Virus record (IMG/VR): IMGVR_UViG_3300037780_000034 | Span: 128,001-192,000 of that record | Direction: 5' to 3' (one strand) | Length of the DNA stretch: 64,000 nt | Source of the DNA: a virus | Taxonomy: Duplodnaviria > Caudoviricetes | Shown here: positions 1 through 64,000 of the stretch, in pieces | How the letters are laid out: each line of letters begins with the position of its first letter | How positions within the stretch are numbered: position 1 is the stretch's first letter | Translations under genes and position numbers: made by a program | Notes under the pieces: generated by a model | What the model saw: only the letters and a program-made list of their open reading frames with translations | Told to the model about the DNA's origin: nothing | Databases searched by the model: none

Positions 1-12
1 TGGTATTACATT

Positions 13-222
13 ATGCTTAATGGACTTGTTGAATTTCCAAGTGGAACCAAAATTTGGCATCAAAATGACAAACTTCATCGCATTGATGGCCCTGCTGTTG
101 AACGAGCAAATGGAACAAAGGAGTGGTATATAAATGGTAAAGAATATTCTTTTACTAATTATTGTATTGAATTAAAATTATCAAAAGAACAAATATGCGA
201 ATTGGCATTGACCTATGCGTAA
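13..222 (+). CDS. hypothetical phage protein with short beta repeats
   Basis: KIWHQNDKLHRIDGPAVE..KEWYING repeat typical of jumbo phages. Confidence 0.7.
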   Translation: MLNGLVEFPSGTKIWHQNDKLHRIDGPAVERANGTKEWYINGKEYSFTNYCIELKLSKEQICELALTYA

Positions 223-243
223 CAAAATTATTAAGGAATTAAA

Positions 244-462
244 ATGACAAATCAAAGACCAGCAAAAACATACAATAGAACCGAAAATAATGGAGATATT
301 AATATTAAAACACTAATTGAATTTACTAAGAAAGCAGAAATTTTGTTGTTAGACAATAATCAAGAAGATGCATCTTTTTATTTTTCGCAGGTTCACGATT
401 GGTTAATAAAAAATCCACATATCGGATTAAATGAAAATTGTAGTAAAATTTTAGGATTATAA
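244..462 (+). CDS. hypothetical protein
   Basis: RBS AAGGA; tightly packed operon. Confidence 0.6.
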   Translation: MTNQRPAKTYNRTENNGDINIKTLIEFTKKAEILLLDNNQEDASFYFSQVHDWLIKNPHIGLNENCSKILGL

Positions 463-464
463 TT

Positions 465-932
465 ATGATATCTAAAGAAATGGAAGACAAAATAAATAAA
501 TTTTTTTCGTTTGGTAGGTGTGAATATAGAGAAAACTTTAAAATAAGTTTATGTGCAAAATGCGATGGATTGGGATTTTATACAACAGAAACATTAGTTG
601 ATTATCACCGAAATGATTATGAATACAATACACATAATTGTAATGTATGCAATGGTGACGGAAGAATCATAGTGATAGAAAAAAGTGTTGTTTTAAATAC
701 AAGCCAAGAAAAAGAAATTGTTCCATATATTGGAAATGAAAATCTATTAAAACAAAACAAATGCACACATATTCATTTAAAAGTAGATAATAGAAATCCT
801 TTTTTGGAAAATAGACATCCAGAATTAAAGGAGTTGACATACACCAACTATGATGCTATGGTAAGAAACATCTTAATAGAAGAAGCGTTGGTAACAGATG
901 ACAAAAACAGAAAAAACACCTTCCCGTTCTAA
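465..932 (+). CDS. DnaJ-type zinc-finger protein
   Basis: CAKCDGLG and CNVCNGDG motifs. Confidence 0.65.
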   Translation: MISKEMEDKINKFFSFGRCEYRENFKISLCAKCDGLGFYTTETLVDYHRNDYEYNTHNCNVCNGDGRIIVIEKSVVLNTSQEKEIVPYIGNENLLKQNKCTHIHLKVDNRNPFLENRHPELKELTYTNYDAMVRNILIEEALVTDDKNRKNTFPF

Positions 933-1206
933 ACCGCTTAAAGTAGTTGATGAACACGAACAAAAAGTAAGAGACAATGCAGTGTATTATAATGTTTCTT
1001 TTTTTCAACCTGGCTTTGGAACAAAAGTATATCAATCTTTTGAAGATTTTAAACACGCAAAGGCATATTGTCAGGTAGTTTTAAAGGAACCTAATCGCTT
1101 GCGTTCTGGACTTATCTATGCTATAGATAATAATGGAAATCACGCATTAGTAGGAACTATGGATCGTAATTTAACTTGGAAAGAAGTAATTCCACAAACT
1201 GTATAA
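898..1206 (+). CDS. hypothetical protein
   Basis: ORF in the operon before rIIA. Confidence 0.6.
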   Translation: MTKTEKTPSRSKPLKVVDEHEQKVRDNAVYYNVSFFQPGFGTKVYQSFEDFKHAKAYCQVVLKEPNRLRSGLIYAIDNNGNHALVGTMDRNLTWKEVIPQTV

Positions 1207-1220
1207 ATAAAGGAACTATT

Positions 1221-3392
1221 ATGAAAATTAATACTAAACCAGAAAACGTAGCAGAATATAAAAATATAACTTCTGTAAACGAATTTAAAATCAAGTCAAA
1301 TTTTCACAGTTTTCAGATTCTTAGTTCTGGATTGTATGCAAACAAGATTCGTGCTATTATTCGTGAACTTTCTTGTAATGCGTGGGATAGTCACGTAGCA
1401 GCAAATAATGTAAACACTCCGTTTGATTTGCACCTTCCAACTAGTATTGAACCATATTTTTCTATTCGTGACTATGGAACTGGTCTTACACACGAAGAAG
1501 TTGTTAATATTTATACGACTTATTTTGAATCTACTAAATCAGATTCAAATGATTTCATTGGTGCACTTGGTCTCGGTTCTAAGTCTCCATTTTCTTATAC
1601 AGAAAACTTTACAGTAACCGCTATCAAAGATGGCGTGAAAAGTATTTATACTGCATTTGTCAGTGAACAAGGTGTTCCTTCTGTTGCACGTATGGCAGAT
1701 TTAACAACTGATGAACCAAATGGTGTTGAGGTTAAATTTGCTGTAGAAAATACTTATGATTTTTCAAAGTTTGAAAATGAAGCAAAATATGTTTTGACTT
1801 ACTTTAAAGTGAAGCCAAACTTTACAGGAAGAACTTGCAGCGTATTTACTCCTGAATATGAAGAAGTAAACATCGTTGACAATATCAACGTTATGAAATA
1901 TAGCGTTAATAATAGTTCAAGTGTTGCAATTATGGGAAATATCGCATATCCAATTGATGTTCCTAATAAAGAAAACAACTTGGGAAATCTTGCAGAATTA
2001 TTGAGGCACAATCTTGAAATTACATTCAACATCGGTGATGTTGAATTTCAAGCAAGCCGTGAAGGTCTTTCATACACTGCTAAAACAATCAATTCTATCA
2101 AAGAAAAATTGCAATCTTTACAAAATCGCTTGGATTACTCTCTTGAAAAAGAAGTAGCACATATTACAAACGAATGGGAACTTTGTTTCTTTTTGTTTGA
2201 TAAATATCAAACAAACATATGGAAAAATTCTGTTATTAATTATATTAAAAATAATGTAAAATCTCCATTGATTAAAAATAATGTAAATTATTTTTCGTTA
2301 GAAGATATTTATCTATTGTCAACAGAAATAGAAAATAAGTATAATGTATCTGTTCGTCATATCAAGTATGATTCATATTCACAGAATTTTAGAAATATGA
2401 CAGAACACACTGTTTATGATAATAAAACTGGTTCTTATGTAAAAAAGTTATCTATTGAAGTTGATACCGATACCGTATTTGTAAAATACGATAAAAAACA
2501 CGGAGCATTACAGCACGTAAAACACCATTTTAAACATAATAGACCAAAACATTATACACATATTTATATTCTTTATCCAGCAACCAAGGACAAAGAAGCT
2601 GACTATGATGGGTTTTTTAAAGCTATACACAATCCTCCAAACTCACATATTGTGGAAATGTCTAATCTAATTGAAAAGCCAAAAGTAGTTAGAAATACTG
2701 TTGCAAAAAACAAAGACATTTCTATTCTACGGTTAGAAAAAGATTCTTATCGTAACTCATATACTTGGAAACAAGGAAGCTTGCTGTCTCACTATGATAC
2801 TAAAACAACACATTTTTATATTCCCCTGTCTGGATATAGTGGTATATGGAAAGACGGATACGAAGAAACGGATATAAAAAGTTTTGTAGATGACCTCAAT
2901 ACATCTGGTATTGATCATTTGTTGGGAATTAAAACAGTATATGGAATACGTAAATCAGATATAGAAAAAGTGATTGCTATGAAAAATTGGGTTAACATTC
3001 AAGAATATCTAATAGATAAACTTGAAAGTATTGATAAACCAATGCTAATTCCATATGTTTTCTCAAAAAATAACAACTATGGAAAATCTCTTATAAAAGA
3101 CATTTTGCCGTCTGTTCCAGATACTGATTTTGCAAAATATTTTGATAATGCTGATTTAAGTAGTTTTCCTACAAGCTTTTCAAAGTTATCAGAACTCTAT
3201 AAAAGGTATACTAATAAAACTAATATTAAAGAAATGTTTACAGAATCAGTAAAAGAGTTTAACGCTTTTATGGAAAAGTATCCACTGATACTGTATGCAG
3301 ATTATGGAAGATACTATACACAACAACAAATTCGCAAAGATTGTATTAACTTAATTAACTTAATTGAAAACAAAACCCAAGGAGAAAATTAA
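1221..3392 (+). CDS. rIIA: rIIA-like lysis inhibitor (GHKL ATPase N-terminus)
   Basis: IRELSCNAWDSH, IRDYGTGL, GALGLGSKSPF; followed by rIIB. Confidence 0.9.
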   Translation: MKINTKPENVAEYKNITSVNEFKIKSNFHSFQILSSGLYANKIRAIIRELSCNAWDSHVAANNVNTPFDLHLPTSIEPYFSIRDYGTGLTHEEVVNIYTTYFESTKSDSNDFIGALGLGSKSPFSYTENFTVTAIKDGVKSIYTAFVSEQGVPSVARMADLTTDEPNGVEVKFAVENTYDFSKFENEAKYVLTYFKVKPNFTGRTCSVFTPEYEEVNIVDNINVMKYSVNNSSSVAIMGNIAYPIDVPNKENNLGNLAELLRHNLEITFNIGDVEFQASREGLSYTAKTINSIKEKLQSLQNRLDYSLEKEVAHITNEWELCFFLFDKYQTNIWKNSVINYIKNNVKSPLIKNNVNYFSLEDIYLLSTEIENKYNVSVRHIKYDSYSQNFRNMTEHTVYDNKTGSYVKKLSIEVDTDTVFVKYDKKHGALQHVKHHFKHNRPKHYTHIYILYPATKDKEADYDGFFKAIHNPPNSHIVEMSNLIEKPKVVRNTVAKNKDISILRLEKDSYRNSYTWKQGSLLSHYDTKTTHFYIPLSGYSGIWKDGYEETDIKSFVDDLNTSGIDHLLGIKTVYGIRKSDIEKVIAMKNWVNIQEYLIDKLESIDKPMLIPYVFSKNNNYGKSLIKDILPSVPDTDFAKYFDNADLSSFPTSFSKLSELYKRYTNKTNIKEMFTESVKEFNAFMEKYPLILYADYGRYYTQQQIRKDCINLINLIENKTQGEN

Positions 3393-3393
3393 A

Positions 3394-4224
3394 ATGAACT
3401 CATACCCTTATCTAATTCAAGGAACTAATATCGTTATTTTTATTAATAACGAAACCTACACTATTACAAAATCACATATCTCATATGAAAAAGTATTGGA
3501 ATCAATTCGTTCCAATGATTGGGAAACTGTAAAAAACATTGTTGATCCTAAAAAAGTAATCATCAATTATGGAAAAGGAAATGTTTCCATTCAAGGTGAA
3601 ACACTTTATTGGAAAGATAAAGAATTCCATAATTCATTAAGCTCACGAATGATTAAAATGTTTCAAGATGGTTTCTCTATTGAACCAATGATCAATTTTA
3701 TGGAAAATCTTATGGAAAATCCAAGTTATCGTGCAGTAAATGAACTATACGAATTCTTGGAAAAAAATAACCTTCCTATTACACCAGATGGTCATTTTCT
3801 TGCTTATAAAAAAGTAAAAAACGATTATATGGACGTTCATAGCAGAACTGTTCCAAATAAACTTGCAAAAATGTTTACTGATGAAGAAATTCAAAGTATG
3901 CCTATCGTTGGTGGACTTAATGGCGAAGTAACAGTAAAAATCAATTCTGACAATGTTACTGTTGTCAAAATGCCGCGAAATCAGGTTAACGATGATAAAA
4001 CTCAAACTTGCAGCGAAGGTCTTCATTTTTGTTCAAAAGAATATCTTTCAAGCTTTGGTGGTGAAAGGATTATGGTTCTTAAAATCAATCCACGAGATGT
4101 AGTATCAATTCCTGTTGACTACAATCGTAGTAAAGGTCGTTGCAATAGGTATCAAATCATTGCTGAACTTGGTGTCAAAGAAGAAGTGTTTGACGAAGTT
4201 GTGATGGAAAACGCTAACGTATAA
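3394..4224 (+). CDS. rIIB: rIIB-like protein
   Basis: LPITPDGHFLAYKKV, CSEGLHFC, INPRDVVSIPVDY. Confidence 0.9.
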   Translation: MNSYPYLIQGTNIVIFINNETYTITKSHISYEKVLESIRSNDWETVKNIVDPKKVIINYGKGNVSIQGETLYWKDKEFHNSLSSRMIKMFQDGFSIEPMINFMENLMENPSYRAVNELYEFLEKNNLPITPDGHFLAYKKVKNDYMDVHSRTVPNKLAKMFTDEEIQSMPIVGGLNGEVTVKINSDNVTVVKMPRNQVNDDKTQTCSEGLHFCSKEYLSSFGGERIMVLKINPRDVVSIPVDYNRSKGRCNRYQIIAELGVKEEVFDEVVMENANV

Positions 4225-4234
4225 CTTTTGTAAA

Positions 4235-4260
4235 ATACACGGGAACTAGTTCCCGTGTAT
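4235..4260 (+). terminator. perfect 26-bp palindrome after rIIB
   Basis: ATACACGGGAACTAGTTCCCGTGTAT followed by a pyrimidine tract. Confidence 0.7.
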
Positions 4261-4281
4261 TCCTCTTTTAGGAATGTGAAT

Positions 4282-4515
4282 ATGGAACTTATTGAAAAGA
4301 AATTAAAGTTTTTACAAGATAGTGACAGTATGCAAAAAGATGATGCCTTTCAACAATTAAATGTTGAAGTATTAGATAGTGGCGCCGGAGCATATGTAGT
4401 TATTTCAACTAAAAGATGGTCGTTTGATGAGTCAGACATTGATAACTTTGCAAAAATGTTAAAAAAAGAAATTAAAAATGTAGGACACAGTATAAAATAT
4501 AATGCAGAAAATTAA
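4282..4515 (+). CDS. hypothetical protein
   Basis: ORF with AGGA upstream. Confidence 0.55.
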   Translation: MELIEKKLKFLQDSDSMQKDDAFQQLNVEVLDSGAGAYVVISTKRWSFDESDIDNFAKMLKKEIKNVGHSIKYNAEN

Positions 4516-4517
4516 AG

Positions 4518-4832
4518 ATGATAATATCAATAGACTATGATAATACATATACCGTTGATCCGGTATTATGGGATCAATTTATAAAAAATGCTATTTCAAA
4601 AGGACATACTGTCTATTGCATTTCTGCAAGGTCAGAACCTATGATGGAAGATGCAAAGAATACGATAGGTAAAATAATCGGTCCAGCAAATTGCTTTGGA
4701 ACAAACTTTGAACCAAAAAAAAGTTTTATGTGGAAAAACCATAAAATAAAAATAGATGTATGGATTGATGACACGCCAGAGTATATAACAGATATTACTT
4801 ATGGTGGATTAATTATGCCATATTCTCCATAG
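4518..4832 (+). CDS. HAD-like phosphatase
   Basis: SIDYDNT motif I; WIDD motif. Confidence 0.7.
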   Translation: MIISIDYDNTYTVDPVLWDQFIKNAISKGHTVYCISARSEPMMEDAKNTIGKIIGPANCFGTNFEPKKSFMWKNHKIKIDVWIDDTPEYITDITYGGLIMPYSP

Positions 4833-4843
4833 GATATTTTAAA

Positions 4844-5146
4844 ATGACAAATATAGTTTCAACAAATTATGACTTTGTAAATCATTTCTTAAATTCAACA
4901 AAACAAATATTTCGTGATCATCTTGTATTAAAAGATGGTTCTATTTTATCTATTCAAGCAAGCGAACTTCATTATTGTTTTCCAAGGAATAACAATGCTG
5001 ACCATTATGAAACTGTTGAAATTTGGCTATACCCAAAAAACGAAACTTTTTTTGCTGAATGGGGCGGCGATGATACTACACCAGCAGCATTTGTGCCAGT
5101 TGAAAAAGTTAATGAATATATATTAAAACGTGGTGGAATATTATAA
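4844..5146 (+). CDS. hypothetical protein
   Basis: ORF with RBS AGGA. Confidence 0.6.
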   Translation: MTNIVSTNYDFVNHFLNSTKQIFRDHLVLKDGSILSIQASELHYCFPRNNNADHYETVEIWLYPKNETFFAEWGGDDTTPAAFVPVEKVNEYILKRGGIL

Positions 5147-5172
5147 ATATTATAATATAAAGGAATATTATA

Positions 5173-5649
5173 ATGGATATAAGAACGTTAATTAATAAAA
5201 TAAATTCGTTTGATGAAGAAACTTCTTTAGTAGAAAGTGTATTAAAAGAATATAGCATAAATGATTTATTCACATTTGATAATTCTTATCTTAACGAAGA
5301 TTTAAACAATTTAAAACCATACCAAACCCAAAATTGGGATATAGATTATTCAAACGCATTTAAAAAAGGTGTTAAGAAATATAGAAATAATCCAAAAGTT
5401 TTAAAAGAATTAAAAGAATTAGAAAATTTTATTATTTCACACTCTGAAAAACCAGAAAAATCTACATTTCCACCACAGTATAATGTTCATATAATAAAAA
5501 CTGATCCAAAATTTTCAGGTGCATACGATGCTCATATATTAGGCAGTAAAATAATAACACTATTTTACATAGAAACTGATTCTGAAAAATTGAAACTACG
5601 TTGGATATATCTTGGAACACACGAAGGTGCAAAGAGCCATCTTGCTTGA
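5173..5649 (+). CDS. YafQ/RelE-family mRNA interferase-like protein with N-terminal extension
   Basis: IDYSNAFKKGVK, PPQYNVH, GAYDAHI and LGTH align by eye with YafQ motifs; TATAAATA upstream. Confidence 0.7.
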   Translation: MDIRTLINKINSFDEETSLVESVLKEYSINDLFTFDNSYLNEDLNNLKPYQTQNWDIDYSNAFKKGVKKYRNNPKVLKELKELENFIISHSEKPEKSTFPPQYNVHIIKTDPKFSGAYDAHILGSKIITLFYIETDSEKLKLRWIYLGTHEGAKSHLA

Positions 5650-5883
5650 CAACTAACTCTTAGTGTGATATATGATTCGGTAACGATCAATAATCGTAAT
5701 CACACTATTATGAATGACACCAAATGACAGTTTTTGAATTAATTAGCATACTTCAACAATTTCCACAGGATTACAAAGTATATTGTGAAGGTGGAGATTA
5801 TAAAGACGATTATCGTGAAGTCTACAAAGTTGAAGTATCACACAGATCAACACTCGGAACACCAGTAGGGATTTTTATTAAAA

Positions 5884-6189
5884 ATGAATGATCGTATTAC
5901 AGAGATTATCAAATCTATGGGAATTATCTCAGAATCAGAACATTATGAAATTGCTGAAAAAGTAATTCGTGAATGTGCGATTCTATCACGAAATTTGTCT
6001 CCACACGGAGAACTTACAGAAAAAGCAATATTGGATCACTTTGGAATTTCAAATTCACAAGAAACAGTTTCTGATTTTTTGGATGAAGATGAAGATTATT
6101 CTGTAGAAGACCTTTTTACTTTTTCAAATGGATATGATCCAATTTATAAAAAATATCAAAATGAGGAAAATAACGATGATCACTCTTGA
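5884..6189 (+). CDS. hypothetical protein
   Basis: ORF. Confidence 0.55.
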   Translation: MNDRITEIIKSMGIISESEHYEIAEKVIRECAILSRNLSPHGELTEKAILDHFGISNSQETVSDFLDEDEDYSVEDLFTFSNGYDPIYKKYQNEENNDDHS

Positions 6190-6670
6190 ACAAGCAATTA
6201 AACTCGCAAACTACCAAATAACTGGGGGAAGCCAGTATCTTTGGAAATGTTTTGGCCCAAATGCACGGTATCTTGATTTCGTGGACAACGAAAAGATTTC
6301 GTATTCTGTAATTTTTGATACAGAAACACAAGTTGTATATCAGGCAACCATAAGTGATTATACTCGGGAAAATCATTATCTTCTGCTAAACAAAGAGTAT
6401 CGTGAAGACTATATTGCAGAATCAGATTCAAGAGGTTCAAGATATAATCAAGTATATGACGATGTAAACTATGTAGAACTTGAAGAAGTAAATGATTTTG
6501 TTGAAAAAGCAGATGCCATCATAAACGGTAAAGAATATGATGATCGTGTATCAATTCCTCTTGATTTTGACGATGCACTTCTTTTTAAAATTATGATTGC
6601 TGCTCATAAAGAAGACCTTACACTAAATCAGTTCATTGAAAAAAGTATTAATTCCTTTATAAATAAATAA
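6176..6670 (+). CDS. hypothetical protein with possible C-terminal ribbon-helix-helix
   Basis: GAGG RBS before ATG 6176; AAHKEDLTLNQFIEK. Confidence 0.65.
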   Translation: MITLEQAIKLANYQITGGSQYLWKCFGPNARYLDFVDNEKISYSVIFDTETQVVYQATISDYTRENHYLLLNKEYREDYIAESDSRGSRYNQVYDDVNYVELEEVNDFVEKADAIINGKEYDDRVSIPLDFDDALLFKIMIAAHKEDLTLNQFIEKSINSFINK

Positions 6671-6689
6671 AAATAAAGGATTAAACATT

Positions 6690-7109
6690 ATGAGAAAATA
6701 TTTAAATATTGTAGAAGCTTCAAACAAAGGATGTCCACCAGCTACACAAGATATTGATTTAAATCTAAAAAATCGTCAAAAAGCAATTGACGAATATCAT
6801 TATGGTCCAGCTAACCCAGACAATCCAGAAAATTATTGGAAAGATGCAGCAAAAAGATGGAATATCACTGAAAAAACTGCAAAAACAATGACTTGTTCAA
6901 ATTGTGCTGCATTTGACGTTAGCGATAAAATGTGGGATTGTATCACAAAAGGAATTGAAGGCGATAATAAAGATGTAGACTCTCTTGCTACTATTCATAA
7001 AGCCGACTTGGGATATTGTAACTTTTTACATTTTAAATGTGCAGGAACAAGAAGCTGCACAGCTTGGGTAACTGGTGGAGCAATAGACGACAAAGATAGA
7101 ACTAAATGA
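6690..7109 (+). CDS. Cys-rich late hypothetical protein
   Basis: CSNCAAF, CNFLHFKCAGTRSC; TATAAATA upstream. Confidence 0.75.
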   Translation: MRKYLNIVEASNKGCPPATQDIDLNLKNRQKAIDEYHYGPANPDNPENYWKDAAKRWNITEKTAKTMTCSNCAAFDVSDKMWDCITKGIEGDNKDVDSLATIHKADLGYCNFLHFKCAGTRSCTAWVTGGAIDDKDRTK

Positions 7110-7750
7110 AACTAATAAAAACAAATGAACAATTTAATCCAAATCCATATTTGTCAACTCCTATAGATTTAGAATTAGTTAAGAATTTAAAATTAACTGA
7201 TTTTGACAAAGATGGATATGAAGTTCCTTCTCCACTGGAACAACTTCATTATGAAGCACAAGGTGTAGAATTAAATAAAGAAATACAATATCATATAGCA
7301 CCAGTTCAACCTTGGTATTATGATGAAGAATCCAGTGAAAAAGAATTAGTGTTGGATCATTGTATGATATTGACACGTTGGGAATTTTCAGGTGAAGCAA
7401 GAAAACAATTAGAATATGTAGCAAAGCAAAGACCAATACTAAATAAATTGCTCGGCATTAAACACAAATGGGGCATAGACTTTAGTTTAGATTGGATAGA
7501 CGATACATACTGTATGGAAATAATTCATATAGAACAAGACTTTTTCAATATTGATGAAGCAAATGATGCAAAACAAAAACTTGAAAATATAATAGAAACA
7601 ACTGATTGGAAACAAGGCGCAAAAGACCTTATCACTATAAAATCTAAATGGATAGATTTAAATTCTGATGACCAAAGCGATTTTAAAGCAAAGTTTTTTG
7701 GTTGGGACAGAGCATTTAACAATAAAAAAGTTTTTTCATTTTTTTCATAA
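7106..7750 (+). CDS. hypothetical protein
   Basis: ATGA overlap with the previous gene. Confidence 0.7.
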   Translation: MKLIKTNEQFNPNPYLSTPIDLELVKNLKLTDFDKDGYEVPSPLEQLHYEAQGVELNKEIQYHIAPVQPWYYDEESSEKELVLDHCMILTRWEFSGEARKQLEYVAKQRPILNKLLGIKHKWGIDFSLDWIDDTYCMEIIHIEQDFFNIDEANDAKQKLENIIETTDWKQGAKDLITIKSKWIDLNSDDQSDFKAKFFGWDRAFNNKKVFSFFS

Positions 7751-7947
7751 AAAATGCACTATTTTGTATATTTTTCTGTTTTAAAAACATAAATACAATT
7801 ACAAAAACAGAAAGAACATAAATGAGTTTACGTAATAGAAATATATCATCTAACCAGATAATCCCCGCAAGAGGATTAGGTTGTGGTGTCTTTCAATTGG
7901 AGGGGTATATAGACTAGATTAAAAGAAATTTTAAGAAAAGTTTATAA

Positions 7948-7981
7948 AACCCTCTGAATAAAATCAGGGGGTTCTTTTTTT
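7948..7981 (+). terminator. intrinsic terminator
   Basis: AACCCTCTGA/TCAGGGGGTT stem plus T tract. Confidence 0.8.
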
Positions 7982-7997
7982 AAACTACGAAAAGGTG

Positions 7998-8026
7998 TTG
8001 ACAACGATAAGCGAATCACTTATAGT
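7998..8026 (+). promoter_or_regulatory. sigma70-type promoter of the RNA cluster (P1)
   Basis: TTGACA-17-TATAGT. Confidence 0.85.
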
Positions 8027-8084
8027 TAGTTCATCAAGAAACGGACAGCAGATAAAAAAATCTGCAAGATGTTGAAAAAAGGTG

Positions 8085-8113
8085 TTGACAACCATAACCG
8101 AATCAGTTATAGT
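8085..8113 (+). promoter_or_regulatory. sigma70-type promoter (P2), near-copy of P1
   Basis: TTGACA-17-TATAGT. Confidence 0.85.
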
Positions 8114-8134
8114 TACAACATCAAGAAACAAAAC

Positions 8135-8165
8135 AGAACGAAAGTTCTACGCTCTTTGAAAATTT
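8135..8165 (+). promoter_or_regulatory. rrn-like boxB hairpin plus boxA antitermination site
   Basis: AGAAC-GAAA-GTTCT then CGCTCTTTGAAAATTT. Confidence 0.6.
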
Positions 8166-8811
8166 GGTATTCGTCTTAGGGAAAACCCGATAATAGACTG
8201 AAAACAGTGAAACGATGCTGGCGAATATGCCTGTAAGTTCTCTGTTAATGATTGATAATGAATGACTACTTTTGTGCAAACAACTGTTATGAAACATTAT
8301 CAAGAATTCTGTTTTCAAATACACAGATATACTAACAGAAGGCTATCCGGAAGTCATTATGCTAAGTTTCTGTGTATCTGAAAACAGATTAGGTCGTCAG
8401 TATAGACTCCATATGCAAGGCCGTTTAAGGGAATCAGGAGTGTCGGCAGCACAAACTTGTTTGTGACGGACTATTCCCTATTAGAATAAACTATGAAAGT
8501 AACTGAAATAGTATCATAGTCGCTCTATGATCTTGGTGCAAATCCAAGCATAGTGAAATCATAGTTTCCAACTTACTAACTTTACGCCTCCTTCAATAGT
8601 AAGTTGGGTTATTTTTCTGCCACTGTAAATGCAATACTTTACAGTGATGGGCTGGATAAAAGGTGAGCAGACATCTTCCAGCACTTTTCTTACAGAACAG
8701 GTGATCCTAGTGTGGAACGGTATATAAATCCCTATCTTATACCAAGGAAAAAAGATTTTAGGGAATCTGGTGCAAATCCTTTCATCACCTTTTCTGTAAG
8801 AAAAAGTTTAT

Positions 8812-8933
8812 TGCATCGTAGCTCAGAGGTAGAGCAGGTGACTGTGGATGCTAAAGGTCATAGGGTCAGTTCGATTCTGACAGCATCAACCGTAATCACT
8901 TGGTCGCAGGTTCGATCCCTGCCGATGCAGCCA
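8812..8933 (+). tRNA. tRNA-Asn(GTT) interrupted by a 47-nt tRNA-like insert (8846-8892)
   Basis: TGCATCG/CGATGCA acceptor, G73, CCA, intact D and T arms; removing the insert gives loop CT-GTT-AA. Confidence 0.8.
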
Positions 8934-9014
8934 ATATTTTGTGTAATTTATTGATACAGTTACACAACTTAAAACCCAATCAAATGCGCAGTTTTGGGTC
9001 TGCGCGATATTTAA

Positions 9015-9106
9015 GGAACATTGGCTGAGTGGTCTAAAGCATCGGTTTGCTAAACCGACGAAGGCAAATATGTCTTCCATTGGTTCGAATCCAATATGTT
9101 CCGCCA
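9015..9106 (+). tRNA. tRNA-Ser(GCT)
   Basis: full cloverleaf, long variable arm, G73, CCA. Confidence 0.95.
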
Positions 9107-9125
9107 ATAACGAATATGAAGAATA

Positions 9126-9202
9126 CAGGGTATGGGATAGTCTGGTTAATCTAACGCCCTTGGACGGCGTTGACGGTGGTTCAAATCCACCTACCCTGAC
9201 CA
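9126..9202 (+). tRNA. tRNA-Pro(TGG)
   Basis: CAGGGTA/TACCCTG acceptor; loop CT-TGG-AC. Confidence 0.95.
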
Positions 9203-9344
9203 TAAATTTCAGAGGGTTAAAACAGCGGATTATGTATGTTTCGTAAAATGAAAACAAAAGTAGTTTAAAATGTAAAGTTTATCTGTAGATAAACCTCTTG
9301 CATTTTTCTACAGAAACCGAAAAAGTCCCTCACTTTAATAACTT

Positions 9345-9420
9345 GCGGGTATAACTCAGTTGGTAGAGTATCTGACTTCCAATCAGAATGTCGTCGGTTC
9401 GAATCCGATTGCCCGCTCCA
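9345..9420 (+). tRNA. tRNA-Gly(TCC)
   Basis: canonical cloverleaf, U73, CCA. Confidence 0.95.
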
Positions 9421-9516
9421 AAATATGTCGGTTCCATTCAGTTGGTTTATTGAAGAACGATACTTCAATTTAGTCTAGTCGTTTAGACAATCGGCTCCAT
9501 TTTTAAACTTTTTTTT

Positions 9517-9646
9517 AGGATCATTTCCGCAATATTTTACTTTGCATCAGAAGCACGTGTTTGCAGGTTCAAGTCCTGCCTCCCCAACCATAATAATTGA
9601 CGGGGAGTAGGCAAATGGTAAAGCCGCGTTAAGTAATATGATCCTG
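9517..9646 (+). ncRNA. cassette 1 carrying a circularly permuted tRNA (CAG, Leu-like)
   Basis: AGGATCAT-TTCCGCAA ... ATGATCCT-G; 3' half 9544-9590 precedes 5' half 9601-9629. Confidence 0.85.
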
Positions 9647-9827
9647 TTATATACTACAGGCTAACTTTTGGGGGTTAGCTTGGTGTTACAGAAGTATAGG
9701 AAATCATTCGGAACCAAATAATGCCTATACCATTTTACGGTTCCAGCAAAACACAGTTGACAACCGATAGAGAATCAGCTACATTACAGACACTGAAAAT
9801 GAAACCACTAACAAAAGGTGAAACACT

Positions 9828-10280
9828 ATGAAGGGCATTGAAGCCAAATATACTGCTAAAGTAATTGCAAAAATGATCAAACATAATCGTTCAATTGAAC
9901 GCAAACATCAGCGTAAAAGTGAACGTGATTTCTTTGATGATGAAAGCTATGTTATTGCAAACTTTACACATAAAGAAGGAAAGAAACTTTCTTCACAATT
10001 TCGTGCATTTATGATCCATAATGCTTTTAAGAAAAATCGTGGATTTACAAGTGCAGAAGTTGCTTATTTTAACCTTGGTGAAAATTCACTGTCTACTATC
10101 AAAGAGAATAAAGAACTATATTCACGATATATGGATAGGTTTAAACGCCAGCAAAAAGCAATTAACATTGTTCGTCATAAACTTCTTGATCATAATGAAC
10201 GTGAAAGTTTTGAAAACTGGCTTAACACAAATGCAATGAATGAAACTTACTTTGACGAAAATTTCCTTCAACCTGCATAA
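9828..10280 (+). CDS. hypothetical protein
   Basis: RBS AAGGTG; promoter just upstream. Confidence 0.7.
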   Translation: MKGIEAKYTAKVIAKMIKHNRSIERKHQRKSERDFFDDESYVIANFTHKEGKKLSSQFRAFMIHNAFKKNRGFTSAEVAYFNLGENSLSTIKENKELYSRYMDRFKRQQKAINIVRHKLLDHNERESFENWLNTNAMNETYFDENFLQPA

Positions 10281-10543
10281 TACTGGTTGACACTGTTGAA
10301 AATCATTGATATAGTGTCAACAACAACAAAACGCTCTTTGACAATTTAACCATCTTCCCTATGCGAAAGCTATGATGGGATAAAAACAGACTTATTGTGT
10401 AAGATGAAGAATCTGTAAATCGCAATTGGTTGTCTGTTTTGAATATGATAGCACCACTTCCGAGTAATCAGATAATAACTGATTATTTCGAGTTAATTAA
10501 TAGTTTGAGCAAACGGATGCTATCATATTCAAAACAGATATAA

Positions 10544-10617
10544 GGCTCTATTGCATTGTGGAATGCAGCGGCTTCTAACCCCGTTTCAAGCAGGTTCGAC
10601 TCCTGTTAGGGCCACCA
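10544..10617 (+). tRNA. probable amber suppressor tRNA (CTA); alternative reading is a distorted Arg(TCT)
   Basis: canonical spacing puts TT-CTA-AC in the loop; C31.C39 mismatch. Confidence 0.65.
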
Positions 10618-10727
10618 AATAAAACCAAATGGAGAGAAAAATGTTCTAGATTTATATACCACCATAACTTCTATTGATTTAAAGTTTAAAGAAAGACCTT
10701 TACTCAAATATCAATAGGAGAAACAAA

Positions 10728-11108
10728 ATGAGTATTCAATTAAAAATTAAAAATAAACATCTTAGTGAAGAAGCACGAATCATACGTTTTGAAGAAAACA
10801 AAATCAAAAAACACGCTCGTAACGTAAGAGAACGTCAAGGGCACCAAACTGCCGATGATATAATGAAAACTTTTCAGTCACTTAGACATCATCGCAGATG
10901 GGACGTTCGTAACGAAAATCGTGCTACTTTTATTGCCAGAGCCTTCATAGAAGGAAAATCATATAAACAAGTTGAAACCAAACGTAATCCAGAGAATGAA
11001 TATACATTTATAGCGTTTGTGTTGCCAAGAGTGTTGACAATGGTAAACAAGTATGGCAATGTCCAGATAACAAAAGAAGAATTACTCAAATGGTGTAATC
11101 AAGAATAA
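10728..11108 (+). CDS. hypothetical basic protein
   Basis: RBS AGGAG. Confidence 0.7.
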   Translation: MSIQLKIKNKHLSEEARIIRFEENKIKKHARNVRERQGHQTADDIMKTFQSLRHHRRWDVRNENRATFIARAFIEGKSYKQVETKRNPENEYTFIAFVLPRVLTMVNKYGNVQITKEELLKWCNQE

Positions 11109-11115
11109 CTAAAAC

Positions 11116-11192
11116 GGAAGCATAGCATAATTGGTTAATGCCCACGTCTCATAAACGTGTTTATCTTGGTTCAAGTCCAAGTGCTTCCACCA
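11116..11192 (+). tRNA. tRNA(CAT), Met or Ile2
   Basis: canonical cloverleaf. Confidence 0.9.
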
Positions 11193-11337
11193 ATATGTTG
11201 AAACTTAATTGTCAGTCTGACGTTTCAATATTAATTAATTAATGACTGGCCAAAGGCTTGATGTGTTAAAAACCTTGTGGTGATGTAATCAAGATAAACC
11301 ACATAAACTCCTTTGTATGAAATGAAATTTCCTCTTT

Positions 11338-11395
11338 AGGATGATTACCGCAAAATTAATAAACTTTTTTTTGGTAAAAGCAGAACATCATCCTG
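11338..11395 (+). ncRNA. cassette 2 with a short hairpin cargo
   Basis: AGGATGAT-TACCGCAA ... ATCATCCT-G. Confidence 0.8.
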
Positions 11396-11407
11396 ATTGT
11401 GTATTGT

Positions 11408-11487
11408 GGGCGAGTGGGCAAATTGGTAAAGTCGGTTCACTCAAAATGAGAGTCATTTTGTCGGTTCGAGTCCGACCTCGCCTACCA
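11408..11487 (+). tRNA. tRNA-Leu(CAA)
   Basis: loop CT-CAA-AA; 8-nt variable region. Confidence 0.9.
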
Positions 11488-11572
11488 ATTTTATCTTATG
11501 AGTTAAGATTTGTTTTAATCATTGAAGTCCCTCTACGGGCACCAACAACTATAAACACTAAAATAGAATAAT

Positions 11573-11647
11573 GCGGACATCGTATAAGGTTATTACGCTT
11601 GGCGACCAGCTAAGAAATACAGGTTAGAATCCTGTTGTCCTGCTCCA
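11573..11647 (+). tRNA. atypical tRNA-Gly (ACC)
   Basis: Gly-type G1-C72, C2-G71, U73; bulged acceptor; loop CG-ACC-AG; T loop TTAGAAT. Confidence 0.65.
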
Positions 11648-11655
11648 AATAACTG

Positions 11656-11684
11656 TTGACACTCACCAGAGAATCAACTATAGT
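11656..11684 (+). promoter_or_regulatory. sigma70-type promoter
   Basis: TTGACA-17-TATAGT. Confidence 0.8.
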
Positions 11685-11708
11685 AACAGTGTAAGAACTA
11701 ATACTTGT

Positions 11709-11785
11709 GGGCCTGTAGCATAATTGGTTAATGCCCAGTGCTCATAACACTGTCAATCGCGGTTCAAGTCCGTGCGGGCCTACCA
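11709..11785 (+). tRNA. tRNA(CAT), Ile2 or Met
   Basis: canonical cloverleaf. Confidence 0.9.
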
Positions 11786-11805
11786 GTATTAGTTTTTGAT
11801 TTTTT

Positions 11806-11864
11806 AGGATGACTTCCGCAAAATTATGCATTTGACCGTTAATCAAAAAAGCAAAATCATCCTG
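11806..11864 (+). ncRNA. cassette 3 carrying an isolated Asn-type anticodon arm
   Basis: AGGATGAC-TTCCGCAA ... TTTGA-CC-GTT-AA-TCAAA ... ATCATCCT-G. Confidence 0.8.
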
Positions 11865-11873
11865 TAATAGAAT

Positions 11874-11967
11874 GGGCGCGTGGCGAAATTGGTTGAAACG
11901 CAAGGCACTTAAAATGCCTCACAGATTAGTGATCACACTGTGGGTTCGAGTCCCACCGCGCCTACCA
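11874..11967 (+). tRNA. tRNA-Leu(TAA)
   Basis: loop CT-TAA-AA; long variable arm. Confidence 0.9.
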
Positions 11968-12026
11968 AAATGTAGTAAACACAAAGAAATTTACTTCTAC
12001 TCATAAATAAGTAGAAGGAGAATTAA

Positions 12027-12467
12027 ATGAGTGATTACTTCAAAAATTATATGAACTTAACAAAAGAAAACAGACAAAGACACTTAGATATATCTTCACC
12101 TTGTGAAGAACGTGGTGGGAATAGCACAATATATAGAGGAGTCCTTGCTCAATATTTAAACACTCCTATCCCGATGGGTAGGATAGCAGTTCTGGCTCAC
12201 GCATGTAACAATAATAAATGTTCTAATCCACAGCATTTATATTGGGCGACAGACAGAGAGAATATAGTAGAAGATGGAAAAAAGTTTGGAACTTTTAAGA
12301 GTGTTTGGGAACGAATGGTAGACAAGCACGGTTATGAAGAAGCTTGTAGGCTACAAGCCAACGGTGCCCAATCAAAGGCAGGACAAGGAAACAAAGGTAA
12401 ACGAAAGTCTGAAGAACATAAGCGCAAAATATCCGAATCTTTAAAAATAAAAAATAGAAAAGAATAA
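12027..12467 (+). CDS. His-Me-finger (HNH-type) homing endonuclease with NUMOD3-like tail
   Basis: HACNNNKCSNPQHL; KRKSEEHKRKISESLK. Confidence 0.8.
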   Translation: MSDYFKNYMNLTKENRQRHLDISSPCEERGGNSTIYRGVLAQYLNTPIPMGRIAVLAHACNNNKCSNPQHLYWATDRENIVEDGKKFGTFKSVWERMVDKHGYEEACRLQANGAQSKAGQGNKGKRKSEEHKRKISESLKIKNRKE

Positions 12468-12538
12468 ATCTTCTAATAATATAAATAATTATAGAAATTT
12501 GCAACCATTATACAACTACCAAAAAGGATTAAAATGTT

Positions 12539-12662
12539 AGGATCATTACCGCAATTTTATTTGCATTTCCAGCCGTAGATGCAGGTGCAATTCCTGCTCA
12601 CCCTACCAATATAAATTATGGGGTGATCGTCTAATAGTAGGACAACGTATAATATGATCCTG
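12539..12662 (+). ncRNA. cassette 4 carrying a circularly permuted tRNA (TTC, Glu-like)
   Basis: AGGATCAT-TACCGCAA ... ATGATCCT-G; 3' half 12563-12608, 5' half 12620-12647. Confidence 0.85.
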
Positions 12663-12697
12663 TTCTTTAAAAAAAAGAAAGTTAATTTAAGTTTTTT

Positions 12698-12816
12698 AGA
12701 TTATGTTCAGCAAACCATATAAATTATATGAAAGCCTATCAACGTTGCCGGAAGGCCCGTATGGCAAACCCAGTTTTCGATTTTCTGGTTCTATAAAAAA
12801 GTAGACACATAATCTG
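12698..12816 (+). ncRNA. cassette 5 with a multi-hairpin cargo
   Basis: AGATTATG-TTCAGCAA ... CATAATCT-G. Confidence 0.8.
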
Positions 12817-12823
12817 TAATAAT

Positions 12824-12900
12824 TGCGGGGTAGACTGGAGAGGTACCCAGCACGGTCTCATAAGCCGATCACGGCGGTTCGAATCCGCCCCCCGCAACCA
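12824..12900 (+). tRNA. initiator-like tRNA-fMet(CAT)
   Basis: TGCGGGG/CCCCGCA-A-CCA; loop CT-CAT-AA. Confidence 0.85.
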
Positions 12901-13164
12901 TTTTTATAAAATGATAATTCCCTTTATTTTTACGAGTTTCCTTTCCGAGTAAAAATATCAAGGTTGAGTTATCATTTTATAAAAATGAGGATATAAATTA
13001 TGGATAAAGAAATACAAGATTTTATAGATTTTTGGAAAGAAAAAGATGTAAAATTACCAAATCCACAAAATTATCCAAAATCTTTTGAATGGTATGTTAC
13101 AATGTGGAAATATCACACAAAATAATATTATAAATACCTATGTAAGTTAACATAGGAGATAATA

Positions 13165-13809
13165 ATGTCATTAATAAGAATTCAACAAATACTAAAAGAT
13201 ATGAACCACGATCCAGGTCCAATTGATGGATTATGGGGAAGCAGAACAAAAGCTGCATTAGAAAGTTTAATACAATGGGAAGGAAAACCAGTAACGGTTA
13301 CTTCCAATTCATCTGATGATGATTTACCTTGGATGATAGAAGGAAAAAAAGTATTTGGGTTTCACGAAGTTAGAAATAATAGTGAATTAAGAAAATGGTT
13401 AAGAAGTGATGGTGCTACTCTTGGTGATCCAAAAGCACTTCCCTGGTGTGGTGATTTTACCGAGACTGCTATAAAAAACTCATTACCAACTGAACCTTTT
13501 ACTGGTAGAATGCTTGAAAATCCATATTGGGCAAGAAATTGGCTTGAATTTGGTCGTGCATCGCCTGCTATATATGGATGCATAGGCGTTTTTAGTAGAG
13601 GCACAGGAGGTCACGTTGGTTTCTTGGTAGGTGAAGATGCAACAGACTATTATGTTTTTGGTGGAAATCAAAGCGATAGTGTTAATATAGTAAGAATAGA
13701 TAAAAAACGTTTACTGGGAACAAGATGGCCATTGACTTACAATATTGTTAATACACCATTACCTAAAAGAGACCCAAAAACTGTAATCAAATCAGTTAAT
13801 GAAATATAA
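13165..13809 (+). CDS. endolysin-like: peptidoglycan-binding domain plus CHAP/NlpC-type domain (TIGR02594-like)
   Basis: PGPIDGLWGSRTKAAL; PWCGDF; GHVGF; GGNQSDSV. Confidence 0.8.
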   Translation: MSLIRIQQILKDMNHDPGPIDGLWGSRTKAALESLIQWEGKPVTVTSNSSDDDLPWMIEGKKVFGFHEVRNNSELRKWLRSDGATLGDPKALPWCGDFTETAIKNSLPTEPFTGRMLENPYWARNWLEFGRASPAIYGCIGVFSRGTGGHVGFLVGEDATDYYVFGGNQSDSVNIVRIDKKRLLGTRWPLTYNIVNTPLPKRDPKTVIKSVNEI

Positions 13810-13818
13810 GGAAAAGTT

Positions 13819-14055
13819 ATGAAAATAGTATTTGCCCAAGGTGCATTTGATGATTTTGATGGAACACAAGAAGAACTTGATAACCTTCTTTCGGAATTAA
13901 AAGAAATGATTGAAAGTGGTTCACTTATGGAAAAAAGTGAACCAGTGGATTTAGACTTATTGCAAGAAGAAAATCCAGAAATATATGAAAAAATTATGAA
14001 GTTTGATAGTTTAGATCAAGATACGTTTGAAAATACTAAAAATAAACTCCATTAA
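13819..14055 (+). CDS. hypothetical acidic protein
   Basis: RBS AAGGA. Confidence 0.65.
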   Translation: MKIVFAQGAFDDFDGTQEELDNLLSELKEMIESGSLMEKSEPVDLDLLQEENPEIYEKIMKFDSLDQDTFENTKNKLH

Positions 14056-14059
14056 TTTT

Positions 14060-14138
14060 GGCCCCATCGTCTACGCTGGTGTTAGGATACTCGGCTTTCA
14101 TCCGAGAGAAGTCGGTTCAATTCCGTCTGGGGCTACCA
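14060..14138 (+). tRNA. tRNA-Glu(TTC)
   Basis: loop CT-TTC-AT; G1-U72, A73. Confidence 0.9.
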
Positions 14139-14145
14139 AAATAAT

Positions 14146-14231
14146 GTGTCGGTGGGTGAGCGGTTTAAACCACCTGACTGTAAATCAGGCGCTGAAAAGC
14201 AACGCTAGTTCGAATCTAGCCCGACACACCA
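14146..14231 (+). tRNA. tRNA-Tyr(GTA)
   Basis: class II cloverleaf. Confidence 0.95.
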
Positions 14232-14273
14232 AATATTATGAGTGCAAAGTTACAAGCACTCAAAACAAATCTT

Positions 14274-14350
14274 GTGCGTGTGTAGCTGAATGGTTAAGCG
14301 CAGGATTGCAAATCCTGATTATGTTGGTTCGAGTCCAATCACGCACTCCA
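14274..14350 (+). tRNA. tRNA-Cys(GCA)
   Basis: GTGCGTG/CACGCAC acceptor, U73; 4-nt instead of 2-nt linker after the acceptor stem. Confidence 0.85.
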
Positions 14351-14389
14351 ATATAGTCTACTCTAATAAATAATAAAAAAGGTAAAAAA

Positions 14390-14560
14390 ATGGAAATATC
14401 TGATAGGATTGAATCTTTAAAAGCAAAACATCGTGAACTTGATAGTAGGATTGAAGTTCTGTATGCTGAAAGAGTAGACGAAAAGTATATAACTTCTCTA
14501 AAAAAAGAAAAGTTAAAGATAAAAGAAGAAATTACTAAGTTACAAAATAGCTTAGTATAA
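14390..14560 (+). CDS. small coiled-coil protein, YdcH/DUF465-like
   Basis: LKAKHRELDSRI...LKKEKLKIKEEI (56 aa, below the ORF-track cutoff). Confidence 0.7.
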   Translation: MEISDRIESLKAKHRELDSRIEVLYAERVDEKYITSLKKEKLKIKEEITKLQNSLV

Positions 14561-14568
14561 AATAATTT

Positions 14569-14653
14569 AGGAATATTTCAGCAAATTTATCTTGGATAAA
14601 ACATTGTTCTCAAAAACAAAGTGAAGTGGTTCAAATCCACATCAATATTCCTG
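14569..14653 (+). ncRNA. cassette 6 enclosing D-, anticodon- and T-like arms without an acceptor end
   Basis: AGGAATAT-TTCAGCAA ... GTGG-TTCAAAT-CCAC ... ATATTCCT-G. Confidence 0.8.
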
Positions 14654-14663
14654 ACTAATATCT

Positions 14664-14774
14664 TGGAACATTACCGCAACTATAACATAAACAATGGGTT
14701 ACAGGTTCAAATCCTGTCTTTTACAGTTTGTAAAAGTAGTTCAATGGTAGAACAATTGTCAAAAAATGTTCCAG
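14664..14774 (+). ncRNA. cassette 7 carrying a permuted tRNA-like RNA with a closed acceptor stem and no CCA
   Basis: TGGAACAT-TACCGCAA ... T arm, CTTTTACA-GTT-TGTAAAAG, D arm ... ATGTTCCA-G. Confidence 0.85.
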
Positions 14775-14782
14775 TATTTTAT

Positions 14783-14856
14783 GGGGGATTAGTTCAATGG
14801 TAGAACAGGTGCTTTACGCGCATCATACAGCAGTTCGATTCTGTTATCCCCTACCA
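14783..14856 (+). tRNA. tRNA-Val(TAC)
   Basis: loop TT-TAC-GC; CCA. Confidence 0.9.
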
Positions 14857-14871
14857 ATATTAGGAAAAAAT

Positions 14872-15309
14872 ATGAATAATAAATGGGATTTAAGATTTTT
14901 AGAATTAGCAAAACATATTGCAGAATGGTCAAAAGACCCAAGCACAAAAGTTGGGTGTGTAATAGTAAGACCAGATAAAACTATTGCGTCTGTTGGTTAC
15001 AATGGATTTCCACGTGGTGTTAATGATGAACCAGAAAGATATAATAATCGTGAGATAAAATATCTTATGGTAAAACACGCAGAAGAGAATGCAGTATACA
15101 GTTCAAAAGAATCATTGACTGGATATACGGCGTATGTTACACACTATCCGTGTTCTAGTTGCACAGGAACACTAATACAAAATGGAATAAAAAGAATTGT
15201 AACACAAAAACCAGATGATAGTTTTGCTTCAAGGTTTCGTGATAGTTTTGAATCATCAAAAATAATGATTAATGAAACTGGTATAGAATTAGTTTTAATA
15301 GAAGATTAA
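14872..15309 (+). CDS. dCMP deaminase
   Basis: SKDPSTKVGC, HAEENA, PCSSC. Confidence 0.9.
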   Translation: MNNKWDLRFLELAKHIAEWSKDPSTKVGCVIVRPDKTIASVGYNGFPRGVNDEPERYNNREIKYLMVKHAEENAVYSSKESLTGYTAYVTHYPCSSCTGTLIQNGIKRIVTQKPDDSFASRFRDSFESSKIMINETGIELVLIED

Positions 15310-15311
15310 AT

Positions 15312-15396
15312 GGGCTAGTGTTGAAATAGGTAGACAATGCGCACTTAGAATGCGTTGCCGAAAGGCGTGGGGGTTCAAGTCCCTCCTAGCCTACCA
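15312..15396 (+). tRNA. tRNA-Leu(TAG)
   Basis: class II cloverleaf. Confidence 0.95.
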
Positions 15397-15414
15397 TTAT
15401 TGAAAGGATACAAA

Positions 15415-15588
15415 ATGAAAAACAAAATAAAAACACCTAAACCACGAAATGAATATGCAATTTCTGCAAGGTTTAGAACAGGTGCTGGTCCTATGCAAAA
15501 ATCTAAGAAAGCACAGAGACAACAAGATAAAATTGCTTTAAAGAAAAAAGGTAAAGACTACTTTAACAATAGAGAAACTATTCTTTAA
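15415..15588 (+). CDS. small basic hypothetical protein
   Basis: RBS AAGGA; KPRNEYA..GAGPM. Confidence 0.6.
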   Translation: MKNKIKTPKPRNEYAISARFRTGAGPMQKSKKAQRQQDKIALKKKGKDYFNNRETIL

Positions 15589-15735
15589 GTAGTCTTGTTT
15601 TATAATATATGAAAGGATATAATATGTTTACATTAATAGTAGGAATAGTAATTGGTGCTTTCATTGGTTGGAATTTTCCACAACCAGAGTTTGCTAGAAA
15701 TATTCAAAATAAGATAAAAAATATTCTAAAATAAT

Positions 15736-16509
15736 GCCACGGTAGCTCAGTCCGGTAGAGCATACAGGTTTGTAAAATAGTAAATATCTAAAAAGGATAT
15801 TTACTATGATTAGAAATAAAATAGAATGTAAAAAATGTGAAAGATTGATAAGTTTATCAAATCATAAAAGACATACACAATCCTGTAATGGCAAAAAAGT
15901 ATCTTCAAACAAAACTATTGAAGAAAATCATATTGATTGGAAAACAATACAAGAAGATTATGACAATGGATTAACATACCGTGGAATAACAGAAAAATAC
16001 AAAATATGTCAACAATCAATATCAAATGCGAGAAAAAAAGGTCTGTTAAAAACACGTTCTAAATCAGAAGCCTCTAAACTTTATTATAAAAATAATACAC
16101 CAAACATAATGAGCGATGAGGCCAGAAAAAGAATTTCTGAAAAAATGTCCGAACATAATCACGGCGGAAGAAGTAAATGGTTTGAGATAGATGGGAAGAA
16201 AGTCCAAGGAACTTGGGAGCTTAACTTTGCCAAATTTTGCAAAGAGAACAACATAGAATGGCAAAGATGCAAACCTTGGAAATATAAAATGGATAAAAAA
16301 ATAAGAAGCTATACACCAGACTTTTATATTCCAAGCAAAAAATTATTTATAGAAATAAAAGGTCATTGGTGGGGAGATGATAGAAGAAAAATGAACTGTG
16401 TAATAGAACAACATCCTGATAAAAACATTCTTATAATAGAAAAAGAGATATACGAACAGATGCTAGATGGAAAATTAGAATGGTGATTCGAATTCACATC
16501 GTGGCACCA
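15736..16509 (+). pseudogene. tRNA-Thr(TGT) split by an endonuclease gene (pieces 15736-15775 and 16482-16509)
   Basis: GCCACGG pairs with TCGTGGC-A-CCA about 700 nt downstream; positions 39-48 are missing. Confidence 0.75.
15806..16486 (+). CDS. PD-(D/E)XK-type putative homing endonuclease
   Basis: YTPDFYI...FIEIKG; N-terminal Zn finger and HTH-like segment. Confidence 0.75.
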   Translation: MIRNKIECKKCERLISLSNHKRHTQSCNGKKVSSNKTIEENHIDWKTIQEDYDNGLTYRGITEKYKICQQSISNARKKGLLKTRSKSEASKLYYKNNTPNIMSDEARKRISEKMSEHNHGGRSKWFEIDGKKVQGTWELNFAKFCKENNIEWQRCKPWKYKMDKKIRSYTPDFYIPSKKLFIEIKGHWWGDDRRKMNCVIEQHPDKNILIIEKEIYEQMLDGKLEW

Positions 16510-16615
16510 TAGTTTTATGATACACTGTCCGCAACAGGTCTTGATGGGGTAGCTTACGAGCAAGCCAAAGTGTAGGTGTAAGTCCTACCGCAGTGTATCA
16601 TAAAAATATAAATAT

Positions 16616-16692
16616 TGTTCTGTAGCACAATTGGTTTAGTGCAGGCGACTGATAATCGTCAGATTCAAGTTCAAATCTTGACAGAACAACCA
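16616..16692 (+). tRNA. tRNA-Ile(GAT)
   Basis: loop CT-GAT-AA. Confidence 0.9.
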
Positions 16693-16701
16693 ACAAATTT
16701 A

Positions 16702-16777
16702 TGGTAGAAGGGAAATTGGCGACCGACCGCACTTTGAATGCGTGTTATTGTAAGTTCGAATCTTACTCTACCAACCA
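16702..16777 (+). tRNA. tRNA-Gln(TTG)
   Basis: U1-A72; loop CT-TTG-AA; weak D arm. Confidence 0.8.
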
Positions 16778-16799
16778 ATATAAAGTAAAAATGAAATAC

Positions 16800-16884
16800 G
16801 GACAAGTGCCCGAGAGGACAAAGGGAACTGACTTTTAATCAGTCGCTATATGCTACGTGGGTTCGAATCCCACCTTGTTCACCA
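16800..16884 (+). tRNA. tRNA-Lys(TTT) with a class II body
   Basis: loop CT-TTT-AA; 13-nt variable region; 3-bp D stem. Confidence 0.85.
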
Positions 16885-16962
16885 AAATATGGTCGAATCA
16901 GATTGACATATACAGTCAACTATGCTATTGTATAGTATATTCAATGAAAGAAAGATATTACT

Positions 16963-17409
16963 ATGAAAATTGAATACCGTCAAGGCGATCTATTTAAAAC
17001 AGAGATTAAAACAATTGTTCACGGATGCAATGCGCAAGGTGTTATGGGGTCTGGGGTTGCGAATATAATTCGTGAACAATATCCAGAAGCATATGAGCGT
17101 TATCGTAATGAGTATGAAAAACATAATTATCTAAAGCTTGGTGATATCATATCAGTTCCTTGTAATTACAAGTTTATTGTAAACGCTATTACACAAGAGT
17201 ATTTTGGGCGTGACAATAAACGATATGTTAGCTATGATGCAGTAGATGACGTTATGGTAAAGTTAAATAAATTTTACGATATATACGGTATTTCAGAAAT
17301 TGCTATGCCAAAAATTGGTGCTGGTTTAGGAAATGGTTCTTGGGAAGTGATAGAAGCAATCATAGAGAATCGTCTTGACACCGTGAAACCAGTAGTGTAT
17401 ACTATGTGA
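16963..17409 (+). CDS. macro domain (ADP-ribose binding/hydrolase) protein
   Basis: GDLF, IVHGCNAQGVMGSGVA, MPKIGAGLGNG. Confidence 0.9.
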   Translation: MKIEYRQGDLFKTEIKTIVHGCNAQGVMGSGVANIIREQYPEAYERYRNEYEKHNYLKLGDIISVPCNYKFIVNAITQEYFGRDNKRYVSYDAVDDVMVKLNKFYDIYGISEIAMPKIGAGLGNGSWEVIEAIIENRLDTVKPVVYTM

Positions 17410-17420
17410 TATGAAATAAT

Positions 17421-17497
17421 CTCCACGTAGCTCAACTGGACAGAGCGAGTGACTTCTAATCACTAGGTTGAGGGTTCGATTCCTTCCGTGGAGGCCA
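17421..17497 (+). tRNA. tRNA-Arg(TCT)
   Basis: canonical cloverleaf. Confidence 0.95.
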
Positions 17498-17561
17498 TTT
17501 CTTATACTACCTTATACCCTACTAACAGGTATAAATACCTATGAACTAGGAGAATACTATA

Positions 17562-17957
17562 ATGAGCATTTCAAACCAAAAAGGTGATATAGGGGAAGCA
17601 CATTTTGTTTTAAGGGCTACTGAAAAGGGATATTGGACTGGAAAAATGCCACAAGACTGCCCTTATGATTTTGTATTGGATAGAGGAAAAGGATTAGAGC
17701 GTGTTCAGGTAAAATACAGGTCTAGTGCAAAAAAAGGTTCAATACAAATTAATTCCTTTAATTCAAGTCCGCAATCAAATAGAACATATAACGGTTTCGT
17801 TGATCAATTTGCAGTATATAACCCAGAAACATCAGAAGTATATCTTATTCCAGCTAATTTAGTAATGGAATCTGGTGCTTCTATTTTTAGAGTAGAATAT
17901 CCTAAAAATAATCAACTAAAAGGTGTAACTTTTCTTTCTGAATTCAAAGAATGGTAG
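17562..17957 (+). CDS. PD-(D/E)XK endonuclease (group I intron-associated type)
   Basis: KGDIGE, YDFVLD, RVQVKY. Confidence 0.8.
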   Translation: MSISNQKGDIGEAHFVLRATEKGYWTGKMPQDCPYDFVLDRGKGLERVQVKYRSSAKKGSIQINSFNSSPQSNRTYNGFVDQFAVYNPETSEVYLIPANLVMESGASIFRVEYPKNNQLKGVTFLSEFKEW

Positions 17958-18096
17958 TTCGAATCTTACTTGCAGCACCAATAAAAATATTGTATTGAAC
18001 CCCACTATTCATATGCTGAGTGTTTTAGACCTGACACTGTGAAGCGAATATGCGTTCAATACCTGCTAGGGGAATTGGTCCCTCCTAGTCAGTTTT

Positions 18097-18170
18097 GGCC
18101 CCTTGGTATATGGATATTACGCTCGGCTGTCTACCGGGAAAAACGGGTTTGAGTCCCGTAGGGGTCGCCA
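18097..18170 (+). tRNA. tRNA-Asp(GTC)
   Basis: loop CT-GTC-TA; G73. Confidence 0.9.
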
Positions 18171-18577
18171 ATATAGACTGTGACGTAATCGGCCCTTGTG
18201 AGGAACGCTCCCGTAACCAGTCGGGTTAAAGTTGCAAACAACCCAGTCTATAAAATAAAGTCCTATGTCCGACTTACCGATTTTGGTATTTTGGCTTAGG
18301 CACCAGTTTGATCTAGATACTTTTATTTTTGGAGCAAGAGTAGTCGTGTGTGATGATAAAAATGAAAGTCGTTTCAATGCTAGACAACATTCGGTTCAAG
18401 GACGTGCGAACCAGTATTATGACACCTGCACGTTGACCCTGAAACCAGTGTGCAGCATTATACGATGGGTAACAGTCTGGAGAGTGACAGACATATATGC
18501 GAAAAGGGTTTTTAGTAGTATGTGGTAATTCTTAAACCCTGAAATATCCATTAAGATCGTCGGTAGGCCACATATTT

Positions 18578-18652
18578 GGGGGATTGGTGAAATCAGGATC
18601 ACGTAGGTGTTGCATACCTAAATTATCGGGGCAGGTCCGATATCCTCCACCA
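18578..18652 (+). tRNA. tRNA-Ala(TGC) with a non-canonical T loop
   Basis: G3.U70, A73; loop GT-TGC-AT; T loop GGCAGGT. Confidence 0.8.
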
Positions 18653-18812
18653 TATAAATAAAGGATATGTTATGATTGGTTTAATATTTTTATCATTTAG
18701 TCCATTGTTTTTGATAGCATCAAATGACTATTTTGGTAAAATTTCTTCTATAATTTGTGCTGTTATTGGCATAACCATAATAACTATATCTCTGTTAATG
18801 TAAGGAATAAAA

Positions 18813-19142
18813 ATGTCATATGAAAAACCACTTCCTAAACCATTATATCCGCCAGTTGACCAAGGTTCACTAAAAGCTTTTGAATATTACAAAGAATTTA
18901 TAGAATATCTTGGAGCAAAGCCGGTAAATCATACTGAAATAGAAAATGGTGATACCACAAGTTTAGAACATTTGTTATGGATGTGTAATCATTGTATACC
19001 AAGAATTCGTGATGATGGATTAGGATTTAATGTTTCTAAGTATTCACGATGGTTAGGATACATACAAGGTTGTTTAATTTGTAAAGGTTACACAAGTGTA
19101 GCACAAGAAAGAGACAGAACAAGAAACTTTTTTAATGAATAA
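18813..19142 (+). CDS. hypothetical protein
   Basis: RBS AAGGA. Confidence 0.65.
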   Translation: MSYEKPLPKPLYPPVDQGSLKAFEYYKEFIEYLGAKPVNHTEIENGDTTSLEHLLWMCNHCIPRIRDDGLGFNVSKYSRWLGYIQGCLICKGYTSVAQERDRTRNFFNE

Positions 19143-19148
19143 TCTTTT

Positions 19149-19368
19149 TGGATCAGTTCAGCAAACAATATTTCCGTGAAAAGGACCGTGACGGTGGTGC
19201 AAATCCGCCCTTCCCCGCCACAGATACACTATGACAACATAGACGGGTTAATCGCCGTAGGAACGAAGCAGTTTCCAAACCAACGATAGGAAGAGTTTGT
19301 CGTCTTCTGTAGTGTATCTTTGACGGGGAAGTAGCTCAGTTAGTAGAGCAGGTAAAAAGTTGATCCAG
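19149..19368 (+). ncRNA. cassette 8 carrying a circularly permuted tRNA-Phe(GAA)
   Basis: TGGATCAG-TTCAGCAA ... TTGATCCA-G; 3' half 19174-19220, 5' half 19325-19353. Confidence 0.85.
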
Positions 19369-19656
19369 TTAATATAATAAAGAATCGTCTAGCCATCTTA
19401 TTACAGCGTGATCCAAAACAAGTTTAGCATCTTCAACTGATATATTAAACCATTCTCCACTTATTCTTTTGTAAGATATCTCACTATGTATTTTACTTTC
19501 CATAATTCTTGTTTTTTCATCTGGAATTTCAACATAATAATGAAGATAAAGTTTATCTGGATTTCCAGTTTGTAGGTTCTTTAGCCTACGATGTGGGTCT
19601 TTTGCAAACCCAATCTTTTGACGATTTTCATTGTTACCTATAATATAAATATACAT
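19369..19656 (-). CDS. small GIY-YIG nuclease (T5orf172-like)
   Basis: YIYII...KIGFAKDPHRRLKNLQTGNP...GEWF. Confidence 0.85.
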   Translation of the reverse strand: MYIYIIGNNENRQKIGFAKDPHRRLKNLQTGNPDKLYLHYYVEIPDEKTRIMESKIHSEISYKRISGEWFNISVEDAKLVLDHAVIRWLDDSLLY

Positions 19657-19858
19657 ATAACTATTTATGGAGATTAAAAAATGGACTCACCGTTTAAAAC
19701 ACAATTTGACTTACCGCGTGCTGGATTAATTAGACAAGAATTAATTACATATGAAGATCGTGGTGGGGTAATATTTAAAATCACTACTATAAGAAATTTT
19801 CATAACGGCGACTATATAGATTCACAAACTATTGTCCCTATCGTAGAAAAATAACATT

Positions 19859-19944
19859 GCTGAAGTCCCATAGCGGCGATTGGAAAGGTTTTGTAATCCT
19901 TCGGTTAACACCCATCGTGAGTTCGAGTCTCACCTTCAGCACCA
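19859..19944 (+). tRNA. tRNA-Thr(TGT) with a class II body
   Basis: AAGGT/TCCTT stem, loop TT-TGT-AA; 15-nt variable region. Confidence 0.8.
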
Positions 19945-19967
19945 ATATACAATACAAAAATTATTTT

Positions 19968-20044
19968 CCCGACTTAGTGTTTAGCGGTTAGCACGGATGA
20001 TTGTGGATCATCAAGGCCAGATTCGAATTCTGGGGTCGGGACCA
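19968..20044 (+). tRNA. tRNA-His(GTG) lacking G-1, with A73
   Basis: CCCGACT/GGTCGGG-A-CCA, preceded by T. Confidence 0.9.
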
Positions 20045-20052
20045 AATATTAC

Positions 20053-20144
20053 GGAAGTATGGCAGAGTCTGGTTTATTGCATCTGCTTTGAACGCAGAAG
20101 AACGTGAAAGCGTTCCGTGGGTTCGAATCCTACTGCTTCCGCCA
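20053..20144 (+). tRNA. tRNA-Ser(TGA)
   Basis: class II cloverleaf. Confidence 0.95.
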
Positions 20145-20152
20145 AAATTTAT

Positions 20153-20241
20153 AGGGGTGCGCCAACGTTGGAGTGTTGGGCTGGTCTCCAAAACCAGTGT
20201 TTGAAAAAACTTAGTGAGTTCGAATCTCATCACCTTTGCCA
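20153..20241 (+). tRNA. tRNA-Trp(CCA) with a long variable arm
   Basis: loop CT-CCA-AA; G73; 16-nt variable region. Confidence 0.85.
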
Positions 20242-20261
20242 ATATAAAACTCAGGAAAATT

Positions 20262-20486
20262 ATGAAACAAAGATTACCATATGCAACAAGAAATCTTAAA
20301 AACTTTATAACCGCAGTATATCCACTTCTATTAGATGATAGATATATTGATATGACTGAAAGTCAATTTGTTAGTGAAGTTATGAAAAATAGTGGAGGAT
20401 CACTAAATCCAAAAACTATAATCTCAGTATATAATTCACTTATGAGTGATGCAGGGTTGGAGCCATTATATGAAAATCATAAATAA
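20262..20486 (+). CDS. hypothetical protein
   Basis: RBS AGGA. Confidence 0.55.
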   Translation: MKQRLPYATRNLKNFITAVYPLLLDDRYIDMTESQFVSEVMKNSGGSLNPKTIISVYNSLMSDAGLEPLYENHK

Positions 20487-20587
20487 TAAAAGATGGAAAA
20501 TACAATCTAAACAACAATTTGGCAATAAGATAACTTATATAATCAAATGTGTAGAATTTCCATCTGATATAAGAAGGATTTCTATTA

Positions 20588-20845
20588 ATGGATGGGAAAA
20601 ATACCCAGATGCCGACAGTTGACCAATTAGCAGAAATTGCTATGGAAAGTGAAATTACTGATCCAATAGATTGGGGAATGTTAGTTGTATCTGAAAAACA
20701 CGCATACAAAATGATGGCTTCATATGTGTTGGAAATGGCAGAAACACAAAAAAATAACAAACATTTTGATACTATATTGATGGCAACTATAACCAAGTTG
20801 CTTGTTGAAAATTTTGTATTAAATTTAAAAGTTAATAATAAATAA
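20588..20845 (+). CDS. hypothetical phage protein
   Basis: IDWGML motif recalled from jumbo phages. Confidence 0.65.
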   Translation: MDGKNTQMPTVDQLAEIAMESEITDPIDWGMLVVSEKHAYKMMASYVLEMAETQKNNKHFDTILMATITKLLVENFVLNLKVNNK

Positions 20846-20864
20846 TCTCTAAGGAGATTATAAT

Positions 20865-21143
20865 ATGAAATTAAAAGATTTTGCTATAATAAAAACCAGT
20901 TTTTCAGATGCAGATTTTTGGTTAGTCAGGCGTGGAAGTATTGATATGGTTGGAAAACCTGTTAAAAATTATGATCCAGAATACATCGGTGTTAAAGTAA
21001 CTAGTGATAAAATACTTCCAAATTTTTTATTTTATTGGTTTATGAATTTTCATAATACAGGATATTGGAAAACTGTTGCAACTGGAGCAACAAACCTTGT
21101 TAATATAAAAACAGAAGATGTTAAAAATATACCAGTAGGATAA
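20865..21143 (+). CDS. small protein resembling a type I R-M specificity (TRD) fragment
   Basis: ILPNFLFYWF...ATGATNLVNIKTEDVKNIPV. Confidence 0.5.
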   Translation: MKLKDFAIIKTSFSDADFWLVRRGSIDMVGKPVKNYDPEYIGVKVTSDKILPNFLFYWFMNFHNTGYWKTVATGATNLVNIKTEDVKNIPVG

Positions 21144-21148
21144 TTATA

Positions 21149-21574
21149 ATGAAAGAGTTAGATTTACTATATGATAGTGTAAGAATAAAATTAGGTCAAA
21201 AACAGAGAGACCCAGATTTAGATGATTTTATGGAAGAATACTATGAAATTACAAGTCCTCATCCTTTTGATAATGTAACACGTATTTTGGGTAATACTGC
21301 TGTTCATATTTCTCCTACAAGTGATAATGAAATTCATATTCACGATATACTGTCTTTGCTACCAAGAAGTGGTGCAGGAACAGATGCAATGAAAGAATTA
21401 ATTAACTTAAGTGATAAGTATGGAATTCCTCTTTCTGGGTTTGCAAAAGCATATCATAAAGATAAAAAATTTATAACTGATACTGATAAATTGTTAAACT
21501 GGTATAAAAAACTAGGATTTACTGTTGTAAACAAACACGAAGATGGTTATGAAATAAGGTATAGCAAATATTAA
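21149..21574 (+). CDS. GNAT-fold protein
   Basis: PRSGAGTDAMKEL; LLNWYKKLGF. Confidence 0.7.
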   Translation: MKELDLLYDSVRIKLGQKQRDPDLDDFMEEYYEITSPHPFDNVTRILGNTAVHISPTSDNEIHIHDILSLLPRSGAGTDAMKELINLSDKYGIPLSGFAKAYHKDKKFITDTDKLLNWYKKLGFTVVNKHEDGYEIRYSKY

Positions 21575-21607
21575 TTATTTCACTCACGTATCCCCCTTGA
21601 TTACGAA

Positions 21608-22276
21608 TCAAGACAAAGGTAACTGGATGGAAATATAAATTTGTGATATTTCTAATTCAATTATTTTTTTTTGTTCTTCTAATTTTTTAATTTTTTTATT
21701 TATATTATCCAACTTTTTTTCTAATAATAATTTTTCTTTTTTTTTATTTTCGTTTATCTTTTTATCATATGATTTCCAAGAAACAATTCTTTTTTTAATA
21801 TATCCATTTTCAAGGTATGTTTCAATTTCTTCTGGTTTTACCTTGCAGCAGTGGCGTTCTTTTATATTGCTCATCCAAATTGTCCCATATTGACTATTGC
21901 CTTTTCCTGTTTGCGATTCGGACATTATGATACCTATATTTTTTCTTGCTCTTTCATATAGTCTTGTATTGACATATCTTTTTTGTGAGGATGATGAAGA
22001 ATACATACAAGTGAATGCTCTTACAACCTTTTTCCATCCATAACTTCCTTCATTAAGCATTTTGCAAAGCAAGTAATGACATAAAAAATGTTCACGAGCA
22101 GTGAGAAGAACAAGATTATTATTTTCGTCGGAGCCTCCGAGAGATTTTGGAATTATATGATGATTTTCGTAATAAACGTATGATTTATGCGTTGACCTTC
22201 TTTTTATTCTTCCGTTGATTTTTGCATTTTGTATTATTTTATAATATAATTTTGTATACTTATTAGTTAAAAACAT
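21608..22276 (-). CDS. HNH homing endonuclease (Mob-like)
   Basis: ENHHIIPKSLGGSD...LTAREHFLCHYLL; start MFLTNKY after RBS GAGGT. Confidence 0.85.
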   Translation of the reverse strand: MFLTNKYTKLYYKIIQNAKINGRIKRRSTHKSYVYYENHHIIPKSLGGSDENNNLVLLTAREHFLCHYLLCKMLNEGSYGWKKVVRAFTCMYSSSSSQKRYVNTRLYERARKNIGIIMSESQTGKGNSQYGTIWMSNIKERHCCKVKPEEIETYLENGYIKKRIVSWKSYDKKINENKKKEKLLLEKKLDNINKKIKKLEEQKKIIELEISQIYISIQLPLS

Positions 22277-22384
22277 ATTTACGAACCTCTTTTTTATTTT
22301 ATTTATAAAATTTATGGGTTCGCAGAATCCTTGAACACTATTGAATAGTTTGGTAATTTGGATGACGATAGAGGAACCAATAAA

Positions 22385-22476
22385 GGTCATATGACAGAGT
22401 GGTTGATTGTGCCTGATTGGAAATCAGGTGAACGTATAATAGCGTTCCATAGGTTCGAATCCTATTGTGACCGCCA
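22385..22476 (+). tRNA. tRNA-Ser(GGA)
   Basis: class II cloverleaf, G73. Confidence 0.95.
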
Positions 22477-22479
22477 TTA

Positions 22480-22878
22480 TTAGAATATTTGCTTTTCTAT
22501 TTTAAGTGATATTATTTTTTCGTTTGGAACATATCTCCAATAGTATTTTCCACAGTCTTTTGTTATTCCAAATACAGTATACGTAATTCCTATTTTTACT
22601 ATTATTGCGTCTTCTCCATCTAATAAAACTTTATCACCTTCTCGGAAGGTTCCTGACATTTTAAACATAGCCCCTTTTGCTATTTTGGTTAAAAAGTCTT
22701 TTATCCAAAGAGTAATTAAAAAAGAAAACAACACCAATATTATTGGAGTCATTATTTCAGAAATTGTCATTGATATATCACCTATTGAAATCATCGTAAT
22801 ATTACTCCATTTATAAATATTATTTAATATAACTAACAAAAATATAATATATGGAGAGATTTTTATGTCAAATGACAA
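22480..22878 (-). CDS. MscS-like small membrane protein (true start may be downstream)
   Basis: TM helix then FREGDKVLLDGEDAIIVKIGITYT. Confidence 0.6.
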   Translation of the reverse strand: MSFDIKISPYIIFLLVILNNIYKWSNITMISIGDISMTISEIMTPIILVLFSFLITLWIKDFLTKIAKGAMFKMSGTFREGDKVLLDGEDAIIVKIGITYTVFGITKDCGKYYWRYVPNEKIISLKIEKQIF

Positions 22879-23125
22879 AAAAACATTAATACACTATGAT
22901 TTATTTGGTGATCAATTATGTGACGAAGACGTAGTTATTGCTGCAGATGGGATTCGTGGTCAACTAAAAGTGTGTAAAATAATCAAACAAACTGAAAAAA
23001 TGATACGTGTAGAACCTATAAATAAAGATACTTACAGAGTAAGAAGCTTTTTACGATATCCAAGACATTTGATAAAAGTAGATAAAGAAAAAGCAATAGA
23101 ATATATTTTAACATTGGAATTATAA
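22865..23125 (+). CDS. hypothetical protein
   Basis: RBS GGAG. Confidence 0.6.
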   Translation: MSNDKKTLIHYDLFGDQLCDEDVVIAADGIRGQLKVCKIIKQTEKMIRVEPINKDTYRVRSFLRYPRHLIKVDKEKAIEYILTLEL

Positions 23126-23126
23126 T

Positions 23127-23492
23127 ATGCTTCAACACAAACACTTAATTATAAGAGCAGAAGTAACCAAACCATTAATAGATGAAACTGTAGCAGAAGA
23201 ATGGATAAAAGATATAATATCTCATATAGGTATGAAAATATTAATAGGACCATTTTCAAAATATTTAGATATTGCTGGAAATCGTGGATTAACCGTAGGT
23301 GCAATAATAGAAACAAGTCACGTTATATTACATAGTTGGGATGAATGTAGTCCTGCAATAATACAATTAGATTTGTATAGTTGTGGTCCATTAGACCCAT
23401 TAAAAGTATTTGAAAAATTACAAGTGTTTGATCCAATAAAAGTAGAATATAAATTTTTAGATAGAGATAAACAATTACAAATTATAGAATAA
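23127..23492 (+). CDS. speD: S-adenosylmethionine decarboxylase family (pyruvoyl) protein
   Basis: IIETSHVILHSW; LDLYSCG. Confidence 0.8.
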   Translation: MLQHKHLIIRAEVTKPLIDETVAEEWIKDIISHIGMKILIGPFSKYLDIAGNRGLTVGAIIETSHVILHSWDECSPAIIQLDLYSCGPLDPLKVFEKLQVFDPIKVEYKFLDRDKQLQIIE

Positions 23493-23524
23493 AAGGGGGG
23501 AACATATGTTCCCCCCTTTTTTTG
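23493..23524. terminator. palindromic terminator
   Basis: AAAAGGGGGGAACATATGTTCCCCCCTTTTT. Confidence 0.8.
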
Positions 23525-23568
23525 TTTGTTGAATAAATAGTATAATATAAAGTTAAAGGATATATTAA

Positions 23569-25479
23569 ATGTTAATATCTGAAATGATAACCCTATTGGA
23601 AGCAACAAAATACGATTCTATGTTTGATGTTATTACTGGCAATAAATTAAAAACAATTCCAGATAATGTAAAACAATCGTTTAAAGATGCTATAGATACT
23701 CAGATAAATTGGGCTAGAAAATATTTAAAAAAAGAAGATAGAATTATATGGTTTTTACGAGTCTGTAAAATTCATTATTTGGAAGTAATGTTAGGAAGAT
23801 TTCCATCTGATGAAAATATGAAAAATATCAGCAATGAAAGTGACAGATTAAAATTAACAAATGAAAAAAATATCATAATAAAAGAAATAAATAAAACTTC
23901 AAACAAAGCGGGTGGATTGCAGGCAGTTAGAGATATAGGCACTGTTAGAAGAAATTTAATACATTATATTGGACAAGATCAAATTACCAGTATTCAAAAT
24001 TATGTTTTTAAAAATGAGCATCCAAACGAATTATATCAAAAATTTGAAGAATTTGAAGAAGAATGGAAAGAAAAAGTAGGAAGGGATAGTGTTACCATCA
24101 AAGAAGGTGACAAACTTATACTGGGATTTGATGGAGGCACAAAAGGATGGTGGTTGTTAGACCGTGGTGCATGTCGTGAAGAAGGTGATGCAATGGGTCA
24201 TTGCGGTAATGTTCCAAGTATCAAATCTGGTGATAGAATACTTAGCTTTAGAACCCAAATAGAAGGAAAATATTGGAAACCTCATTTAACTTTTATATTA
24301 CACGGTGATGGAACGCTTGGCGAAATGAAGGGTAGAAATAATGATAAACCTAATGAAAAATATCATCCTTATATAATAGAACTATTAAAACAATCTGATT
24401 TAATCAAAGGTATAAAAGGTGGCGGATATCGCCCAGAAAATAATTTTAGTTTAAGTGATTTGGATAAATCTGATCAAGATGATTTAATTGAAATAAATTC
24501 AAACTTAATGAATGTTTTTCAAAGATATAGAAAAAATGGATTTTCAAAAGAAATATTAGCAGAAATAAAAGATAAAAATTATGAATCAAGTTTGCCAAGT
24601 GTTGAAAGTTTTGATTATCCAACAGTTACATTAGAAGAGTGGTCCAATTTAGAAGAATTTGCAAGAAATTTTGATAATGAAGTTTTAAATTCATTAATGG
24701 CAAAAATTGATATAGAAGAAGAATTGGAAAATGATAGATTAGATGATGATGAACTACAAGAAATTGCAGATGAAATCAAAGTAGATTCAAACGATTATTA
24801 TGATATATTAGAACGATTACCACAACAAATACTTCAAACTATGGCAAATGATTTAAATCTTAATGTAGATGTTACCAATTTTAAAGGAATAGATTCTTTA
24901 TCTGAAAATATTGACAAATCAAAATATGGAGACATAATAAGACGTGCCATTGTAAAAACAAAAAACCTAAATAGTCAGCCTATTAAAGATGATCCTCAAA
25001 CAGTTGAATTTATTAATTTTTTTATGAATTCTGTAATATTAAGATCAAGTAAAATTTATAGTGCATATTTAGAATACGATGAAAATAATATTTTTGAAAC
25101 AACATTTTCTTATAAGATTAGTTTTGATGATTTTGTTAATATATTAGAAGAATCTTTTAGTAGTGGTGATGCTACCGAAGATGAAGAAGCTTTTTATATG
25201 GCACAAGATGCAATCAATGAAGGACAATGGTTATCCGTTGATAGTTATGATATATATCAAACATTAAAAAATTTAAAAAAACAAAATAGTCAATTTTCTG
25301 ATTATGACGAAGATGACAGAGAGTTGTATAATTCGTTTATAAAAAGAATAAACACTACAAACGTTGATTTATCTAATTTAAATCCAATAGAAGTTGCACG
25401 AGAAGTAGTAAGAATGATAAATTTTAATGAAAATGCAGAATTAAAAAGATTAAACATTTTAGCAGGTATTAAAAAATGA
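23569..25479 (+). CDS. large late protein with a PcfJ-like central domain (paralog A)
   Basis: CREEGDAMGHCGN...GEMKGRNNDKP. Confidence 0.75.
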   Translation: MLISEMITLLEATKYDSMFDVITGNKLKTIPDNVKQSFKDAIDTQINWARKYLKKEDRIIWFLRVCKIHYLEVMLGRFPSDENMKNISNESDRLKLTNEKNIIIKEINKTSNKAGGLQAVRDIGTVRRNLIHYIGQDQITSIQNYVFKNEHPNELYQKFEEFEEEWKEKVGRDSVTIKEGDKLILGFDGGTKGWWLLDRGACREEGDAMGHCGNVPSIKSGDRILSFRTQIEGKYWKPHLTFILHGDGTLGEMKGRNNDKPNEKYHPYIIELLKQSDLIKGIKGGGYRPENNFSLSDLDKSDQDDLIEINSNLMNVFQRYRKNGFSKEILAEIKDKNYESSLPSVESFDYPTVTLEEWSNLEEFARNFDNEVLNSLMAKIDIEEELENDRLDDDELQEIADEIKVDSNDYYDILERLPQQILQTMANDLNLNVDVTNFKGIDSLSENIDKSKYGDIIRRAIVKTKNLNSQPIKDDPQTVEFINFFMNSVILRSSKIYSAYLEYDENNIFETTFSYKISFDDFVNILEESFSSGDATEDEEAFYMAQDAINEGQWLSVDSYDIYQTLKNLKKQNSQFSDYDEDDRELYNSFIKRINTTNVDLSNLNPIEVAREVVRMINFNENAELKRLNILAGIKK

Positions 25480-27179
25480 AATTAATTGAAGTAGTAGAGT
25501 TATTTGAAGCACAAAATTATGAAGAAATGTTTAATAGTGTTTATGCAATAGCACAAAAATTACCAGAAGAAAATTCTATAAAACATGTTAAAGATATGAT
25601 AATGGAAGATATCAAGTGGGCAAAGCAACAATTAAAAAAAAGTGACCGAATAGTGTGGTATCTTAGAATAATAAAATACCGATGGTTAAAACAATTAGAA
25701 CGCACAAGGTTTCCACATCTTTCAACTGAAGAAATAACTTTATTATCACAACAAATTGATAAAGAATTAAGTAAGTTAACACAAAAATATAATTATGTTA
25801 TACAAAGTAGTGACTATATAAATAGAACATTTCGTGCAACGATAGAACATTTTTTAAGTTTACCAGTTGCAAAGATTTCAAATTATGTATGGACAACGCA
25901 ACCATCAAATAAAATTATAAAAGATTTTGAAGAATTTGAAGAAGAATGGAAAGAAGCAAGTGGAGAACGTGCAGTTGATATTCAAGAAGGTGACAAACTT
26001 ATACTAGAGTTTGATGGCGGAACAAAAGGATGGTGGTTACTAGCACGTGGTGCGTGTCGTGAAGAAGGCGGGGCTATGGGACACTGCGGAAATGTCCCAA
26101 GTGTAAGAACTGGCGACAGAATACTTAGTTTTCGTGTAAAAAATCAAAATAACAAATGGACACCTAATTTAACTTTTATCTTGGATAAAGATGGTTATCT
26201 TGGAGAAATGAAAGGTCGCGGAAATGAAAAACCAGCAGCAAGATATCATCCTTATATAATAGAACTATTAAAACAAACAAAATTGATCAAAGGTATAAAA
26301 GGCGGTGGGTATGCACCAGAAAATAATTTTAGATTAAGTGATTTAAGCGAAACCCAAAGAGAAGAACTAATAAAAATAAATCCTGAATATATGGATTTCT
26401 TAGATATGGTAAAACGATTTGGTCCAGATAACAAATCAGTTATAAAAAAAGCTATTGGTATAATGGACGAATTTATATCTTATGAAAGTTATGATAGTGA
26501 AAAAAATTGGTTTGTAATAGAGTCGTGGAAAGATGCAAGTGACCTTGTATCTGATTATGGAAATGATACTGCAAAATCTATATCTGATTATATGTCAGGA
26601 GATAGATTTTACGATTTATATTATGATGTTGATGATTCGCAAATATCAACATTTCTAAATGATTTAGATAGAATAGAACGTAAAAGTGGAAAAAATGATA
26701 CAACAAAACAGCGTATAGTAGAATGGTTAAAAAACTTTGACCCTGAATTTGATCCAAATGAACAAGATTGGGTAGATTATATAATTGAAAATGATATAGA
26801 TGATATCAAAGACCCAGTTTCAAGTGCTATATTAGATGGAGAAAGAGCAGGAGCAGAATCGCAAATGTATGATTCATATAAGGATGCTGTTTTTGAATTT
26901 TCTTCACCATTAGGTGTTGGTGAATTTATTTTTGAAGAAACAGATGAAGGTGATAAAAAAATTTACGAACCTATAAAGTTTGTAATAAGAATACCAGATA
27001 TTGTGCAACTTATAAAAGATGCTAATGGTGATGAACAAGATTTAGAAGATCATATGTATGATGGTTTCTTTTATGATTCAGAAATAAAAGTAGAACAACC
27101 ATACTACGGTTGGCAAGACTATGATGAGTCTGCTGCTATAGAAAGATTTTATGAACTATTAGATGAAAGTATTGGATAA
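25476..27179 (+). CDS. large late protein with a PcfJ-like central domain (paralog B)
   Basis: near-identical central domain to paralog A. Confidence 0.75.
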   Translation: MKLIEVVELFEAQNYEEMFNSVYAIAQKLPEENSIKHVKDMIMEDIKWAKQQLKKSDRIVWYLRIIKYRWLKQLERTRFPHLSTEEITLLSQQIDKELSKLTQKYNYVIQSSDYINRTFRATIEHFLSLPVAKISNYVWTTQPSNKIIKDFEEFEEEWKEASGERAVDIQEGDKLILEFDGGTKGWWLLARGACREEGGAMGHCGNVPSVRTGDRILSFRVKNQNNKWTPNLTFILDKDGYLGEMKGRGNEKPAARYHPYIIELLKQTKLIKGIKGGGYAPENNFRLSDLSETQREELIKINPEYMDFLDMVKRFGPDNKSVIKKAIGIMDEFISYESYDSEKNWFVIESWKDASDLVSDYGNDTAKSISDYMSGDRFYDLYYDVDDSQISTFLNDLDRIERKSGKNDTTKQRIVEWLKNFDPEFDPNEQDWVDYIIENDIDDIKDPVSSAILDGERAGAESQMYDSYKDAVFEFSSPLGVGEFIFEETDEGDKKIYEPIKFVIRIPDIVQLIKDANGDEQDLEDHMYDGFFYDSEIKVEQPYYGWQDYDESAAIERFYELLDESIG

Positions 27180-27255
27180 TACAATTAGCACTTGACACTG
27201 ACAGAATCTTATGGTATATTATCGTTATATAACAAACATATAAGGAGATAAGTAT

Positions 27256-27507
27256 ATGGGTAAGAAAAAAGGTGGAAAGAGTAAAGGATTTATTTCACAA
27301 GGTATTCACAGTAACGTTGCAAGTTCTACGCTAAATGCAATGCGCAGTGATTATCTTCAAAGTGGTGAACGTGTTATGAACCAGCTTAAAGCATTTCGTG
27401 CTGGAAAAAACGTAGTAGTTACTATTGAAAATCCTAATAAAAATGAAACAAATAAACGTTTAATTCGTGTAAATGCACGCGACATTTGGAAAAAGTTAGA
27501 GAAATAA
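27256..27507 (+). CDS. small basic hypothetical protein
   Basis: RBS AAGGAG; sigma70 promoter upstream. Confidence 0.7.
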   Translation: MGKKKGGKSKGFISQGIHSNVASSTLNAMRSDYLQSGERVMNQLKAFRAGKNVVVTIENPNKNETNKRLIRVNARDIWKKLEK

Positions 27508-28400
27508 TGAATGTTCTTGGCCTTTTCAGTGGAATAGGCGGGTTTGAATTAGGATTACAAAGAGCAGGATTTAATATTTCTGCTCTTTGTGAAATAGAAG
27601 AACCTTGTATTCGTGTTTTAAATAAAAATTTTCCAGATGTTCCAATTCTAAAAGATATATACAAAGTTAATTTAACAGAAAATGAATATGATGTATTATG
27701 TGGAGGATTTACCTGTTCAGATATATCTATATCTAGTAAAACTGGAACTGGTATAAATGGAAGTCGTTCAGGTATTTGGAAAGAATATTATAGATTAATT
27801 TGTGAAGGTAAGCCTAAATATGCGATCATTGAAAACGTCAGTGGATTGCTTGGAAGAGGACTTGAAGTCATTTTACACGACCTTGCCAAAATCGGGTATG
27901 ATGCGTGTTGGACAACGTTCGATTCAAAGTTTTTTGGAACTCCCCAACGACGCCGTAGAGTTTATATTGTGGGAATCCGTGACGGAATCCCCAACGGAAC
28001 CGATTTATTCAGGTTTAGAGAACGTAATACAGAAGAACACAGACAAACGTTGGATTCTTTCAACAACCGCTTTGAATGGGATTTTACGAAGAAGCAAGGA
28101 ATCACAAATTCCTTTGCCTACTTTACTAGACAACGCAGTGACGAATTTGCTTGTTTAGGTGTAAGTTCCACTCTTACAAAACGTGATTATAAAGACTTTA
28201 CCGATTTAGTTTATCAAGATGGAACCTTACGTAGGGTCACGCCAGAAGAAAGATTATTATTACAAACTTTTCCTATTGATTGGTTTGATGATTGTAATTT
28301 ATCAATGTCTGATAAATTTAAATTCAACGGAATGACAGTTAATGTTATAGAACATATAGGTAAGTGTATTATGGAATTTGAAAATGAAAGAAAAGTTTGA
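27507..28400 (+). CDS. C5 cytosine DNA methyltransferase-fold enzyme
   Basis: LFSGIGG (I), GFTC (IV), ENV (VI), QRRRRVY (VIII), RRVTPEERLLLQTFP (IX). Confidence 0.9.
   Translation: MNVLGLFSGIGGFELGLQRAGFNISALCEIEEPCIRVLNKNFPDVPILKDIYKVNLTENEYDVLCGGFTCSDISISSKTGTGINGSRSGIWKEYYRLICEGKPKYAIIENVSGLLGRGLEVILHDLAKIGYDACWTTFDSKFFGTPQRRRRVYIVGIRDGIPNGTDLFRFRERNTEEHRQTLDSFNNRFEWDFTKKQGITNSFAYFTRQRSDEFACLGVSSTLTKRDYKDFTDLVYQDGTLRRVTPEERLLLQTFPIDWFDDCNLSMSDKFKFNGMTVNVIEHIGKCIMEFENERKV
27820..28158 (+). CDS. overlapping +1-frame ORF like the M.EcoHK31I beta polypeptide
   Basis: SGMMRVG...LENVI...ILSTTALNGILRRSKE. Confidence 0.6.
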   Translation: MRSLKTSVDCLEEDLKSFYTTLPKSGMMRVGQRSIQSFLELPNDAVEFILWESVTESPTEPIYSGLENVIQKNTDKRWILSTTALNGILRRSKESQIPLPTLLDNAVTNLLV

Positions 28401-29025
28401 TTTTAACAATATAAAAGAGTTTGATAACCATATAAGTCTTTCTATTCCTAATTATGATGGGTTATTTGATATTTTTCAAGCAATAGCGTTAGAATATATG
28501 CCAGAAGATGGAAAGTGCATTGATATAGGGTGTAGCACTGGAAAGTTTCTTAACGATTTATCTTTGCAAACAAAAGGAGATTATTACGGAGTAGATGTGG
28601 TAGATATGAAATCACCATATTACGAAAATATTACTTATGTAAATGCAGATGCTTATGATATTTTAAAACAATTTACTAATGTAGATTTAATAATATGTAT
28701 GTTTACTTTGCAATTTCTTGGAAAAACAAAAAGAAAACTTGTTGTAAATGAACTGAAAAGATTAGTAGAAAATGGTTCAAAACTTTTAATAGCAGAAAAG
28801 GTTTTTATAGGTGACGCAAAGCTTTCTTCTGTAATATACAAAGAACATATCAATCAAAAAAGAAAACATTTTTCTGACACAGATATATTAGATAAAGATT
28901 ATGCACTTCTTGGAAAAATGCAATGTCTTTCTGATTTTGATATTAATAAAGAACTTGAACATATAGGATTTCAAAGTCAAGTATGGCAAAGTTACAATTT
29001 CAAAGGATGGTTCGTAGAACACTGA
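28384..29025 (+). CDS. CmoA-like carboxy-SAM synthase / SAM-dependent methyltransferase
   Basis: FDF, FDNHISLSIPNY, DIGCSTG, FTLQFL, AEK, WQSYNF. Confidence 0.8.
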   Translation: MKEKFDFNNIKEFDNHISLSIPNYDGLFDIFQAIALEYMPEDGKCIDIGCSTGKFLNDLSLQTKGDYYGVDVVDMKSPYYENITYVNADAYDILKQFTNVDLIICMFTLQFLGKTKRKLVVNELKRLVENGSKLLIAEKVFIGDAKLSSVIYKEHINQKRKHFSDTDILDKDYALLGKMQCLSDFDINKELEHIGFQSQVWQSYNFKGWFVEH

Positions 29026-29126
29026 TAAATAGGTATTGACAGCAACTGCGATATAGTATATAGTTACTACTATGTGTTATTATGCCTGAACATTGTTCAG
29101 GTATAATCTTTATAAGGAATCTAAAA

Positions 29127-29408
29127 ATGTCAAACAGAAACACAACAAACGATATTAAATTTATTGATCCAATAACTTATGAAGTTGTATGCACCTATAA
29201 TGGGTGTTCAGAAAAATTTGAAATACATAAAACGGAAATAAAAGAAAGACACAAACCAAACAAAAAACAAGAGAGAGACATTGTTTATTTTCAACACTAT
29301 AGAAAATGCAATGAATGTGGCAAAACCATAAGACTTAATATTGATGAAAGGGCTACACGTTCAAGTAAAGCTGTAGCCATAAAAAAATCTTTAAAAGAAA
29401 AAGACTGA
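29127..29408 (+). CDS. hypothetical Zn-binding protein
   Basis: CTYNGC, CNECG. Confidence 0.55.
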   Translation: MSNRNTTNDIKFIDPITYEVVCTYNGCSEKFEIHKTEIKERHKPNKKQERDIVYFQHYRKCNECGKTIRLNIDERATRSSKAVAIKKSLKEKD

Positions 29409-29473
29409 TTATATAAAAATATTTTAAATCTTTAAAGTAGGATTATAAAATGTAGAAATTAAATGAGGAAAAA

Positions 29474-29977
29474 ATGTTTACGGATACCCAAGTAGAAGAA
29501 TTAGTTGAATTACTGTTAACTTTAAATAAAAATACAAAAATATATATAGGGTGTGATTCCTATAGATTTATGAAAAAAGAAAAAAAATATGCAAAGTTTG
29601 CAACCGTGTGTATCGTTCATATGAATGGAAATAATGGTTGTAGAGTTTTTTCACATACGTCTATAGAACCGGACTTTGATTTAAAGGCTAATAGACCAAA
29701 GATGCGTATGCTTAATGAAGCAAAGAAAATTTGTGAAGCATATAATCAATTAATTCCTTTTGTAGATGAATATGATGTATCAGTTCATTTAGATATAAAT
29801 CTTGATGAACAGCATGGTTCAAACTGTGCTGCAAAAGAAGCAGCCGGATTTGTGCTTGGTATGACTGGATTGCCAGAAGAAAAAATCATATTTAAACCAG
29901 ATGCTTGGGCATCTTCGCACGGAGCAGACGGTTCTGTTCACGGTAGAACATCATCAACAAATAACTATATTATATAA
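29474..29977 (+). CDS. RNase H-like YkuK (DUF458) protein
   Basis: YIGCDS, VHLDIN, KPDAWASS. Confidence 0.8.
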   Translation: MFTDTQVEELVELLLTLNKNTKIYIGCDSYRFMKKEKKYAKFATVCIVHMNGNNGCRVFSHTSIEPDFDLKANRPKMRMLNEAKKICEAYNQLIPFVDEYDVSVHLDINLDEQHGSNCAAKEAAGFVLGMTGLPEEKIIFKPDAWASSHGADGSVHGRTSSTNNYII

Positions 29978-30003
29978 ATATGTTTGTATAGGAACTTTGC
30001 AAA

Positions 30004-31107
30004 TTGAAAAAATATGATTTCATATTAACTGAACGTGTTAAACCCAGAATTGACCATCCTGAAGACCTTGTATGGCAGTATGGTAGTTCTGGGTTTAAAA
30101 ACGCAGTAAATGCATTAAAATATACTCAAGAAAATGAAGATTCCATCACCTTAAAATGGGATGGAACTCCTAGTCTTATATTTGGAAGAGACCCAAATAC
30201 TGGAAAATTTACACTAACTGATAAAACTGGATTCGGCGCAACCACCTATAAAGGTAGACCAGATGATGCACAAGAATTATACAATATGTTATATTCAAGA
30301 TTGCCTAATCAACCAAATAGAAGTGAATATGCAAAAAAGATTGCCATATTATGGAATTACTTTGAAAAAATTACTCCACCTACATTAAGAGGATTTTATC
30401 AGGGAGATTTATTATATGTTGGAACTCCTACTGTAGAAAATAACAATTATGTAATAAAACCAAATAAAATAACATATTCTATACCTGTAAATAGTAAATT
30501 CGGAAAAGCAATTTCTTTAAGTGTTATAGGAATAGCAGTTCATAGTTTTTTTAAAAATTATGGAATAAGTGTTCCAGAACCTGTTAATGATGTGTCTGAT
30601 TTACAAACTACAAATGAAGTATTAGTAATACCTCCGAGAATATCAACTTTAAAAGTATTTGATGTTTCTTCTCCAAAAATTTCAAATATTGATTTGATTG
30701 ATTCTTTGCTTGACCAAGTTGTATTAAAATCTAAAAAAATTAGTGATTTTAATACTTATATTGGAAAATATGTAAATCATATGGCAAGGATGGGAGATAA
30801 CAATTATGAAAATGCTCCGACAGAATTTATAAAATGGTTTGAAACTTATAAAAATGTAAGTGAAACTAAAAGAAATAAAATAAAACTTCACATAAAAGAA
30901 AATGTTGATGCATACAATAAATTGTGGGAAGCAATATCAAAAATTAATGAAATGAAAACACTAATAAAAAAGCAACTTGATAATCAAGAAAACAATATCA
31001 TTAAAGCATCTATAAGTGGAAAAAATAACCACGAAGGATATGTAGTATCGACCCCTTATGGCAAGATAAAATTGGTTGATAGATACATATTTATGAGAAA
31101 GGATTAA
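30004..31107 (+). CDS. conserved phage protein with a ligase-like KxDG motif (TTG start)
   Basis: RIDHPED, TLKWDGTP, QGDLLY, HEGYV, IKLVDR. Confidence 0.75.
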   Translation: MKKYDFILTERVKPRIDHPEDLVWQYGSSGFKNAVNALKYTQENEDSITLKWDGTPSLIFGRDPNTGKFTLTDKTGFGATTYKGRPDDAQELYNMLYSRLPNQPNRSEYAKKIAILWNYFEKITPPTLRGFYQGDLLYVGTPTVENNNYVIKPNKITYSIPVNSKFGKAISLSVIGIAVHSFFKNYGISVPEPVNDVSDLQTTNEVLVIPPRISTLKVFDVSSPKISNIDLIDSLLDQVVLKSKKISDFNTYIGKYVNHMARMGDNNYENAPTEFIKWFETYKNVSETKRNKIKLHIKENVDAYNKLWEAISKINEMKTLIKKQLDNQENNIIKASISGKNNHEGYVVSTPYGKIKLVDRYIFMRKD

Positions 31108-31110
31108 AAG

Positions 31111-32253
31111 ATGAAAACCGAAGAATTTGAAAACAAAGAAATTATAGTCATTTATCCTGGCAGATTTCAACCATTTCATAAAGGACACCTGAAGATATAT
31201 AACTGGTTAAAATCAAAGTTTGATAATGTTTTTATCACAACCAGTAATACAACTGAATTAGATCGTAGTCCTTTTTCATTTGATGAAAAAAGAAAAATTA
31301 TGTTATTTTCTGGTGTTGGAGAAAATAGTATAATACAAGCAAGTAAACCATATAGTCCTGATGAATTATTAGAAAATTATGATCCGACTAAAACCATTTT
31401 AGTTATGGCTGTAAGTCAAAAAGATATGAGTGGTGAAAATCCAAGGTTTAGTTTTAATGATAAAAAAGATGGATCAAAAAGTTACTTTCAAAAATTTGAT
31501 ACTAATAATATGCAACCAATGGACAAACACGGTTATGTTATTGTTGTTCCAACTGTTGAATTTTCAATATTAGGAAAATCTGTTAATAGTGCAACTGAAA
31601 TACGCGATATGTTTAAAAATTCTACACCAAATATTCAAAGAAAAATCGTAAAAGATTTATATGGAAAATATTCTGACGAAATTCACGAACTATTAAGAAA
31701 AAAATTAAATATTCTTACTTCTTCATTCGTTAACGAAGCATTGGAATATCATTTAACAACAAAAACCCCTATACGTGAAAGTATTCTTAGAAGTGGAAGT
31801 AGATCGTTTTTTGATATGATAAACCATATTAAAGAAAATATAAGCAATTATTATCTTGATGAAATTGATAGAGAATTATTGAAAACTGACATTGGAGAAA
31901 TAGTTACACTAAAAGATGGCACACAGGTTCCTCTTGATCTTCCGTTTACAAGAACAGATGAAGAAATGATGGAAGCAGAATATAGAGGTAAAGATGTAAC
32001 ATTGAATCAACCAAAACGTGGTGGTCCTAAGAAATTTTATGTCTATGTTCGTGATCCAAAAACAAAAAATATTAAAAAAGTAAATTTTGGAGCAAGCGGA
32101 ATGAGTGTAAAAGCTAATAATCCAGACAGAGTAAAGGCATTTGTTAGTAGACACGATTGTAAAAATAAAAATGATAAAACAAAACCAAGTTATTGGAGTT
32201 GTAGGCTACCTAGATATAAAAGTTTAGGAATTAAAGGAGGTCAATGGTGGTAG
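31111..32253 (+). CDS. HxGH nucleotidyltransferase (cytidylyltransferase-like) fused to a basic C-terminal domain
   Basis: YPGRFQPFHKGH; SATEIR; C-terminal KKFYVYV...YWSC. Confidence 0.8.
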   Translation: MKTEEFENKEIIVIYPGRFQPFHKGHLKIYNWLKSKFDNVFITTSNTTELDRSPFSFDEKRKIMLFSGVGENSIIQASKPYSPDELLENYDPTKTILVMAVSQKDMSGENPRFSFNDKKDGSKSYFQKFDTNNMQPMDKHGYVIVVPTVEFSILGKSVNSATEIRDMFKNSTPNIQRKIVKDLYGKYSDEIHELLRKKLNILTSSFVNEALEYHLTTKTPIRESILRSGSRSFFDMINHIKENISNYYLDEIDRELLKTDIGEIVTLKDGTQVPLDLPFTRTDEEMMEAEYRGKDVTLNQPKRGGPKKFYVYVRDPKTKNIKKVNFGASGMSVKANNPDRVKAFVSRHDCKNKNDKTKPSYWSCRLPRYKSLGIKGGQWW

Positions 32254-32531
32254 TAGACATTATTGACAAACCATATAATACATCTGTTATATCTGAAAAC
32301 AAATTTATAAGAGAATTTTCAAAAGACGTAGATCAAGAATCACTAGTCTGGCATAGAGATAAAAAAGATAGATTGGTTAAAATCATAGAAGGTAAAGATT
32401 GGTCTATACAATTTGATAACTTTATGCCAGAAAATCTTTCAGTAGGTTCAGAGTTTTATATTCCAAAAAACACATATCATAGAATAATTAAAGGAACAAC
32501 TGATCTCAAGATAGAAATAACTGAATTTTAA
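32244..32531 (+). CDS. cupin-fold protein
   Basis: LVWHRD...IPKNTYHRIIKG. Confidence 0.7.
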   Translation: MVVVDIIDKPYNTSVISENKFIREFSKDVDQESLVWHRDKKDRLVKIIEGKDWSIQFDNFMPENLSVGSEFYIPKNTYHRIIKGTTDLKIEITEF

Positions 32532-32631
32532 TGTTGCAAAAATACAACAAGTTTGGTTTACTGATATTTTAGTGTTGCAGTCTTTCATATCATATGCTAT
32601 TCTATACACCTAAGTAGAAAAGGAGAAACAT

Positions 32632-33228
32632 ATGAAAAAACTACTAGTAACTACAGCTATCGCCCTTGGTCTATCTACCCCTGTTATGGCTGGAAACTTT
32701 GATAATACTCAACTTCGCACAGTTGTTTATTCTGGAAATTTTGAATTTTCACTCTCTGGTGATACTCAGAATGGTATGGATTATGTTGGCGTTGGCTATC
32801 ATTATCTTCATCATTCACTTGGTTCACTTGATGCAAACGTATTCACAGAACTATCATACGGTATGGTTACAGATGATGTAACGGTTGATCTTGAATATCA
32901 AGCATATGGTGCCGCAGGATTATTTACTTTATATGGTTCAGTTGGTGTAGAATATAATGCACTAGCAAATAACTTTGGAAGCGGCACTTGGACATTTGCT
33001 CCATATGTTGGAACTTCATATGACATTTCAGAGGTTGTTGGAGTTTACGGCGAAGTTGGATATAATTGGGATATTTCAAGTAATTTTACTCGCCAAGGTG
33101 GGTATGCAGAAGTTGGACTTGATTATTTGCTAACAGAAAATGTTGCAATTACTCCTTATGTAACACGCACGTTTGATACCAATAATAATGAAACACAATT
33201 CGGTCTTGTTGTTGGACTATCATTCTAA
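32632..33228 (+). CDS. outer-membrane beta-barrel protein
   Basis: signal peptide, alternating beta pattern, terminal FGLVVGLSF. Confidence 0.75.
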   Translation: MKKLLVTTAIALGLSTPVMAGNFDNTQLRTVVYSGNFEFSLSGDTQNGMDYVGVGYHYLHHSLGSLDANVFTELSYGMVTDDVTVDLEYQAYGAAGLFTLYGSVGVEYNALANNFGSGTWTFAPYVGTSYDISEVVGVYGEVGYNWDISSNFTRQGGYAEVGLDYLLTENVAITPYVTRTFDTNNNETQFGLVVGLSF

Positions 33229-33243
33229 TAGTTTATACTGATA

Positions 33244-33267
33244 AGTAGGAGGGATATCCCTCCTACT
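33244..33267 (+). terminator. palindromic terminator
   Basis: AGTAGGAGGGATATCCCTCCTACT. Confidence 0.7.
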
Positions 33268-33290
33268 ATTTTACACCTAGCATAGGAAAT

Positions 33291-33569
33291 GTGATGGAAA
33301 AAAATACTTTGTTTATTTGTAATTGTTCTAACGCAGAACATCAATTTATCATACGATATGATTCAGATTATTATGATGAAATATGCATAAGCGTTCATCT
33401 TACACAACCCGAAACTTTTTTTAAAAGAATTAATAAAGCTGTAAAATATATTTTCGGTCATCGTAGTGATTATGGAGATTTCCAAGAAATTCTACTTGAC
33501 ATCGAACAGACTCATAAGCTAGTATCTACATTACAGAAACACTTGACAGAAATGGAAAACAAACAATGA
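33291..33569 (+). CDS. hypothetical protein
   Basis: ORF with ATGA coupling to the next gene. Confidence 0.6.
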   Translation: MMEKNTLFICNCSNAEHQFIIRYDSDYYDEICISVHLTQPETFFKRINKAVKYIFGHRSDYGDFQEILLDIEQTHKLVSTLQKHLTEMENKQ

Positions 33570-34672
33570 CTTATTATGTTCGCACAGGTAACACATATCG
33601 TATTATGAACGAAAGCAATGTTGAAGTAACACAACATCTTGAACCAAAAACATATAGCGTTATTCAACACCCTATGACTGGTGAATATATGCTTCAACCA
33701 ATCAATGATTTTAAACTTCCTTCTAAAATTTATGGAAAAACGAAAATTCAAGCTGAACGAATTTTGAAAACTTTTAAAAATCGTCCTCTATCTACTGGTG
33801 TTCATATGGATGGCGTCAAAGGAAGTGGTAAATCGCTTTTGGCAAAATACGTTTCTGTGATTGCACAAGAACAAAAAATTCCAACTATTGTAATTAACAA
33901 TGCATTTTGCGGAGAAGAATTTAATAAGTTTGTGCAAAGTATTGATGTTCCTGCGATTCTTCTTTTTGACGAATTTGAAAAAGTATATGATTACGAACAT
34001 CAAAATAAGATTCTAACTTTGTTTGATGGGGTGTATCCTTCAAAGAAACTATTCCTTCTTACAACAAACGATTCTTATCGTGTATCTGAATTCTTGAAAA
34101 ATCGTCCTGGCCGCATTTATTATTCATTTAAATTTGATACGCTAGAACCTTCTTTTGTTCGGGAATATTGCGAAGATAATCTTGTAGATAAATCAAAAAT
34201 TGATAATGTTGTAAACTATACAAACATTTTTAGTTTCTTCAATTTTGATATGCTTTCAGCAGCAGTTGAAGAAATGAACCGCTATAACGAAAGCTTGCAA
34301 GAAGTTCTCGGATATCTTAATATCGTTCCTGAAACTAAGAATAGCGATTCTTATATGGTAATCTTTGAGTATAAAGGAAAACTTCAAGAAATTGATAAAA
34401 CTCATACTGGATTTAATCCAAATGATTTTTTTTATAATGTTTCAAAAAAGGAACTTGAAAAAGCATTTACACCAGAAGAAGTAAATGAAATGTCTGTTAT
34501 GTTTGATGACGATCAAGACATTACTTTTGTTCCTGAAGATATTTCAATGTTTGATAACAGTTCAAATTCTTTCATCTACGGAAGAAACAATAAAGGTGTT
34601 ACGGTTAAACTGATGTTCAAGAAAAACGAAAACAAAGCTCATTATAATTTTATCAATAACTTTGCTTTCTAA
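33566..34672 (+). CDS. AAA+ ATPase
   Basis: GVKGSGKS, LLFDEFEK, NRPGRI. Confidence 0.9.
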   Translation: MTYYVRTGNTYRIMNESNVEVTQHLEPKTYSVIQHPMTGEYMLQPINDFKLPSKIYGKTKIQAERILKTFKNRPLSTGVHMDGVKGSGKSLLAKYVSVIAQEQKIPTIVINNAFCGEEFNKFVQSIDVPAILLFDEFEKVYDYEHQNKILTLFDGVYPSKKLFLLTTNDSYRVSEFLKNRPGRIYYSFKFDTLEPSFVREYCEDNLVDKSKIDNVVNYTNIFSFFNFDMLSAAVEEMNRYNESLQEVLGYLNIVPETKNSDSYMVIFEYKGKLQEIDKTHTGFNPNDFFYNVSKKELEKAFTPEEVNEMSVMFDDDQDITFVPEDISMFDNSSNSFIYGRNNKGVTVKLMFKKNENKAHYNFINNFAF

Positions 34673-34685
34673 AACAAGTTAAAAT

Positions 34686-34713
34686 AACAGACAGGGACTA
34701 GTCCCTGTCTGTT
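34686..34713 (+). terminator. palindromic terminator
   Basis: AACAGACAGGGACTAGTCCCTGTCTGTT. Confidence 0.7.
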
Positions 34714-34731
34714 TATATTAGGATTACAATT

Positions 34732-35250
34732 ATGAATAATGAAAGAAAATATCTTGTTTTTCTAGATATTGATGGTGTATTTACATCAAGTAGAGTTCAT
34801 TATGCTCATAATGGAAGCTACGATATGTGGGCAAGATTTGATCCAATTGCAGTTGACTTTATGAATAAAATACACGATAGATATCCTGTAGAATTTGTAA
34901 TTATGTCAACTTGGAAAAATTTCATTGATTCAAAAAGTATGCAATCCGAACATTGGGTCCAGTCTGCTTTTGCAAACAGTGGGTTTAGAGGAAAGTTTGC
35001 ATCACCTTGGAAAACTGATCCAGATGAAGAATGGATCAAACAAACAATGGATCGCGGAGAAGAAGTTCTTCGTTATTTAAATACTTATGGGTCTGATGTT
35101 GAAGATTTTATTCTGTTTGATGATAACCGATATAGATTTAATGAAATTCTTCCTAAAAAACGCCTAGTGTTAACTGATTCGGAAAATGGGTTATTGTTTA
35201 AACATATGTTGAATGCACAAAGCATTATGGGAGTTTGGAAAGAAAAATGA
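34732..35250 (+). CDS. HAD-family protein (Swiss-army-knife RNA repair type)
   Basis: FLDIDGV, MSTWK, RGEEV, LFDD. Confidence 0.8.
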   Translation: MNNERKYLVFLDIDGVFTSSRVHYAHNGSYDMWARFDPIAVDFMNKIHDRYPVEFVIMSTWKNFIDSKSMQSEHWVQSAFANSGFRGKFASPWKTDPDEEWIKQTMDRGEEVLRYLNTYGSDVEDFILFDDNRYRFNEILPKKRLVLTDSENGLLFKHMLNAQSIMGVWKEK

Positions 35251-35925
35251 ATAAATTATCTGAAAATAAGCCATATGGCCCAGGAAATACTTTTTGGTAT
35301 GTAGATGATGATGGAGAAATTATGCGTTGTCGCTGGAATGATGCTGGATGGCAAACAAGAACATTTTTTAACATCAGAAACGAAAAAACAAATTCTAGTG
35401 AATATGAATATCTAAGACTTCTTAGAGAAGCATATGAAAGCGGAATGCGTGATCAACTTACAATAATTCAAAATTGTTTAGGAATAAAACAAAAATGAAA
35501 TATGAATTAAGATACTATCCAACTGGTATAGGATATGAGCAAGTTGAAGAAGGCGTATATGAAGAACGTGATATTCCTGAAATTATATTAGTGAGAATTA
35601 TTGACGCAAGCAATGAAGAACAAAAACAAATAAAAGAATATTGTGATTTATATCATATACACCATATTTCTAATTTAATATATTTTGATCATATGAATGA
35701 CAGATTGCAATTTTTATTAACATTTGGATAAAAGATGACAGAACGTGAAAAAGAATTATTAGGAACTATTGAAGGTCTTGTAAACTGGATTTCTGCATTA
35801 CGAGAACTGGTTGATAACACAGATTGTAACCCAGATAATATTGAAGATTTTTCAGAAGTATTATTGGCTAGTGATCTTCAAAGAATTTCTGGCGAAAATA
35901 TATTAGAAAAATATGGATTTAGAAA

Positions 35926-36270
35926 ATGAAACAAATGTTGGTGATGAGAAAAGATTTAAATATGAGAAAAGGGAAACTCATTGCACAAGGTGCACACGCA
36001 AGTATGAAAGCTACACTTGAAAACCTTGATCATCCAAGTGTAAAACAATGGCTAGACGGGCCGTTTACAAAAATTGCAGTTTCTGTTGAATCAGAAGAAG
36101 AATTACTTGAAGTAATGAATAATGCAAAAGAAGCAGGTCTTATCACTGCTTTGATTACCGATGCAGGACGAACTGAGTTCAATGGTGTTCCTACTAATAC
36201 CTGCATTGCAGTTGGACCAGCTACAAATGAACAATTACAGTCAATAACAGGACATTTGAAATTATTATGA
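35926..36270 (+). CDS. pth2: peptidyl-tRNA hydrolase type 2
   Basis: KQMLVMRKDLNMRKGKLIAQGAHA; ITDAGRTE; AVGP. Confidence 0.95.
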   Translation: MKQMLVMRKDLNMRKGKLIAQGAHASMKATLENLDHPSVKQWLDGPFTKIAVSVESEEELLEVMNNAKEAGLITALITDAGRTEFNGVPTNTCIAVGPATNEQLQSITGHLKLL

Positions 36271-36369
36271 AAACAATATGTCCTAACACATTTGAACACG
36301 TTGGAAAATCTTGCGGGTATAACTGTATATGTTTTAAAACAAAACTCAAAAAACAAAAGGAGAAATAAG

Positions 36370-36939
36370 ATGGAAGTATTTTTAGCAGCAGCAGGAGGAA
36401 CTTGGTTTGCGGTCTTTGTTCTTCTAATATTTATATTAGGAATTGCCACATCAGAATTTGATAGTTTTTTTGGTGGAATGATTACATTAATAATTGGACT
36501 ACTTGGTTTAGATTTTATATTTGGTTATCCAATTATTCAATCAATTATTGGAAATCCTCTAATTATTTTACTATCAGGAGCAATCTACATCGCAATTGGT
36601 TCTGCATATACTGCTATTTGGAAATGGCCAGATTACATACGAAGTAAGTCAGATAATATAGAATCAAATTACCAAAGTTGGAAAAAAAGAAGACTAAGTG
36701 ATAATGAACCTTGCACGTTTGAAGATTTTCTTGAATCAGATGGTTATAGTTATTATGTAGCATCTAATAACAAAAATAAATTATCTACTTGGGTATTAAT
36801 GTGGCCATTTTCAATGTTTTGGGAAGTCTCAAGAAAGCCAGCAATTTGGGTATTTAATACATCATACAAAATGTTAGGAAATATGTTTGAAATCGTAGGG
36901 AAAAATACTGCAAGAAAAATACATAAAACTAAAAAATAA
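36370..36939 (+). CDS. membrane protein
   Basis: several TM segments. Confidence 0.7.
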   Translation: MEVFLAAAGGTWFAVFVLLIFILGIATSEFDSFFGGMITLIIGLLGLDFIFGYPIIQSIIGNPLIILLSGAIYIAIGSAYTAIWKWPDYIRSKSDNIESNYQSWKKRRLSDNEPCTFEDFLESDGYSYYVASNNKNKLSTWVLMWPFSMFWEVSRKPAIWVFNTSYKMLGNMFEIVGKNTARKIHKTKK

Positions 36940-36966
36940 GTATAAATACAAGAAGGGAGAATAAAG

Positions 36967-37299
36967 ATGAAAAAAATCTTACTATCTATCCTTTTTGTAT
37001 TTTATTTGTTTCCAGCAAATGCATATACGTTTTCTGGAAATTGTGTTCAATATGATATATATGAATACTTTTTAATTGCAAAGTTTGATATGAAATTATA
37101 TTCGTGGGCAGTCACAGAAAACGGAACTAAAACAATATGGCTTTTTGTTAATGAACAAAAACATTTTGCTACAATAACAGTAGGTTTAAATGGATGTTCT
37201 ACTTTAATGATGCCAGAAGACCAGTTGTCTTTTTTCAAAAGAAAAGAATCATCTATACCAGGTCATGTATTGCCGTTTTCTTTTGGTGAAAATCTATAA
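36967..37299 (+). CDS. secreted hypothetical protein
   Basis: signal peptide; TATAAATA upstream. Confidence 0.65.
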   Translation: MKKILLSILFVFYLFPANAYTFSGNCVQYDIYEYFLIAKFDMKLYSWAVTENGTKTIWLFVNEQKHFATITVGLNGCSTLMMPEDQLSFFKRKESSIPGHVLPFSFGENL

Positions 37300-37364
37300 T
37301 TCTACTTGACGAATCACTATAGTTTGTGTATTATACTCGTATAGAAACTAAAGGATAGTAAATT

Positions 37365-37931
37365 ATGAAACTGAACTTGAGAAAATCCAGTGCATTACAA
37401 GAAAGTTTAAAGCAATTTATTACACAGAATATGCCAACTTCTGACGTAAGAATTAATCAATATGAAGACGTAAATTCTCAGTTGCAAAAAGCAGAAACTC
37501 TATTTACAGAACAGACTAATTCATTTTTTCTTTTTTCAGATATTCTATATGAAATTAGAAAAAAAGTATCAACTGCAAATCAAATATCAGGAATAAATGA
37601 TATATTGACAAACGTTGCTTTAATTGATAAGAAAATTCAATTTTTATCTAGATTAATAAATTCAGGTGAAATGATTTCATCAGAAGTATTGACTGGAAAA
37701 CTTGAAAAACTAAAAACACGTGATGAATCGTCATACTATAGTGACAGTAATGATAATGTTATTACAAGTATAATTTCATCTGAAAAAATGTTAGAATTTA
37801 CAGAAACACTAAAGTTTTTGAAAAAAGAAAAACAAAGTTTACAGGATAAGTTGTTAGAATTAAATATTTCTAACTATATAGAACTATCTGATGAAATTGT
37901 TTCTATTTTACAAAAAGAATCCCTTATATAA
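37365..37931 (+). CDS. coiled-coil hypothetical protein
   Basis: MKLNLRKSSALQ; sigma70 promoter upstream. Confidence 0.7.
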   Translation: MKLNLRKSSALQESLKQFITQNMPTSDVRINQYEDVNSQLQKAETLFTEQTNSFFLFSDILYEIRKKVSTANQISGINDILTNVALIDKKIQFLSRLINSGEMISSEVLTGKLEKLKTRDESSYYSDSNDNVITSIISSEKMLEFTETLKFLKKEKQSLQDKLLELNISNYIELSDEIVSILQKESLI

Positions 37932-38447
37932 TAGGGGTGTGTATGCAGGTTGAATTCAATCTGCATATCGGAGCAAGAAAGTAATAGAACACAGAAATAG
38001 ATAACTTTTACTCGTTATCAGAAATCCAGTTAGGAATCAAGCCTTGAAAGCTTTATTAAATTTGTGTGATCCAGAATTAAAAATATATTATATATGTTTT
38101 TTGTTATTTGCTGTCTGGGTATATACATAAATTTGTGTATTGATAATTGATTTTTGTAATTTGTTTAATTTCTGTTAATATCTTTCTTGTTCCTTTTATT
38201 AAAAGGAATTATTAAATGACATATATAAATTATCCAACCGGATTACCCATTCAACAATATGGATGGATTTGTTCAAAATGCGGAAGAAGTAATTCACCAT
38301 CTACGCCAACATGTTTTTGCTGGACAGGAGCATCACAATATCCATCAACTAATCCTACACTTCCGTGGTTTACAGTTAGTTCTACTATTGGATATACAGA
38401 ACAAGAAACGTCAACTGCAGATATATCAACTATAACTTATAGAACAA

Positions 38448-38831
38448 ATGCAATTTAAAGTATTAGTTTGTGGTGGCAGAGATTATACTAACAAAGATAA
38501 AGTTTTTGAAACTTTAGATATGATTAAAGAAATATGTGAAAATAATATTATTAATTCATCAGAAATAGTAATAATACACGGCGGCGCGCGCGGCGCAGAC
38601 AATCTAGCAGGAATGTGGGCAAAAGCAAATAACATTCAATCAAATGTATATCTCGCAGATTGGAAAGCATATGGAAATCGTGCAGGACCGATAAGAAATC
38701 AATTAATGTTAAAATCAGAAAATCCAGATATAGTAGTTGCATTTCCAGGAGGAAATGGAACTAATCATATGGTATCAATAGCAAGAAAAAATAACACAGA
38801 AGTTTATATAGTAGAGGATAAAGATGAGTAA
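38448..38831 (+). CDS. SLOG/YspA-like (DUF2493) protein
   Basis: [35 protein letters not shown]. Confidence 0.85.
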
Positions 38832-39417
38832 TTTTATACCAAGTGTAATAGAAAAAAATTCACACGGTGAACGAGCATATGACTTATATAGTCGTCTTTT
38901 AAAAGATCGCATTGTTATGCTTAATGGTCAGGTAGATGACAATTCTGCAAATATTGTAATTGCACAGCTTCTTTTTTTAGAAAGCGAAAACCCAGAAAAA
39001 CCAATTAAATTTTATATCAACAGTCCCGGTGGTGTAATAACATCTGGATTAGCGATTCGTTCAACTATGATGTATATTAACTCTCCTGTTCATACAATCG
39101 TTATGGGGCAAGCTTGCTCAATGGGAAGCGTATTAGCACAGTCAGGAGAAGCAGGGCATCGTTATATACTACCAGATTCACGAATTATGGTCCATCAACC
39201 AAGCGGCGGTGCACGAGGTATGGCTAGTGACATAGAAATTTCTTATAAAGAAATACAATATCTTAAAAATAGATTAACAGAAATTTATGTAGAGCATAAT
39301 ACAAAAAATAAAACATATGAAGATTTTGAAAGAATAATGGATCGTGATACTTTTATGAATCCACAGGAAGCAATAGATTTTGGGTTAGCAGATGAAATTG
39401 TTGTAAAAAATAAATAA
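38824..39417 (+). CDS. clpP: ATP-dependent Clp protease proteolytic subunit
   Basis: [29 protein letters not shown]. Confidence 0.95.
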
Positions 39418-39439
39418 CCAATAATATAAGGAGAAATAG

Positions 39440-39946
39440 GTGAACAAACGTTTTAAGATAATTATTATTGGTTATGGAAGACACGGTAAAGACACAGTAT
39501 GTGATATTTTAAAAGAAAAATATAATTACAACTTTATGAGCAGTAGCGAATTTTGTGCAGAAATTGTAGTATATCCAAAATTAAAAGATATTTACAATTA
39601 TAATTCTGTAAAAGAATGCTACGAAGACAGACATAATCATAGAAAAGAATGGTTTGATTTGATAATATCGTATAATAATACTGATTTATCAAAATTAGGA
39701 AAAGAAATATTTTCTCAATATGACATATACTGTGGGCTAAGAAGAAAAGAAGAATTGATTTCACTTAAAGAAAACAATGTATGTGATTATATTTTTTGGG
39801 TAGATGCATCAAAAAGACTACCACCAGAAGACAATAGTTCTTGCACAGTAACACCGGAAATGGCAGATTATATAATAGACAACAATAGTGATTTAGACAA
39901 TTTATATAAAAATGTAGAATATGTTATGAAACAAATATGTTATTGA
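39440..39946 (+). CDS. deoxynucleoside monophosphate kinase-like
   Basis: GYGRHGKDT P-loop. Confidence 0.7.
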   Translation: MNKRFKIIIIGYGRHGKDTVCDILKEKYNYNFMSSSEFCAEIVVYPKLKDIYNYNSVKECYEDRHNHRKEWFDLIISYNNTDLSKLGKEIFSQYDIYCGLRRKEELISLKENNVCDYIFWVDASKRLPPEDNSSCTVTPEMADYIIDNNSDLDNLYKNVEYVMKQICY

Positions 39947-40176
39947 AGTCCACTAAGTTGTTTTATTCTTTCTAAATCATTTTCTTTTGATTTATTAATA
40001 GAGCCATCATAAATTTCTTTATAATCTTTCATAGTAATAGGATGCATTTTACTAATTTTAGTAGCTATTTCTGCGATATAATGTAATTCTGCATCTTCTT
40101 TAACTTCTTCACGTGCCAATTCTAATAATCTTAAAAATGTAGGAACGTCTATAACTATTTTATCAATCTTATCCAT
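39940..40176 (-). CDS. small late hypothetical protein
   Basis: C-terminal LERIKQLSGL. Confidence 0.7.
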   Translation of the reverse strand: MDKIDKIVIDVPTFLRLLELAREEVKEDAELHYIAEIATKISKMHPITMKDYKEIYDGSINKSKENDLERIKQLSGLQ

Positions 40177-40299
40177 CTTATTTCTCCTAATATATTATTA
40201 TATTTATTTATAATACGATTTATCAGTTGACAACGTTATAGGTTTGATATATAGTAGTGCTAACCATAAAAACAAAATACTAGGAGTCAGTTACAAACA

Positions 40300-42129
40300 A
40301 TGACAGAAAATTTTAAAATATTATCACCGCGTGACCACTCAAGATTGAGAATTGGCATGTATATGGGTTCTGCATCTTTAGAAAAAACAGAACGATTTCT
40401 ACTTGGAAAATGGAAAACAGTAGAATATGTTCCTGCTTTAAATAAAATGATTGATGAAATCATTGATAATTCAATAGATGAAGCTATTAGAACAAACTTT
40501 CAATTTTCAAACAAAATAGATGTTTCAATTGAAGGTGATAAAATAACTGTTACAGACAATGGTAGAGGAATACCACAAGACAATGTAACAGATACTACTA
40601 CTGGTGAAACTATTTTAAGACCCGTTGCGGCTTGGACAAGAACTAACGCAGGAACAAGCTTTACCGACGACAGAACAACGGTAGGAGCAAATGGGGTAGG
40701 TAGCGCGGTAACAAACTACCTAAGCATAGAGTTCTATGGAGAAACTTGGCGTGATGGAAACCTTGTCATAGTAGAGTGTTTTGACGGATCAAATACAATC
40801 AATACAAAATTGAAAAAAAGGATAGGAAGTGGAACAAAAGTTTCATTTATTCCAGACTTTAGTTTATTTGGTGTTAACTCATTATCAGAAGTAGATACAA
40901 TCGCACTAGTTGAAGATCGTATTGCAAGCCTTCAAATGGCATTTCCAGAAATTGCATTTAGCTTTAATAAGAAAAAAGTTCAAGAAAACAAAATAAAAAA
41001 GTATGCAGAACTTTTTACTGAAAATGCTAATTCATCAATAATTTACTCACAAACAGATACAGTATCTTTATTCATTGTTTCAAGTGAAGATGGATTTCGT
41101 TCTAATGGATATGTTAACGGAGTAAACACACGACTAGGTGGTTCATATATTGATTTTGTTATAAATGGAATAACAGAAGAATTATCTGTTATGATTAAGA
41201 AAAAGTATAAAATAGAAGTAAACAAAAGCGTAATAAAAAATGGATTAACTTTTGTATCATTTGCAAGAAATTTTAAAAATCCAAAATTCGATTCACAAAC
41301 AAAAGAAAGATTGACTAATACGCAATCAGAAGTAAAAGATCATTGGGAAAAATCTGGAATAAATGATTTTAACTACTTTGCAAAAAAGATAATGGCATCC
41401 AATGACATTATTGAACCAATCATTGATGCACAATTAGCAAAAAAACTTGCAGCAGATAAAAGAGCAGCAACATTAGCACAAAAGAAACTAAAAAAAGTAA
41501 AGGTTGCTAAACACATTGCAGCAAACAATAATAAAGCTACCTTGTTCTTATGTGAGGGCGATTCTGCATTGGGTTCATTTTTGAAAGTTCGTGATCCTTC
41601 CAAAGCAGGTGGTTATCCTTTGCGTGGTGTCATTTTAAATACTTGGGATATGAAACCATCTGATATATTAAAAAACAAAGAATTAAGCGAATTAATTTCA
41701 GTTCTTGGATTAGACATAACTGATCCGGATAGTGTTGATGATATGAATTACGCAAATATTGCAACACTTACCGACTCCGACCATGACGGAATTGGACATA
41801 TTGCACCATTATTGCTTGCATTTTTCTATAAATTTTGGCCTAAGCTATTTATTCAAAAGAAAGTTCATATTACCCGAACACCAATATTGATTTCAACTAA
41901 TAATAAAGAAACCAAATGGTTTTATGATTATGTCACTGCAAACACATTTAAAGAAAATTCAAGTGGATATCATCATAGATACATCAAAGGTCTTGCATCC
42001 TTAACAACGGAAGAGTATGATGATATCATAAATAAGCCGGTTTTGGATACAATAATAATAAATGAAGAGAACTGGTTTGAAGTGATGTTTGGAAAAGAAT
42101 CAACATTAAGAAAAGAATTTTTGGTATAA
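40300..42129 (+). CDS. DNA topoisomerase II large subunit (T4 gp39/60-like)
   Basis: EIIDNSIDE, DNGRGIP, EGDSA, PLRG, DSDHDG. Confidence 0.95.
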   Translation: MTENFKILSPRDHSRLRIGMYMGSASLEKTERFLLGKWKTVEYVPALNKMIDEIIDNSIDEAIRTNFQFSNKIDVSIEGDKITVTDNGRGIPQDNVTDTTTGETILRPVAAWTRTNAGTSFTDDRTTVGANGVGSAVTNYLSIEFYGETWRDGNLVIVECFDGSNTINTKLKKRIGSGTKVSFIPDFSLFGVNSLSEVDTIALVEDRIASLQMAFPEIAFSFNKKKVQENKIKKYAELFTENANSSIIYSQTDTVSLFIVSSEDGFRSNGYVNGVNTRLGGSYIDFVINGITEELSVMIKKKYKIEVNKSVIKNGLTFVSFARNFKNPKFDSQTKERLTNTQSEVKDHWEKSGINDFNYFAKKIMASNDIIEPIIDAQLAKKLAADKRAATLAQKKLKKVKVAKHIAANNNKATLFLCEGDSALGSFLKVRDPSKAGGYPLRGVILNTWDMKPSDILKNKELSELISVLGLDITDPDSVDDMNYANIATLTDSDHDGIGHIAPLLLAFFYKFWPKLFIQKKVHITRTPILISTNNKETKWFYDYVTANTFKENSSGYHHRYIKGLASLTTEEYDDIINKPVLDTIIINEENWFEVMFGKESTLRKEFLV

Positions 42130-42140
42130 TAGGAAAAATA

Positions 42141-43454
42141 ATGAAAAGTAAAACATATACAATTCTTGATATTGCAAAAAATGAATGGCGCGAATTTGCA
42201 ATGTATACTATTGAAAACCGTGCAATTCCCAGTATGATTGACGGTTTAAAACCATCACAGCGTATGTATTTATACAGTTCGTTAAAAAATTCTGCAAAAG
42301 ACTTTAGGAAAGTTAGTGCAATTGCTGGTGTTGTTAGTGATTATGGATATGCTCACGGTGAAACCAGTGTTTCTTCTACTGGTCAACTAATGGCAGCAGA
42401 ATGGAATAACAATTTGTGCATCATTGAAGGTCGGGGAAGCTTTGGAACTAGGCTTATTCAAGAAGCAGGCGCACCACGATATGTTTACACTCGTGTTCAT
42501 AAAAACTTTTATAATTATGTAAAAGATTTAGAGTTATCACCTACTCACCCCGATCCAGAGCATGAACCCCCACGATTTTATATTCCTATAATTCCACTGG
42601 TCCTTGTAAATGGTGCAAAAGGAATTGCTACTGGATTTGCAACAAATATTCTTCCAAGACATATCAATGATGTAAAAAAAGCTTGTATTGAATATATTAA
42701 AACTAAAAATATAAAAAACAAAATTCCTGTTTCGTTCCCTCAATTTACGGGAACAACTGAGTATGATGCTTCAAATAATAAGTTTATATGCAATGGTGTC
42801 TTTAAAAGAATTGGCAAAACCAGATTAGTTATAACTGATGTTCCATATGGATATGATCGTGAAACTTATGTAAAGGTTTTAGATACCCTTGAAGAAAATA
42901 ATATAATCGTATCATATGAAGATAAATGTTCTTCAAAAGGCTTTGAATTTGATGTAAAATTAAAAAACCAAACTGGTGAATGGTCAGATGAAAAGATTTT
43001 AAAAGAATTTAAATTATCTAAAACACATTCTGAAAACATTACTGTAATTGATCAAGATTCAAAATTAAAAGAATATTCTGATGAAAGAGAACTTATTAAG
43101 GATTTTTGCGATTATCGTATGAACATTTTGCAAAAACGAATTGATAAAAACTTGGAACAATGTAAAGAAGAAATTCGTTGGTTAACTGTTAAAAAAGAAT
43201 TTATTATCGCTGTTCTTGAAAATAAAATACAATTCAAAAACAAGAAAAAAGATGAAATAGAAAAATTAATAACAAAACATACTTCTGCAACTGACAAAGA
43301 TTTTGATAGACTTTTCAGGATAGTTATGCTATCATTGACAAGTGAACAAGTAAACAAGTTAGAAACAGATATAGAAAATATCAAAAATGAAATGCTTTTT
43401 TGGAACTCAACTACTCCAACAGATCAATTTATTTTTGATCTAAATAATATATAA
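42141..43454 (+). CDS. DNA topoisomerase II medium subunit (T4 gp52-like)
   Basis: RAIPSMIDGLKPSQR, YAHGE, AGAPRY. Confidence 0.95.
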   Translation: MKSKTYTILDIAKNEWREFAMYTIENRAIPSMIDGLKPSQRMYLYSSLKNSAKDFRKVSAIAGVVSDYGYAHGETSVSSTGQLMAAEWNNNLCIIEGRGSFGTRLIQEAGAPRYVYTRVHKNFYNYVKDLELSPTHPDPEHEPPRFYIPIIPLVLVNGAKGIATGFATNILPRHINDVKKACIEYIKTKNIKNKIPVSFPQFTGTTEYDASNNKFICNGVFKRIGKTRLVITDVPYGYDRETYVKVLDTLEENNIIVSYEDKCSSKGFEFDVKLKNQTGEWSDEKILKEFKLSKTHSENITVIDQDSKLKEYSDERELIKDFCDYRMNILQKRIDKNLEQCKEEIRWLTVKKEFIIAVLENKIQFKNKKKDEIEKLITKHTSATDKDFDRLFRIVMLSLTSEQVNKLETDIENIKNEMLFWNSTTPTDQFIFDLNNI

Positions 43455-43490
43455 TAAATATGGTGATAACATAATAAAAGGTAAATCATA

Positions 43491-43796
43491 ATGTCATCAC
43501 CGCCAAAATTTACAGTATTATCAAGCTGGAACGATTCCTCAAACTTTAATAAGTTTAATTATATTTTTATATTAGAATTTACAGATTATGATGATATAAA
43601 AGACCCATATGACCAAGTAAACAGACTGTTTAAAAAAAATAAAAAAAGTCTTGAAAAACATTTGGAAAATTATGGAACTAAAGATATAGATTGGACTTTA
43701 GGAAAACATAGAGGAAATTATACATATGGTTCAGCATTGATACTACGATTTAAAGATAAGTTTAATGCATTAGCATTTATGTTAGAATATGTATAA
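43491..43796 (+). CDS. hypothetical protein
   Basis: ORF. Confidence 0.55.
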   Translation: MSSPPKFTVLSSWNDSSNFNKFNYIFILEFTDYDDIKDPYDQVNRLFKKNKKSLEKHLENYGTKDIDWTLGKHRGNYTYGSALILRFKDKFNALAFMLEYV

Positions 43797-43810
43797 AATA
43801 AGGATATAAA

Positions 43811-44215
43811 ATGGAAAATATAGATATAAATAAATACTCGCAATTTGTAGACAGTGTATTGAGTTCACAAAGTAAAAATTTAGAAGACTTTATACAGTCA
43901 TTAAGAAACATACAAGAACAAGGTGTAAGTCCATCATTGCTTGACACCGCTGCAACTGGATTAGCTGGCGAAGGTGGTGAATTCAATGATATCGTTAAAA
44001 AGCTGTTTTTTCAAGGAAAACCATTAACAGATGAAGTTAAAACACACTTAAAAAAAGAATTAGGTGATGTAATCTTTTATTGGATAGTTGCTTGCCAAGC
44101 ATTGAACGTAGACCCTATGGAAATTATTTCAACCAATCATCAAAAATTAAGTGCAAGATATCCTGATGGATTTTCTGAACATCGTTCTAATAACAAGGCA
44201 AAAGACGATATATGA
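43811..44215 (+). CDS. mazG: MazG-like NTP pyrophosphohydrolase
   Basis: GLAGEGGEF, KKELGDVIFY. Confidence 0.85.
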   Translation: MENIDINKYSQFVDSVLSSQSKNLEDFIQSLRNIQEQGVSPSLLDTAATGLAGEGGEFNDIVKKLFFQGKPLTDEVKTHLKKELGDVIFYWIVACQALNVDPMEIISTNHQKLSARYPDGFSEHRSNNKAKDDI

Positions 44216-44445
44216 AACAAAAAAACAACGAGATAGATGAAAAAATAGATTCACTTATTGCTCGTAGAGAAGAAATTCAAAAAAAGCAATTAATTATATA
44301 TTCAAATAATATGTCTAATCAATTGTTTGATCAGTTAAAAAATCAGTTAGAACTCATAGAACTTGATTTAAATCATTATATGGGTTTAAAAAAATATGCA
44401 ATTGATCAGAAAAAAGACGAAAGTGATAGTTTAGATATCGAATAA
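44212..44445 (+). CDS. hypothetical coiled-coil protein
   Basis: ATGA overlap. Confidence 0.6.
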   Translation: MKQKNNEIDEKIDSLIARREEIQKKQLIIYSNNMSNQLFDQLKNQLELIELDLNHYMGLKKYAIDQKKDESDSLDIE

Positions 44446-44954
44446 TGTATATTAATAAATGTAATCAATATGTATTAGATGAAAATGACGCATTAAACAT
44501 ATTGTTGTCAGGTTCAGAAATTAATGAGATTGTAACAGAAGATATGAGTTGGGTAGAAACATTCAACTCATATTCTTCATTGTTTGAACTAGATAAAAAA
44601 ATTAAAGCAAGTTTACCATCTTCTGATAAAGAAAAATATATAAACCAATGTATCAACAATTGGAATATTCCAGAAGAATATTCTAATATTGATGTTTACG
44701 ATTATATAATATCGTTGTGTTCTACACAAGAAGAAAAAGATAGAGTTGAATATGAATTAACTTTATATAAAGAAAAAGAGTTGTATAACCTTTTAAAATT
44801 TTTAATATATTTTGTTGATACATTAAGAAAAAATAAAGTATTATGGGGGGTTGGTCGTGGAAGTTCAACTTCCAGCTATGTTCTTTATTTAATAGGAATA
44901 CATCGTGTTAACTCAATAAAATATGATTTAGATATAGGAGAATTTTTAAAATGA
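44445..44954 (+). CDS. DNA polymerase III alpha-like fragment
   Basis: RVEYEL...WGVGRGSSTSSYVLYLIGIHRVN. Confidence 0.75.
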   Translation: MYINKCNQYVLDENDALNILLSGSEINEIVTEDMSWVETFNSYSSLFELDKKIKASLPSSDKEKYINQCINNWNIPEEYSNIDVYDYIISLCSTQEEKDRVEYELTLYKEKELYNLLKFLIYFVDTLRKNKVLWGVGRGSSTSSYVLYLIGIHRVNSIKYDLDIGEFLK

Positions 44955-45325
44955 GTAGAGTAGTAAAAAGTGTTATGGGAAAGAAGATTGATATGGCTTC
45001 TATTTCCAAACAAAATGAAGAAACTGTTGCAGTAAGTAATGTATATATGAATGCACGCGGCGATATACTTAATGCTGAAAGAAAAAAAGTTATACCAGTA
45101 AGTAAAGTTGCAAGAGTTCAGCATAATTTATCAGAACCATCTGAAACTATGGGAATATCAGAGACTGCACAGTTAGATAAATCTACAAAAAAGAAAAAAT
45201 TACCAGAAAAAGAACCAAAGAGAATGGTAATTGAAAGAGTAGAAAAAGTAGATGAAGATGGAAATTCATATGTTGAAATAGAATATGACGATGGCAGTAT
45301 TGAAGTAATAAAGGACAAAAAATAA
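44951..45325 (+). CDS. hypothetical protein
   Basis: NVYMNARGD motif; coupled to neighbours. Confidence 0.65.
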   Translation: MSRVVKSVMGKKIDMASISKQNEETVAVSNVYMNARGDILNAERKKVIPVSKVARVQHNLSEPSETMGISETAQLDKSTKKKKLPEKEPKRMVIERVEKVDEDGNSYVEIEYDDGSIEVIKDKK

Positions 45326-45326
45326 T

Positions 45327-45635
45327 ATGAAAACATTCAAACCACTAAAAGATAAAGTAGCAGGAAAAATGATTGATGGATTTGGAATCAAAAAAACTGC
45401 TGGCGGATTGTTAATAAATGAAAAAGATGGTGTGGAAACATCTATAAGACCACGGTGGTTTCAAGTTACACATATAGGTGACGAAAACACAGATTTTAAG
45501 GTTGGCGATTATATATTGGTAGCACATGGTAGATGGACGCGAGGATTTACTATTGACAATTCAGATGATTCCAAGTATTATGTAGTTGATTTGGATGAGA
45601 TATTAGGAATTTCAGATAAAAACCCATTATACTAA
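45327..45635 (+). CDS. groES: GroES-like co-chaperonin
   Basis: KPLKDKV, KTAGGLLI, VGD, EILG. Confidence 0.85.
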   Translation: MKTFKPLKDKVAGKMIDGFGIKKTAGGLLINEKDGVETSIRPRWFQVTHIGDENTDFKVGDYILVAHGRWTRGFTIDNSDDSKYYVVDLDEILGISDKNPLY

Positions 45636-45648
45636 ATTAGGATAAAAA

Positions 45649-46575
45649 ATGATTAAACAAATTTGGACTGAAAAATATAGACCTACAAAAGTGAGTGATT
45701 ATGCTTTTCGTGATGATAAACTAAAAAAGCAAGTTGAAGGTTGGATAAATTCAAAGTCTATACCCCATATACTTTTAGCTGGACCTGCTGGAACTGGCAA
45801 AACAAGTTTGGCAAAAGTTCTTATAAACGAATTGGAAGTAGATGAAGCAGATGTTTTAAGAATAAATGCAAGTAAAGATAATGGTGTTGACACTATAAGA
45901 AGAAAAATAACTTCATTTAGTGAATCTATGCCTTGGGGAGATTTTAAAATAATTCTGCTTGATGAAGCAGATTATCTATCACAAGAAGCACAATCAGCAC
46001 TTCGTGCAACTATTGAAAATTATTCCAACGTAGTTAGATACATTCTTACTTGTAATTATCCTAATATGATAATTCCAGCACTTCATAGTAGGTGTCAGTC
46101 TATATTTTTAGATCAAATGGAAGAAACTGAATTTGCAGTAAAAGTAGCAGAAATATTAGTTGAAGAAAATATTGAATTTGAAATAGGTCTATTAGATACA
46201 TATGTAAGAGCCACATATCCAGACTTGCGTAAAGCAATTAATTCTGTAGAACAAAATTCAATAGATGGAAAATTGAAATCGCCAGATAGTGGTGATAGTT
46301 CTTCAAGTGAATGGAAATTAAAAATGGTTTCTCTTTTTCGTGAAGGAAAAATACGCGAAGCAAGACAACATATATGTAAGCATATTCGCCCAGATGAATA
46401 TACTGAAATATTTCAATTTTTATATAGAAACTTAGATTTTTTTGGAAGCACATTGGAATCGCAGGATGAAGCAATTATTAAAATTCGTGACGGAATGGTA
46501 AAGCATACTCAATGTGCCGATCCAGAAATTAATCTTAGTGCAACAATAATTCAGTTAGAAAAAATAGGAAAATAA
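45649..46575 (+). CDS. clamp loader subunit (RFC/gp44-like)
   Basis: WTEKYRP, GPAGTGKTS, LDEAD, SRC. Confidence 0.95.
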   Translation: MIKQIWTEKYRPTKVSDYAFRDDKLKKQVEGWINSKSIPHILLAGPAGTGKTSLAKVLINELEVDEADVLRINASKDNGVDTIRRKITSFSESMPWGDFKIILLDEADYLSQEAQSALRATIENYSNVVRYILTCNYPNMIIPALHSRCQSIFLDQMEETEFAVKVAEILVEENIEFEIGLLDTYVRATYPDLRKAINSVEQNSIDGKLKSPDSGDSSSSEWKLKMVSLFREGKIREARQHICKHIRPDEYTEIFQFLYRNLDFFGSTLESQDEAIIKIRDGMVKHTQCADPEINLSATIIQLEKIGK

Positions 46576-46576
46576 A

Positions 46577-47020
46577 ATGGCAAAATATGTAGGACATTCA
46601 TATAGTAGATGTATATTAGATATATATGAAGGTAATGTAAACTATAATGATATAGCAGTTATCATAACAAGAACAAGATTTGATCCTCTTAATTTGGAAC
46701 ATTGGGAAAAAATATGGGATGGATATAGTTCATTATTTTCAAGTAGTGCTTCCAATTGGTATGAGTATCGTGATGATACAGATGCTAAAAAGCAATTTTA
46801 TGAAATAACTGTAATGCTTCATAACGATGGCTTGTTACATCAACCAAGAAATTTTGGAAGCAGTAGCGCATGGTCTTCTCCGTATGTTTGGTCAAAAATA
46901 GAACCAGTAAATTATGAAGAAATGAAGAAAAGTGATGGAGAAAAATGGGGATTACCTACTAAAAATAAAAAAATGTCAGATACCGAGTTTGACAAAGTAA
47001 TACAACAATTTGGATTTTAA
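46577..47020 (+). CDS. hypothetical protein
   Basis: ORF. Confidence 0.6.
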   Translation: MAKYVGHSYSRCILDIYEGNVNYNDIAVIITRTRFDPLNLEHWEKIWDGYSSLFSSSASNWYEYRDDTDAKKQFYEITVMLHNDGLLHQPRNFGSSSAWSSPYVWSKIEPVNYEEMKKSDGEKWGLPTKNKKMSDTEFDKVIQQFGF

Positions 47021-47021
47021 T

Positions 47022-48482
47022 ATGGTTACTATAAATCTAATACAAGGCGATTGTTTAGATCAGTTAAAAAAACTTGATGATAACAGCGTTGATAGTATTG
47101 TTACTGATCCTCCTGCTGGAATTTCCTTTATGAATAAAGGATGGGATAGTGATAAAGGCGGGAGAGACCAATGGATTTTATGGATGGGAGATATTGCCAA
47201 AGAATGTAACCGTGTTTTAAAACCAGGTGGTCACGCTTTGGTATGGGCCTTGCCAAGAACATCACATTGGACAGGTATGGCTTGGGAAAATGGCGGATTT
47301 GAAGTTCGTGATAAAGTTGCACATATATTTGGAACTGGATTTCCAAAATCTATGGATATAAGTAAATCTATAGATGCACATTTTGGTAAAACACGAACAG
47401 TAAAAAAAGGTATAAAACCCGGTCACGAAGAATTTGTAAACAGAACTACAAAAGGCCATTTAGAAGGAGTTAATGGTGAAAAAGCTTGGAAACGTCCTTG
47501 GATGGAAAGTGAAAATGCAAGCGATTATCACTATGATTTTGAACCTGCAACAGATGAATCTAAACAATGGACCGGATGGGGGACAAATTTGAAACCAGCA
47601 ATGGAAGATTGGTGGTTATTGCGTAAACCCATAAGTGAAAAAACTATTGCTGAAAATGTGCTAAAATATGGAACAGGTGGTATTAATATTGATGAAAGCC
47701 GAATACCTATAAATCCAGAAGTAGATGATCCACGACTTGGCGGAAATGGAACTTGGAAAACTGATGGTATGGCAAAAAATGTTTATGCAGGTGGATATTC
47801 AGGTAAAGAAAATGGATCAAGTGTATTGGGCAGATTTCCTAGTAATATAATTCATGACGGCAGTGATGAAGTAATTTCTCTTTTTCCAGAAAGTAAAGGC
47901 CAACAAGGAGACGTAAAAGGTTCAGAACCATCACATACTGGCCAAAATGGTATATATGGCGAATATGGAAGAGTAGAATCACAGAAGCGTAACGATAGTG
48001 GAAGTGCTGCAAGGTTCTTTTATTGTGCTAAAGCTTCACAAAGCGATAGAAATGAAGGATTAGAAGATTTTGAAGAAAAATCTATAGGAAGAAAAGGAAA
48101 TGGAATTCGTAGAATATGTGCTACCTGTGGGGTTCAAAGTCTTGAAGCGCACTTGTGTAAGTGTGATGAAAAAAATTGGATTAATCCTCCAACAAAAAAG
48201 AACAATCATCCTACTGTAAAGAATACAGAACTTATGAAATATCTAGTTCGTATGATAACTCCACCAAATGGAACAGTGTTAGACCCGTTTATGGGAAGTG
48301 GTTCTACCGGAAAAGCAGCAGTTCGTTGTGGTTTTAGTTTTGTTGGAATTGAATTAGAAAAAGAATATTTTGATATTGCAAAAGCACGTATTGAATACGC
48401 TCGTGATAATCCAGAAAAAACAAAAAAGCAAAAAAAGAAAAAAGAAAATATTAAAGATTTACCAAGCGATTTGTTTGAATAG
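47022..48482 (+). CDS. N6-adenine/N4-cytosine DNA methyltransferase (beta class)
   Basis: GDCL, VTDPPA, HPTVKN, LDPFMGSGSTG. Confidence 0.9.
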   Translation: MVTINLIQGDCLDQLKKLDDNSVDSIVTDPPAGISFMNKGWDSDKGGRDQWILWMGDIAKECNRVLKPGGHALVWALPRTSHWTGMAWENGGFEVRDKVAHIFGTGFPKSMDISKSIDAHFGKTRTVKKGIKPGHEEFVNRTTKGHLEGVNGEKAWKRPWMESENASDYHYDFEPATDESKQWTGWGTNLKPAMEDWWLLRKPISEKTIAENVLKYGTGGINIDESRIPINPEVDDPRLGGNGTWKTDGMAKNVYAGGYSGKENGSSVLGRFPSNIIHDGSDEVISLFPESKGQQGDVKGSEPSHTGQNGIYGEYGRVESQKRNDSGSAARFFYCAKASQSDRNEGLEDFEEKSIGRKGNGIRRICATCGVQSLEAHLCKCDEKNWINPPTKKNNHPTVKNTELMKYLVRMITPPNGTVLDPFMGSGSTGKAAVRCGFSFVGIELEKEYFDIAKARIEYARDNPEKTKKQKKKKENIKDLPSDLFE

Positions 48483-48494
48483 GATAAAAATAAA

Positions 48495-48920
48495 ATGATA
48501 TTAACTATCAACAATGAACCTCTTTTATTTTCAATAGAAAATATAGAAAAAATATGTAAAGCAAAAGATGCAAAATATGTATGTGATACTACATTAAAAA
48601 ATGGAAAAGATTGCTCAATATTTTATGCAAAAGAACCTCATCCTGAAAGTAATAGCAGATATTTTGGAATGTATTATGTTAAAAATGATATTTATATATG
48701 CAATGCATCAGACGTAGAAGATCAACAAATAACAGGTGTCATTGCAGACAACGGTGATATAATTTATAGTAGATTTCGTCACGATTATAGAAAAAGTGAT
48801 GACGGTAGTGTATGGATAGATGGTGGACGTGATTATACTAGATGTGGAATGTATGACAAATCAAAATTCGTTGAACTTAGAGTAAAAAATGGAAGTTTGT
48901 CTATAGAAAAATCCTCTTGA
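48495..48920 (+). CDS. hypothetical phage protein
   Basis: YSRFRHDY...IDGGRDY. Confidence 0.7.
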   Translation: MILTINNEPLLFSIENIEKICKAKDAKYVCDTTLKNGKDCSIFYAKEPHPESNSRYFGMYYVKNDIYICNASDVEDQQITGVIADNGDIIYSRFRHDYRKSDDGSVWIDGGRDYTRCGMYDKSKFVELRVKNGSLSIEKSS

Positions 48921-48970
48921 CAATCATAGGAAAATATGGTAGTATTAAATCTTAACAAAAGGACAAGATT

Positions 48971-49189
48971 ATGAAACTAAACATTGAAATTGACTGCACA
49001 CCAGAAGAACTTCAAGAACTATTTATTCCAGGTGAAAAACAAACTGAATTCTTGACAAAATTTGTAAATTCACTAAGTGAACAAATGCAGGAAAATGTAT
49101 ACAAAAATTATCCAGATTTTATGAATGATATGTTATCTACTATTCAAAAAAATCAAGAACAATTTTTCAAAAATTTTAATAAAAACTAA
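48971..49189 (+). CDS. hypothetical protein
   Basis: MKLNIEIDCTPEE; promoter upstream. Confidence 0.65.
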   Translation: MKLNIEIDCTPEELQELFIPGEKQTEFLTKFVNSLSEQMQENVYKNYPDFMNDMLSTIQKNQEQFFKNFNKN

Positions 49190-49206
49190 AATATAGGAGC
49201 AAGCCG

Positions 49207-49806
49207 ATGTATGTCAAAATAGGGCCTTACAAAAGCTGGTTTGGACCATTTCAATTAGCAGAAACTTTACTGTTTTGGATGGATACAGATAGTGATTTTG
49301 TTTACAAGTTCGGAAATTGGCTTGCTCATAGAAAATTTAAGATAGATTTAACCAACGAAGAAGAAAACCATAAAACTTATTTGTATAAATTTATGCTATG
49401 GGTTGACATAAAAAATAAAAGAAAAATCAAAGTAAAAATTGATAATTATGATTTATGGAGTATGGACTCGACTCTTGCCTATATTATACTTCCTATGCTA
49501 AAAAAAATTAAAAATGAAAAACACGGAACTCCTTTTGTAGATAATCAAGATGTTCCAGAATACCTTCATTCTTCTAAAGAAGAAATTGATGAACTTAATT
49601 ATGAAGGTATTACCGATGAAAAGTTTATTAAACGTTGGGAATGGGTTTTAGATGAAATTATTTTTTCTTTTGAAAGTATAGTAGATGATAGTTGGCAAGA
49701 TACATTATATGAAAAAAGAGATTTTGAAACATTGAAAAATACGGAAAAAAGAATTAGTAATGGTTTAATTCTTTTTGGAAAGTATTATAGATCACTGTGG
49801 ACGTAA
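49207..49806 (+). CDS. conserved T4-like hypothetical protein
   Basis: WSMDSTLAYIILPML; GLILFGKYYRSLW. Confidence 0.75.
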   Translation: MYVKIGPYKSWFGPFQLAETLLFWMDTDSDFVYKFGNWLAHRKFKIDLTNEEENHKTYLYKFMLWVDIKNKRKIKVKIDNYDLWSMDSTLAYIILPMLKKIKNEKHGTPFVDNQDVPEYLHSSKEEIDELNYEGITDEKFIKRWEWVLDEIIFSFESIVDDSWQDTLYEKRDFETLKNTEKRISNGLILFGKYYRSLWT

Positions 49807-50102
49807 AATGTATAAAATTTTAATTTTTTCATTTTTGGTTGACGAACATGAAGTATACCATGCACGGGACACCGGAATGTATGATTTAATTGCAAAATCA
49901 ATAAAAGATTGGTATACAAACACAGAAATAGGTCAATGGTGTTATGAAAATAAAATTAATCCATATTATGATTTGCCACACAGACGCATAGAAACTATGC
50001 AACTAAAAATTAATTTTTATGTAGATATTCCGCATGAATTAAAAGCAGAATATGATAAGATTAATTTTTTTGATAAATTGATAAACTAAGATTGGAGACA
50101 TT

Positions 50103-50402
50103 ATGTTTGAAACTGAAATACAAAAAACCGAACTATTGAATTACTTAAAAGAAGGCAATGTGAAAATTCAATTTAAGAAAGTTAATGGAGAAATTCGTGA
50201 AATGAATTGCACATTAAATGAAAATGTTGTTAATGGAGGAAATTTGATAGAATCTTCAAAGACATCTAAAAAGAAAAACCCAGATGTCATTGCAGTATGG
50301 GATATTGAAATGAACGGCTGGCGCAGTATGCGTTGGGAAAACATTATAAAGGTAGATATATATGAACAATTTGAAACAACTAACTTGGGAAGCACATCAT
50401 AA
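50103..50402 (+). CDS. SH3-fold protein (WYL_2-like)
   Basis: FKKVNGEIREMNCTL; WDIEMNGWRS. Confidence 0.75.
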   Translation: MFETEIQKTELLNYLKEGNVKIQFKKVNGEIREMNCTLNENVVNGGNLIESSKTSKKKNPDVIAVWDIEMNGWRSMRWENIIKVDIYEQFETTNLGSTS

Positions 50403-50889
50403 TGCCGAAAGACAGCAATTTGCAAAAACATTACTAAGTGGAAAAATTACTCCACAACTGTATTACAAATATCTTTATAATCAATATCATATTTATATGG
50501 CCCTTGAAGAAAAACTGGATATACCAGAAATAGAAGATGTAAAAAGACTTACAAAAATAAAAGAAGATATTAAAGAATTAGAAGAATTGTATGATTTAAA
50601 AAATACAGATCAATTGTGTAGTTCAACCATTGAATATATGAAATATGTATCAGTATTAGATAAATCAAAAGTTATTTCGCATATATATGTTAGACATTTT
50701 GGAGATATGTATGGTGGTCAAATTATAAAAAAACGTATTCCAGGAAGTGGAAAAATGTATGATTTTGATAATGTTGAAAATTTAAAAACAATAATTAGAA
50801 ATATGTTAGATGATACTATGGCAGACGAAGCTAAGGTTTGTTTTGATTTTGCAACAAAATTATTTCAGGAATTATCAACAAATGAGTGA
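50362..50889 (+). CDS. hemO: heme oxygenase
   Basis: LKQLTWEAHHNAE; HIYVRHFGDMYGGQ. Confidence 0.9.
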   Translation: MNNLKQLTWEAHHNAERQQFAKTLLSGKITPQLYYKYLYNQYHIYMALEEKLDIPEIEDVKRLTKIKEDIKELEELYDLKNTDQLCSSTIEYMKYVSVLDKSKVISHIYVRHFGDMYGGQIIKKRIPGSGKMYDFDNVENLKTIIRNMLDDTMADEAKVCFDFATKLFQELSTNE

Positions 50890-51574
50890 AGTATGGAATA
50901 ACTTAATTAACATTCAAGATTTCTTAATAACTCAATTTGATAAATCTGGGACAGAAATACAAGAAGAAGGAATGGAAATATATAATAAAAACGGTTGGAT
51001 AAATCGTGTGTGGACAAGTAATAGTTATAGACGTGCACATATTGATGTAGTTGATGCTCGTAATTCTAAAGGACTATGGATGATGCACTGTTGTGTATTT
51101 CCTCATTTAGAAAATAATGGTCCAATATTTGGATTTGATGTAATTGCTGGAAAAAATAAAATGACAGGAGCATTTTTAGATTTTTCACCAACTGTTGAAA
51201 AAAATCACATAATGATTGAAGAACTTGGACATTATGTTTCTAACTTAAATTGGAAAAAAGAAAGAGAATTACCAGATTGGGCAAAAGCTATATTCAGTAA
51301 TCATATGGTTGCAGCAGGAAACATATCTAACATTGATGAAATAACACAAGTAACTATAATGGTAAATGATATGATAACCTTTTATCTTGATGATATAGAA
51401 AAATACAACAATCTATGTTCAGCAGAAGAATCAATATTAAGTCAGAATAATTATGCCTATTATCAAAAACAAAATCCACATACCCCAAAAACTATGACAG
51501 CTTTGGGCCTAGATGAAATTGAAGTAAAAAACTTTATAGAAAATTGTTTGTTTCCAAAAATAAAATCACAATAA
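50882..51574 (+). CDS. ferredoxin-dependent bilin reductase (PcyA/PcyX-type)
   Basis: RRAHID, MHCCVFP, IFGFD, QKQNPHT. Confidence 0.85.
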   Translation: MSEVWNNLINIQDFLITQFDKSGTEIQEEGMEIYNKNGWINRVWTSNSYRRAHIDVVDARNSKGLWMMHCCVFPHLENNGPIFGFDVIAGKNKMTGAFLDFSPTVEKNHIMIEELGHYVSNLNWKKERELPDWAKAIFSNHMVAAGNISNIDEITQVTIMVNDMITFYLDDIEKYNNLCSAEESILSQNNYAYYQKQNPHTPKTMTALGLDEIEVKNFIENCLFPKIKSQ

Positions 51575-51791
51575 TTAATCAGGAGAATAAAAATGCCATA
51601 CAACTATACTAATATCAACCAAATAGATAAAGATACATTTGATTATTTAAAATTTGTATTACCAACTGACATATACGAAACTGATATTTCAGAAATAAAT
51701 TATTTTCTAACTAAGTTAGAAAGCTATTACATGGAACTTGACAACGATACCGAATCGGTATAAATAGATACTGAAATGAAAGGATACTCAT

Positions 51792-52259
51792 ATGTCTAAA
51801 TCTGCATATAACAAATATCTGAAAGTAAATGAAAAGTATTATGAAATGTCTGAAAATCTTGTCCTTAAAAATCTTAAGTTATCCATTATGGGCAAACTTA
51901 CAGAAAGCAAAAAAGACAAATATAATCAAAAAAATGTCGATATTGCATACAAGTGGAAAGATGCAGTTGACAACATCAACATAAAATATAACGAATATTT
52001 TGATTATCCTGAAGAACTTGTATCTATGTTAGAAGAAGCTGGATTTTATGCTGACGAAGACGAGTATGAAGATACGACACAAACGTATGTTCATGCACCT
52101 GTTGAACGTTATGATCCAACACCAGTTATCATTGAACGGTATACCGCACCAGAACCACAACGTAAAAAAAGTAGTGCCCTTGTGAATGCGGCTGGTCTTG
52201 CTGCAATAACAGTTGGTTCTTACTATGCTGGAAAAAGGCTTGCAAAGGCTCTGCTTTAA
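51792..52259 (+). CDS. hypothetical late protein
   Basis: TATAAATA and RBS upstream. Confidence 0.65.
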   Translation: MSKSAYNKYLKVNEKYYEMSENLVLKNLKLSIMGKLTESKKDKYNQKNVDIAYKWKDAVDNINIKYNEYFDYPEELVSMLEEAGFYADEDEYEDTTQTYVHAPVERYDPTPVIIERYTAPEPQRKKSSALVNAAGLAAITVGSYYAGKRLAKALL

Positions 52260-52831
52260 TGAATAAAGTAATATTAACAGATTGTGATGGTGTTCTTTTA
52301 AATTGGGAAAGTCAATTTCATAAATGGATGAATGATCGTGGTTATAACCAAACAAAAAGTGGATTTTATGAAATCCACGATGTTTATGATATGGCAGAAG
52401 ATCGTGCTATCCGGTATATTGAAGAATTTAACACAAGTTCTTATGTAATTGACTTACCACCATTAAAAAATTCAGTTGAAGGGTTAAAACGGTTAACTGA
52501 AAATGGGTATAAATTTGTTGTTATAACGAGTATAGGCGATAATCCATATACAAAAAAATTAAGAACAATAAATTTAGAAACTCTTTTTGGAAAAGATACA
52601 TTTATAGACATTATATGTCTTTCTGAAAAAATTAGTAAAAAATCAGAACTAGAAAAATATAAAGATAGTGGATTGTATTGGATTGAAGATTTACCTAAAA
52701 ATGCAAGTTTAGGTGCAGATTTAGGATTAAAACCAATATTACTAACTCATCATTATAATCAATATGATTGTAGTGACCATAGATTAATTAGAACAAATGA
52801 TTGGAATGAAATTTGTAATATTATAATATAA
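52259..52831 (+). CDS. 5'(3')-deoxyribonucleotidase-like HAD protein
   Basis: LTDCDGVL; WIED. Confidence 0.8.
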   Translation: MNKVILTDCDGVLLNWESQFHKWMNDRGYNQTKSGFYEIHDVYDMAEDRAIRYIEEFNTSSYVIDLPPLKNSVEGLKRLTENGYKFVVITSIGDNPYTKKLRTINLETLFGKDTFIDIICLSEKISKKSELEKYKDSGLYWIEDLPKNASLGADLGLKPILLTHHYNQYDCSDHRLIRTNDWNEICNIII

Positions 52832-52868
52832 GTGCAACTTGGAACCAGCAATTTATACTTATATTATG

Positions 52869-53657
52869 TTACTTTTCATCACCATAAATACGAAGAACGT
52901 CTCTTACTGTAGGATGACGTTCAACATCATTACGTGAAAATTCAACAACTCCCATTCTGGAACTATTATGATTTTGTAGTAAATCTAAAAAGTCTTTTAG
53001 TCCATTTTCATCAAATGTTCTATCGTGCTGTTTTAAGTCTCCAGTAACAATTATTCTACTGTTTTCACCTAACCTAGTTAAAATCATTTTCATTTGGTTA
53101 GGTGTGCAGTTTTGTGCTTCATCAAAAAGAATATATGCATTCTTGAAAGTTCTTCCACGCATGTATGCAAGTGGTGCTACCTCTATTATATTTTCTTTTA
53201 TCATAGCTTCTATTTCTATAGGAGAATAATATTCTTCTATAACATCAAATATAGGACGTGTCCAAGGGGCCATTTTTTCTACCAGATTTCCTGGTAAAAA
53301 CCCGTGTTGTTCATCTACGCTAACTGCAGGACGAGTAACTACTATTTTTTCACATTCGCCATTTTTCAATGCACGAATAGCGGCCAATACGGCTATCATA
53401 GTTTTACCTGTTCCTGCTGGTCCTATTGCAAACACCAAATCTATTTTATTATTATCTAGTAATTCAATGTAATCTTCTTGTTTAATGTTTTTTGGAAGAA
53501 TAACTACATTTTTTTTACGATTTTTATAGTTTTGGAAGTCTACAACTTGATGTGATATTGTTCCAACATTTTGCGGAACTGTATTTTTTGTTTTTCTAGC
53601 TCTATGCTTTGTCACTATGTGATCTCCTTTTAAAAAGGCTGGTTCCAAGTCGCACAT
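52869..53657 (-). CDS. phoH: PhoH family ATPase
   Basis: GPAGTGKT, RPAVS, YMRGRTF, DEAQN, GDLKQ. Confidence 0.95.
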   Translation of the reverse strand: MCDLEPAFLKGDHIVTKHRARKTKNTVPQNVGTISHQVVDFQNYKNRKKNVVILPKNIKQEDYIELLDNNKIDLVFAIGPAGTGKTMIAVLAAIRALKNGECEKIVVTRPAVSVDEQHGFLPGNLVEKMAPWTRPIFDVIEEYYSPIEIEAMIKENIIEVAPLAYMRGRTFKNAYILFDEAQNCTPNQMKMILTRLGENSRIIVTGDLKQHDRTFDENGLKDFLDLLQNHNSSRMGVVEFSRNDVERHPTVRDVLRIYGDEK

Positions 53658-53747
53658 GTATTTACATAAGTAATGTAAATATGTCCAGTTTAGCCTATAT
53701 TTTTGAAAAAATATAAATAAGTATATAATTCAAGGATTTCATAAATT

Positions 53748-54278
53748 ATGATAAATCATACTGACATAGTTAAAAACATTAAAAGCATATATGATAGTAA
53801 AAGTTCTCTAGATATTCTTCTTGAGTTTGAAAAAATATTAGATGAAACACATATATATGCTTACAAAAACTGGATAGAAGGTGAAGTTGTAGAAGGCCCA
53901 GAAATAAACAAATATTGGGTTACAGTAACACTTATGTATCCCTACAAATTAATGCCTGACCCTAGTGCTGCAAAAAGATTAATAAGTCTTGGTTGTAAGG
54001 TAGGATATAAAAAAATTAAATACGTCATAAGTGCCGAAATAACTTCTCCCGAAGATATGGAAATGGAAGCATTAACCGGAAAAAGAAAACCAAAAAAAGA
54101 ACATGTAAATGTATGGTTTGTAAAAATTAAAGTTCCAAGACACTTAATAGATGAATACAATACAGAAAAGTTAGAAATAAACGGTGTAACATTAGATATG
54201 AGTTCTATAAAAGATGCATCTGATAATGATTTAGATACTGTTAAAAATGTTTCAGGAGACAATAATGAAAATATATGA
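53748..54278 (+). CDS. conserved jumbo-phage hypothetical protein
   Basis: YAYKNWIEGEVVEGP; late promoter upstream. Confidence 0.75.
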   Translation: MINHTDIVKNIKSIYDSKSSLDILLEFEKILDETHIYAYKNWIEGEVVEGPEINKYWVTVTLMYPYKLMPDPSAAKRLISLGCKVGYKKIKYVISAEITSPEDMEMEALTGKRKPKKEHVNVWFVKIKVPRHLIDEYNTEKLEINGVTLDMSSIKDASDNDLDTVKNVSGDNNENI

Positions 54279-54765
54279 AGGTTTGCATTATGGAGATTTG
54301 GATGGACTTATTAAATCAACTGCAAGCATTGATCAATACAAACCAAAAATAGGAACAGATGCAGATACTGTAGTTTTTGCATTAACTGTTGATTACGATA
54401 AACCTGCTGAAGATTTAAGTAATTTTATAAGTAATTCAGATTTAGAACATTTAGATGTAGAGGCATCAAGTGTGCCAAATGAAGAAGGTAAATATAAAGT
54501 TTTTGTTGAATTCGCAAGAACACCAAATGTATATAATAAAATATTGAAATTAGTAAAAGACATAAATAATGTTACAAACTATAAATTAACTGATTGGAAA
54601 TTTATAACTTATAAGATGGAAAACGAAGTAGAGTTAACTCTTGACAATCTTCAAAAATATATAATTTCAACAGCAGAAGAATATGATAACAAATTTAAAA
54701 TAAAAAAAGAACAAGAAGAAAAACAAAAAATTAAAGAAAGAATAGAGTTTTTAATAAAATATTAA
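54247..54765 (+). CDS. conserved jumbo-phage hypothetical protein
   Basis: [10 protein letters not shown]. Confidence 0.7.
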
Positions 54766-54766
54766 T

Positions 54767-54985
54767 ATGAGCAAAGAAGATATAATAAAATTTAGTGGTA
54801 AAGTAATAGAATGTTTGCCAAACGCAAAATTCAAAATAAAATTAGAAAATGATTATACAATTATTGGTATTATCAGTGGAAAAATTAGAAAGTTTAATAT
54901 AAACATATTACTTGGTGACAAAGTAGATGTTGAAATCTCTACTTATGACTTGACAAAGGGACGAATAGTGTATAGATATGGGTGA
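54767..54985 (+). CDS. infA: translation initiation factor IF-1
   Basis: [37 protein letters not shown]. Confidence 0.95.
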
Positions 54986-55011
54986 ACCATAGAAAGCAGG
55001 ATAACACGTAA

Positions 55012-55467
55012 ATGTGGAAATATGTATTAATTGTAACATTTGTCACTGGACTATTCGGGTTTGGATACTATATGTATGACTCAGTAACAACTACTATTAA
55101 AACATTGATAGAACAAAATGCACAACTAAAATATGTTGCAGAACAAAATAAACAAGAGTTAGATAGAATATTAGAAGATATAAGAATTATTGCGATAGAA
55201 AATGAAACTGTATCTACTGAATTTGATATTGCAAACTCTATAGTAGACAAGTTAAATGCTATTTTAAGTAAACACGATCTTGGAATGTTAGCACTGGAAA
55301 GACCTGGATTAGTGGAAAATAGAATTAATAATGCAGCAAACGAATTAAATAGATGTTTTGAAATTTTAAGTGGAAGTCAATTAACATTGGAGGAAATCAA
55401 TGCTACCAGAAAAAGTGAAATCAATGATTTTTGTAGTGACCTTGCTAATCCCAATTACAATAATTAG
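55012..55467 (+). CDS. putative inner-membrane spanin
   Basis: N-terminal TM plus coiled coil; overlaps a lipoprotein gene. Confidence 0.6.
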   Translation: MWKYVLIVTFVTGLFGFGYYMYDSVTTTIKTLIEQNAQLKYVAEQNKQELDRILEDIRIIAIENETVSTEFDIANSIVDKLNAILSKHDLGMLALERPGLVENRINNAANELNRCFEILSGSQLTLEEINATRKSEINDFCSDLANPNYNN

Positions 55468-55771
55468 TGGTTGTTCAACTCCTAATATAGAACAAATAGA
55501 AATTGTTGAAACTCCTAAAGAACGCCCCGCTCTCATTTTACCAAAAGTTACGCAAATAGAAACTCTTGAAGTAGAATGGATTGTGGCAAATGAACAAAAC
55601 ATTAATGATAAATTCCAAGAACTAAAAGAAAATTATAAAACACCAGTGCTATTTGCATTGGATGAAGAAAATTATCAAAATTTGAGTTTAAATCAAGTAA
55701 GATTTTTAAGACTTATTAGACAACAACAATCATTGATAGAATCCTATAAACGATATTATGAAACTCAATGA
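55400..55771 (+). CDS. putative outer-membrane spanin lipoprotein
   Basis: lipobox ISGC followed by a Pro-rich segment. Confidence 0.6.
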   Translation: MLPEKVKSMIFVVTLLIPITIISGCSTPNIEQIEIVETPKERPALILPKVTQIETLEVEWIVANEQNINDKFQELKENYKTPVLFALDEENYQNLSLNQVRFLRLIRQQQSLIESYKRYYETQ

Positions 55772-55841
55772 GTTTTCGGTATCACTATTGACATAGTGAT
55801 ACATTTGTGATATTATGTAACAAAAGAAATAAAGGTAAAAT

Positions 55842-58067
55842 ATGACAACATCACATACACCAATAGAACGAATAATAGAAAATACATATGAATTAGCCGA
55901 AAGATTTAATCATTCATATATAACGGTTGAACACCTTGCATCTGTATTGTTTACAGATAAAAGTGTTAAGTTAATATGTGAAAATCTTAGTTGTGACTAT
56001 GACCTAATTAAAGAAGAAATTGACCATTATATCAGCGAAGAACTGATAGATTTTACCAATAACTCTGGTCACAAGCCTAAAAAAACATTATCTATAGAAC
56101 GTGTGTTCAATAGAGCATTAGCACAAGCATTATTTTCTGGTAAAAAATCTATAAACACTATTGATTTATTACTATCAGTATTATATGAAACAGAATCACC
56201 AACTGTTTACATATGTAATAAATTTGGCCTTGAACGTGATAATCTGATACATACTGCCTCACTTCAATCCTTAGTAGAAGAACATACTTCAAGTAATTCT
56301 ACAAATAAAAATACAAATAAAAAACAAAGTTCATTAGATTCTTTTTGCATAAATCTAAATGAACTTGCTTTTAGCAATAAGATAGATGCGTTGATAGGTC
56401 GTGAAATTCAGGTAGAACAAGTAATACAGACACTTTCAAGAAAAAAGAAAAACAATGCTATATTAGTTGGAGAAAGCGGAGTAGGAAAAACTGCAATTGT
56501 TGAAGGTCTTGCTCATAAAATTGTAAACCGTGAAGTTCCACAAAGTATGAGTGATTATGTTATCTATAGTCTTGATATAGGCATTCTTATGGCAGGAACA
56601 AAATATAGAGGCGATATTGAAGAAAGAGTTAAAAACATCATAGAAGAAATAGAAAAGCAAAAAAATATAATTCTGTTTATTGATGAAATTCATACCATAT
56701 TAGGGTCAGGTTCTGGAAATTCTGGTGGACTTGATATTGCCAACCTTTTAAAGCCAGCTTTACAAACAGGAAAGCTTAGATGTATCGGTTCTACTACATA
56801 TGATGAATATAGAGAAAAATTTGAAAAAGATTCTGCATTGGTTCGTAGGTTCAACAAAATAGATGTTGAGGAACCTACATCAGATCAAACTAAAAAAATA
56901 TTACATCAAAGTATAAAATCATATGAAAGTTTTCATTCTGTAAAGTTTGACAAAAATGCAATTGATATGGCAGTAGATTTAAGCGTAAAGTATATGCTTA
57001 ATAAAAAGCTACCAGATAAAGCATTTGAAATTATTGATAGTGCTGCTTCAAGAAAAAAACTGTTTGCAAAAACTAAAAAGATTTCAGAAAATGATATCAA
57101 ACTGGAAGTATCTAAACTATGTAGAATTCCGATTGAAACTATAACTTCAAAAACAGAAAAATCAAAAAAGGTAGTAAACATAGAAAACACACTTAAACAC
57201 AAAATATTTGGACAAGATGAAGCCATATCTTGGTTGTCGGATTCTTTGTATATTAGTCAAGCTGGTTTAAAATCGCAAAATAAACCATTAGGAAGTTATT
57301 TGTTTACTGGTCCAACAGGTGTGGGGAAAACAGAAGTATGTAAAGTTCTTGCAAGTTCTTTAAATATTGAATTAGTAAGATTTGATATGAGTGAATATCA
57401 AGAAAAGCATTCAATTTCAAAATTGGTAGGATCGCCTCCCGGATATGTTGGATACAATGATGGAAAACAAGGAAGTGGATTATTGATTAATAAGTTGGAA
57501 CAATATCCAAATTGTATTATACTATTAGATGAAGTTGAAAAAGCGCATCCAGATGTTCTTAACATCTTACTCCAAATAATGGACGATGGGATAGTTACTG
57601 GAAGTAATGGAAAAACTGCAAGTGCAAGAAATGCTATTATAATAATGACAAGTAATCTTGGCGCAGCAGATAGTGAAAAAAATGTAATTGGATTTGGTTC
57701 AACAACAAATGATTACGCACAAGATGAAGCCATTAAAAACTTCTTTAAACCAGAATTTAGAAATCGTCTTGATGCAATTGTTAAATTTAATAAATTAGAT
57801 AAAGATAATGTAAATTCAATTGCACAAAAGTTTTTAAATGAACTTAATGATCTTCTTGTAGAACAGAACATAAAGTTATCTTGGAATGAAGATGTGGTAA
57901 GTTGGGTTGCTAAAAATGGATTTGATCCATTGATGGGTGCAAGACCAATGAACCGTGTGATTACAGAAAACATCAAAAAACCACTTTCAAGAAAAATATT
58001 ATTTTCAGATAGTAAAAATAAAGAGTTTACAATAAAAATAGAAGATAATAAGATAAATATAGAGTAA
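55842..58067 (+). CDS. clpA: ClpA-type AAA+ chaperone
   Basis: Clp N domain, GESGVGKT, GPTGVGKT, GSPPGYVG. Confidence 0.95.
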   Translation: MTTSHTPIERIIENTYELAERFNHSYITVEHLASVLFTDKSVKLICENLSCDYDLIKEEIDHYISEELIDFTNNSGHKPKKTLSIERVFNRALAQALFSGKKSINTIDLLLSVLYETESPTVYICNKFGLERDNLIHTASLQSLVEEHTSSNSTNKNTNKKQSSLDSFCINLNELAFSNKIDALIGREIQVEQVIQTLSRKKKNNAILVGESGVGKTAIVEGLAHKIVNREVPQSMSDYVIYSLDIGILMAGTKYRGDIEERVKNIIEEIEKQKNIILFIDEIHTILGSGSGNSGGLDIANLLKPALQTGKLRCIGSTTYDEYREKFEKDSALVRRFNKIDVEEPTSDQTKKILHQSIKSYESFHSVKFDKNAIDMAVDLSVKYMLNKKLPDKAFEIIDSAASRKKLFAKTKKISENDIKLEVSKLCRIPIETITSKTEKSKKVVNIENTLKHKIFGQDEAISWLSDSLYISQAGLKSQNKPLGSYLFTGPTGVGKTEVCKVLASSLNIELVRFDMSEYQEKHSISKLVGSPPGYVGYNDGKQGSGLLINKLEQYPNCIILLDEVEKAHPDVLNILLQIMDDGIVTGSNGKTASARNAIIIMTSNLGAADSEKNVIGFGSTTNDYAQDEAIKNFFKPEFRNRLDAIVKFNKLDKDNVNSIAQKFLNELNDLLVEQNIKLSWNEDVVSWVAKNGFDPLMGARPMNRVITENIKKPLSRKILFSDSKNKEFTIKIEDNKINIE

Positions 58068-58116
58068 GAAGTAATAATGCCCGCAAGGGCATTATTAACT
58101 ATAAAGGGTTTGCACA

Positions 58117-58524
58117 ATGAATAAAATTAGCTATACTATACTTACAAATAAATCAGAAATGTCATATACTGGCGATAAGATAAGAACTGATATATTTTCT
58201 GGTATGACACAAAATTTATATACAGCTAGTATCTCAGTTAGTAATTTTATAGGAAGATTTTTTATTGAAGGAAGTATAGCACTTGATCCACAAGAAGGAG
58301 ACTGGTTTCCAATATATCTTACAAGCGGAACCCCATATAGACAATATCCTATAAACTCATTGAGTCCATCTGGTATTAATGATGGTGACACTATTACAGA
58401 AGGTTTCACTTTCCGTGCAAATCTTTTGTATATACGTGCAAGAATAGATCGCTCCTATTTGTCAGAAACTATATATGATCCTATAACACATGGAACAATT
58501 GATAAAGTTATAATAAATATATAA
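58117..58524 (+). CDS. putative virion structural protein
   Basis: late context; beta-rich. Confidence 0.55.
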   Translation: MNKISYTILTNKSEMSYTGDKIRTDIFSGMTQNLYTASISVSNFIGRFFIEGSIALDPQEGDWFPIYLTSGTPYRQYPINSLSPSGINDGDTITEGFTFRANLLYIRARIDRSYLSETIYDPITHGTIDKVIINI

Positions 58525-58536
58525 AAAGGAGTTTCT

Positions 58537-59199
58537 ATGGCAATATATGCAAGCACATCTACAATTACGACACAAACAGTTCCTCTTATAATTGTTGATC
58601 CTGCAACAGTTCAAGATAAGTATTGGCTTAGATGGGATGCTTCTATAGGTGCATTTATTCCAGAAATAATGAGACTCACCGATATCGAAGTTGTTGATTT
58701 AGAATCTTCAAATATAGAGGGAATATTGCCAGTAGATAAGGGAGGAACCGGACTAGATTCTTATAATTCTGGTGATATATTATATGCAAATTCAGAAGGT
58801 CTTTTGGAAACCTTGCAAATAGGAACAGGTGATAATTCCCAAGTTCTTACAATATCTAATGGATTTCCAATATGGGAAGATACTACTAATTTAAAAAATA
58901 TTGTCATATCTCAGCTTAATTCATTTACAGTAAGCAGCGATGACATAACAACATTACCAGAAAATAGTCAATTAAAATCTATAATAATACATATAGATCA
59001 AGCATACGACACAGATGATATAATTGTTTCTGATGAATCAGAAACACTCATTAGTTCAAATGAAATATTAACTTCACAAGTTGGAACGTATATATATTCA
59101 TTAGATAAATTTTATACTTTATCAGAAACTTTATCTGTTGTAATAACTGACGCTACCACAGGAAGTATGAGAATTTTTGTAGAATATACCCGATTATAG
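58537..59199 (+). CDS. putative tail/fibre-associated protein
   Basis: LPVDKGGTG fibre-type motif. Confidence 0.6.
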   Translation: MAIYASTSTITTQTVPLIIVDPATVQDKYWLRWDASIGAFIPEIMRLTDIEVVDLESSNIEGILPVDKGGTGLDSYNSGDILYANSEGLLETLQIGTGDNSQVLTISNGFPIWEDTTNLKNIVISQLNSFTVSSDDITTLPENSQLKSIIIHIDQAYDTDDIIVSDESETLISSNEILTSQVGTYIYSLDKFYTLSETLSVVITDATTGSMRIFVEYTRL

Positions 59200-59271
59200 A
59201 TATATTTTGATTAAATTTTATAAATACTATTAAGCATCAAGACGATGCAAAAAACATTAAGGAGAAAGTAA

Positions 59272-59736
59272 ATGGCTTTAATTAAAGTTAATCCTACCAT
59301 AGCCAACGTTGGTAGAAGTTTCAATGGAAAAACTGTTCAGGCATATACCGTTGACCTAGCAGTAAACGCAACTGATTTCGGAACAACTGAAATGGGTCCA
59401 AATGGCGCAGTTCAAGAAGTTCTACGTGTTCTTGGCAAAAATGTAACTATCATTATGCACAGTGCACTTCGTTCAGATGGCGCAAACGATGGTCAAGTTT
59501 TTGATATTTATGTAGAAGGCGAATTCCCAACTGATACATATGATGGCACAAACTCAGAAACTTTTGCTGCATTCTTGCAGACAGAAATTCGCACTCTAAC
59601 TGCTGCTGGTGCACGTAGTGCTGCAACCATTGCAGTATCAGGTGAAAGCGCAAATGCTGCTGGTGTTGATCTTTCAAGCGCAACTGTAGTTGCTTTGACT
59701 GGTAGCCCATTCTATGCAGACCAAATTCCTGTATAA
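59272..59736 (+). CDS. putative virion structural protein
   Basis: TATAAATA, RBS AAGGAG, Ala/Thr-rich, terminator after. Confidence 0.65.
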   Translation: MALIKVNPTIANVGRSFNGKTVQAYTVDLAVNATDFGTTEMGPNGAVQEVLRVLGKNVTIIMHSALRSDGANDGQVFDIYVEGEFPTDTYDGTNSETFAAFLQTEIRTLTAAGARSAATIAVSGESANAAGVDLSSATVVALTGSPFYADQIPV

Positions 59737-59819
59737 TTAACTATAAAATAAACTTAAACTAAGGGGGCAATAAATGCCCCCTTTTTTAATAAATATACTA
59801 TAGATCGGAGTATAATCAA

Positions 59820-60149
59820 ATGAAGAATAAAACAAAAATATTCATTAAATCATTTTGGTGGAATGCTCCTGCTTATTTTGATCGGTGGAGAGTTTTTCCT
59901 AGAATTTTTATATCTGTATATCTATATTTGTTATACGAGGTTGTTCTTTGGTTTATGACCCTACCAGAGCCTAATTTTGAACAATCTACTCTTGTTAGCA
60001 CATTAATAGGAACAGGAGCAGCATGGTTTGGATTATATCTTCGTGAACCTCCAAAAAATATACAATCTATAGAACCTGAAAAAAATCCTGTGACAAATGA
60101 TGATATATCTGCTGATAATATACCAAGATTAAGAGAAGATGATGATTAA
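59820..60149 (+). CDS. two-TM membrane protein (holin-like)
   Basis: WRVFPR..TM..GAAWFGLY. Confidence 0.6.
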   Translation: MKNKTKIFIKSFWWNAPAYFDRWRVFPRIFISVYLYLLYEVVLWFMTLPEPNFEQSTLVSTLIGTGAAWFGLYLREPPKNIQSIEPEKNPVTNDDISADNIPRLREDDD

Positions 60150-60669
60150 TTTTATTTTATTAAAAACATATAAACCACTAAACGAAGAAGAAAAAGAAAA
60201 ATGGTTAAACATTGTTTTTAAGTTTTTAACCAATGGTTCTATTTTAAATCGTAAAGTTGTATGCCAAAAAACATCAAGCGAATTTAAATATAAAATATTT
60301 TTAAAACGTGAAATATCTATGTATGATGCTGAATTCATAGTTTCCGCTTGGGAAAACTATTATACAGATGACTTTTGTGTTGAAATTAATGTAAATGAAA
60401 ATGTTAATATAAACAATAACGAATACTTTATTGATAAAGAAACAAAAGAAAAATGTATTAAAATACTTTCTAAATTTTTACATAACAGGTGGGTAAACTC
60501 TAAAATTTCAGAAGGTTGGAGATATGGAATTTATTACAATAAAGAAGAAAAAGTTCATCCTTCATTAAGAGATTGGGATACTTTACCAAATAACTATAGA
60601 AATAATATAGATATTGATGACGAAAAACTAATAAAAATAATAGAATTACACCCTACACTATTTGGTTGA
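60139..60669 (+). CDS. RyR-domain protein
   Basis: HNRWVNSKISEGWRYG...HPSLRDWDTL. Confidence 0.75.
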   Translation: MMINFILLKTYKPLNEEEKEKWLNIVFKFLTNGSILNRKVVCQKTSSEFKYKIFLKREISMYDAEFIVSAWENYYTDDFCVEINVNENVNINNNEYFIDKETKEKCIKILSKFLHNRWVNSKISEGWRYGIYYNKEEKVHPSLRDWDTLPNNYRNNIDIDDEKLIKIIELHPTLFG

Positions 60670-60735
60670 CACCACAGATAATATCATATATCGTGAGTAT
60701 GAAGAATCATATCATACTCACAGATAGGAAGTTAA

Positions 60736-61773
60736 ATGACTTTTACTAAAAAAATTGGATTTGCTTGCAAGTATGTTCATAATGATCTAACTATAGATGC
60801 AAAGAAAAAGAAAGAAATAGAAAGCAAATACAATACAAAAACAGTGACACGTGCTTGGTTGAACAGACAGGCAAAACACGTAGCAGAAAAAAAACTACAA
60901 GAAGTAGTGAAACACAATTTATATTCATTGAACAACTTAATTAAATATGTGGGAGAATTAGATGATGAATGCAAGTTATTACGTATTAGTTCAGATATCT
61001 TACCTCTTTATACTGAGCAGCATTGGTCTTACTATTATGATAACACAGATACAAAACAATGGCTTGAAAGATCATTCAATACAATTGGTAGTAATGCTAG
61101 GAAGCTTGGTATTCGCTTGTCTTTTCACCCTGGTCAGTTCTGTGTTTTGGCTTCCGATAATCCTGATGTGGTAGAAAATAGCATCCAAGAATTTGAATAT
61201 CATGCTGATATGATTCGTTGGATGGGTTACGGACAACAATTTCAGGATTTTAAATGTAATTTACATATTGGCGGAAGACTTGGACCAGATGGTATTCGTA
61301 AAGTATATCCACGTCTAAGCACAGAAGCACGAAATACCATCACAATTGAGAATGACGAATTTGGATGGGGGCTAGATTCATGTCTTGAACTAGCTGACAT
61401 TATTCCAATCGTGTTAGATATTCATCATCATTATATTCGCACAGACGGCGAATATATTCAACCAACTGATTCACGAATTTCAAAAATATTAGATAGCTGG
61501 AAAGGTGTTCGTCCAGTTATGCATTATAGTATAAGTCGTGAAGAATATACAAAGAATGTTAATGAATTTCCAGATATGAAACAACTTTTGTTAGAAGGTC
61601 ATAAAAAGACAAAACTACGTGCACACAGTGATATGCTATATAACAACAGATGCAATGATTGGGCATTGTCATTTTGGGATAAGTTTGATATAATGGTAGA
61701 AGCTAAAAACAAAAACTTAGCTAGTTTGCAATTGTATAATTATAGTAAAAAGATAAATACTAGTGTCAATTGA
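60736..61773 (+). CDS. uvsE: UV damage endonuclease
   Basis: LRISSDILP, SFHPGQF, IENDE, LDIHH. Confidence 0.9.
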   Translation: MTFTKKIGFACKYVHNDLTIDAKKKKEIESKYNTKTVTRAWLNRQAKHVAEKKLQEVVKHNLYSLNNLIKYVGELDDECKLLRISSDILPLYTEQHWSYYYDNTDTKQWLERSFNTIGSNARKLGIRLSFHPGQFCVLASDNPDVVENSIQEFEYHADMIRWMGYGQQFQDFKCNLHIGGRLGPDGIRKVYPRLSTEARNTITIENDEFGWGLDSCLELADIIPIVLDIHHHYIRTDGEYIQPTDSRISKILDSWKGVRPVMHYSISREEYTKNVNEFPDMKQLLLEGHKKTKLRAHSDMLYNNRCNDWALSFWDKFDIMVEAKNKNLASLQLYNYSKKINTSVN

Positions 61774-61859
61774 CTCATTCTGAGTTTTACGGGGTTTGAT
61801 ACAATCCTTCCTCGTAGCGGGTTAGAACCCGTAAATGACAATCAAAAAGGAGAATTAAT

Positions 61860-62420
61860 ATGGGTAGACCATTAAATAAAAGACATTTCGGCCCACCAAC
61901 TGATGATGGTTTAGAAATAAAAGTTCAATTTAACAATGGAACTGCAAGTGTAAATGGTTGGATTGTAAGACAAACTGGAAGTAAACGTTTTATTTGCAGT
62001 GACGGTTCAACACAAGTAAAATGCTATCTTGTTCCAAAAAACAGTGGTGATTTGTTAGCTAATGAAATGAGCATAACAGTAAAAGATGATGCTGGAAATG
62101 TTTATCAAGTTTCTAAAATTGCAGCAAATCGCGTTACTCTAGAAACAGGCGCTACTATTGCTTGGAATTGGAGTGATTCAACTACTGATGGATATGCAGA
62201 AATGGAAGAAGCTGGTGGTGATGTAATCGCAGTTACCGCAGCAGTCAACGGAACCGAATATGTAATTGTAACACTAGGTAATACTGTGTGGGCAACATTT
62301 GATGCCGGTGGAGATAACTCACCATATGCAGTCGGAGACACATTTGTTATGGCAAATGCACCAGGAACTGGAACTGGAACAGTTCGTGTAGCAGGCGATG
62401 ACTTTGAAGGCGACGAATAA
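61860..62420 (+). CDS. putative virion structural protein
   Basis: MGRPLNKRHFG; RBS AGGAG. Confidence 0.65.
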   Translation: MGRPLNKRHFGPPTDDGLEIKVQFNNGTASVNGWIVRQTGSKRFICSDGSTQVKCYLVPKNSGDLLANEMSITVKDDAGNVYQVSKIAANRVTLETGATIAWNWSDSTTDGYAEMEEAGGDVIAVTAAVNGTEYVIVTLGNTVWATFDAGGDNSPYAVGDTFVMANAPGTGTGTVRVAGDDFEGDE

Positions 62421-62522
62421 TATTTAAATAATTAAATGTTACAAAGACAAAACCCTGTCATAGAAATATGGCAGGGTTTTTTGATAAATAATTATTATAC
62501 AAAATACACAAGGATAATAATA

Positions 62523-64000
62523 ATGGAACGTGAAATTAAAATGTTAATTGGGTTAATTTACATTGACAGATTACTTAAATCAGATAAAAATGCTAGTCTT
62601 CCAAATGTAGCATTCAATGTATCTAGATACATAGGATCAAATATAAGATCACGTGAGTTACTTAATAAGTATGAAGAATTATTGATAAATGGAAAATTAG
62701 AATTATTTAATTTAGTAAAGGTCAAAGATAATTGGGCATTAGTTAGTAAATTAAATCCAAATCACGTCCTAAAATTGTTTAAAGATAAACCAGATGACAA
62801 TGAATTATCAAAAACAATTAAAAGTATTATTAGACAATATGTTATAGAAAATATAGATATTATTAATAATATACTTGTTGAACACGAAAAAAGTGCAAAA
62901 TACAATTTTTTAAATACAGTTGTATTACCAAAAAATGTCAACTTGACAGAATCTTACGATAATCAATTCATAATTGAACAAATAGAATTATATGAGGGAT
63001 TTTTAGACAGTATAAAAACTTATCTACAGGCTAGATTTGATCAAACAATGGATAATGTTAGTTCAACGATTACAAACTTTAAAGAAGCGGGAATCGTTAT
63101 TAAAGACATTATATCAAATTCAGAATATTTAGAAAAGGTGTCAACCCAAATAGGAAAAAGATTATTAACATTAATTAAAACAATAAGAGCAATAATCGCA
63201 AAAGCTTCAAATTCAGTTAATAATTCTAATTTAAAACTTGCAATTAATAAACTTAATGATATAGTTGGCTTATTTACAAAAGGACAACAAAAAGCTGTTC
63301 AATTAGGAGGATGGCAAGGATTATTGTATAAACTAGGTATGTATGGATTTATTAAATTTATATATTCAAAAATTAGTAAATTTTTAAATTTGTCTGAATT
63401 AGTGAATTTTGTTTCAGATACAGTATTTTCTGAATTTCTTGACAAATTTGGTATATTTCAAAATATGATGAATTCTGTATCTGCTCTTACAATGCAAAAA
63501 TTTATGGGATTTTTTGAAACATTAAATGAAGTAAAAGAAATATTCATAGATACCTTATCGGATATAAGAAGAAAACTTATGACCGGATCAAATATAAGTA
63601 GTAATTTGCCTTCTGTTAATGAAAATACTGGAAGAATTGTAAAAGGTGTGAATACAACGGTTGATGTTGGTCCTAACGAAATATCCAAACAAGCTGCTAA
63701 ATTTGGAAATAAAGTAAACAAAGATGGTTATCCTCCTATCTTACATAAAAAAGCAAGAAAAAATACAACACCAAATACTCTTTTTAATTTAGGATTAACA
63801 GAAACTATTAAAAAAGTAGGAAGCAAATATGTTATATATTCTAAAGATGGAAAAAAGAAATTAGGTTCTTATACAACAAAAACCGATGCTGAAAAGCGTT
63901 TAAAACAGATAGAATACTTTAAACATAAAAACGAGAGATATAGCAATCTTGAGCGTGCTATAATGGAAGGTGGTCATACACTGGAAGAAGGACCATTAGA
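62523..64000 (+). CDS. large late protein, truncated at the window end
   Basis: ATG 62523 is in frame with KGVNTTVDVG...MEGGH at the window end; not every codon checked by eye. Confidence 0.6.
   Translation, partial: MEREIKMLIGLIYIDRLLKSDKNASLPNVAFNVSRYIGSNIRSRELLNKYEELLINGKLELFNLVKVKDNWALVSKLNPNHVLKLFKDKPDDNELSKTIKSIIRQYVIENIDIINNILVEHEKSAKYNFLNTVVLPKNVNLTESYDNQFIIEQIELYEGFLDSIKTYLQARFDQTMDNVSSTITNFKEAGIVIKDIISNSEYLEKVSTQIGKRLLTLIKTIRAIIAKASNSVNNSNLKLAINKLNDIVGLFTKGQQKAVQLGGWQGLLYKLGMYGFIKFIYSKISKFLNLSELVNFVSDTVFSEFLDKFGIFQNMMNSVSALTMQKFMGFFETLNEVKEIFIDTLSDIRRKLMTGSNISSNLPSVNENTGRIVKGVNTTVDVGPNEISKQAAKFGNKVNKDGYPPILHKKARKNTTPNTLFNLGLTETIKKVGSKYVIYSKDGKKKLGSYTTKTDAEKRLKQIEYFKHKNERYSNLERAIMEGGHTLEEGPL

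Follow-up and report, generated by a model that had tools for sequence, protein, structure and literature searches.

The particle of Ro60 and Y RNA is a classic of RNA surveillance, whose roles in bacteria and phages have only begun to be understood. In bacteria and phages, Y RNAs with tRNA-like modules adjoin Ro60 genes (PMC4201824, PMC12135203), and the Ro-binding motif of YrlA-type RNA, GNCGAA(N)G, lies near the 5' end (PMC4201824). The dictyostelid Class I RNAs, Rfam RF01414, have been described by Kjellin et al. 2021 (PMC7919456). We compared these systems with two short units, cassettes 2 and 3, in the tRNA cluster of a jumbo phage. The window is the whole stretch of DNA that was analyzed, 64,000 nucleotides from positions 128,001 to 192,000 of IMG/VR record IMGVR_UViG_3300037780_000034. 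The cassettes and their immediate surroundings are as follows.

11336..11396, + strand: cassette 2, candidate minimal Y-like RNA, 61 nt, CM R1 score 55.4 bits
11408..11487, + strand: tRNA-Leu(CAA), directly 3' of cassette 2
11656..11684, + strand: candidate sigma-70-like promoter (TTGACA, 17 nt, TATAGT), a consensus match only, 11/12
11709..11785, + strand: tRNA-Met(CAU), 5' of cassette 3
11805..11864, + strand: cassette 3, candidate minimal Y-like RNA, 60 nt, CM R1 score 67.4 bits
11874..11967, + strand: tRNA-Leu(UAA), directly 3' of cassette 3

Cassette 2 ends 11 nt before tRNA-Leu(CAA), and cassette 3 lies 19 nt past tRNA-Met and 9 nt ahead of tRNA-Leu(UAA). Judged from its sequence, the candidate promoter would start a transcript covering tRNA-Met, cassette 3, and tRNA-Leu(UAA). 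Its twin (10287-10315, likewise a consensus match only) is found upstream of cassette 2, as is a second tRNA-Met (11116-11192), a paralogue of the one at 11709..11785. Elsewhere in the cluster, a tRNA-Asn had been thought to be interrupted at its anticodon, and this was confirmed: in the tRNA at 8812-8930, anticodon positions 35 and 36 are separated by an insert of 47 nt.

Cassettes 2 and 3 share a 5' motif (U-W-C-C-G-C-A-A), a terminal stem, and a hairpin of 5 bp with a 7-nt loop. The closing stem of cassette 2 has 10 bp (11336-11345 with 11387-11396), while that of cassette 3 has 8 bp (11805-11812 with 11857-11864), the outer pair being U.G; the ends read UUAGG...CCUGA and UUAGG...CCUGU, respectively. 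The GNCGAA(N)G motif of YrlA-type RNA is absent from both, which carry instead UACCGCAA (cassette 2, 11346-11353) or UUCCGCAA (cassette 3, 11814-11821). Both hairpins named in the original prediction were found where it had placed them: CUUUU-UUUUGGU-AAAAG (DNA CTTTT / TTTTGGT / AAAAG) at 11364-11380 in cassette 2, which is of the UUG type with G37 and U38 in the loop, and UUUGA-CCGUUAA-UCAAA (DNA TTTGA / CCGTTAA / TCAAA) at 11831-11847 in cassette 3, which is of the Asn-like GUU type. The latter had been called a canonical Asn anticodon arm; the GUU loop stands, but the arm is not canonical, since C33 replaces the universal U33. In cassette 2, an A-rich linker separates motif and arm, and the linker CAGAAC follows the arm. 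The proposed AATTA and AAAGCA linkers are indeed present in both cassettes, after the motif and before the 3' stem strand, respectively, although in relatives the linkers are merely A-rich and neither AATTA nor AAAGCA is conserved. The minimum free energy (MFE) fold of cassette 3 consists of the stem and the hairpin, whereas for cassette 2 folded alone, the MFE favors another pairing. Neither ARAGORN nor RF00005 called a tRNA over 11336-11396 or 11805-11864, where a cloverleaf with D and T arms is lacking, and neither cassette matched Rfam RF02553 (YrlA, gathering score 69 bits). None of the public sequencing runs listed was an RNA dataset containing the region; among DNA contigs matching it, there was no informative variation within the two cassettes.

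The cassettes belong to a family with nine copies in this tRNA cluster, all on the + strand. The siblings of cassettes 2 and 3 are the following.

9516..9646, + strand: cassette 1, handle UUCCGCAA, as in cassette 3; circularly permuted Leu(CAG)-like tRNA with the break at 29|30
12538..12662, + strand: cassette 4, handle UACCGCAA; permuted Glu(UUC)-like tRNA; CM R1 score 31.9 bits
12697..12816, + strand: cassette 5, 10-bp stem, motif UUCAGCAA; cargo unlike tRNA
14567..14654, + strand: cassette 6, 11-bp stem, motif UUCAGCAA; T-arm within the cargo; CM R1 score 23.4 bits
14663..14774, + strand: cassette 7, handle UACCGCAA; closed tRNA-like module of T arm, sealed acceptor stem, and D arm, as in YrlA
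16513..16605, + strand: cassette 8, 16-bp stem, motif GUCCGCAA; T-arm-like hairpin within the cargo
19148..19368, + strand: cassette 9, 9-bp stem, motif UUCAGCAA; permuted Phe(GAA) tRNA with a 104-nt spacer

The permuted Phe tRNA is the only Phe tRNA of the cluster. The YrlA-type module (T arm, D arm, and acceptor stem) is complete in 14663-14774 and missing from cassettes 2 and 3, which have the anticodon-like hairpin only. Against Rfam YrlA, siblings scored 31.5 bits (cassette 7) and 38.2 bits, below the gathering threshold of 69.

The shared handle consists of a terminal stem joining the ends, a single-stranded U-N-C-N-G-C-A-A on the 5' side, and C-U-G past the 3' strand, with the motif consensus UNCNGCAA. 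In the window, the 5' signature occurs 6 times, compared with 0.14 expected, and 0 of 100 shuffles reached 6. About 50 relatives were found in other phage tRNA clusters, including those of the cultured Vibrio phage KVP40 and Synechococcus phage BUCT-ZZ01, and CM R1 returned 56 members from 24 sources at E<=0.01. A first scan with a 17-mer pattern gave 26 matches, 25 of them by chance. The stem-and-motif pattern matched 28 viral loci, of which about 23 are real minimal cassettes; the same pattern gave 67 matches in 596 Gb of prokaryote genomes, of which only 1 or 2 look real, so that the family is almost absent there. Across the family, the closing stem is 99.7% paired, with two-sided changes in 5 of 7 pairs and an observed score matched by 0 of 500 shuffles, and the A-G at the start is invariant in 50 to 52 of 52 sequences. 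Nearly all members lie inside tRNA arrays, on the tRNA strand and 2 to 20 nt from their neighbors. The Rfam scan yielded no known ribozyme or other family, only tRNA, YrlA below threshold, and Class I RNA below threshold. A megablast search against cultured phages matched tRNAs only, and a search with single proteins found no close relatives. Cassettes 2 and 3 are real members of a widespread and apparently previously undescribed phage family of putative small RNA genes.

Several other identities were considered and rejected. The handle is missing from stable RNAs C and D of T4, a phage in which CM R1 had no match. A tiny open reading frame starting at the AUG of GGAUGAU was discarded because AUG is missing from many stems, and a role of the stem as a terminator or in pairing with the 3' end of 16S rRNA was discarded because flanks and stems vary.

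The cargo of the minimal members is frequently an anticodon-like arm. The original prediction had called for a test of whether 7-nt loops with U33 and a purine at position 37 are enriched among homologues, and they are: in 20 of 42 distinct minimal relatives, a stem of 4 bp or more closes a 7-nt loop of the form Y-U-NNN-R, compared with a mean of 1.7 and a maximum of 7 in 500 dinucleotide shuffles. This enrichment indicates that the loops are not random and that mimicry of an anticodon arm has been selected. An anticodon-like hairpin is missing from about 40% of minimal relatives. U36 is commoner in cassette arms (18 of 25) than among the genuine tRNAs of these loci (84 of 232, p ~9e-4), the U36 arms being of the Lys, Asn, Ile, Thr, and Ser-AGY types. 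Close relatives of the cassette 2 cargo are found in KVP40 (CUUUU-AUUUGGA-AAAAG) and at two further loci (L032 and L044). The cassette 3 loop CCGUUAA recurs at L032, and C33 loops occur at L037 and L026.

A differential tblastn comparison singled out one gene that accompanies the cassettes, encoding a protein with DUF2828 and DUF7788. In this phage it lies at genome positions 85209-86636, outside the window and about 50 kb from cassettes 2 and 3. The protein is encoded in 13 of 13 cassette-bearing phage records examined, a co-occurrence that could partly reflect shared phage ancestry. The gene was missing from 14 control genomes and from T4, S-CRM01, and DC31, three phages that also lack cassettes. 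The AF2 model of the protein has a pLDDT of 78.6, and its top 13 Foldseek PDB matches are all Ro60/TROVE structures (E values of 1e-9 to 3e-6, TM up to 0.62), while its structure matches in Swiss-Prot are Ro60 proteins and telomerase p80. The predicted fold of the protein is that of Ro60, a HEAT-repeat (TROVE) ring with a vWA domain after it, and its sequence contains a DxSxS metal-site motif. Pfam TROVE (PF05731) had no match in 6 phage records, and canonical Ro60 was therefore rejected as the partner in favor of the divergent DUF2828/DUF7788 family. This family is very large, with thousands of metagenomic homologues, and the Ro-like proteins of these phages are no more than 35 to 57% identical.

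An element with the handle was found on the strand of the DUF2828/DUF7788 gene, no more than 0.5 kb from it, at 10 of 11 loci, and several of these elements are within the 5' leader of the gene. A handle-only element at genome positions 85152-85192 is found 17 nt ahead of the ATG of the Ro-like gene at one locus (G000), a handle-bearing element lies within 0.5 kb of the gene at four (G001, G003, G004, and G005), 101 nt upstream of it in BUCT-ZZ01, and just 3' of it at three (L183, L185, and L188), and in KVP40 the motif is within the 5' leader of the gene. The KVP40 system comprises gene KVP40.0300, which encodes the DUF2828 protein, and a predicted RNA at 176662-176724. Two other candidates were set aside: an RNase H-like protein (PF04308), considered as a second partner, is a neighbor in KVP40 but was found in just 1 of 5 further records, and NAD-salvage genes from the differential screen were judged unrelated.

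Because the family occurs with the Ro60-like protein in every record examined, the likeliest role of the cassettes is as Y-RNA-like partners of this phage protein, and the shared handle, the co-occurrence, and the adjacency to the Ro60-like gene together point to a Y-RNA-like ribonucleoprotein. We consider it probable that cassettes 2 and 3 are genes of phage Y-RNA-like small RNAs, in which the handle binds the Ro-like protein and the anticodon arm is displayed. The RNAs would be made within polycistronic tRNA transcripts and freed as the neighboring tRNAs are processed. The Ro-like protein would then bind the handle, by analogy with the binding of Ro60 to the terminal stem of Y RNA, and the exposed anticodon arm may serve as an effector module that tethers or titrates a factor reading anticodon loops during infection. 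Candidates for such a factor are a host anticodon nuclease, a modification enzyme, and a repair enzyme. Through the handle-only copies in 5' leaders, the Ro-like protein probably regulates the mRNA that encodes it.

A role of the displayed arm as bait or decoy is compatible with the Y-RNA-like reading. It could also be the whole story, with free-standing anticodon decoys soaking up host anticodon nucleases or modifying enzymes, the handle doing no more than stabilizing them and the Ro-like protein playing no part. The selection for anticodon-arm mimicry and the over-representation of U36 arms suit such decoys, as does the view that phage tRNA clusters counter tRNA-cleaving defenses (PMC10264068, PMC11464382). 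However, a stem that only stabilizes leaves the conserved single-stranded motif and the CUG tail unexplained, the 13/13 co-occurrence, the adjacency, and the handle-only leader copies of the Ro-like gene would have no reason, and some cassettes have T-arm-only or non-tRNA-like cargo. We regard a free-standing decoy as unlikely.

Circularly permuted tRNA genes are known from Cyanidioschyzon merolae and some archaea, where the 3' half precedes the 5' half and the leader pairs with the trailer. The ligases relevant to such genes are reviewed in PMC3400036. Siblings 1, 4, and 9 resemble these genes in having the tRNA 3' half ahead of the 5' half and leader-trailer pairing, yet, in contrast to the C. 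merolae and archaeal permuted tRNAs, they lack a bulge-helix-bulge, and the break lies in the anticodon stem (29|30). The handle might be a cut-and-join processing signal, its stem marking the ends for an endonuclease and a ligase, with the permuted tRNAs maturing via circles and the minimal cassettes yielding small circular RNAs or arising as by-products. In each of siblings 1, 4, and 9, a perfect anticodon stem would result if position 29 were joined to position 30, and the cluster's sole Phe tRNA is itself permuted. Nevertheless, the junction is without bulge-helix-bulge geometry, the distance from handle to join varies (6 to 11 nt), no known ribozyme was matched, and some cassettes hold unpermuted or sealed tRNA-like modules for which joining is not needed. 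The comparison with permuted tRNA genes does not extend to cassettes 2 and 3, since these lack a tRNA body. The small circles suggested by the original prediction are likewise unsupported, since the ribozyme and bulge-helix-bulge signatures are absent and the cassettes lie 2 to 20 nt from flanking tRNAs, like ordinary array members. A processing signal of this kind is, in our view, quite unlikely.

The cassettes could instead be decayed tRNA genes or spacers, in which an acceptor-like stem and an anticodon arm survived by chance and have no function of their own. The 5' connector of 18 to 21 nt corresponds to tRNA positions 8 to 26, the first nucleotide after the stem is a U, like U8, and the units fill tRNA slots of the arrays. 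Decay nonetheless does not fit a handle that is conserved, with a covarying stem, across phages whose Ro-like proteins are only 35 to 57% identical, nor the recurrence of the same cargo types in phages as distant as KVP40, nor the link to the Ro-like protein gene, and we consider this reading very unlikely. The inverted repeats at the ends, the number of copies, and the variability of the interior could also suggest a DNA-level mobile element (a miniature inverted-repeat element or homing site) with variable cargo, but this is hardly credible, as every copy is on the tRNA strand, the G.U pairs are mismatches on the opposite strand, compensatory changes preserve pairing as the sequence drifts, and neither target-site duplications nor an association with a transposase was seen.

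If the Y-RNA-like reading holds, the cassettes would be a candidate RNA partner for the uncharacterized DUF2828/DUF7788 family with its Ro60-like predicted fold, and they would form a new class of Y-like RNA whose display module is assembled from pieces of tRNA and, at its smallest, is a lone anticodon arm. Such display would tie Ro-type particles directly to the contest over tRNA between phages and bacterial defenses, and KVP40 and BUCT-ZZ01 offer cultured, tractable carriers of the cassette/Ro-like system. The cassettes resemble YrlA, YrlB, and Yrl1 and Yrl2 of Thermus phage phiLo in having an end-to-end terminal stem and a short conserved motif on the 5' side, and they resemble bacterial and phage Y RNAs in having a variable second module that is often a tRNA mimic. 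Both families include hairpin-only short forms (YrlB among the Y RNAs, the minimal cassettes here), and in both the RNA genes lie beside a Ro60-fold gene on the same strand. They differ in that the Y RNA partner is Ro60/Rsr, whereas the candidate partner of the cassettes is a DUF2828/DUF7788 protein missed by Pfam TROVE, and in that GNCGAA(N)G lies within a bulged helix, whereas UNCNGCAA lies beside the helix. Unlike Y RNAs, most cassette copies are inside tRNA arrays, and among their cargoes are bare anticodon arms and whole permuted tRNAs that include the anticodon, features not seen in YrlA.

In nematode armless and T-armless mitochondrial tRNAs, unpaired connectors link a 7-bp acceptor stem to an anticodon arm. 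The cassettes share this layout, with an acceptor-like stem and a 3' connector of 6 to 11 nt, comparable to the TV-replacement loop, but have no CCA or discriminator logic, use one handle for all anticodon types, and occur in a bacterial setting. Nothing suggests aminoacylation.

Class I RNAs of about 42 to 65 nt have a short, end-joining stem of 6 to 7 bp and are conserved in structure without being conserved in sequence, a description that also suits the cassettes (60 to 61 nt, covarying stem). In both, the stem is opened by a G with an A before it, C-U-G(-U) lies past the 3' strand, and the inner part is A-rich and variable. A further likeness may be UUACAGCAA, directly after the 5' strand. 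The (A)AG start and CUG(U) end that characterize Class I RNAs are found in cassettes 2 and 3. The 11-nt Class I motif by the 5' stem strand is CCUUACAGCAA; many phage relatives have AUUACAGCAA, and cassettes 2 and 3 have a CCGCAA variant. Cassettes 2 and 3 did not match RF01414, while eleven phage cassettes aligned to it over their full length with 13 to 30.5 bits, all below the gathering score of 41.5. A reciprocal sequence-only profile gave a weak signal, with five Dictyostelium Class I RNAs at 3.0 to 4.4 bits and the best shuffle at 5.2. Class I RNAs come from nuclear genes whose DUSE promoter is located some 60 nt upstream, whereas the cassettes have a candidate promoter of bacterial type, and Class I RNAs bind an RRM protein (Rnp1A) and, unlike the minimal cassettes, have no clear anticodon-like hairpin. 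We take the likeness of the handle to Class I RNAs as a lead only. To our knowledge, Class I RNAs have so far been thought unique to social amoebae. As a tentative possibility, and one we do not expect to hold, the phage handle and the Class I scaffold may be one and the same: a platform bound by Ro60 paralogues of the DUF2828/DUF7788 type, a protein family of phages and eukaryotes. This raises a testable idea on the unexplained Dictyostelium RNAs: if it is true, Class I RNAs would be the Y-like RNAs of a second Ro lineage, and the phage RNAs would be the equivalents that display parts of tRNA and serve in conflicts about the tRNAs of the host.

The two minimal cassettes of the tRNA cluster, in which a terminal stem joining the RNA ends and a single-stranded 5' motif (the handle) enclose a variable inner module (the cargo), were confirmed with their anticodon-like hairpins where the original prediction had described them. 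Both lie between tRNA-Met on one side and tRNA-Leu on the other with tRNA-like spacing, and a strong sigma-70-like promoter is predicted upstream of each. The resemblance of the loops to anticodon loops held, but the canonical form did not: position 33 is C in cassette 3, and cassette 2 carries G37/U38. Both the C33 form and the UUG-G37 form were seen again in unrelated contigs.

Features of the cassettes, the tRNA cluster and the Ro-like gene (window positions unless stated otherwise)
11336-11396, + strand: cassette 2; 10-bp closing stem, motif UACCGCAA, A-rich linker, hairpin CUUUU-UUUUGGU-AAAAG, short linker
11805-11864, + strand: cassette 3; 8-bp stem with an outer U.G pair, motif UUCCGCAA, hairpin UUUGA-CCGUUAA-UCAAA
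8812-8930, + strand: tRNA-Asn(GUU); 47-nt insert between anticodon positions 35 and 36
9516-9646, 12538-12662 and 19148-19368, + strand: permuted-tRNA cassettes; Leu-CAG, Glu-UUC and Phe-GAA
10433-10453 with 10518-10538: perfect 21-bp inverted repeat, within 10433-10617
Genome 85209-86636: Ro-like gene; 475 aa, Pfam DUF2828 plus DUF7788

The virus record containing the window (317,722 bp, 31% G+C, from a pond metagenome) is, judged by its sequence, a distant T4-like jumbo phage, with a topoisomerase II subunit ~43% identical to T4-like phage counterparts. More than 22 tRNA genes are clustered on the + strand at 8,800-22,500. The predicted interruption of tRNA-Asn at its anticodon was borne out; the insert is predicted to fold into a tRNA minihelix, made up of an acceptor-like stem and a T arm. 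The whole gene scores 54.5 bits against the Rfam tRNA model and is missed by ARAGORN. Just 3' of the inverted repeat is a tRNA gene (10544-10617) whose anticodon, CUA, reads amber.

A stem-plus-motif scan of the window returned nine cassette copies, every one on the tRNA strand, and the 5' signature occurs 6 times against 0.14 expected. Cargo varies among the copies. Two (cassettes 2 and 3) carry a bare anticodon-like hairpin, and three carry circularly permuted tRNAs broken at 29|30, whose anticodon stems would become complete if positions 29 and 30 were joined; the permuted Phe-GAA is the sole Phe tRNA of the cluster. One copy with a sealed tRNA-like module matches Rfam YrlA at 31.5 bits, and the remaining cargo is T-arm-only or of other types. 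The 16-mer TGGAACATTACCGCAA at 24201-24216 (- strand), inside the ORF at 23569-25479, repeats the first 16 nt of cassette 7 exactly and may be a chance match or a relic.

The family was also found in other phages. Using stem, motif and closing strand as the pattern, a search of IMG/VR gave 28 loci, of which ~23 are real, mostly within tRNA arrays and on the tRNA strand. The same pattern had 67 matches in 596 Gb of prokaryote genomes, only one or two of them real (on short AT-rich MAG contigs). Since nearly all the others are chance matches in G+C-rich coding sequence, with noncomplementary arms in half, the element appears to be phage specific. The covariance model R1 collected 56 members at E<=0.01 from 24 sources. 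These include three copies in Synechococcus phage BUCT-ZZ01 and, in the cultured Vibrio phage KVP40, an unannotated one at 176662-176724, flanked by tRNA-Asn and an ORF. The hairpin of the KVP40 copy, CUUUU-AUUUGGA-AAAAG, is nearly the cargo of cassette 2. T4, S-CRM01 and Limnohabitans phage DC31 yielded no member. Across the family the closing stem pairs at 99.7%, with both-side changes in 5 of 7 pairs, in an alignment fitted to the model and thus biased towards pairing; the slide control was clean, and no shuffle or slid register came near the score. In other phages (L034:5721-5824 and L038:349-466), the handle is found around an unpermuted tRNA-like body of Arg-UCU type or around a complete, CCA-bearing tRNA, indicating that its point of attachment can be the acceptor end and not just the anticodon stem. 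Two cassette-carrying tRNA clusters also encode tmRNA (L036:3683-4033 and L049:2319-2617), including permuted tmRNA family matches of 131.9 and 78.4 bits. The KVP40 cluster (174500-179500) holds three 'tRNA-Pseudo' features, one of 116 nt, that may be long-cargo family members.

The predicted enrichment of cargo for 7-nt loops with U33 and purine 37 was found: 20 of 42 distinct minimal members have a 7-nt Y-U-NNN-R loop on a hairpin stem of 4 bp or more, against a mean of 1.7 and a maximum of 7 in 500 dinucleotide shuffles. Admitting C33 gives 24 versus 2.4. The most frequent form is C-U-NNN-A-A, with anticodons CUU, UUU, GUU, UGU, GAU, GCU, UUG and others; ~40% of minimal members carry other cargo. 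U-ending anticodons are over-represented in cassette arms (18/25) relative to real tRNAs of the same loci (84/232; p ~9e-4, with loci that are not all independent).

A differential screen of all ORFs of this genome against cultured phages, two with cassettes and three without, yielded one outstanding gene, the Ro-like gene, plus NAD-salvage genes and one small protein. The Ro-like protein is encoded in 13 of 13 cassette-bearing records examined, some just 22-44% complete, and in 0 of 3 cassette-less phages and 0 of 14 control genomes, counts that are not fully independent, since kinship among the phage records may contribute to them. As modeled by AlphaFold (pLDDT 78.6, pTM 0.75), the protein has the Ro60 fold. 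The 13 best PDB matches of the model are all Ro60 (Thermus phage phiLo, Xenopus, human and Deinococcus Rsr; E 1e-9 to 3e-6, TM up to 0.62), the Swiss-Prot matches are Ro60 proteins and telomerase p80, and the vWA metal-site motif is present. Pfam TROVE did not match the protein; one Atlas cluster combines TROVE, DUF2828 and DUF7788 annotations. The KVP40 orthologue, KVP40.0300, is annotated solely as 'RNA-binding protein'. NatV-like and NadV-like NAD-salvage genes (genome 99543-100580 and 103904-105349) are common to this genome, KVP40 and BUCT-ZZ01 and are not found in T4, S-CRM01 or DC31. An RNase H-like protein (PF04308, 167 aa, window 29474-29977), whose KVP40 homologue directly adjoins the Ro-like gene, is present in just 1 of 5 other cassette-bearing records.

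Handle-bearing elements were found on the strand of the Ro-like gene, no more than 0.5 kb away, at 10 of 11 loci. Y RNA genes stand beside Ro60 genes in bacteria and phages in the same arrangement (PMC4201824, PMC12135203).

Handle-bearing elements beside the Ro-like gene
This genome: handle only (stem GAAUGAU, motif AACAGCAA, 12-nt cargo), after a predicted promoter, ending 17 nt before the start codon
Virus genome G001: similar handle-only element, 10 nt upstream
Virus genome G003: two copies, just upstream
Virus genome G005: three copies, just upstream
Virus genome G004: long tRNA-like cassette, ~420 nt upstream
BUCT-ZZ01: one copy, 101 nt upstream
KVP40: motif in the 5' leader, stem weak
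Three independently sampled metagenomic loci: cassette, 350-500 nt downstream

These comparisons, computational throughout, establish the architecture, covariation, anticodon-like cargo and phage restriction of the cassettes and their co-occurrence and adjacency with a protein whose modeled fold is that of Ro60. In the mechanism that we propose, cassette RNAs would be transcribed inside tRNA operons and set free as the tRNAs on either side are processed. The Ro-like protein would bind the handle, and the displayed anticodon arm would tether or titrate a factor that recognizes anticodon loops. Candidates for that factor are an anticodon nuclease of the host, a modification enzyme and a repair enzyme, and the anticodon decoys of the original prediction may be one surviving version of this step. 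The leader copies would provide feedback control of the Ro-like protein's own mRNA.

Dictyostelium Class I RNAs resemble the phage handle in size and in a covarying 6-7-bp end stem, and they share an A-G start, a C-U-G(-U) end and UUACAGCAA beside the 5' strand. Eleven phage cassettes could be aligned to RF01414 over their full length, with scores of 13.3-30.5 bits that stay below its gathering score (41.5). Because cassettes 2 and 3 have no match to RF01414 and a reciprocal sequence-only test, of Class I RNAs against the phage profile, was weak, this kinship is taken as a lead rather than a finding, and we consider it unlikely. The literature searched contained neither the DUF2828/DUF7788 family as a Ro-type partner nor the cassette RNA family, its location in tRNA arrays, or anticodon-arm or permuted-tRNA cargo; that phages have Ro60 with Y-like RNAs is already known. 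By motif and score alike, the phage cassettes fall outside the Rfam YrlA family. The Ro60/Y RNA particle is the functional analogue nearest to them; YrlA, which has a tRNA-like domain, the short hairpin YrlB and phage versions all belong to it.

Follow-up and report, generated by a model that had tools for sequence, protein, structure and literature searches.

A rotated tRNA-Glu-derived module inside a putative Y-RNA-like handle RNA of a jumbo phage

The window analysed here is a stretch of 64,000 nucleotides of viral DNA (Duplodnaviria; Caudoviricetes), namely bases 128,001-192,000 of the 317,722-bp virus record IMGVR_UViG_3300037780_000034. The record is 85% complete and the DNA runs place its source in pond metagenomes. 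Bases 9,000-22,500 of the window form a tRNA island, where ARAGORN finds 22 tRNAs, all on the + strand and all with an encoded CCA, and to which Rfam adds a few more. The ordinary tRNAs of the whole genome, 24 in number, carry U55 and a GG D loop without exception, and an intact tRNA-Glu(UUC) is found at 14060. The same island holds eight short cassettes that share a common frame and differ in what they enclose. The fourth of these (cassette 4, 12539-12662, + strand) is the subject of this work.

Cassette 4 holds a full tRNA-Glu(UUC)-type cloverleaf in rotated order, placed inside an 8-bp stem whose 5′ strand is followed by UACCGCAA; we call this stem and its motif the handle. The 5′ strand of the handle stem (AGGATCAT, 12539-12546) pairs with 12654-12661, and this pairing covaries both among the cassettes and among their homologues. 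Next come the handle motif TACCGCAA (12547-12554), whose family consensus is UW-CMGCAA and which we propose as the docking site of a Ro60-like protein, and an A/U-rich linker (TTTTATTT, 12555-12562) that leads from the handle to tRNA position 30 and varies in length and sequence among homologues. Because the tRNA is entered between positions 29 and 30, its 3′ half, ending in ACCA, precedes the spacer and the 5′ half in the gene: positions 30-76 are followed by an 11-nt AU spacer and then by positions 1-29. The 3′ half (12563-12608) begins with an anticodon-type hairpin covering positions 30-40 (12563-12573), in which GC and GC enclose the loop ATTTCCA with the triplet UUC. It continues with positions 41-43 (CGT, pairing with ACG at 12645-12647) and the variable loop AGAT (together 12574-12580), with the T arm GCAGG-TGCAATT-CCTGC (12581-12597), which has G55 instead of U55, and with the acceptor 3′ strand TCACCCT, the discriminator A and the encoded CCA (12598-12608). 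The spacer (12609-12619) closes the acceptor stem in the primary transcript. The 5′ half (12620-12647) consists of the acceptor strand GGGGTGA, TC, the D arm GTCT-AATAGTA-GGAC, A26 and ACG (positions 27-29). A second A/U-rich linker (TATAAT, 12648-12653), of which TATAA is kept in the homologues with CMGCAA handles, leads to the 3′ strand of the handle stem, ATGATCCT, and to a conserved closing G (together 12654-12662).

Joining 12647 to 12563 restores the stem ACGGC/GCCGT, with AGGACAACG and GCATTTCC meeting at the 29/30 junction. ARAGORN calls the joined 74-mer a tRNA-Glu(ttc) with G1-U72, A73 and a Glu-type D arm, and its minimum-energy structure, when folded alone, is a perfect cloverleaf. 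A preliminary description of this DNA had already proposed a circularly permuted tRNA-Glu-like element in a repeated cassette with a constant 29/30 entry. Its coordinates, letters, 11-nt spacer, restored stem and Glu-type features all proved correct. The joined sequence itself was not found in the genome DNA. A search of the 317.7-kb genome, on both strands, for a rotated T arm, 7-bp acceptor and D arm returned only three G+C-containing matches, all of them within cassettes. Contigs assembled from three DNA runs offered no informative variation, since one (X2) is identical across cassette 4 and another (X3) barely covers it.

The frame of the cassettes was defined by a script that requires an 8-bp stem, WCMGCAA and the complementary strand within 320 nt. 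The eight cassettes that it finds span 9517-19367 on the + strand, against a background of 3-14 matches in shuffled genomes, counted over both strands and the whole 318 kb. All eight, within 10 kb, have a stem that starts with W-G, the motif UW-CMGCAA and a closing G. The sequence of the stem varies from one cassette to another with pairing retained, its second pair is always G-C, its 3′ strand is always followed by G, and the cassettes are usually preceded by a T run. Two further matches of the script (genome positions 21246-21335 and 302024-302175) have neither the W-G start nor the closing G and were taken as chance occurrences.

Inside this frame the cargo is diverse. Three cassettes enclose rotated full tRNAs: besides cassette 4, these are cassette 1 (9517-9645), with a Leu(CAG)-like tRNA and CCA, and cassette 8 (19149-19367), with a Phe(GAA)-like tRNA, CCA and a structured spacer of 104 nt. 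Once their halves are joined, ARAGORN calls them tRNA-Leu(cag) and tRNA-Phe(gaa). Cassette 2 (11338-11394) is a handle with short cargo and without a tRNA body, and cassette 3 (11806-11863), also with short cargo, has homologues in records L014 and L032. Cassette 5 (12698-12815) is a handle RNA directly downstream of cassette 4, an arrangement that is conserved in L032. Cassette 6 (14569-14652) encloses a lone T-arm-like hairpin, and cassette 7 (14664-14773) a YrlA-like tRNA domain with a closed acceptor, without CCA and without an anticodon loop. All of these lie on the + strand. Since the cargo differs between cassettes, the handle, and not the tRNA, is their constant part. Scanning IMG/VR with TTAGGATSAYTWCCGCAA gave 15 matches, which is about the chance expectation; only those in L004, L014 and L015 could be confirmed as handle RNAs, and those in L001, L003 and L009 are ambiguous. 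Relatives reached through a neighbouring HNH-like ORF or peptidoglycan-binding ORF had tRNA arrays and no handles.

Homologues of cassette 4 were found in IMG/VR and metagenome contigs (L032, L041, L042 and L043) by the pattern of a Glu-type D arm and 3′ linker, and a search for relatives of cassette 8 uncovered a 283-kb contig (L048) in which the closest homologues of cassettes 4 and 8 lie side by side. A blastn search of cultured phages with cassettes 4 and 5 gave no match; the homologue in the cultured Sinorhizobium phage Phosso was found via that of L041. Five homologues of cassette 4 in other phage DNA, Phosso included, are available. When the module is aligned over six homologues, 96.8% of pairs are kept and seven pairs are compensatory, with four of them contributed by the acceptor stem, two by the T stem and one by the D stem, as compared with 38-52% paired and 0-1 compensatory pairs in slid controls. 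Handle and module together, in four homologues, are 97.3% paired and provide two further compensatory pairs. The CCA is invariant in all six, with A, G, A, G, T or A as discriminator and an acceptor spacer that varies between 5 and 11 nt. The 29/30 entry point and the GC/GC mini-stem are equally constant. Of the three pairs of stem 27-29/41-43, two are invariant and the third, 27-43, is kept in two of the six.

Conservation is uneven within the anticodon-type loop. A32, U33, C36 and A38 are kept, U35 mostly so, and the wobble position 34 is free, such that the loop is NUC in five of six homologues. Once joined, the homologues share one Glu-type body, on which ARAGORN calls Glu(ttc), Glu(ctc) and Gly(tcc) once each and Asp(gtc) in two cases; inspection gives GUC for L048 as well. 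L032 and L041a differ at 11 positions, all in the linker, the loop, the discriminator or the spacer, and nowhere else. Other related modules have acceptor stems sealed by loops of 4-5 nt and lack CCA, and in the closest homologue of cassette 8 the anticodon loop is not kept, a loop of 9 nt being found there.

The preliminary description had flagged C37 and G55 as atypical, which a comparison with the ordinary tRNAs of the genome amply confirms: C37, and G55 with A18, are found in 0/24 of them. G55 and the lack of G18 are seen together in cassettes 4 and 8 and in the L048 homologues of both, whereas distant relatives of the two modules have the canonical 18/55 pair. Hence, the two partners of the elbow changed together, in two modules and in one lineage. 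This paired change argues that the tertiary contact, and with it a putative L shape, is maintained, and hints that some lineage-specific pressure may be acting on it.

Outside the window, at genome positions 85,209-86,636 and 51 kb away from cassette 4, the phage encodes a protein of 475 aa with a DxSxS metal-site motif. It belongs to DUF2828/DUF7788 (vWA) and to phrog_850 ("RNA-binding protein"), and tblastn finds its homologues in 710 cultured phage records, some of them annotated in GenBank as "Ro-like RNA binding protein". Pfam TROVE matches neither this protein nor anything else in the phage genome, and a sequence search of the PDB gave no match to it; the link to Ro60 comes from the fold search only. 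The 13 best PDB matches of its AlphaFold model (pLDDT 85, pTM 0.86) are Ro60 structures (1yvr: E 1e-8, TM 0.63), and the fold matches include the Ro60 of Thermus phage phiLo. We refer to it as the Ro60-like protein.

Handles are found near genes of this type in other phages. In nine other records (L015, L004, L014, GuuelaD, PVA23, Sf13, L049, L052 and L056) a handle lies within ~1.5 kb of a DUF2828/DUF7788 gene and on the same strand. The IMG/VR contig L015, which has no tRNA, carries six handle RNAs directly upstream of the gene, the first handle beginning 8 nt past a TTGACA-N17-TATACT promoter. Mycobacteriophage GuuelaD has three tandem handle RNAs right behind the gene, and in Vibrio phage PVA23 and Shigella phage Sf13 the handles are inside a tRNA array 3′ of it. 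In the phage studied here, the 5′ leader of its own Ro60-like gene contains a mini-handle (GAATGAT, AACAGCAA, 12 nt, ATCATTC), located past a sigma-70-like TTGACA-N17-TAATAT promoter. Two complete phage records without a Ro60-like gene had no handles in the tRNA-containing stretches examined. The sample is small, about 15 records, and all cases in it agree: the CMGCAA handle travels with Ro60-like genes.

Phage Phosso provides a natural experiment. Its copy of the module is 79% identical, with the 29/30 entry, ACCA and a CUC loop, and stands on another handle. The latter is of the YrlA type, with GCAGGC-CGAUGG on the 5′ side (GCCGAUG) and ACACUUG-GCCUGC on the 3′ side, and agrees on both strands with the published YrlA and Y RNA motifs. 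The module RNA has its own promoter and terminator, and a second RNA of like build comes after it. Phosso encodes a Ro60 recognised by Pfam TROVE (115 bits), and no DUF2828-type homologue was found in it. With the shared module, a YrlA-type handle and a TROVE Ro60 in the same phage, the type of handle matches the type of Ro60 protein present. Such a swap is predicted by a Y-RNA architecture and not by a reading of the flanks as splice signals. It supports a modular picture, with the handle as the part that docks the protein and the tRNA module as the working part.

Y RNAs have ends that pair in a stem, a motif beside the 5′ strand that is contacted by Ro60, and an effector part that varies; a tRNA-like domain in rotated order fills this role in bacterial YrlA (PMC4201824). 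In M. smegmatis, YrlA has a 7-bp acceptor stem and a CCA tail, and RNase P cleaves it in vivo (PMC4201824). A handle that encloses a tRNA-Glu-derived body would therefore make cassette 4 a Y-RNA-like element. We favour, with a probability of roughly 0.6, the interpretation that it is a tRNA mimic of the YrlA kind, docked onto the Ro60-like protein by its handle, and not a spliced tRNA gene. Cassette 4 would then be one of eight small handle RNAs made from the tRNA island of a jumbo phage. From its anatomy, conservation and covariation, and from the fold and gene neighbourhoods of the protein, we infer that the 8-bp end stem and its bulge serve as docking site for the ring-shaped Ro60-like protein. 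The interior would be a complete, L-shaped, tRNA-Glu-derived body whose anticodon stem, between positions 29 and 30, is the point of entry, and this tRNA-shaped module would be displayed to a partner that recognises tRNAs. The acceptor stem of the module has 7 bp; by analogy with the M. smegmatis RNA, cleavage by RNase P is probable just ahead of G1 (12620), and the spacer might be trimmed back to the CCA by exonucleases. The two resulting pieces, of ~70 and ~43 nt, would stay associated through the handle, acceptor and anticodon stems, as experiments established for the YrlA of M. smegmatis, and ligation at 29/30 would be unnecessary.

Some observations fit the mimic less well. The gene of the Ro60-like protein is 51 kb away, the motif is CMGCAA instead of the published GNCGAA/CGAA, and matches of the protein to TROVE and of cassette 4 to the Rfam YrlA model are absent. 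In addition, energy folding of the unligated form disfavours the 2-bp anticodon hairpin (−29.5 vs −34.9 kcal/mol). The anticodon-type loop and the invariant encoded CCA exceed described YrlA in their likeness to tRNAs, which hints at a role for which the mimic model does not account.

A very different fate for the transcript would follow if cassette 4 were a true circularly permuted gene. The handle would be cut off at 29/30 and the ends joined, for instance by a nick-sealing ligase of the phage, and RNase P and 3′ trimming would open the acceptor to release a contiguous, decoding tRNA-Glu(UUC). The joined halves do give a perfect cloverleaf with CCA, the 29/30 entry is constant in all homologues, and with cassettes 1 and 8 the phage would gain Leu(CAG) and Phe(GAA), two tRNAs that ARAGORN finds nowhere else in its genome. 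Among the phage genes there is also one for an RNA ligase that combines an N-terminal OB domain with PF09414; ligases of this type seal nicks in duplex RNA. Yet neither the tRNA splicing endonuclease (PF01974) nor RtcB (PF01139) has a match in the phage record, 85% complete as it is. On inspection no bulge-helix-bulge, with a helix of 4 bp flanked by 3-nt bulges, could be drawn at 29/30, where the flanks are variable A/U-rich linkers running into the 8-bp stem and the CMGCAA bulge. The idea of a defined splice site, put forward in the preliminary description, rested on a break after position 29 and a TTT before position 30 in cassettes 1, 4 and 8. The break is unambiguous in cassette 4 and may be 28/29 or 29/30 in the other two, because position 29 could be the T on one side or the T on the other. 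The TTT is indeed present in the three cassettes of the window, but the homologues have ATT, ATA, TTA, TAT or ATC, so it is not a signal. Besides, the same handle is found around cargo other than tRNA and accompanies Ro60-like genes, the Glu-type body comes with UUC, CUC, GUC or UCC, related modules have sealed acceptors and no CCA, an intact tRNA-Glu(UUC) is already there at 14060, and the combination of G55 with A18, like C37, is foreign to the ordinary tRNAs. With such a handle, such a wobble base and neither enzyme, the splice-site claim is not supported, and we find a permuted decoding gene very unlikely. It is harder still to credit that the element is debris, i.e. a decaying and non-functional pseudogene left by a rearranged tRNA. 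C37, G55 and a D loop without GG are unusual for a tRNA and could be seen as decay, but all helices are kept in six homologues with compensatory changes and an invariant CCA, and G55 and A18 changed jointly in the two modules, here and in L048.

The other possibilities concern what the RNA does or what the handle is for. The preliminary description had left room for a decoy, and a non-decoding role of this kind is indeed compatible with our data. The RNA, alone or on the Ro60-like protein, might offer a tRNA-Glu/Asp-like loop and a CCA to a tRNA-targeting defence enzyme of the host or, in a variant, to an enzyme that modifies or charges tRNAs, so that real tRNAs are protected or damage is sensed. 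Keeping A32, U33, C36 and A38 while position 34 changes among otherwise identical homologues (L032 vs L041a) is what one might expect from a bait, and short cassettes, here and elsewhere, consist of little beyond a hairpin. The Ro60-like protein of phage Bas63 counters a defence system (PMC11482910), and two reports tie bacterial Ro60/Y RNA operons to nicked tRNAs and RNA repair (PMC7790460, PMC10159003). Nevertheless, the changes at position 34 may simply reflect neutral drift, and cassette 8 has an anticodon loop that its closest homologue does not keep. We regard a bait as doubtful when taken as an explanation of its own; it overlaps with the Y-RNA-like mimic, and the two are compatible and not exclusive. 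An unlikely option is that the handle has nothing to do with the Ro60-like protein and punctuates a polycistronic tRNA transcript as an RNase site, a stabiliser or an insulator, the rotated tRNA being a by-product of recombination between a tRNA gene and a handle element. This would suit the position of the cassettes, which lie between tRNAs and on their strand, often 8-13 nt upstream of one and behind T runs, and the absence of a sigma-70-like promoter directly upstream of cassette 4 on the + strand. But there are handles with no tRNA nearby, directly behind promoters and beside Ro60-like genes, as in L015 and in the leader of the phage's own gene, and the two complete records without such a gene yielded no handles in the tRNA-containing stretches examined. 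Furthermore, the cargo is conserved with compensatory changes and is found in Phosso on another handle with its own promoter and terminator.

If the YrlA-like mimic is the right interpretation, one might go further and speculate, with little confidence, that Ro60-type particles carry whole CCA-ended tRNA bodies with a fast-changing wobble base as baits or sensors for host tRNA enzymes. Cassette 4 would then be a protein-tethered, two-piece tRNA decoy in a conflict between phage and host over tRNAs, and the same bait module would have moved between two lineages of Ro60 proteins. Carriers suited to experiments are at hand, since Phosso is cultured and Felix O1-like phages have a CMGCAA handle beside a Ro60-like gene for which anti-defence activity has been reported. 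As far as we can tell, three elements of this work are new: a conserved tRNA-Glu/Asp-type module with an invariant CCA, two types of handle matched to the type of Ro60, and the paired 18/55 change. For annotation, rotated handle cassettes should count neither as tRNA genes nor as pseudogenes.

How does cassette 4 compare with known RNAs and elements? K-turns, integron attC sites, transposon inverted repeats, small self-cleaving ribozymes and mimics of CRISPR repeats were discarded, either because the motif does not fit or because the stem covaries as its sequence changes. In the permuted tRNA genes of Cyanidioschyzon merolae and Thermofilum pendens the flanks form a bulge-helix-bulge at which the splicing endonuclease cleaves, and ligation acts on a circular intermediate. 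These genes were reportedly described by Soma et al. in 2007 and Chan et al. in 2011. Cassette 4 resembles them in having the 3′ half ahead of the 5′ half on one strand and in giving a canonical cloverleaf upon joining, but its flanks are a conserved, putatively protein-binding handle, in which no bulge-helix-bulge can be drawn. In two-piece tmRNA (RF04321), the product of permuted ssrA genes, the spacer is removed and both pieces remain base-paired. The succession of T arm, acceptor 3′ strand, ACCA, AU-rich spacer and acceptor 5′ strand in one transcript is the same as in cassette 4, which, in contrast, has neither a tag reading frame nor pseudoknots. The RF04321 model gives a local match of 14.1 bits (threshold 47), which covers no more than T arm, ACCA, spacer and acceptor.

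For the handle itself, the nearest relatives in appearance are the dictyostelid Class I RNAs, which are described as having ends joined by a short covarying stem, a motif of 11 nt and conserved letters at their termini (PMC7919456). Their consensus (RF01414) reads stem, CUUACAGCAA, other stem strand and CUG. They share with the handle RNAs a motif ending in ACAGCAA by the 5′ strand, the end letters AG... and ...CUG(U) and a variable interior. They differ in being eukaryotic and 42-65 nt long, with neither a tRNA-like cargo nor a link to Ro60 reported. RF01414 scores 21.2 bits on cassette 5, below its gathering score of 41.5, and has no match on cassette 4.

Phages are already known to have proteins with the Ro60 fold. 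The Ro60 of phage phiLo binds two Y-like RNAs, Yrl1 and Yrl2, made of a terminal stem and a CGAA bulge (PMC12135203), and the Felix O1-like phage Bas63 has, beside a tRNA array, the gene of the Ro60-like protein gp130, which acts against the Ppl defence system (PMC11482910). The authors of the latter work guessed that some of the "tRNAs" there are Y RNAs (PMC11482910). Our phage is like both in encoding a protein with this fold, and like phiLo in combining a terminal stem with a bulge motif. It differs from phiLo in its bulge and in its tRNA-like module, none being reported there, and from Bas63 in that the RNA partner of gp130 was not identified.

The closest parallel remains YrlA (RF02553). 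As in YrlA, the terminal stem of cassette 4 covaries, a conserved motif lies beside the 5′ strand, the interior runs in the order T arm, acceptor and D arm, and the genome also encodes a Ro60-like protein. The Rfam model finds no match on cassette 4; it scores 31.5 bits over its full length on cassette 7 and 21.4 bits on cassette 1, both below the gathering score of 69 bits. The differences lie in the motif, CMGCAA in cassette 4 instead of GNCGAA (the Rsr site being GNCGAAN0-1G), and in the candidate partner, which belongs to the DUF2828/DUF7788 branch that Pfam TROVE does not see. Gene distance gives a mixed picture: YrlA genes are expected within ~4 kb of a Ro60 orthologue and on the same strand, and cassette 4 is 51 kb away, yet the leader of the Ro60-like gene has a handle, and handle RNAs adjoin this gene in the nine other records. 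Finally, an anticodon-type hairpin and a CCA encoded in the genome are retained in the module of cassette 4. With its Glu-type body, its anticodon-type loop and its invariant encoded CCA, cassette 4 would be the most tRNA-like version of a Y RNA met in this analysis.

The rotated tRNA-like modules of cassettes 4 and 8, two of the RNAs in which a handle (a terminal stem with a CMGCAA-type motif) encloses a variable cargo, share an unusual elbow. Their T loops (window 12586-12592 in the Glu-like module of cassette 4 and 19198-19204 in the Phe-like module of cassette 8) carry G55, and their D loops (12633-12639 and 19338-19345, respectively) lack G18. The same combination is found in the homologues of both cassettes on a 283-kb contig (L048:1460-1590), whereas U55 and GG are present in all ordinary tRNAs (24/24) and in remoter homologues of the modules. 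Hence, both partners of the 18-55 elbow contact are altered, and this holds for two distinct modules of a single lineage.

A G55-type loop like that of cassettes 4 and 8 also occurs in two GGTGCAAATCC hairpin-like motifs (window 8535-8550 and 8770-8785), both in the 400 nt that precede the tRNA at 8812. This tRNA (8812-8930) matches the tRNA family in Rfam with 54.5 bits and is missed by ARAGORN; its anticodon loop holds an insert of about 47 nt, which itself includes a T-arm-like hairpin. At 15735-16510, an ORF with a phage endonuclease I-like domain (15806-16486) lies between a tRNA 5' part (15735-15775) and a T arm, acceptor and CCA that match this part (about 16478-16510); the last codons of the ORF overlap the T arm. 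Directly 3' of an ORF encoding a PD-(D/E)XK endonuclease (17562-17957) there is a T-arm, acceptor and CCA end (17958-17982) that stands as an orphan, and both ORFs end in Glu-Trp-stop. The array further includes a tRNA with the amber-reading anticodon CTA (10544-10617), labelled Pyl by ARAGORN, and the tRNA island also contains genes for a macro-domain protein (16963-17409) and a dCMP deaminase (14797-15309). A single RNA-joining enzyme was found in the phage record: an RNA ligase of 364 aa that has an OB domain (PHA02142) at its N terminus as well as PF09414, and that is encoded on the minus strand at genome positions 36,658-37,752 (L016:1465-2559).

Outside the window, the Ro60-like gene, whose product is the proposed partner of the handle RNAs, has in its 5' leader a sigma-70-like promoter followed at once by a mini-handle (genome 85,155-85,189, L018:634-668; AACAGCAA, 7-bp stem, 12-nt loop). 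This arrangement suggests that the Ro60-like protein may control its own mRNA.

In contig L041, the homologue of cassette 4 is directly followed by a second rotated tRNA-like handle RNA (L041:7331-7447), with an anticodon-type hairpin (UCC) and a TATA loop that seals the acceptor stem, and without CCA. Sinorhizobium phage Phosso has two unannotated small RNA genes (L044:1400-1900; PV764938, about 24.1-24.6 kb), 266 kb from its TROVE Ro60 gene. Each of the two has a separate promoter and terminator, and both RNAs combine a YrlA-type handle and a rotated tRNA-like module. In Citrobacter phage Ci1, two tRNA-like RNAs (L022:7890-8128), one of them annotated as a tRNA pseudogene, lie just downstream of the Ro60-like gene. 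Their parts are not rotated, and they have either CCA or a Glu-type D arm; in place of the anticodon region there is a long insert in which CAGCAA or TTCAGCA occurs. These RNAs may represent an unrotated version of the association between a handle and a tRNA body.

Follow-up and report, generated by a model that had tools for sequence, protein, structure and literature searches.

What kind of RNA carries the parts of a tRNA in permuted order and has its acceptor end closed? The question is raised by an element at 14663-14774 (+) of the window, the 64,000-nt stretch of viral DNA analysed here, taken from an IMG/VR virus record of 317,722 bp with an estimated completeness of 85%. The sequencing runs that matched the stretch were pond metagenomes only, none of those listed being an RNA run, and identical DNA over 14558-15136 was found in a second pond run; a relative in a third run had no contig spanning the element. 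The element, referred to as the sealed RNA, is flanked by a short ORF and a tRNA-Val(TAC) gene and lies in a tRNA array at 8.8-22.5 kb, where ARAGORN predicted 22 genes, all on the + strand. A sequence-only reading had described a permuted tRNA-like RNA with a sealed acceptor and no CCA, and every element that it listed was found in its place.

Anatomy of the sealed RNA and of the handle family around it

The features of the locus are collected in Table 1. The element is enclosed by a 10-bp terminal stem, in which TTGGAACATT (14663-14672) pairs with AATGTTCCAG (14765-14774). In the interior, the acceptor strands CTTTTAC (14718-14724) and GTAAAAG (14730-14736) are paired at 7/7 positions; if A14725 also pairs with T14729 (A73-U(-1)), the acceptor helix is 8 bp long and is closed by GTT. 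The anticodon stem, ATTGT/ACAAT, had been described as complete, and it does pair at five of five positions. Nucleotides for the tRNA tertiary pairs are all present (U8-A14, A15-U48, G18G19, U54-A58 and G53-C61).

Table 1. Features of the sealed RNA and its immediate neighbours in the window
Feature	Sequence	Position	Strand	Remark
Neighbouring handle RNA	TTAGGAATATT-TCAGCAA ... AATATTCCTGA	14567-14654	+	T arm only (AGTGG-TTCAAAT-CCACA); 8 nt upstream of the sealed RNA
Handle, 5′ strand	TTGGAACATT	14663-14672	+	Pairs with 14765-14774; identical in 4 orthologues; pairing probability ~1.0
Handle motif	ACCGCAA (family consensus WCMGCAA)	14673-14679	+	Predicted unpaired
Linker	CTATAACATAA	14680-14690	+	11 nt, ending CATAA; variable among orthologues
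Anticodon-like stem, 3′ strand	ACAAT	14691-14695	+	5/5 pairs with 14755-14759; low predicted pairing probability
Variable loop	GGGTT	14696-14700	+	U48 = 14700
T arm	ACAGG-TTCAAAT-CCTGT	14701-14717	+	Rfam tRNA and YrlA alignments
Sealed acceptor hairpin	CTTTTAC-A-GTT-T-GTAAAAG	14718-14736	+	7/7 pairs in tRNA register; CCA absent
U8, A9 and D arm	GTTC-AATGGTA-GAAC	14737-14753	+	Canonical A14, G18G19, A21; D arm proper 14739-14753
A26, anticodon-like stem 5′ strand and linker	ATTGT (14755-14759), linker CAAAA	14754-14764	+	
Handle, 3′ strand and conserved G	AATGTTCCA + G	14765-14774	+	Family 3′ signature CC-W-G
tRNA-Val(TAC)		14783-14856	+	ARAGORN and Rfam; 8 nt downstream of the sealed RNA

Energy folding gave a minimum of -25.7 kcal/mol (z -1.8) for a structure that is not a cloverleaf, and a cloverleaf-like fold reached -21.5 kcal/mol. 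Only the handle, that is, the terminal stem with the motif that follows it, and the T arm were predicted confidently, and the probability of the anticodon-like stem was near zero. Because energy folding alone does not recover the cloverleaf, the support for this fold is comparative and comes from the orthologues described below.

The sealed RNA and tRNA-Val(TAC) are probably contained in one transcript. By eye, the D-arm segment TAGTTCAATGGTAGAACA of the sealed RNA (14737-14754) seems identical to that of the tRNA-Val at 14790-14807; this common segment could reflect a common origin or a common binding factor.

The handle is not confined to this element. Nine handle RNAs, each with a terminal stem followed by WCMGCAA, are encoded on the + strand at 9516-19368, all in the tRNA array and several of them 8-12 nt upstream of tRNA genes. 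The stem sequences change among these paralogues with the pairing kept (AGGATCAT, AGGATGAT, AGATTATGT, AGGAATATT, TGGAACATT and others). The general form is a stem that starts with W-GG and ends with CC-W-G, and the sealed RNA fits it (TTGGAACATT / AATGTTCCAG). The bodies mounted on the nine handles are diverse: two are short, two consist of a T arm only, three, including the copy at 9516-9646, are permuted and tRNA-like with a CCA and a spacer, one is unclassified (12697-12816) and one is sealed. When the whole genome was scanned with a strict handle rule, 19 matches were obtained versus 1-6 in shuffled genomes. The strict rule gives ~2 false matches per 100 kb, all of them long and inside coding sequence. 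It recovered 8/9 array copies and missed the one at 16513-16605, whose stem is of a different kind.

Two other genes of the array deserve mention in their own right. At 8812-8930, Rfam identified a 119-nt tRNA match (54.5 bits) that ARAGORN missed; it resembles a tRNA whose anticodon loop is interrupted by ~47 nt, which themselves include a T-arm-like hairpin. The ARAGORN tRNA at 10544-10617 has the anticodon CTA ('Pyl'), that of an amber suppressor.

Conservation of the sealed acceptor end

Orthologues were searched for with a pattern built from the handle of the sealed RNA. They were found on one viral contig and three metagenome contigs, two of which are identical over the element, leaving three distinct sequences (L129, L245 and L247); the L129 contig is a fragment, estimated to be 7% complete. 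The TGGAACAT handle and the D arm are retained in all three, as is an acceptor that is sealed and has no CCA. The D arm is near-identical among the orthologues and its stem is invariant, their handle motif reads ACAGCA versus ACCGCAA in the window's RNA, and their acceptors differ in sequence, with 9 bp and a tetraloop. BLAST of the region against 50,697 GenBank phage records returned only generic tRNA and deaminase similarity.

In the four-sequence alignment, 95.9% of the cells pair, compared with 31-45% in slid registers, and 0/500 shuffles reached this value. Of the six compensatory pairs identified, three belong to the acceptor and two to the T stem; the sixth is in the anticodon-like stem, which also has one C.A mismatch in the orthologues. 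The Levitt pair covaries as well, being A15:U48 in the window's RNA and G15:C48 in the three orthologues.

These data bear on whether the element is a non-functional remnant, left over after CCA and linker had been lost from a CCA-bearing cassette or from a tandem duplication of tRNAs. Sister copies in the array do have CCA and linkers, and the identity of the D arm with that of the adjacent tRNA-Val is compatible with a recent duplication. In addition, the closest relative found by dCMP deaminase synteny (72% identity) has the tRNA-Val and no cassette at that place, its cassette orthologue being located ~0.9 kb upstream with a motif that ends in GCAT. Against a remnant, paired positions in three helices and the Levitt pair have changed in a compensatory way in the orthologues from three other assemblies, the tertiary-pair nucleotides are all intact, and unrelated phages also have sealed bodies, closed by stable tetraloops. 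The covariation among orthologues largely rules out a dead remnant, which we consider very improbable. The sequence-only reading had proposed an uncharged L-shaped tRNA mimic, with mimicry or decoy roles for the cassette family beyond tRNA supply, and had named a decayed pseudogene as the outcome if all homologues carried CCA. The L129, L245 and L247 orthologues do not carry it, and the proposal of a mimic is supported by the intact tertiary pairs and by orthologues that stay sealed through compensatory changes.

Sealed bodies are also present in at least 10 other phage handle RNAs, some with GNRA or UUCG loops. For 18 permuted bodies from many phages, we compared two 7-nt segments, one that follows the T stem and one that precedes positions 8-9. 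These segments pair at 5.78/7 positions with their own partner and at 3.60/7 with the partners of other bodies (0/5000 permutations). Eleven of the 18 bodies are sealed, with loops that include GCAA, GTAA and TTCG, and the other seven carry N73-CCA in exact tRNA register, so the bodies fall into two discrete designs. We take the sealed tRNA body to be selected for within the handle family, beside a separate CCA-bearing type.

A third mounting of a tRNA on a handle was observed at L227:5565-5660. The body of this handle RNA has the normal tRNA order (D arm, intact anticodon arm CTTCTAA and T arm), the handle stem replaces the acceptor stem, and the Rfam tRNA score is 55 bits.

The permuted order could instead mark a genuine circularly permuted tRNA gene, whose hairpin would be opened by RNase P, followed by CCA addition and closure of the anticodon loop by a ligase to yield tRNA(CAU). 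The sequence CATAA stands where positions 34-38 would be, the acceptor stem has 7 bp and three sister copies encode CCA. The phage has genes for an Rnl1-like ligase, an Rnl2-like ligase and a CCA-adding enzyme, and Mycobacterium smegmatis YrlA RNA is cut and gains CCA (PMC4201824). However, the CAT triplet is not conserved: the 'anticodon' region varies across the orthologues (CATAA / ACAA / TCAA), and U33 is absent, so there is no complete 7-nt anticodon loop. Nor is there a removable spacer, as only AGTTT joins positions 72 and 1; it extends the helix to 8 bp (9 bp in the orthologues), and the extended helix should hinder RNase P. The window already has three tRNA-Met(CAT) genes according to ARAGORN, and RtcB was not found in the phage genome. 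A permuted tRNA gene in this strict sense is thus distinctly unlikely in our judgement. The sequence-only reading had seen CAT-AA 5′ of ACAAT and had placed the opening of the molecule in the loop. The CATAA is indeed there; because the triplet varies among the orthologues, 'permuted tRNA opened in its loop' describes the shape of the RNA and not its origin.

A Ro60-like protein as the candidate partner of the handle

The record contains one DUF2828 gene (G000:85209-86636; DUF2828 + DUF7788), located on the same strand as the sealed RNA and ~57 kb from it. The AlphaFold model of its product, made with a 44-sequence alignment, had a pLDDT of 82 and a pTM of 0.79. In a fold search with this model, the full-length matches at ranks 1-13 were all Ro60, with E down to 3e-8 and TM up to 0.61; they comprised structures from Xenopus (1YVR/1YVP/2I91), Thermus phage phiLo (9L5Y/9KOP, second-best), Deinococcus (2NVO) and human (9NEN). 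Matches listed below rank 13 were mostly isolated vWA domains, none full length. The phage DUF2828 protein models as a Ro60-type ring. The matches came from the fold search alone: no match was obtained when the protein sequence was compared with PDB chains, and the Pfam TROVE domain (PF05731) was not found in the 317-kb record.

An initial scan of viral contigs with a handle pattern yielded mainly chance or coding matches, many of them from one conserved coding motif, and real cassettes on only three contigs.

The handle and the DUF2828 gene occur together across phages. Four records were found by handle DNA alone, namely the window's own and those of three further contigs, and DUF2828 is encoded in every one. 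At 80 loci anchored on DUF2828 genes, 55/55 strict handles were on the strand of the gene with the motif after the 5′ strand, and where the loci were fully flanked, 35/42 strict handles were located ≤1 kb downstream of the gene; as controls for the 80-locus scan, shuffles gave 3 matches and control loci gave 3 long matches within coding sequence. In Mycobacterium phage GuuelaD, three handles directly follow a gene annotated 'Ro-like RNA binding protein', and in Escherichia phage C600M2 (Felixounavirus), four handles, one with a sealed tRNA-like body, are found in the tRNA array after the DUF2828 gene.

In the genome studied here, a 34-nt mini-handle, GAATGAT-AACAGCAA-...-ATCATTC-TG, is present at G000:C1:85155-85188 (L121:952-985). 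It is preceded by a promoter-like site (TTGACA-17-TAATAT) and followed by the ribosome-binding site (AGGAGA) of the DUF2828 gene. The mini-handle might serve as a binding site for autoregulation.

In many phages a short handle RNA is followed by a long one of 180-250 nt, a recurrent type with the conserved 3′ part ...GAGATATAGCTGCCGAGC...AATACGAACA. This long RNA was seen ~60-400 nt after the DUF2828 gene in L150-L154, L160, L172, L175, L178, L184 and L236.

The link between handle and DUF2828 protein in this genome, as judged from sequence, draws on the family-wide co-occurrence and on the mini-handle. By this evidence the enclosing stem and ACCGCAA, which the sequence-only reading overlooked, are most simply read as a conserved handle tied to the Ro60-like protein. 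This tie places the RNA among the Y-RNA-type mimics, a class that is already known.

The handle RNAs might instead act independently of the Ro60-like protein, with the handle serving as a processing or stability signal of the tRNA operon and the tRNA-like body recruiting RNase P or other tRNA enzymes in cis, or shielding the transcript from exonucleases. All nine copies are indeed in the tRNA array, several of them 8-12 nt before tRNA genes, the Ro60-like gene is distant in this genome, and nuclease protection was proposed as one role of the tRNA fold by Chen et al. 2014 (PMC4201824). However, in most of the phages sampled the handles adjoin the DUF2828 gene even when no tRNA follows, and a mini-handle is present in the leader of that gene itself. 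Stems of 8-10 bp are also short for RNase III. A function apart from the Ro60-like protein therefore seems unlikely to us, if less so than a permuted tRNA gene.

The explanation that we favour, and hold to be moderately probable, is that the sealed RNA is a Y-RNA-type small non-coding RNA, composed of a handle for a Ro60-like ring and a sealed, tRNA-shaped effector body. According to this model, the RNA would be transcribed with the tRNA array, and an RNase P cut at tRNA-Val, 8 nt downstream, would free its 3′ side. The precedent for this proposed processing is Deinococcus, in which one precursor contains both Y RNAs and a tRNA (PMC4201824). The handle would then bind the phage Ro60-like ring protein (DUF2828/DUF7788), leaving the sealed body as the effector module, which would be neither aminoacylated nor carried by EF-Tu. 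The body would show a tRNA elbow and a minihelix to a host or phage tRNA-binding or RNA-decay factor, which would be either tethered to the ring, as Y RNAs tether PNPase (PMC4201824), or sequestered. By precedent, the body might target PNPase (PMC4201824, PMC12135203) or enzymes that recognise the elbow of a tRNA. Because the phage has two RNA ligases and a CCA-adding enzyme, and M. smegmatis YrlA gains CCA, the sealed end may be opened.

These enzymes are encoded at several places in the genome. A T4 Rnl1-type RNA ligase is located at G000:C1:83092-84232 (L241:1324-2464), after a DNA ligase gene and ~1 kb upstream of the Ro60-like gene, an arrangement that recalls the bacterial rsr-rtcB operon. 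It consists of two overlapping ORFs, of 196 aa (ligase domain) and 198 aa (weak Rnl1 C-terminal match), which could be explained by a frameshift, a split gene or an assembly error. An Rnl2-family RNA ligase is at G000:C1:36694-37191 (-) and the CCA-adding enzyme (PolyA_pol family, 479-aa frame) at G000:C1 ~121109-121666 (+).

Relation to known systems

YrlA (RF02553) was the one non-tRNA lead from a permissive Rfam scan. It matches 14673-14778 over the whole model with 31.5 bits (E 0.0016 for 15 kb and 2.6e-5 for 241 nt), a score well below the Rfam gathering threshold of 69; sister bodies in other phages score 24-37 bits. YrlA RNAs are bound by Ro60/Rsr and have a tRNA-mimic effector made of a T arm, a closed acceptor-like stem and a D arm (PMC4201824), and in the crystal structure of Wang et al. 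2018 (10.1101/312249) this effector mimics a tRNA closely and 'lacks a free CCA end'. The sealed RNA has a YrlA-like effector domain with the same three parts, the tRNA tertiary pairs and no free CCA. The likeness extends to paired 5′ and 3′ ends, a short conserved motif after the 5′ strand, the A15:U48 / G15:C48 covariation, a probable co-transcription with tRNAs, of which YrlA RNAs are capable, and the presence of shorter sibling RNAs alongside. In contrast to YrlA, the handle family has WCMGCAA, a DUF2828/DUF7788 partner candidate and many bodies that are not tRNA-like. The GNCGAAN0-1G motif of YrlA was not found at the 5′ end of the sealed RNA, where ACCGCAA stands instead, and no TROVE-domain Ro60 gene was found within ~4 kb. 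YrlA is the closest known kind, and the sealed RNA falls outside it in threshold score, 5′ motif and TROVE linkage.

In vivo, the YrlA of M. smegmatis is an RNase P substrate and acquires a CCA (PMC4201824). It shares with our RNA a 7-bp acceptor stem within a Y RNA; in contrast, the sealed RNA has only 5 nt between positions 72 and 1, which extend the helix, and the orthologues extend it further. By analogy, the CCA-bearing sister copies may likewise be RNase P substrates.

Two phage systems are closer in setting. Thermus phage phiLo has a phage Ro60 ring with partner RNAs, Yrl1 and Yrl2, beside the gene (PDB 9L5Y, 9KOP). This Ro60 binds phage Yrl RNAs and host PNPase (PMC12135203), it was recognised as a Ro60 homologue by a UniProt database search, and its RNAs carry CGAA; in contrast to the sealed RNA, no tRNA-like body is reported for them in the text consulted. 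In the felixounavirus Bas63, the Ro60-like gp130 is encoded directly upstream of a tRNA array and is reported to counter the ppl defence system, an anti-defence phenotype for a protein of this kind; the authors propose that Y RNAs may be among the neighbouring genes annotated as tRNAs (PhageMaP, 10.1101/2024.10.10.617714). The PhageMaP preprint differs from the present analysis in that it defines no RNA family or handle.

A resemblance outside phages and bacteria was also observed. The dictyostelid Class I RNAs (RF01414) have a short terminal stem, an unpaired motif, a variable body and a 3′ CUGU; positions 3, 6, 9, 10 and 11 of the motif are conserved as T, C, C, A and A, respectively (Kjellin et al. 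2021, PMC7919456). The 11 bases that end the motif of the sealed RNA (CATTACCGCAA) fit all five positions. In contrast, Class I RNAs are eukaryotic and are bound by an RRM protein. RF01414 gave no match to the sealed RNA at E-value limits of 5 and 10, and it matched a short handle in L113 at only 28.5 bits (threshold 41.5). The resemblance may be convergent.

The family-wide picture is broader than this locus. The handle RNA family accompanies a very abundant phage protein family, with at least 7,972 relatives and at least 710 cultured-phage records. Ro60-Y RNA particles have been described chiefly in animals and in a small number of bacteria, and we know of no binding target for the tRNA-like module of Y RNAs. 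Since the handle family is present in cultured E. coli and Mycobacterium phages, the role of the Y-RNA tRNA mimic becomes testable by genetics. A bolder proposal, which we put forward as speculative and doubtful, is that phages with DUF2828 rings run a modular display, in which one handle carries interchangeable bodies and the sealed and CCA-ended bodies are purpose-built baits against host tRNA-directed defence. If it were true, the sealed body would bait readers of the elbow and minihelix and the CCA-ended body would bait readers or modifiers of CCA ends, and with both baits the phage could sequester host tRNA-directed defence enzymes or destroy them. Under the same proposal, the likeness to the Class I RNAs of amoebae would be a sign that an ancient code of RNA-protein recognition is shared.

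Permuted tRNA order itself has a precedent, as Soma and colleagues reportedly described in 2007 circularly permuted tRNA genes in red and green algae, in which the 3′ half is encoded before the 5′ half. The algal RNAs mature via a circular intermediate into working tRNAs with a conserved anticodon, whereas the window's RNA has an unconserved anticodon and a sealed acceptor. The handle RNA family was not found in Rfam or in the literature searched. A Ro60 partner RNA that mimics an uncharged tRNA is already known, both as an architecture and as an idea. New with respect to Rfam and that literature are the handle motif, the DUF2828-type partner, the failed YrlA tests and the repertoire of two body types.

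Follow-up and report, generated by a model that had tools for sequence, protein, structure and literature searches.

Permuted tRNA genes, in which the 3' half precedes the 5' half across a spacer and the rejoined halves form a standard cloverleaf, are known from Cyanidioschyzon merolae and Thermofilum pendens, where maturation runs through a bulge-helix-bulge motif, a splicing endonuclease and a circular intermediate. PMC3400036 is a review of such genes. Two-piece (permuted) tmRNA (RF04321) likewise has a permuted acceptor/T-arm module, which is processed into two base-paired pieces. The Y RNA YrlA (RF02553) combines a terminal stem, a GNCGAAN0-1G motif and a tRNA-like module ordered T arm, acceptor-like stem and D arm, and was found in 254 bacteria and 22 phages (Chen 2014, PMC4201824). 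The M. smegmatis YrlA has an "acceptor stem" of 7 bp, carries CCA and is cleaved by RNase P both in vitro and in vivo (PMC4201824). The Felix O1-type phage Bas63 encodes gp130, whose structure resembles that of Ro60 and which counters the Ppl defence; the gp130 gene is found immediately upstream of a tRNA stretch, and the authors suspect that some of these "tRNA genes" are Y RNAs (PMC11482910). A TROVE protein, reported as an RNA-repair component, occurs in some jumbo phages (PMC7824862). The reason for the tRNA-shaped module in bacterial and phage Y RNAs has been a question since 2014.

We analysed a 64,000-nt window (G000:C1:128001-192000) of a 317,722-bp IMG/VR virus record with about 30% G + C content and an estimated completeness of 85%. 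An earlier note on this DNA had described a circularly permuted tRNA-Phe(GAA), hereafter the Phe unit, and its anatomy was borne out: all coordinates check against the sequence, and the unit has the shape of a permuted, CCA-ending tRNA-Phe. The 3' half (C30 to CCA, 19174-19220) comes first, followed by a 104-nt spacer (19221-19324) and the 5' half (G1 to U29, 19325-19353). Joining 19353 to 19174 gives the anticodon stem GGTCC/GGACC, as had been read from the sequence, within a standard 76-nt tRNA-Phe(GAA) cloverleaf whose acceptor stem is 7/7 Watson-Crick. The junction of the rejoined halves reads GAGCAGGT followed by CCGTGAAAAGG, and the join may equally sit one base earlier, with T at both 19173 and 19353. 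The spacer stem described at 19222-19231/19310-19319 was also confirmed. The minimum-free-energy (MFE) fold of 19140-19380 (-70.5 kcal/mol, z = -3.7) recovered the helices of the unit, namely the closing stem, T arm, acceptor stem, spacer hairpin and D arm. A permuted-tRNA parser with a 7-pair acceptor stem, run on the whole genome, returned the Phe unit and one G-U-rich chance pairing of two adjoining ordinary tRNAs; on Markov-shuffled genomes it returned nothing in 19 of 20. The coordinates of the unit and of its sister cassettes are given in Table 1.

Table 1 Features of the permuted tRNA-Phe unit and of related cassettes in the tRNA array of the window.
Feature	Position	Strand	Basis or remark
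Handle closing stem, 5' strand TGGATCAG	19149-19156	+	Pairs with 19360-19367 (MFE fold)
Handle motif TCAGCAA (family consensus WCMGCAA)	19158-19164	+	Same motif in sister cassettes, IMG/VR arrays and phage AYO145A
Leader linker ACAATATTT, motif to 3' half	19165-19173	+	Sequence
Anticodon hairpin C30-G40 (loop GTGAAAA) and A41-C43; anticodon GAA at 19178-19180	19174-19187	+	Sequence, parse
Variable loop GTGAC and T arm GGTGG-TGCAAAT-CCGCC (G55, not U55)	19188-19209	+	Sequence, fold; C48 matches G15
Acceptor 3' strand CTTCCCC, G73, encoded CCA	19210-19220	+	7/7 Watson-Crick with 19325-19331
104-nt spacer, long branched hairpin extending the acceptor stem	19221-19324	+	Folds alone at -27.4 kcal/mol, stem 19222-19232/19309-19319
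5' half: GGGGAAG, U8 A9, D arm GCTC-AGTTAGTA-GAGC (A18, not G18), A26, G27 G28 U29	19325-19353	+	
A-rich trailer linker AAAAAG	19354-19359	+	A-rich 3' linker in nearly all handle cassettes
Handle closing stem, 3' strand TTGATCCA	19360-19367	+	MFE fold
Permuted tRNA-like cargo, loop ATCAGAA, ACCA, 10-nt spacer, break 29/30	9516-9646	+	Same handle
Short cargo alone, tRNA-Leu(CAA) 13 nt downstream	11337-11395	+	Handle
Bare anticodon-type hairpin TTTGA-CCGTTAA-TCAAA	11805-11864	+	Handle
Permuted Glu-like cargo, loop ATTTCCA with C37, ACCA, break 29/30	12538-12662	+	Same handle
Handle AGATTATGT / ACATAATCT, TCAGCAA, another structured cargo	12698-12815	+	
Cargo is a T-arm-like hairpin alone	14567-14654	+	Handle
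T arm, closed 7-bp acceptor hairpin without CCA, D arm	14664-14773	+	Same handle

The Phe unit has the GAA anticodon, a tRNA-Phe-like variable loop (GTGAC) and D arm, and the tertiary pairs G15:C48 (the Levitt pair), T54/A58 and G19/C56, and it retains U33, A37 and an encoded GCCA. It differs from standard tRNA-Phe in G73, in G32, and in A18 with G55 replacing G18 with U55; position 73 is A in 6/6 ordinary tRNA-Phe genes of related phages. The unusual G73, G55 and A18 would speak for a rearranged tRNA-Phe gene in decay, or for an assembly artefact. However, every helix is intact, the unit is identical in contigs from a second pond metagenome, with parts also in a third sample, and the same architecture occurs in unrelated phages; we regard this explanation as highly improbable. 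In a related-phage contig from another metagenome, 19173-19206 is kept with one change and the leader is different. The DNA contigs examined contained no rejoined halves. GenBank phages searched for related DNA gave tRNA-sized matches only. An exact-pattern scan of viral contigs for the T arm plus CCA gave chance matches in coding DNA only, and these were discarded. The spacer had no significant Rfam match. An RNase P site is predicted 5' of G19325, given an acceptor stem of 7 bp and the precedent of YrlA.

The sequences flanking the two halves had been taken for mere leader and trailer. Instead, they form a conserved handle made up of a closing stem, the WCMGCAA motif 1–3 nt further on and an A-rich linker ahead of the 3' strand; the same handle closes cassettes without a tRNA body and adjoins a Ro60-like gene in a Felix O1-type phage. 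At least eight cassettes of the phage's own tRNA array, the Phe unit included, are closed by it. Of the 13 stem-closed plus-strand motif sites of the record, nine fall in the 12.5-kb array; the genome-wide count of 8-bp-closed motif sites is not above that of shuffles in this AT-rich genome, and only the clustering in the array is informative. Dozens more handle cassettes were found in IMG/VR by a pattern scan with a structure filter, all in phage tRNA arrays, and their stems vary in sequence with pairing kept. In the loci searched with Rfam 15 at gathering thresholds, only tRNAs and one GOLLD RNA were named and no handle cassette; the family is not in Rfam 15 and none was found in the literature searched. 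In the Phe unit, T19148 can extend the closing stem by one G-U pair, and the TTT of the leader linker is able to pair with the AAA of the trailer. A similar leader, TTCAGCAAATAATA, is present in a unit of locus L006. The 3' closing strand abuts the stop codon of a convergent T5orf172/GIY-YIG-like ORF (19369-19656). Several cassettes end about 10 nt ahead of a tRNA gene (cassette end/tRNA start 11395/11408, 11864/11874, 12815/12824 and 14773/14783).

The cargos enclosed by the handle form a graded series. Short cassettes of about 55–65 nt enclose nothing more than a 5-bp hairpin whose 7-nt loop is of the anticodon type (for example CTTCTAA, CTTTTAA, CTGTTAA, CTGCTAA or CTGTAAA), and other cargos are a T arm alone or structured RNAs of 200–290 nt. 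The range extends from anticodon-type hairpins and T-arm-only cargos through closed-acceptor tRNA mimics without CCA to permuted tRNAs with NCCA. Since the series includes bare hairpins, the handle serves a purpose for which tRNA exons are not required. Permuted tRNA bodies could be parsed in 17 cassettes, with the break lying between 26/27 and 31/32, and at 29/30 in all three permuted units of the window. In ten of the 17, the acceptor hairpin is closed by a few bases and has no CCA; the other seven (three in the window, two in L006, one in L077 and one in L094) have NCCA directly 3' of the acceptor strand, where chance would give 1 in 64 each, plus a spacer. The CCA is clearly under selection in this subset of cargos. 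The Phe unit has a twin at L077:1725-1937, which combines an Ile-type GAT loop, ACCA and a 101-nt hairpin spacer.

The earlier note had named acceptor-stem covariation between the halves in homologues as a test, and the halves clearly do evolve together. Acceptor strands pair on average at 6.6/7 positions with their own partner, a figure that is partly circular given that the parser required at least 6, versus 3.3/7 with the partners of other units, and the stems show 4–6 pair types per position across the cargos. Between the Phe unit and the L006 unit there are three double compensatory changes in the acceptor stem. The orthology of the L006 unit is uncertain; its "anticodon" region has an alternative fold, a 7-bp stem capped by a GGAA tetraloop. 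At the Levitt pair the Phe unit has G15:C48, and most other units have A15:U48. A T-loop G55 occurs in two units only, likewise the only two without GG in the D loop, and the Glu-like cargo at 12538-12662 has, as in the Phe unit, a D loop without GG, its T loop being TGCAATT. Acceptor pairing, the Levitt pair and the co-varying A18/G55 elbow give a clear signal of structural selection on the cargo shapes. Near-orthologous closed cargos switch their "anticodon" (GAA, GGA, GTA) while the stem stays identical. Neither of the two sister permuted cargos makes a good tRNA, one having C37 and duplicating tRNA-Glu and the other having a CAG loop without a long variable arm. With roughly even odds, we regard the Phe unit as belonging to a family of small RNAs that are closed by a stem, lie in phage tRNA arrays and display tRNA parts on a shared, putatively protein-binding handle.

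The half order and the cloverleaf obtained on rejoining recall the algal and archaeal permuted tRNA genes. Unlike in those genes, the break of the Phe unit lies inside the anticodon stem, and the handle flanks recur without any tRNA. No bulge-helix-bulge was found at the junction, where the flanks form a three-way junction with the handle and no 3-nt bulges around a 4-bp helix, and a search of the genome that left out the splicing-endonuclease Pfam family returned no endonuclease candidate. The permuted intron-exon-type ligation that the earlier note had suggested found no support: the flanks contain no group I intron halves and no bulge-helix-bulge, and RtcB was not found in the genome. A group I or permuted intron-exon reading was rejected also on the ground that ORFs stop 7 nt short of the unit upstream and touch it downstream, with no Rfam intron match. 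The permuted acceptor/T-arm module is shared with two-piece tmRNA, from which the Phe unit differs in having no mRNA-like part and no pseudoknots. Identity as a permuted tmRNA was rejected on the Rfam score (11.9 bits, E = 6.3, not significant).

Several features are shared with YrlA. The 5' and 3' ends form a terminal helix whose pairing covaries across handle cassettes, a short conserved motif occupies the same position on the 5' strand, and T arm, acceptor-like stem and D arm follow in the same order with tertiary pairs including the Levitt pair kept. The earlier statement that no phage example was known was too strong, given that permuted tRNA-like YrlA RNAs had been described from 22 phages (Chen 2014, PMC4201824). 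By contrast with YrlA, the motif of the Phe unit is TCAGCAA (WCMGCAA) rather than GNCGAAN0-1G, and the unit retains its whole anticodon arm with GAA, encodes CCA and has a spacer of 104 nt. The Rfam YrlA model (gathering score 69 bits) gave no match to the Phe unit; it aligned end to end only with the sister cassette of 14664-14773 (at 14673-14778) at 31.5 bits (E = 4e-5), below the gathering score. The phage Y-RNA-like tRNA mimic with a Ro-like protein is a kind already known, and what is new is a handle RNA that has its anticodon arm complete, encodes CCA and contains a spacer of 100 nt.

A candidate protein partner of the handle was found by co-occurrence. DUF2828 scored above the Pfam cut-off in 5/5 genomes (the own genome and four complete relatives, which are related jumbo phages with many cassettes) vs 0/14 control genomes, whereas Pfam TROVE was absent from these five genomes. 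The own protein (G000:85209-86636, 475 aa) also contains DUF7788, a vWA-like domain, and its gene lies about 52 kb upstream of the array on the same strand and not adjacent to it; for YrlA, the expected place is within about 4 kb of a Ro60 (TROVE) gene on the same strand. Of the GenBank phage records, 710 contain a full-length homologue; Felix O1-type phages are among them, as are mycobacteriophages with a "Ro-like RNA binding protein" (E 1e-57 to 1e-67). In a structural neighbour cluster of the ESM Atlas, 47% of members are TROVE-annotated. A phmmer search against the PDB found nothing, and the single-sequence AlphaFold model (pLDDT 36) was uninformative. The homologue of the Felix O1-type phage AYO145A is 41% identical over its full length, and three handle cassettes lie among tRNAs 340–1140 nt downstream of this Ro-like gene, one of them carrying a closed permuted tRNA mimic. 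Bas63 is Felix O1-type as well, and its gp130 gene has the same position directly upstream of a tRNA stretch; it differs from the present case, where 52 kb separate the gene from the array, and its partner RNAs are left undefined (PMC11482910). The DUF2828/DUF7788 protein is a likely handle partner.

The genome also encodes an Rnl-type RNA ligase (PHA02142 OB fold plus RNA_ligase; G000:36658-37752), apart from the DUF2828 gene. In the four relatives, the DUF2828 gene sits between the gene of such a ligase and a 2H phosphoesterase gene. A 2H-SAK phosphoesterase was not found in the own record, RtcB was found neither in the own genome nor in the four relatives, and Tpt1 gave a sub-threshold 17-bit match only. 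That the handle cassettes serve to process or punctuate the tRNA operon, or have some other non-Ro role, with the Phe cargo incidental, would accord with the spacing of several cassettes ahead of tRNA genes and with the distance of the DUF2828 gene from the array in the own genome. Given the structurally selected cargo shapes (the 6.6/7 vs 3.3/7 acceptor pairing, the Levitt pair and the A18/G55 elbow) and a handle that adjoins a DUF2828 gene in a Felix O1-type phage, we consider it improbable.

Our main reading, to which we give a probability of about 0.5, is that the Phe unit is a Y-RNA/YrlA-like handle RNA, a mimic or two-piece RNA with a complete tRNA-Phe as its cargo, probably cut open by RNase P to give a two-piece RNA that ends in CCA. 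The cassette would be transcribed along with the plus-strand tRNA array. Its halves are predicted, from the letters alone, to fold into the tRNA L-shape through the 7/7 acceptor stem, the 5-bp composite anticodon stem, G15:C48 and the A18/G55 elbow, with the handle leaving the anticodon stem between 29 and 30 and, as the co-occurrence suggests, binding the phage's Ro60-like DUF2828/DUF7788 protein. By analogy with M. smegmatis YrlA, RNase P would cut 5' of G1 and the spacer would be trimmed to the encoded CCA. What is left would be an RNA of tRNA shape in two pieces, possibly chargeable, that the handle continues to clamp. The two-piece RNA that the earlier note had offered as an option would fit this precedent of an RNase P-cut, CCA-carrying RNA. 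The particle may act as a tRNA mimic in RNA repair or counter-defence rather than in decoding, where it could be a bait or a tether for tRNA-binding enzymes.

Several features speak against decoding, namely G73 where the 6/6 ordinary genes have A73, the G55/A18 elbow, G32 and the poor sister cargos, to which may be added the handle without a tRNA body, the many orthologous cargos that are closed and CCA-less, and the "anticodon" that varies on an identical stem. Other features weigh against a mimic: the DUF2828 gene is distant from the array, and the cargo keeps everything a real tRNA needs, including the encoded CCA, U33 and A37. The motif, which differs from GNCGAAN0-1G, and the absence of a match of the Rfam YrlA model to the Phe unit count against YrlA-likeness in particular. 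The break is also inside a helix, where removal of the handle would leave a nicked duplex, and the phage encodes an Rnl-type ligase. Nicked duplexes are a preferred substrate of Rnl2-type ligases.

The tRNA complement bears on the same question. The claim that this is the only Phe tRNA holds not just for the window but for the whole record (estimated 85% complete) by ARAGORN and the Rfam tRNA model, which give 27–28 tRNA genes, none of them for Phe. Ordinary tRNA genes cover 17 amino acids and are missing for Ala, Asn and Phe; Phe is supplied only by the permuted unit and Asn only by an interrupted gene with a 47-nt insert (8812-8930), a pattern consistent with a working tRNA. Relatives carry ordinary tRNA-Phe genes. 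Gap-filling by CCA-ending unusual tRNA-like genes (2/4) is not significant, with p estimated at about 0.1. The handle is also met in normal gene order, as an insert of about 50 nt at 28/29 of a Lys-type tRNA in locus L010.

A rival explanation is a true permuted tRNA-Phe gene whose product decodes. The handle would then be an intron-type module holding both ends together; an endonuclease would remove it, the Rnl-type ligase would seal the 29/30 nick, and RNase P and 3' trimming would remove the spacer. For it can be cited the perfect cloverleaf on joining with its encoded GCCA, U33, A37 and G15:C48, the position of the unit as sole Phe(GAA) in the record, the 29/30 break common to the three permuted window units, NCCA well above chance in the permuted cargos, the L010 insert as an arrangement from which tandem duplication could make a permuted gene, and the presence of the ligase, which in the four relatives adjoins the DUF2828 and 2H phosphoesterase genes. 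However, this route is without an endonuclease candidate (within the search described), a bulge-helix-bulge or RtcB; the handle also closes cassettes without a tRNA body; the Felix O1-type and other orthologous cargos are closed acceptor hairpins without CCA, and the near-orthologous ones vary the "anticodon" with the stem identical; G73, G55 and G32 are unusual for tRNA-Phe; and the sister Glu-like unit has C37 and duplicates an intact tRNA-Glu. We hold this explanation to be possible but rather doubtful, and the Phe unit more likely a Y-RNA-type tRNA look-alike than an ordinary tRNA gene. That the handle is a module for protein-guided splicing or repair, in which the DUF2828 protein would hold the ends, the handle would be excised and the Rnl-type ligase would seal 29/30, seems unlikely to us; the same route might serve the interrupted tRNA-Asn.

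The two pieces might also be used, once charged, on the ribosome with the handle still attached. The 7-bp acceptor stem with CCA and the RNase P and CCA precedent in YrlA are in keeping with this, as is two-piece tmRNA, whose split acceptor RNAs can be charged. However, the ribosomal P site touches the tRNA at pairs 29-41 and 30-40, just where the 9-bp arm would project from the anticodon stem's 5' strand (29/30); the weak match to the permuted tmRNA model also counts against it. We regard decoding by such a two-piece tRNA as highly improbable.

On a single handle, the phage family offers a naturally occurring gradation whose ends are a bare anticodon hairpin and a whole tRNA-Phe with its CCA, and it lies next to a Ro60-like anti-defence protein that is open to experiment (Bas63 gp130). 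Should the cargo be a mimic, this would point to a phage particle that serves as bait for host defences targeting tRNA, or in repair around them. If the cargo is instead matured, a tRNA cut-and-rejoin pathway, not known today, would exist in bacteria-infecting viruses. Were protein-guided splicing true, the phage would make its sole tRNA-Phe from a back-to-front gene; for viruses of bacteria, neither a permuted tRNA gene nor protein-dependent splicing of a tRNA is known so far. Standard tRNA finders miss handle-borne permuted genes, so tRNA counts of jumbo phages are biased.

The RNA ligase, DUF2828/DUF7788 Ro-like protein and 2H-SAK phosphoesterase genes formed a conserved trio in the related complete jumbo phage genome G002, and the same trio was found at equivalent places in G006, G007 and G008. 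The ligase has an architecture composed of a PHA02142 OB fold and an RNA_ligase domain. The trio corresponds in phages to the rsr-yrlA-rtcB repair operon of bacteria, with different enzymes.

Coordinates of tRNA-like genes, handle-bearing RNAs and protein genes.
Feature	Location	Type
RNA ligase/Ro-like/phosphoesterase trio	G002:104503-108115 (L153/L150)	
Lys-type tRNA with handle	L010:408-535	anticodon TTT
Handle-closed RNAs	L038:97-358, L044:5762-5996, L091, L107, L130, L134, L138	200-290 nt, structured
GOLLD RNA	L044:3542-4006	
Interrupted tRNA gene	window 8812-8930	54.5 bits
Suppressor-type tRNA	window 10544-10617	anticodon CTA
Degenerate tRNA-like sequence	window 11575-11640	33.4 bits
Trp-like tRNA gene	window 20153-20241	anticodon CCA
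Small inter-tRNA genes	window 16963-17409, 17562-17957, 19369-19656, 12027-12467, 21608-22390	Macro domain, PD-(D/E)XK endonuclease, T5orf172/GIY-YIG-like, HNH-type endonucleases
Cys-rich ORF	window 18813-19142	109 aa

The handle (closing stem, WCMGCAA motif and A-rich 3' linker) also occurred on other phage DNA. The Lys-type tRNA has the normal gene order; a loop-closed handle interrupts its anticodon stem between positions 28 and 29, and its locus also carries an ordinary tRNA-Lys(TTT). The same handle closes longer RNAs at seven loci, none of which matched Rfam at the gathering score; one of these loci (L044) also encodes GOLLD.

Within the window, the anticodon loop of one tRNA gene is interrupted by a 47-50-nt insert comprising a T-arm-like hairpin (GTCAG-TTCGATT-CTGAC) enclosed by the helix GATGCT/AGCATC. 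The restored anticodon varies with the cut site and would be GTT for Asn, CGT for Thr or GTG for His; the phage's set holds no Asn tRNA apart from this gene. The Trp-like gene, with a ~17-nt insert in its variable region, received no ARAGORN call, and its score of 28 bits against the Rfam tRNA model fell just under threshold; the degenerate sequence has an irregular anticodon arm (CTTGG-CGACCAG-CTAAG). The suppressor-type tRNA carries the anticodon CTA, and some of the phage's genes may use TAG as a sense codon.

Small protein genes lie among the tRNAs. The Macro domain protein could be part of NAD-dependent RNA repair, and the T5orf172/GIY-YIG-like gene directly adjoins the permuted tRNA-Phe(GAA) cassette. 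The Cys-rich ORF contains the motifs CNHC and CLIC and has no Pfam match; ten other phage contigs carry relatives of it, most of them inside tRNA arrays.
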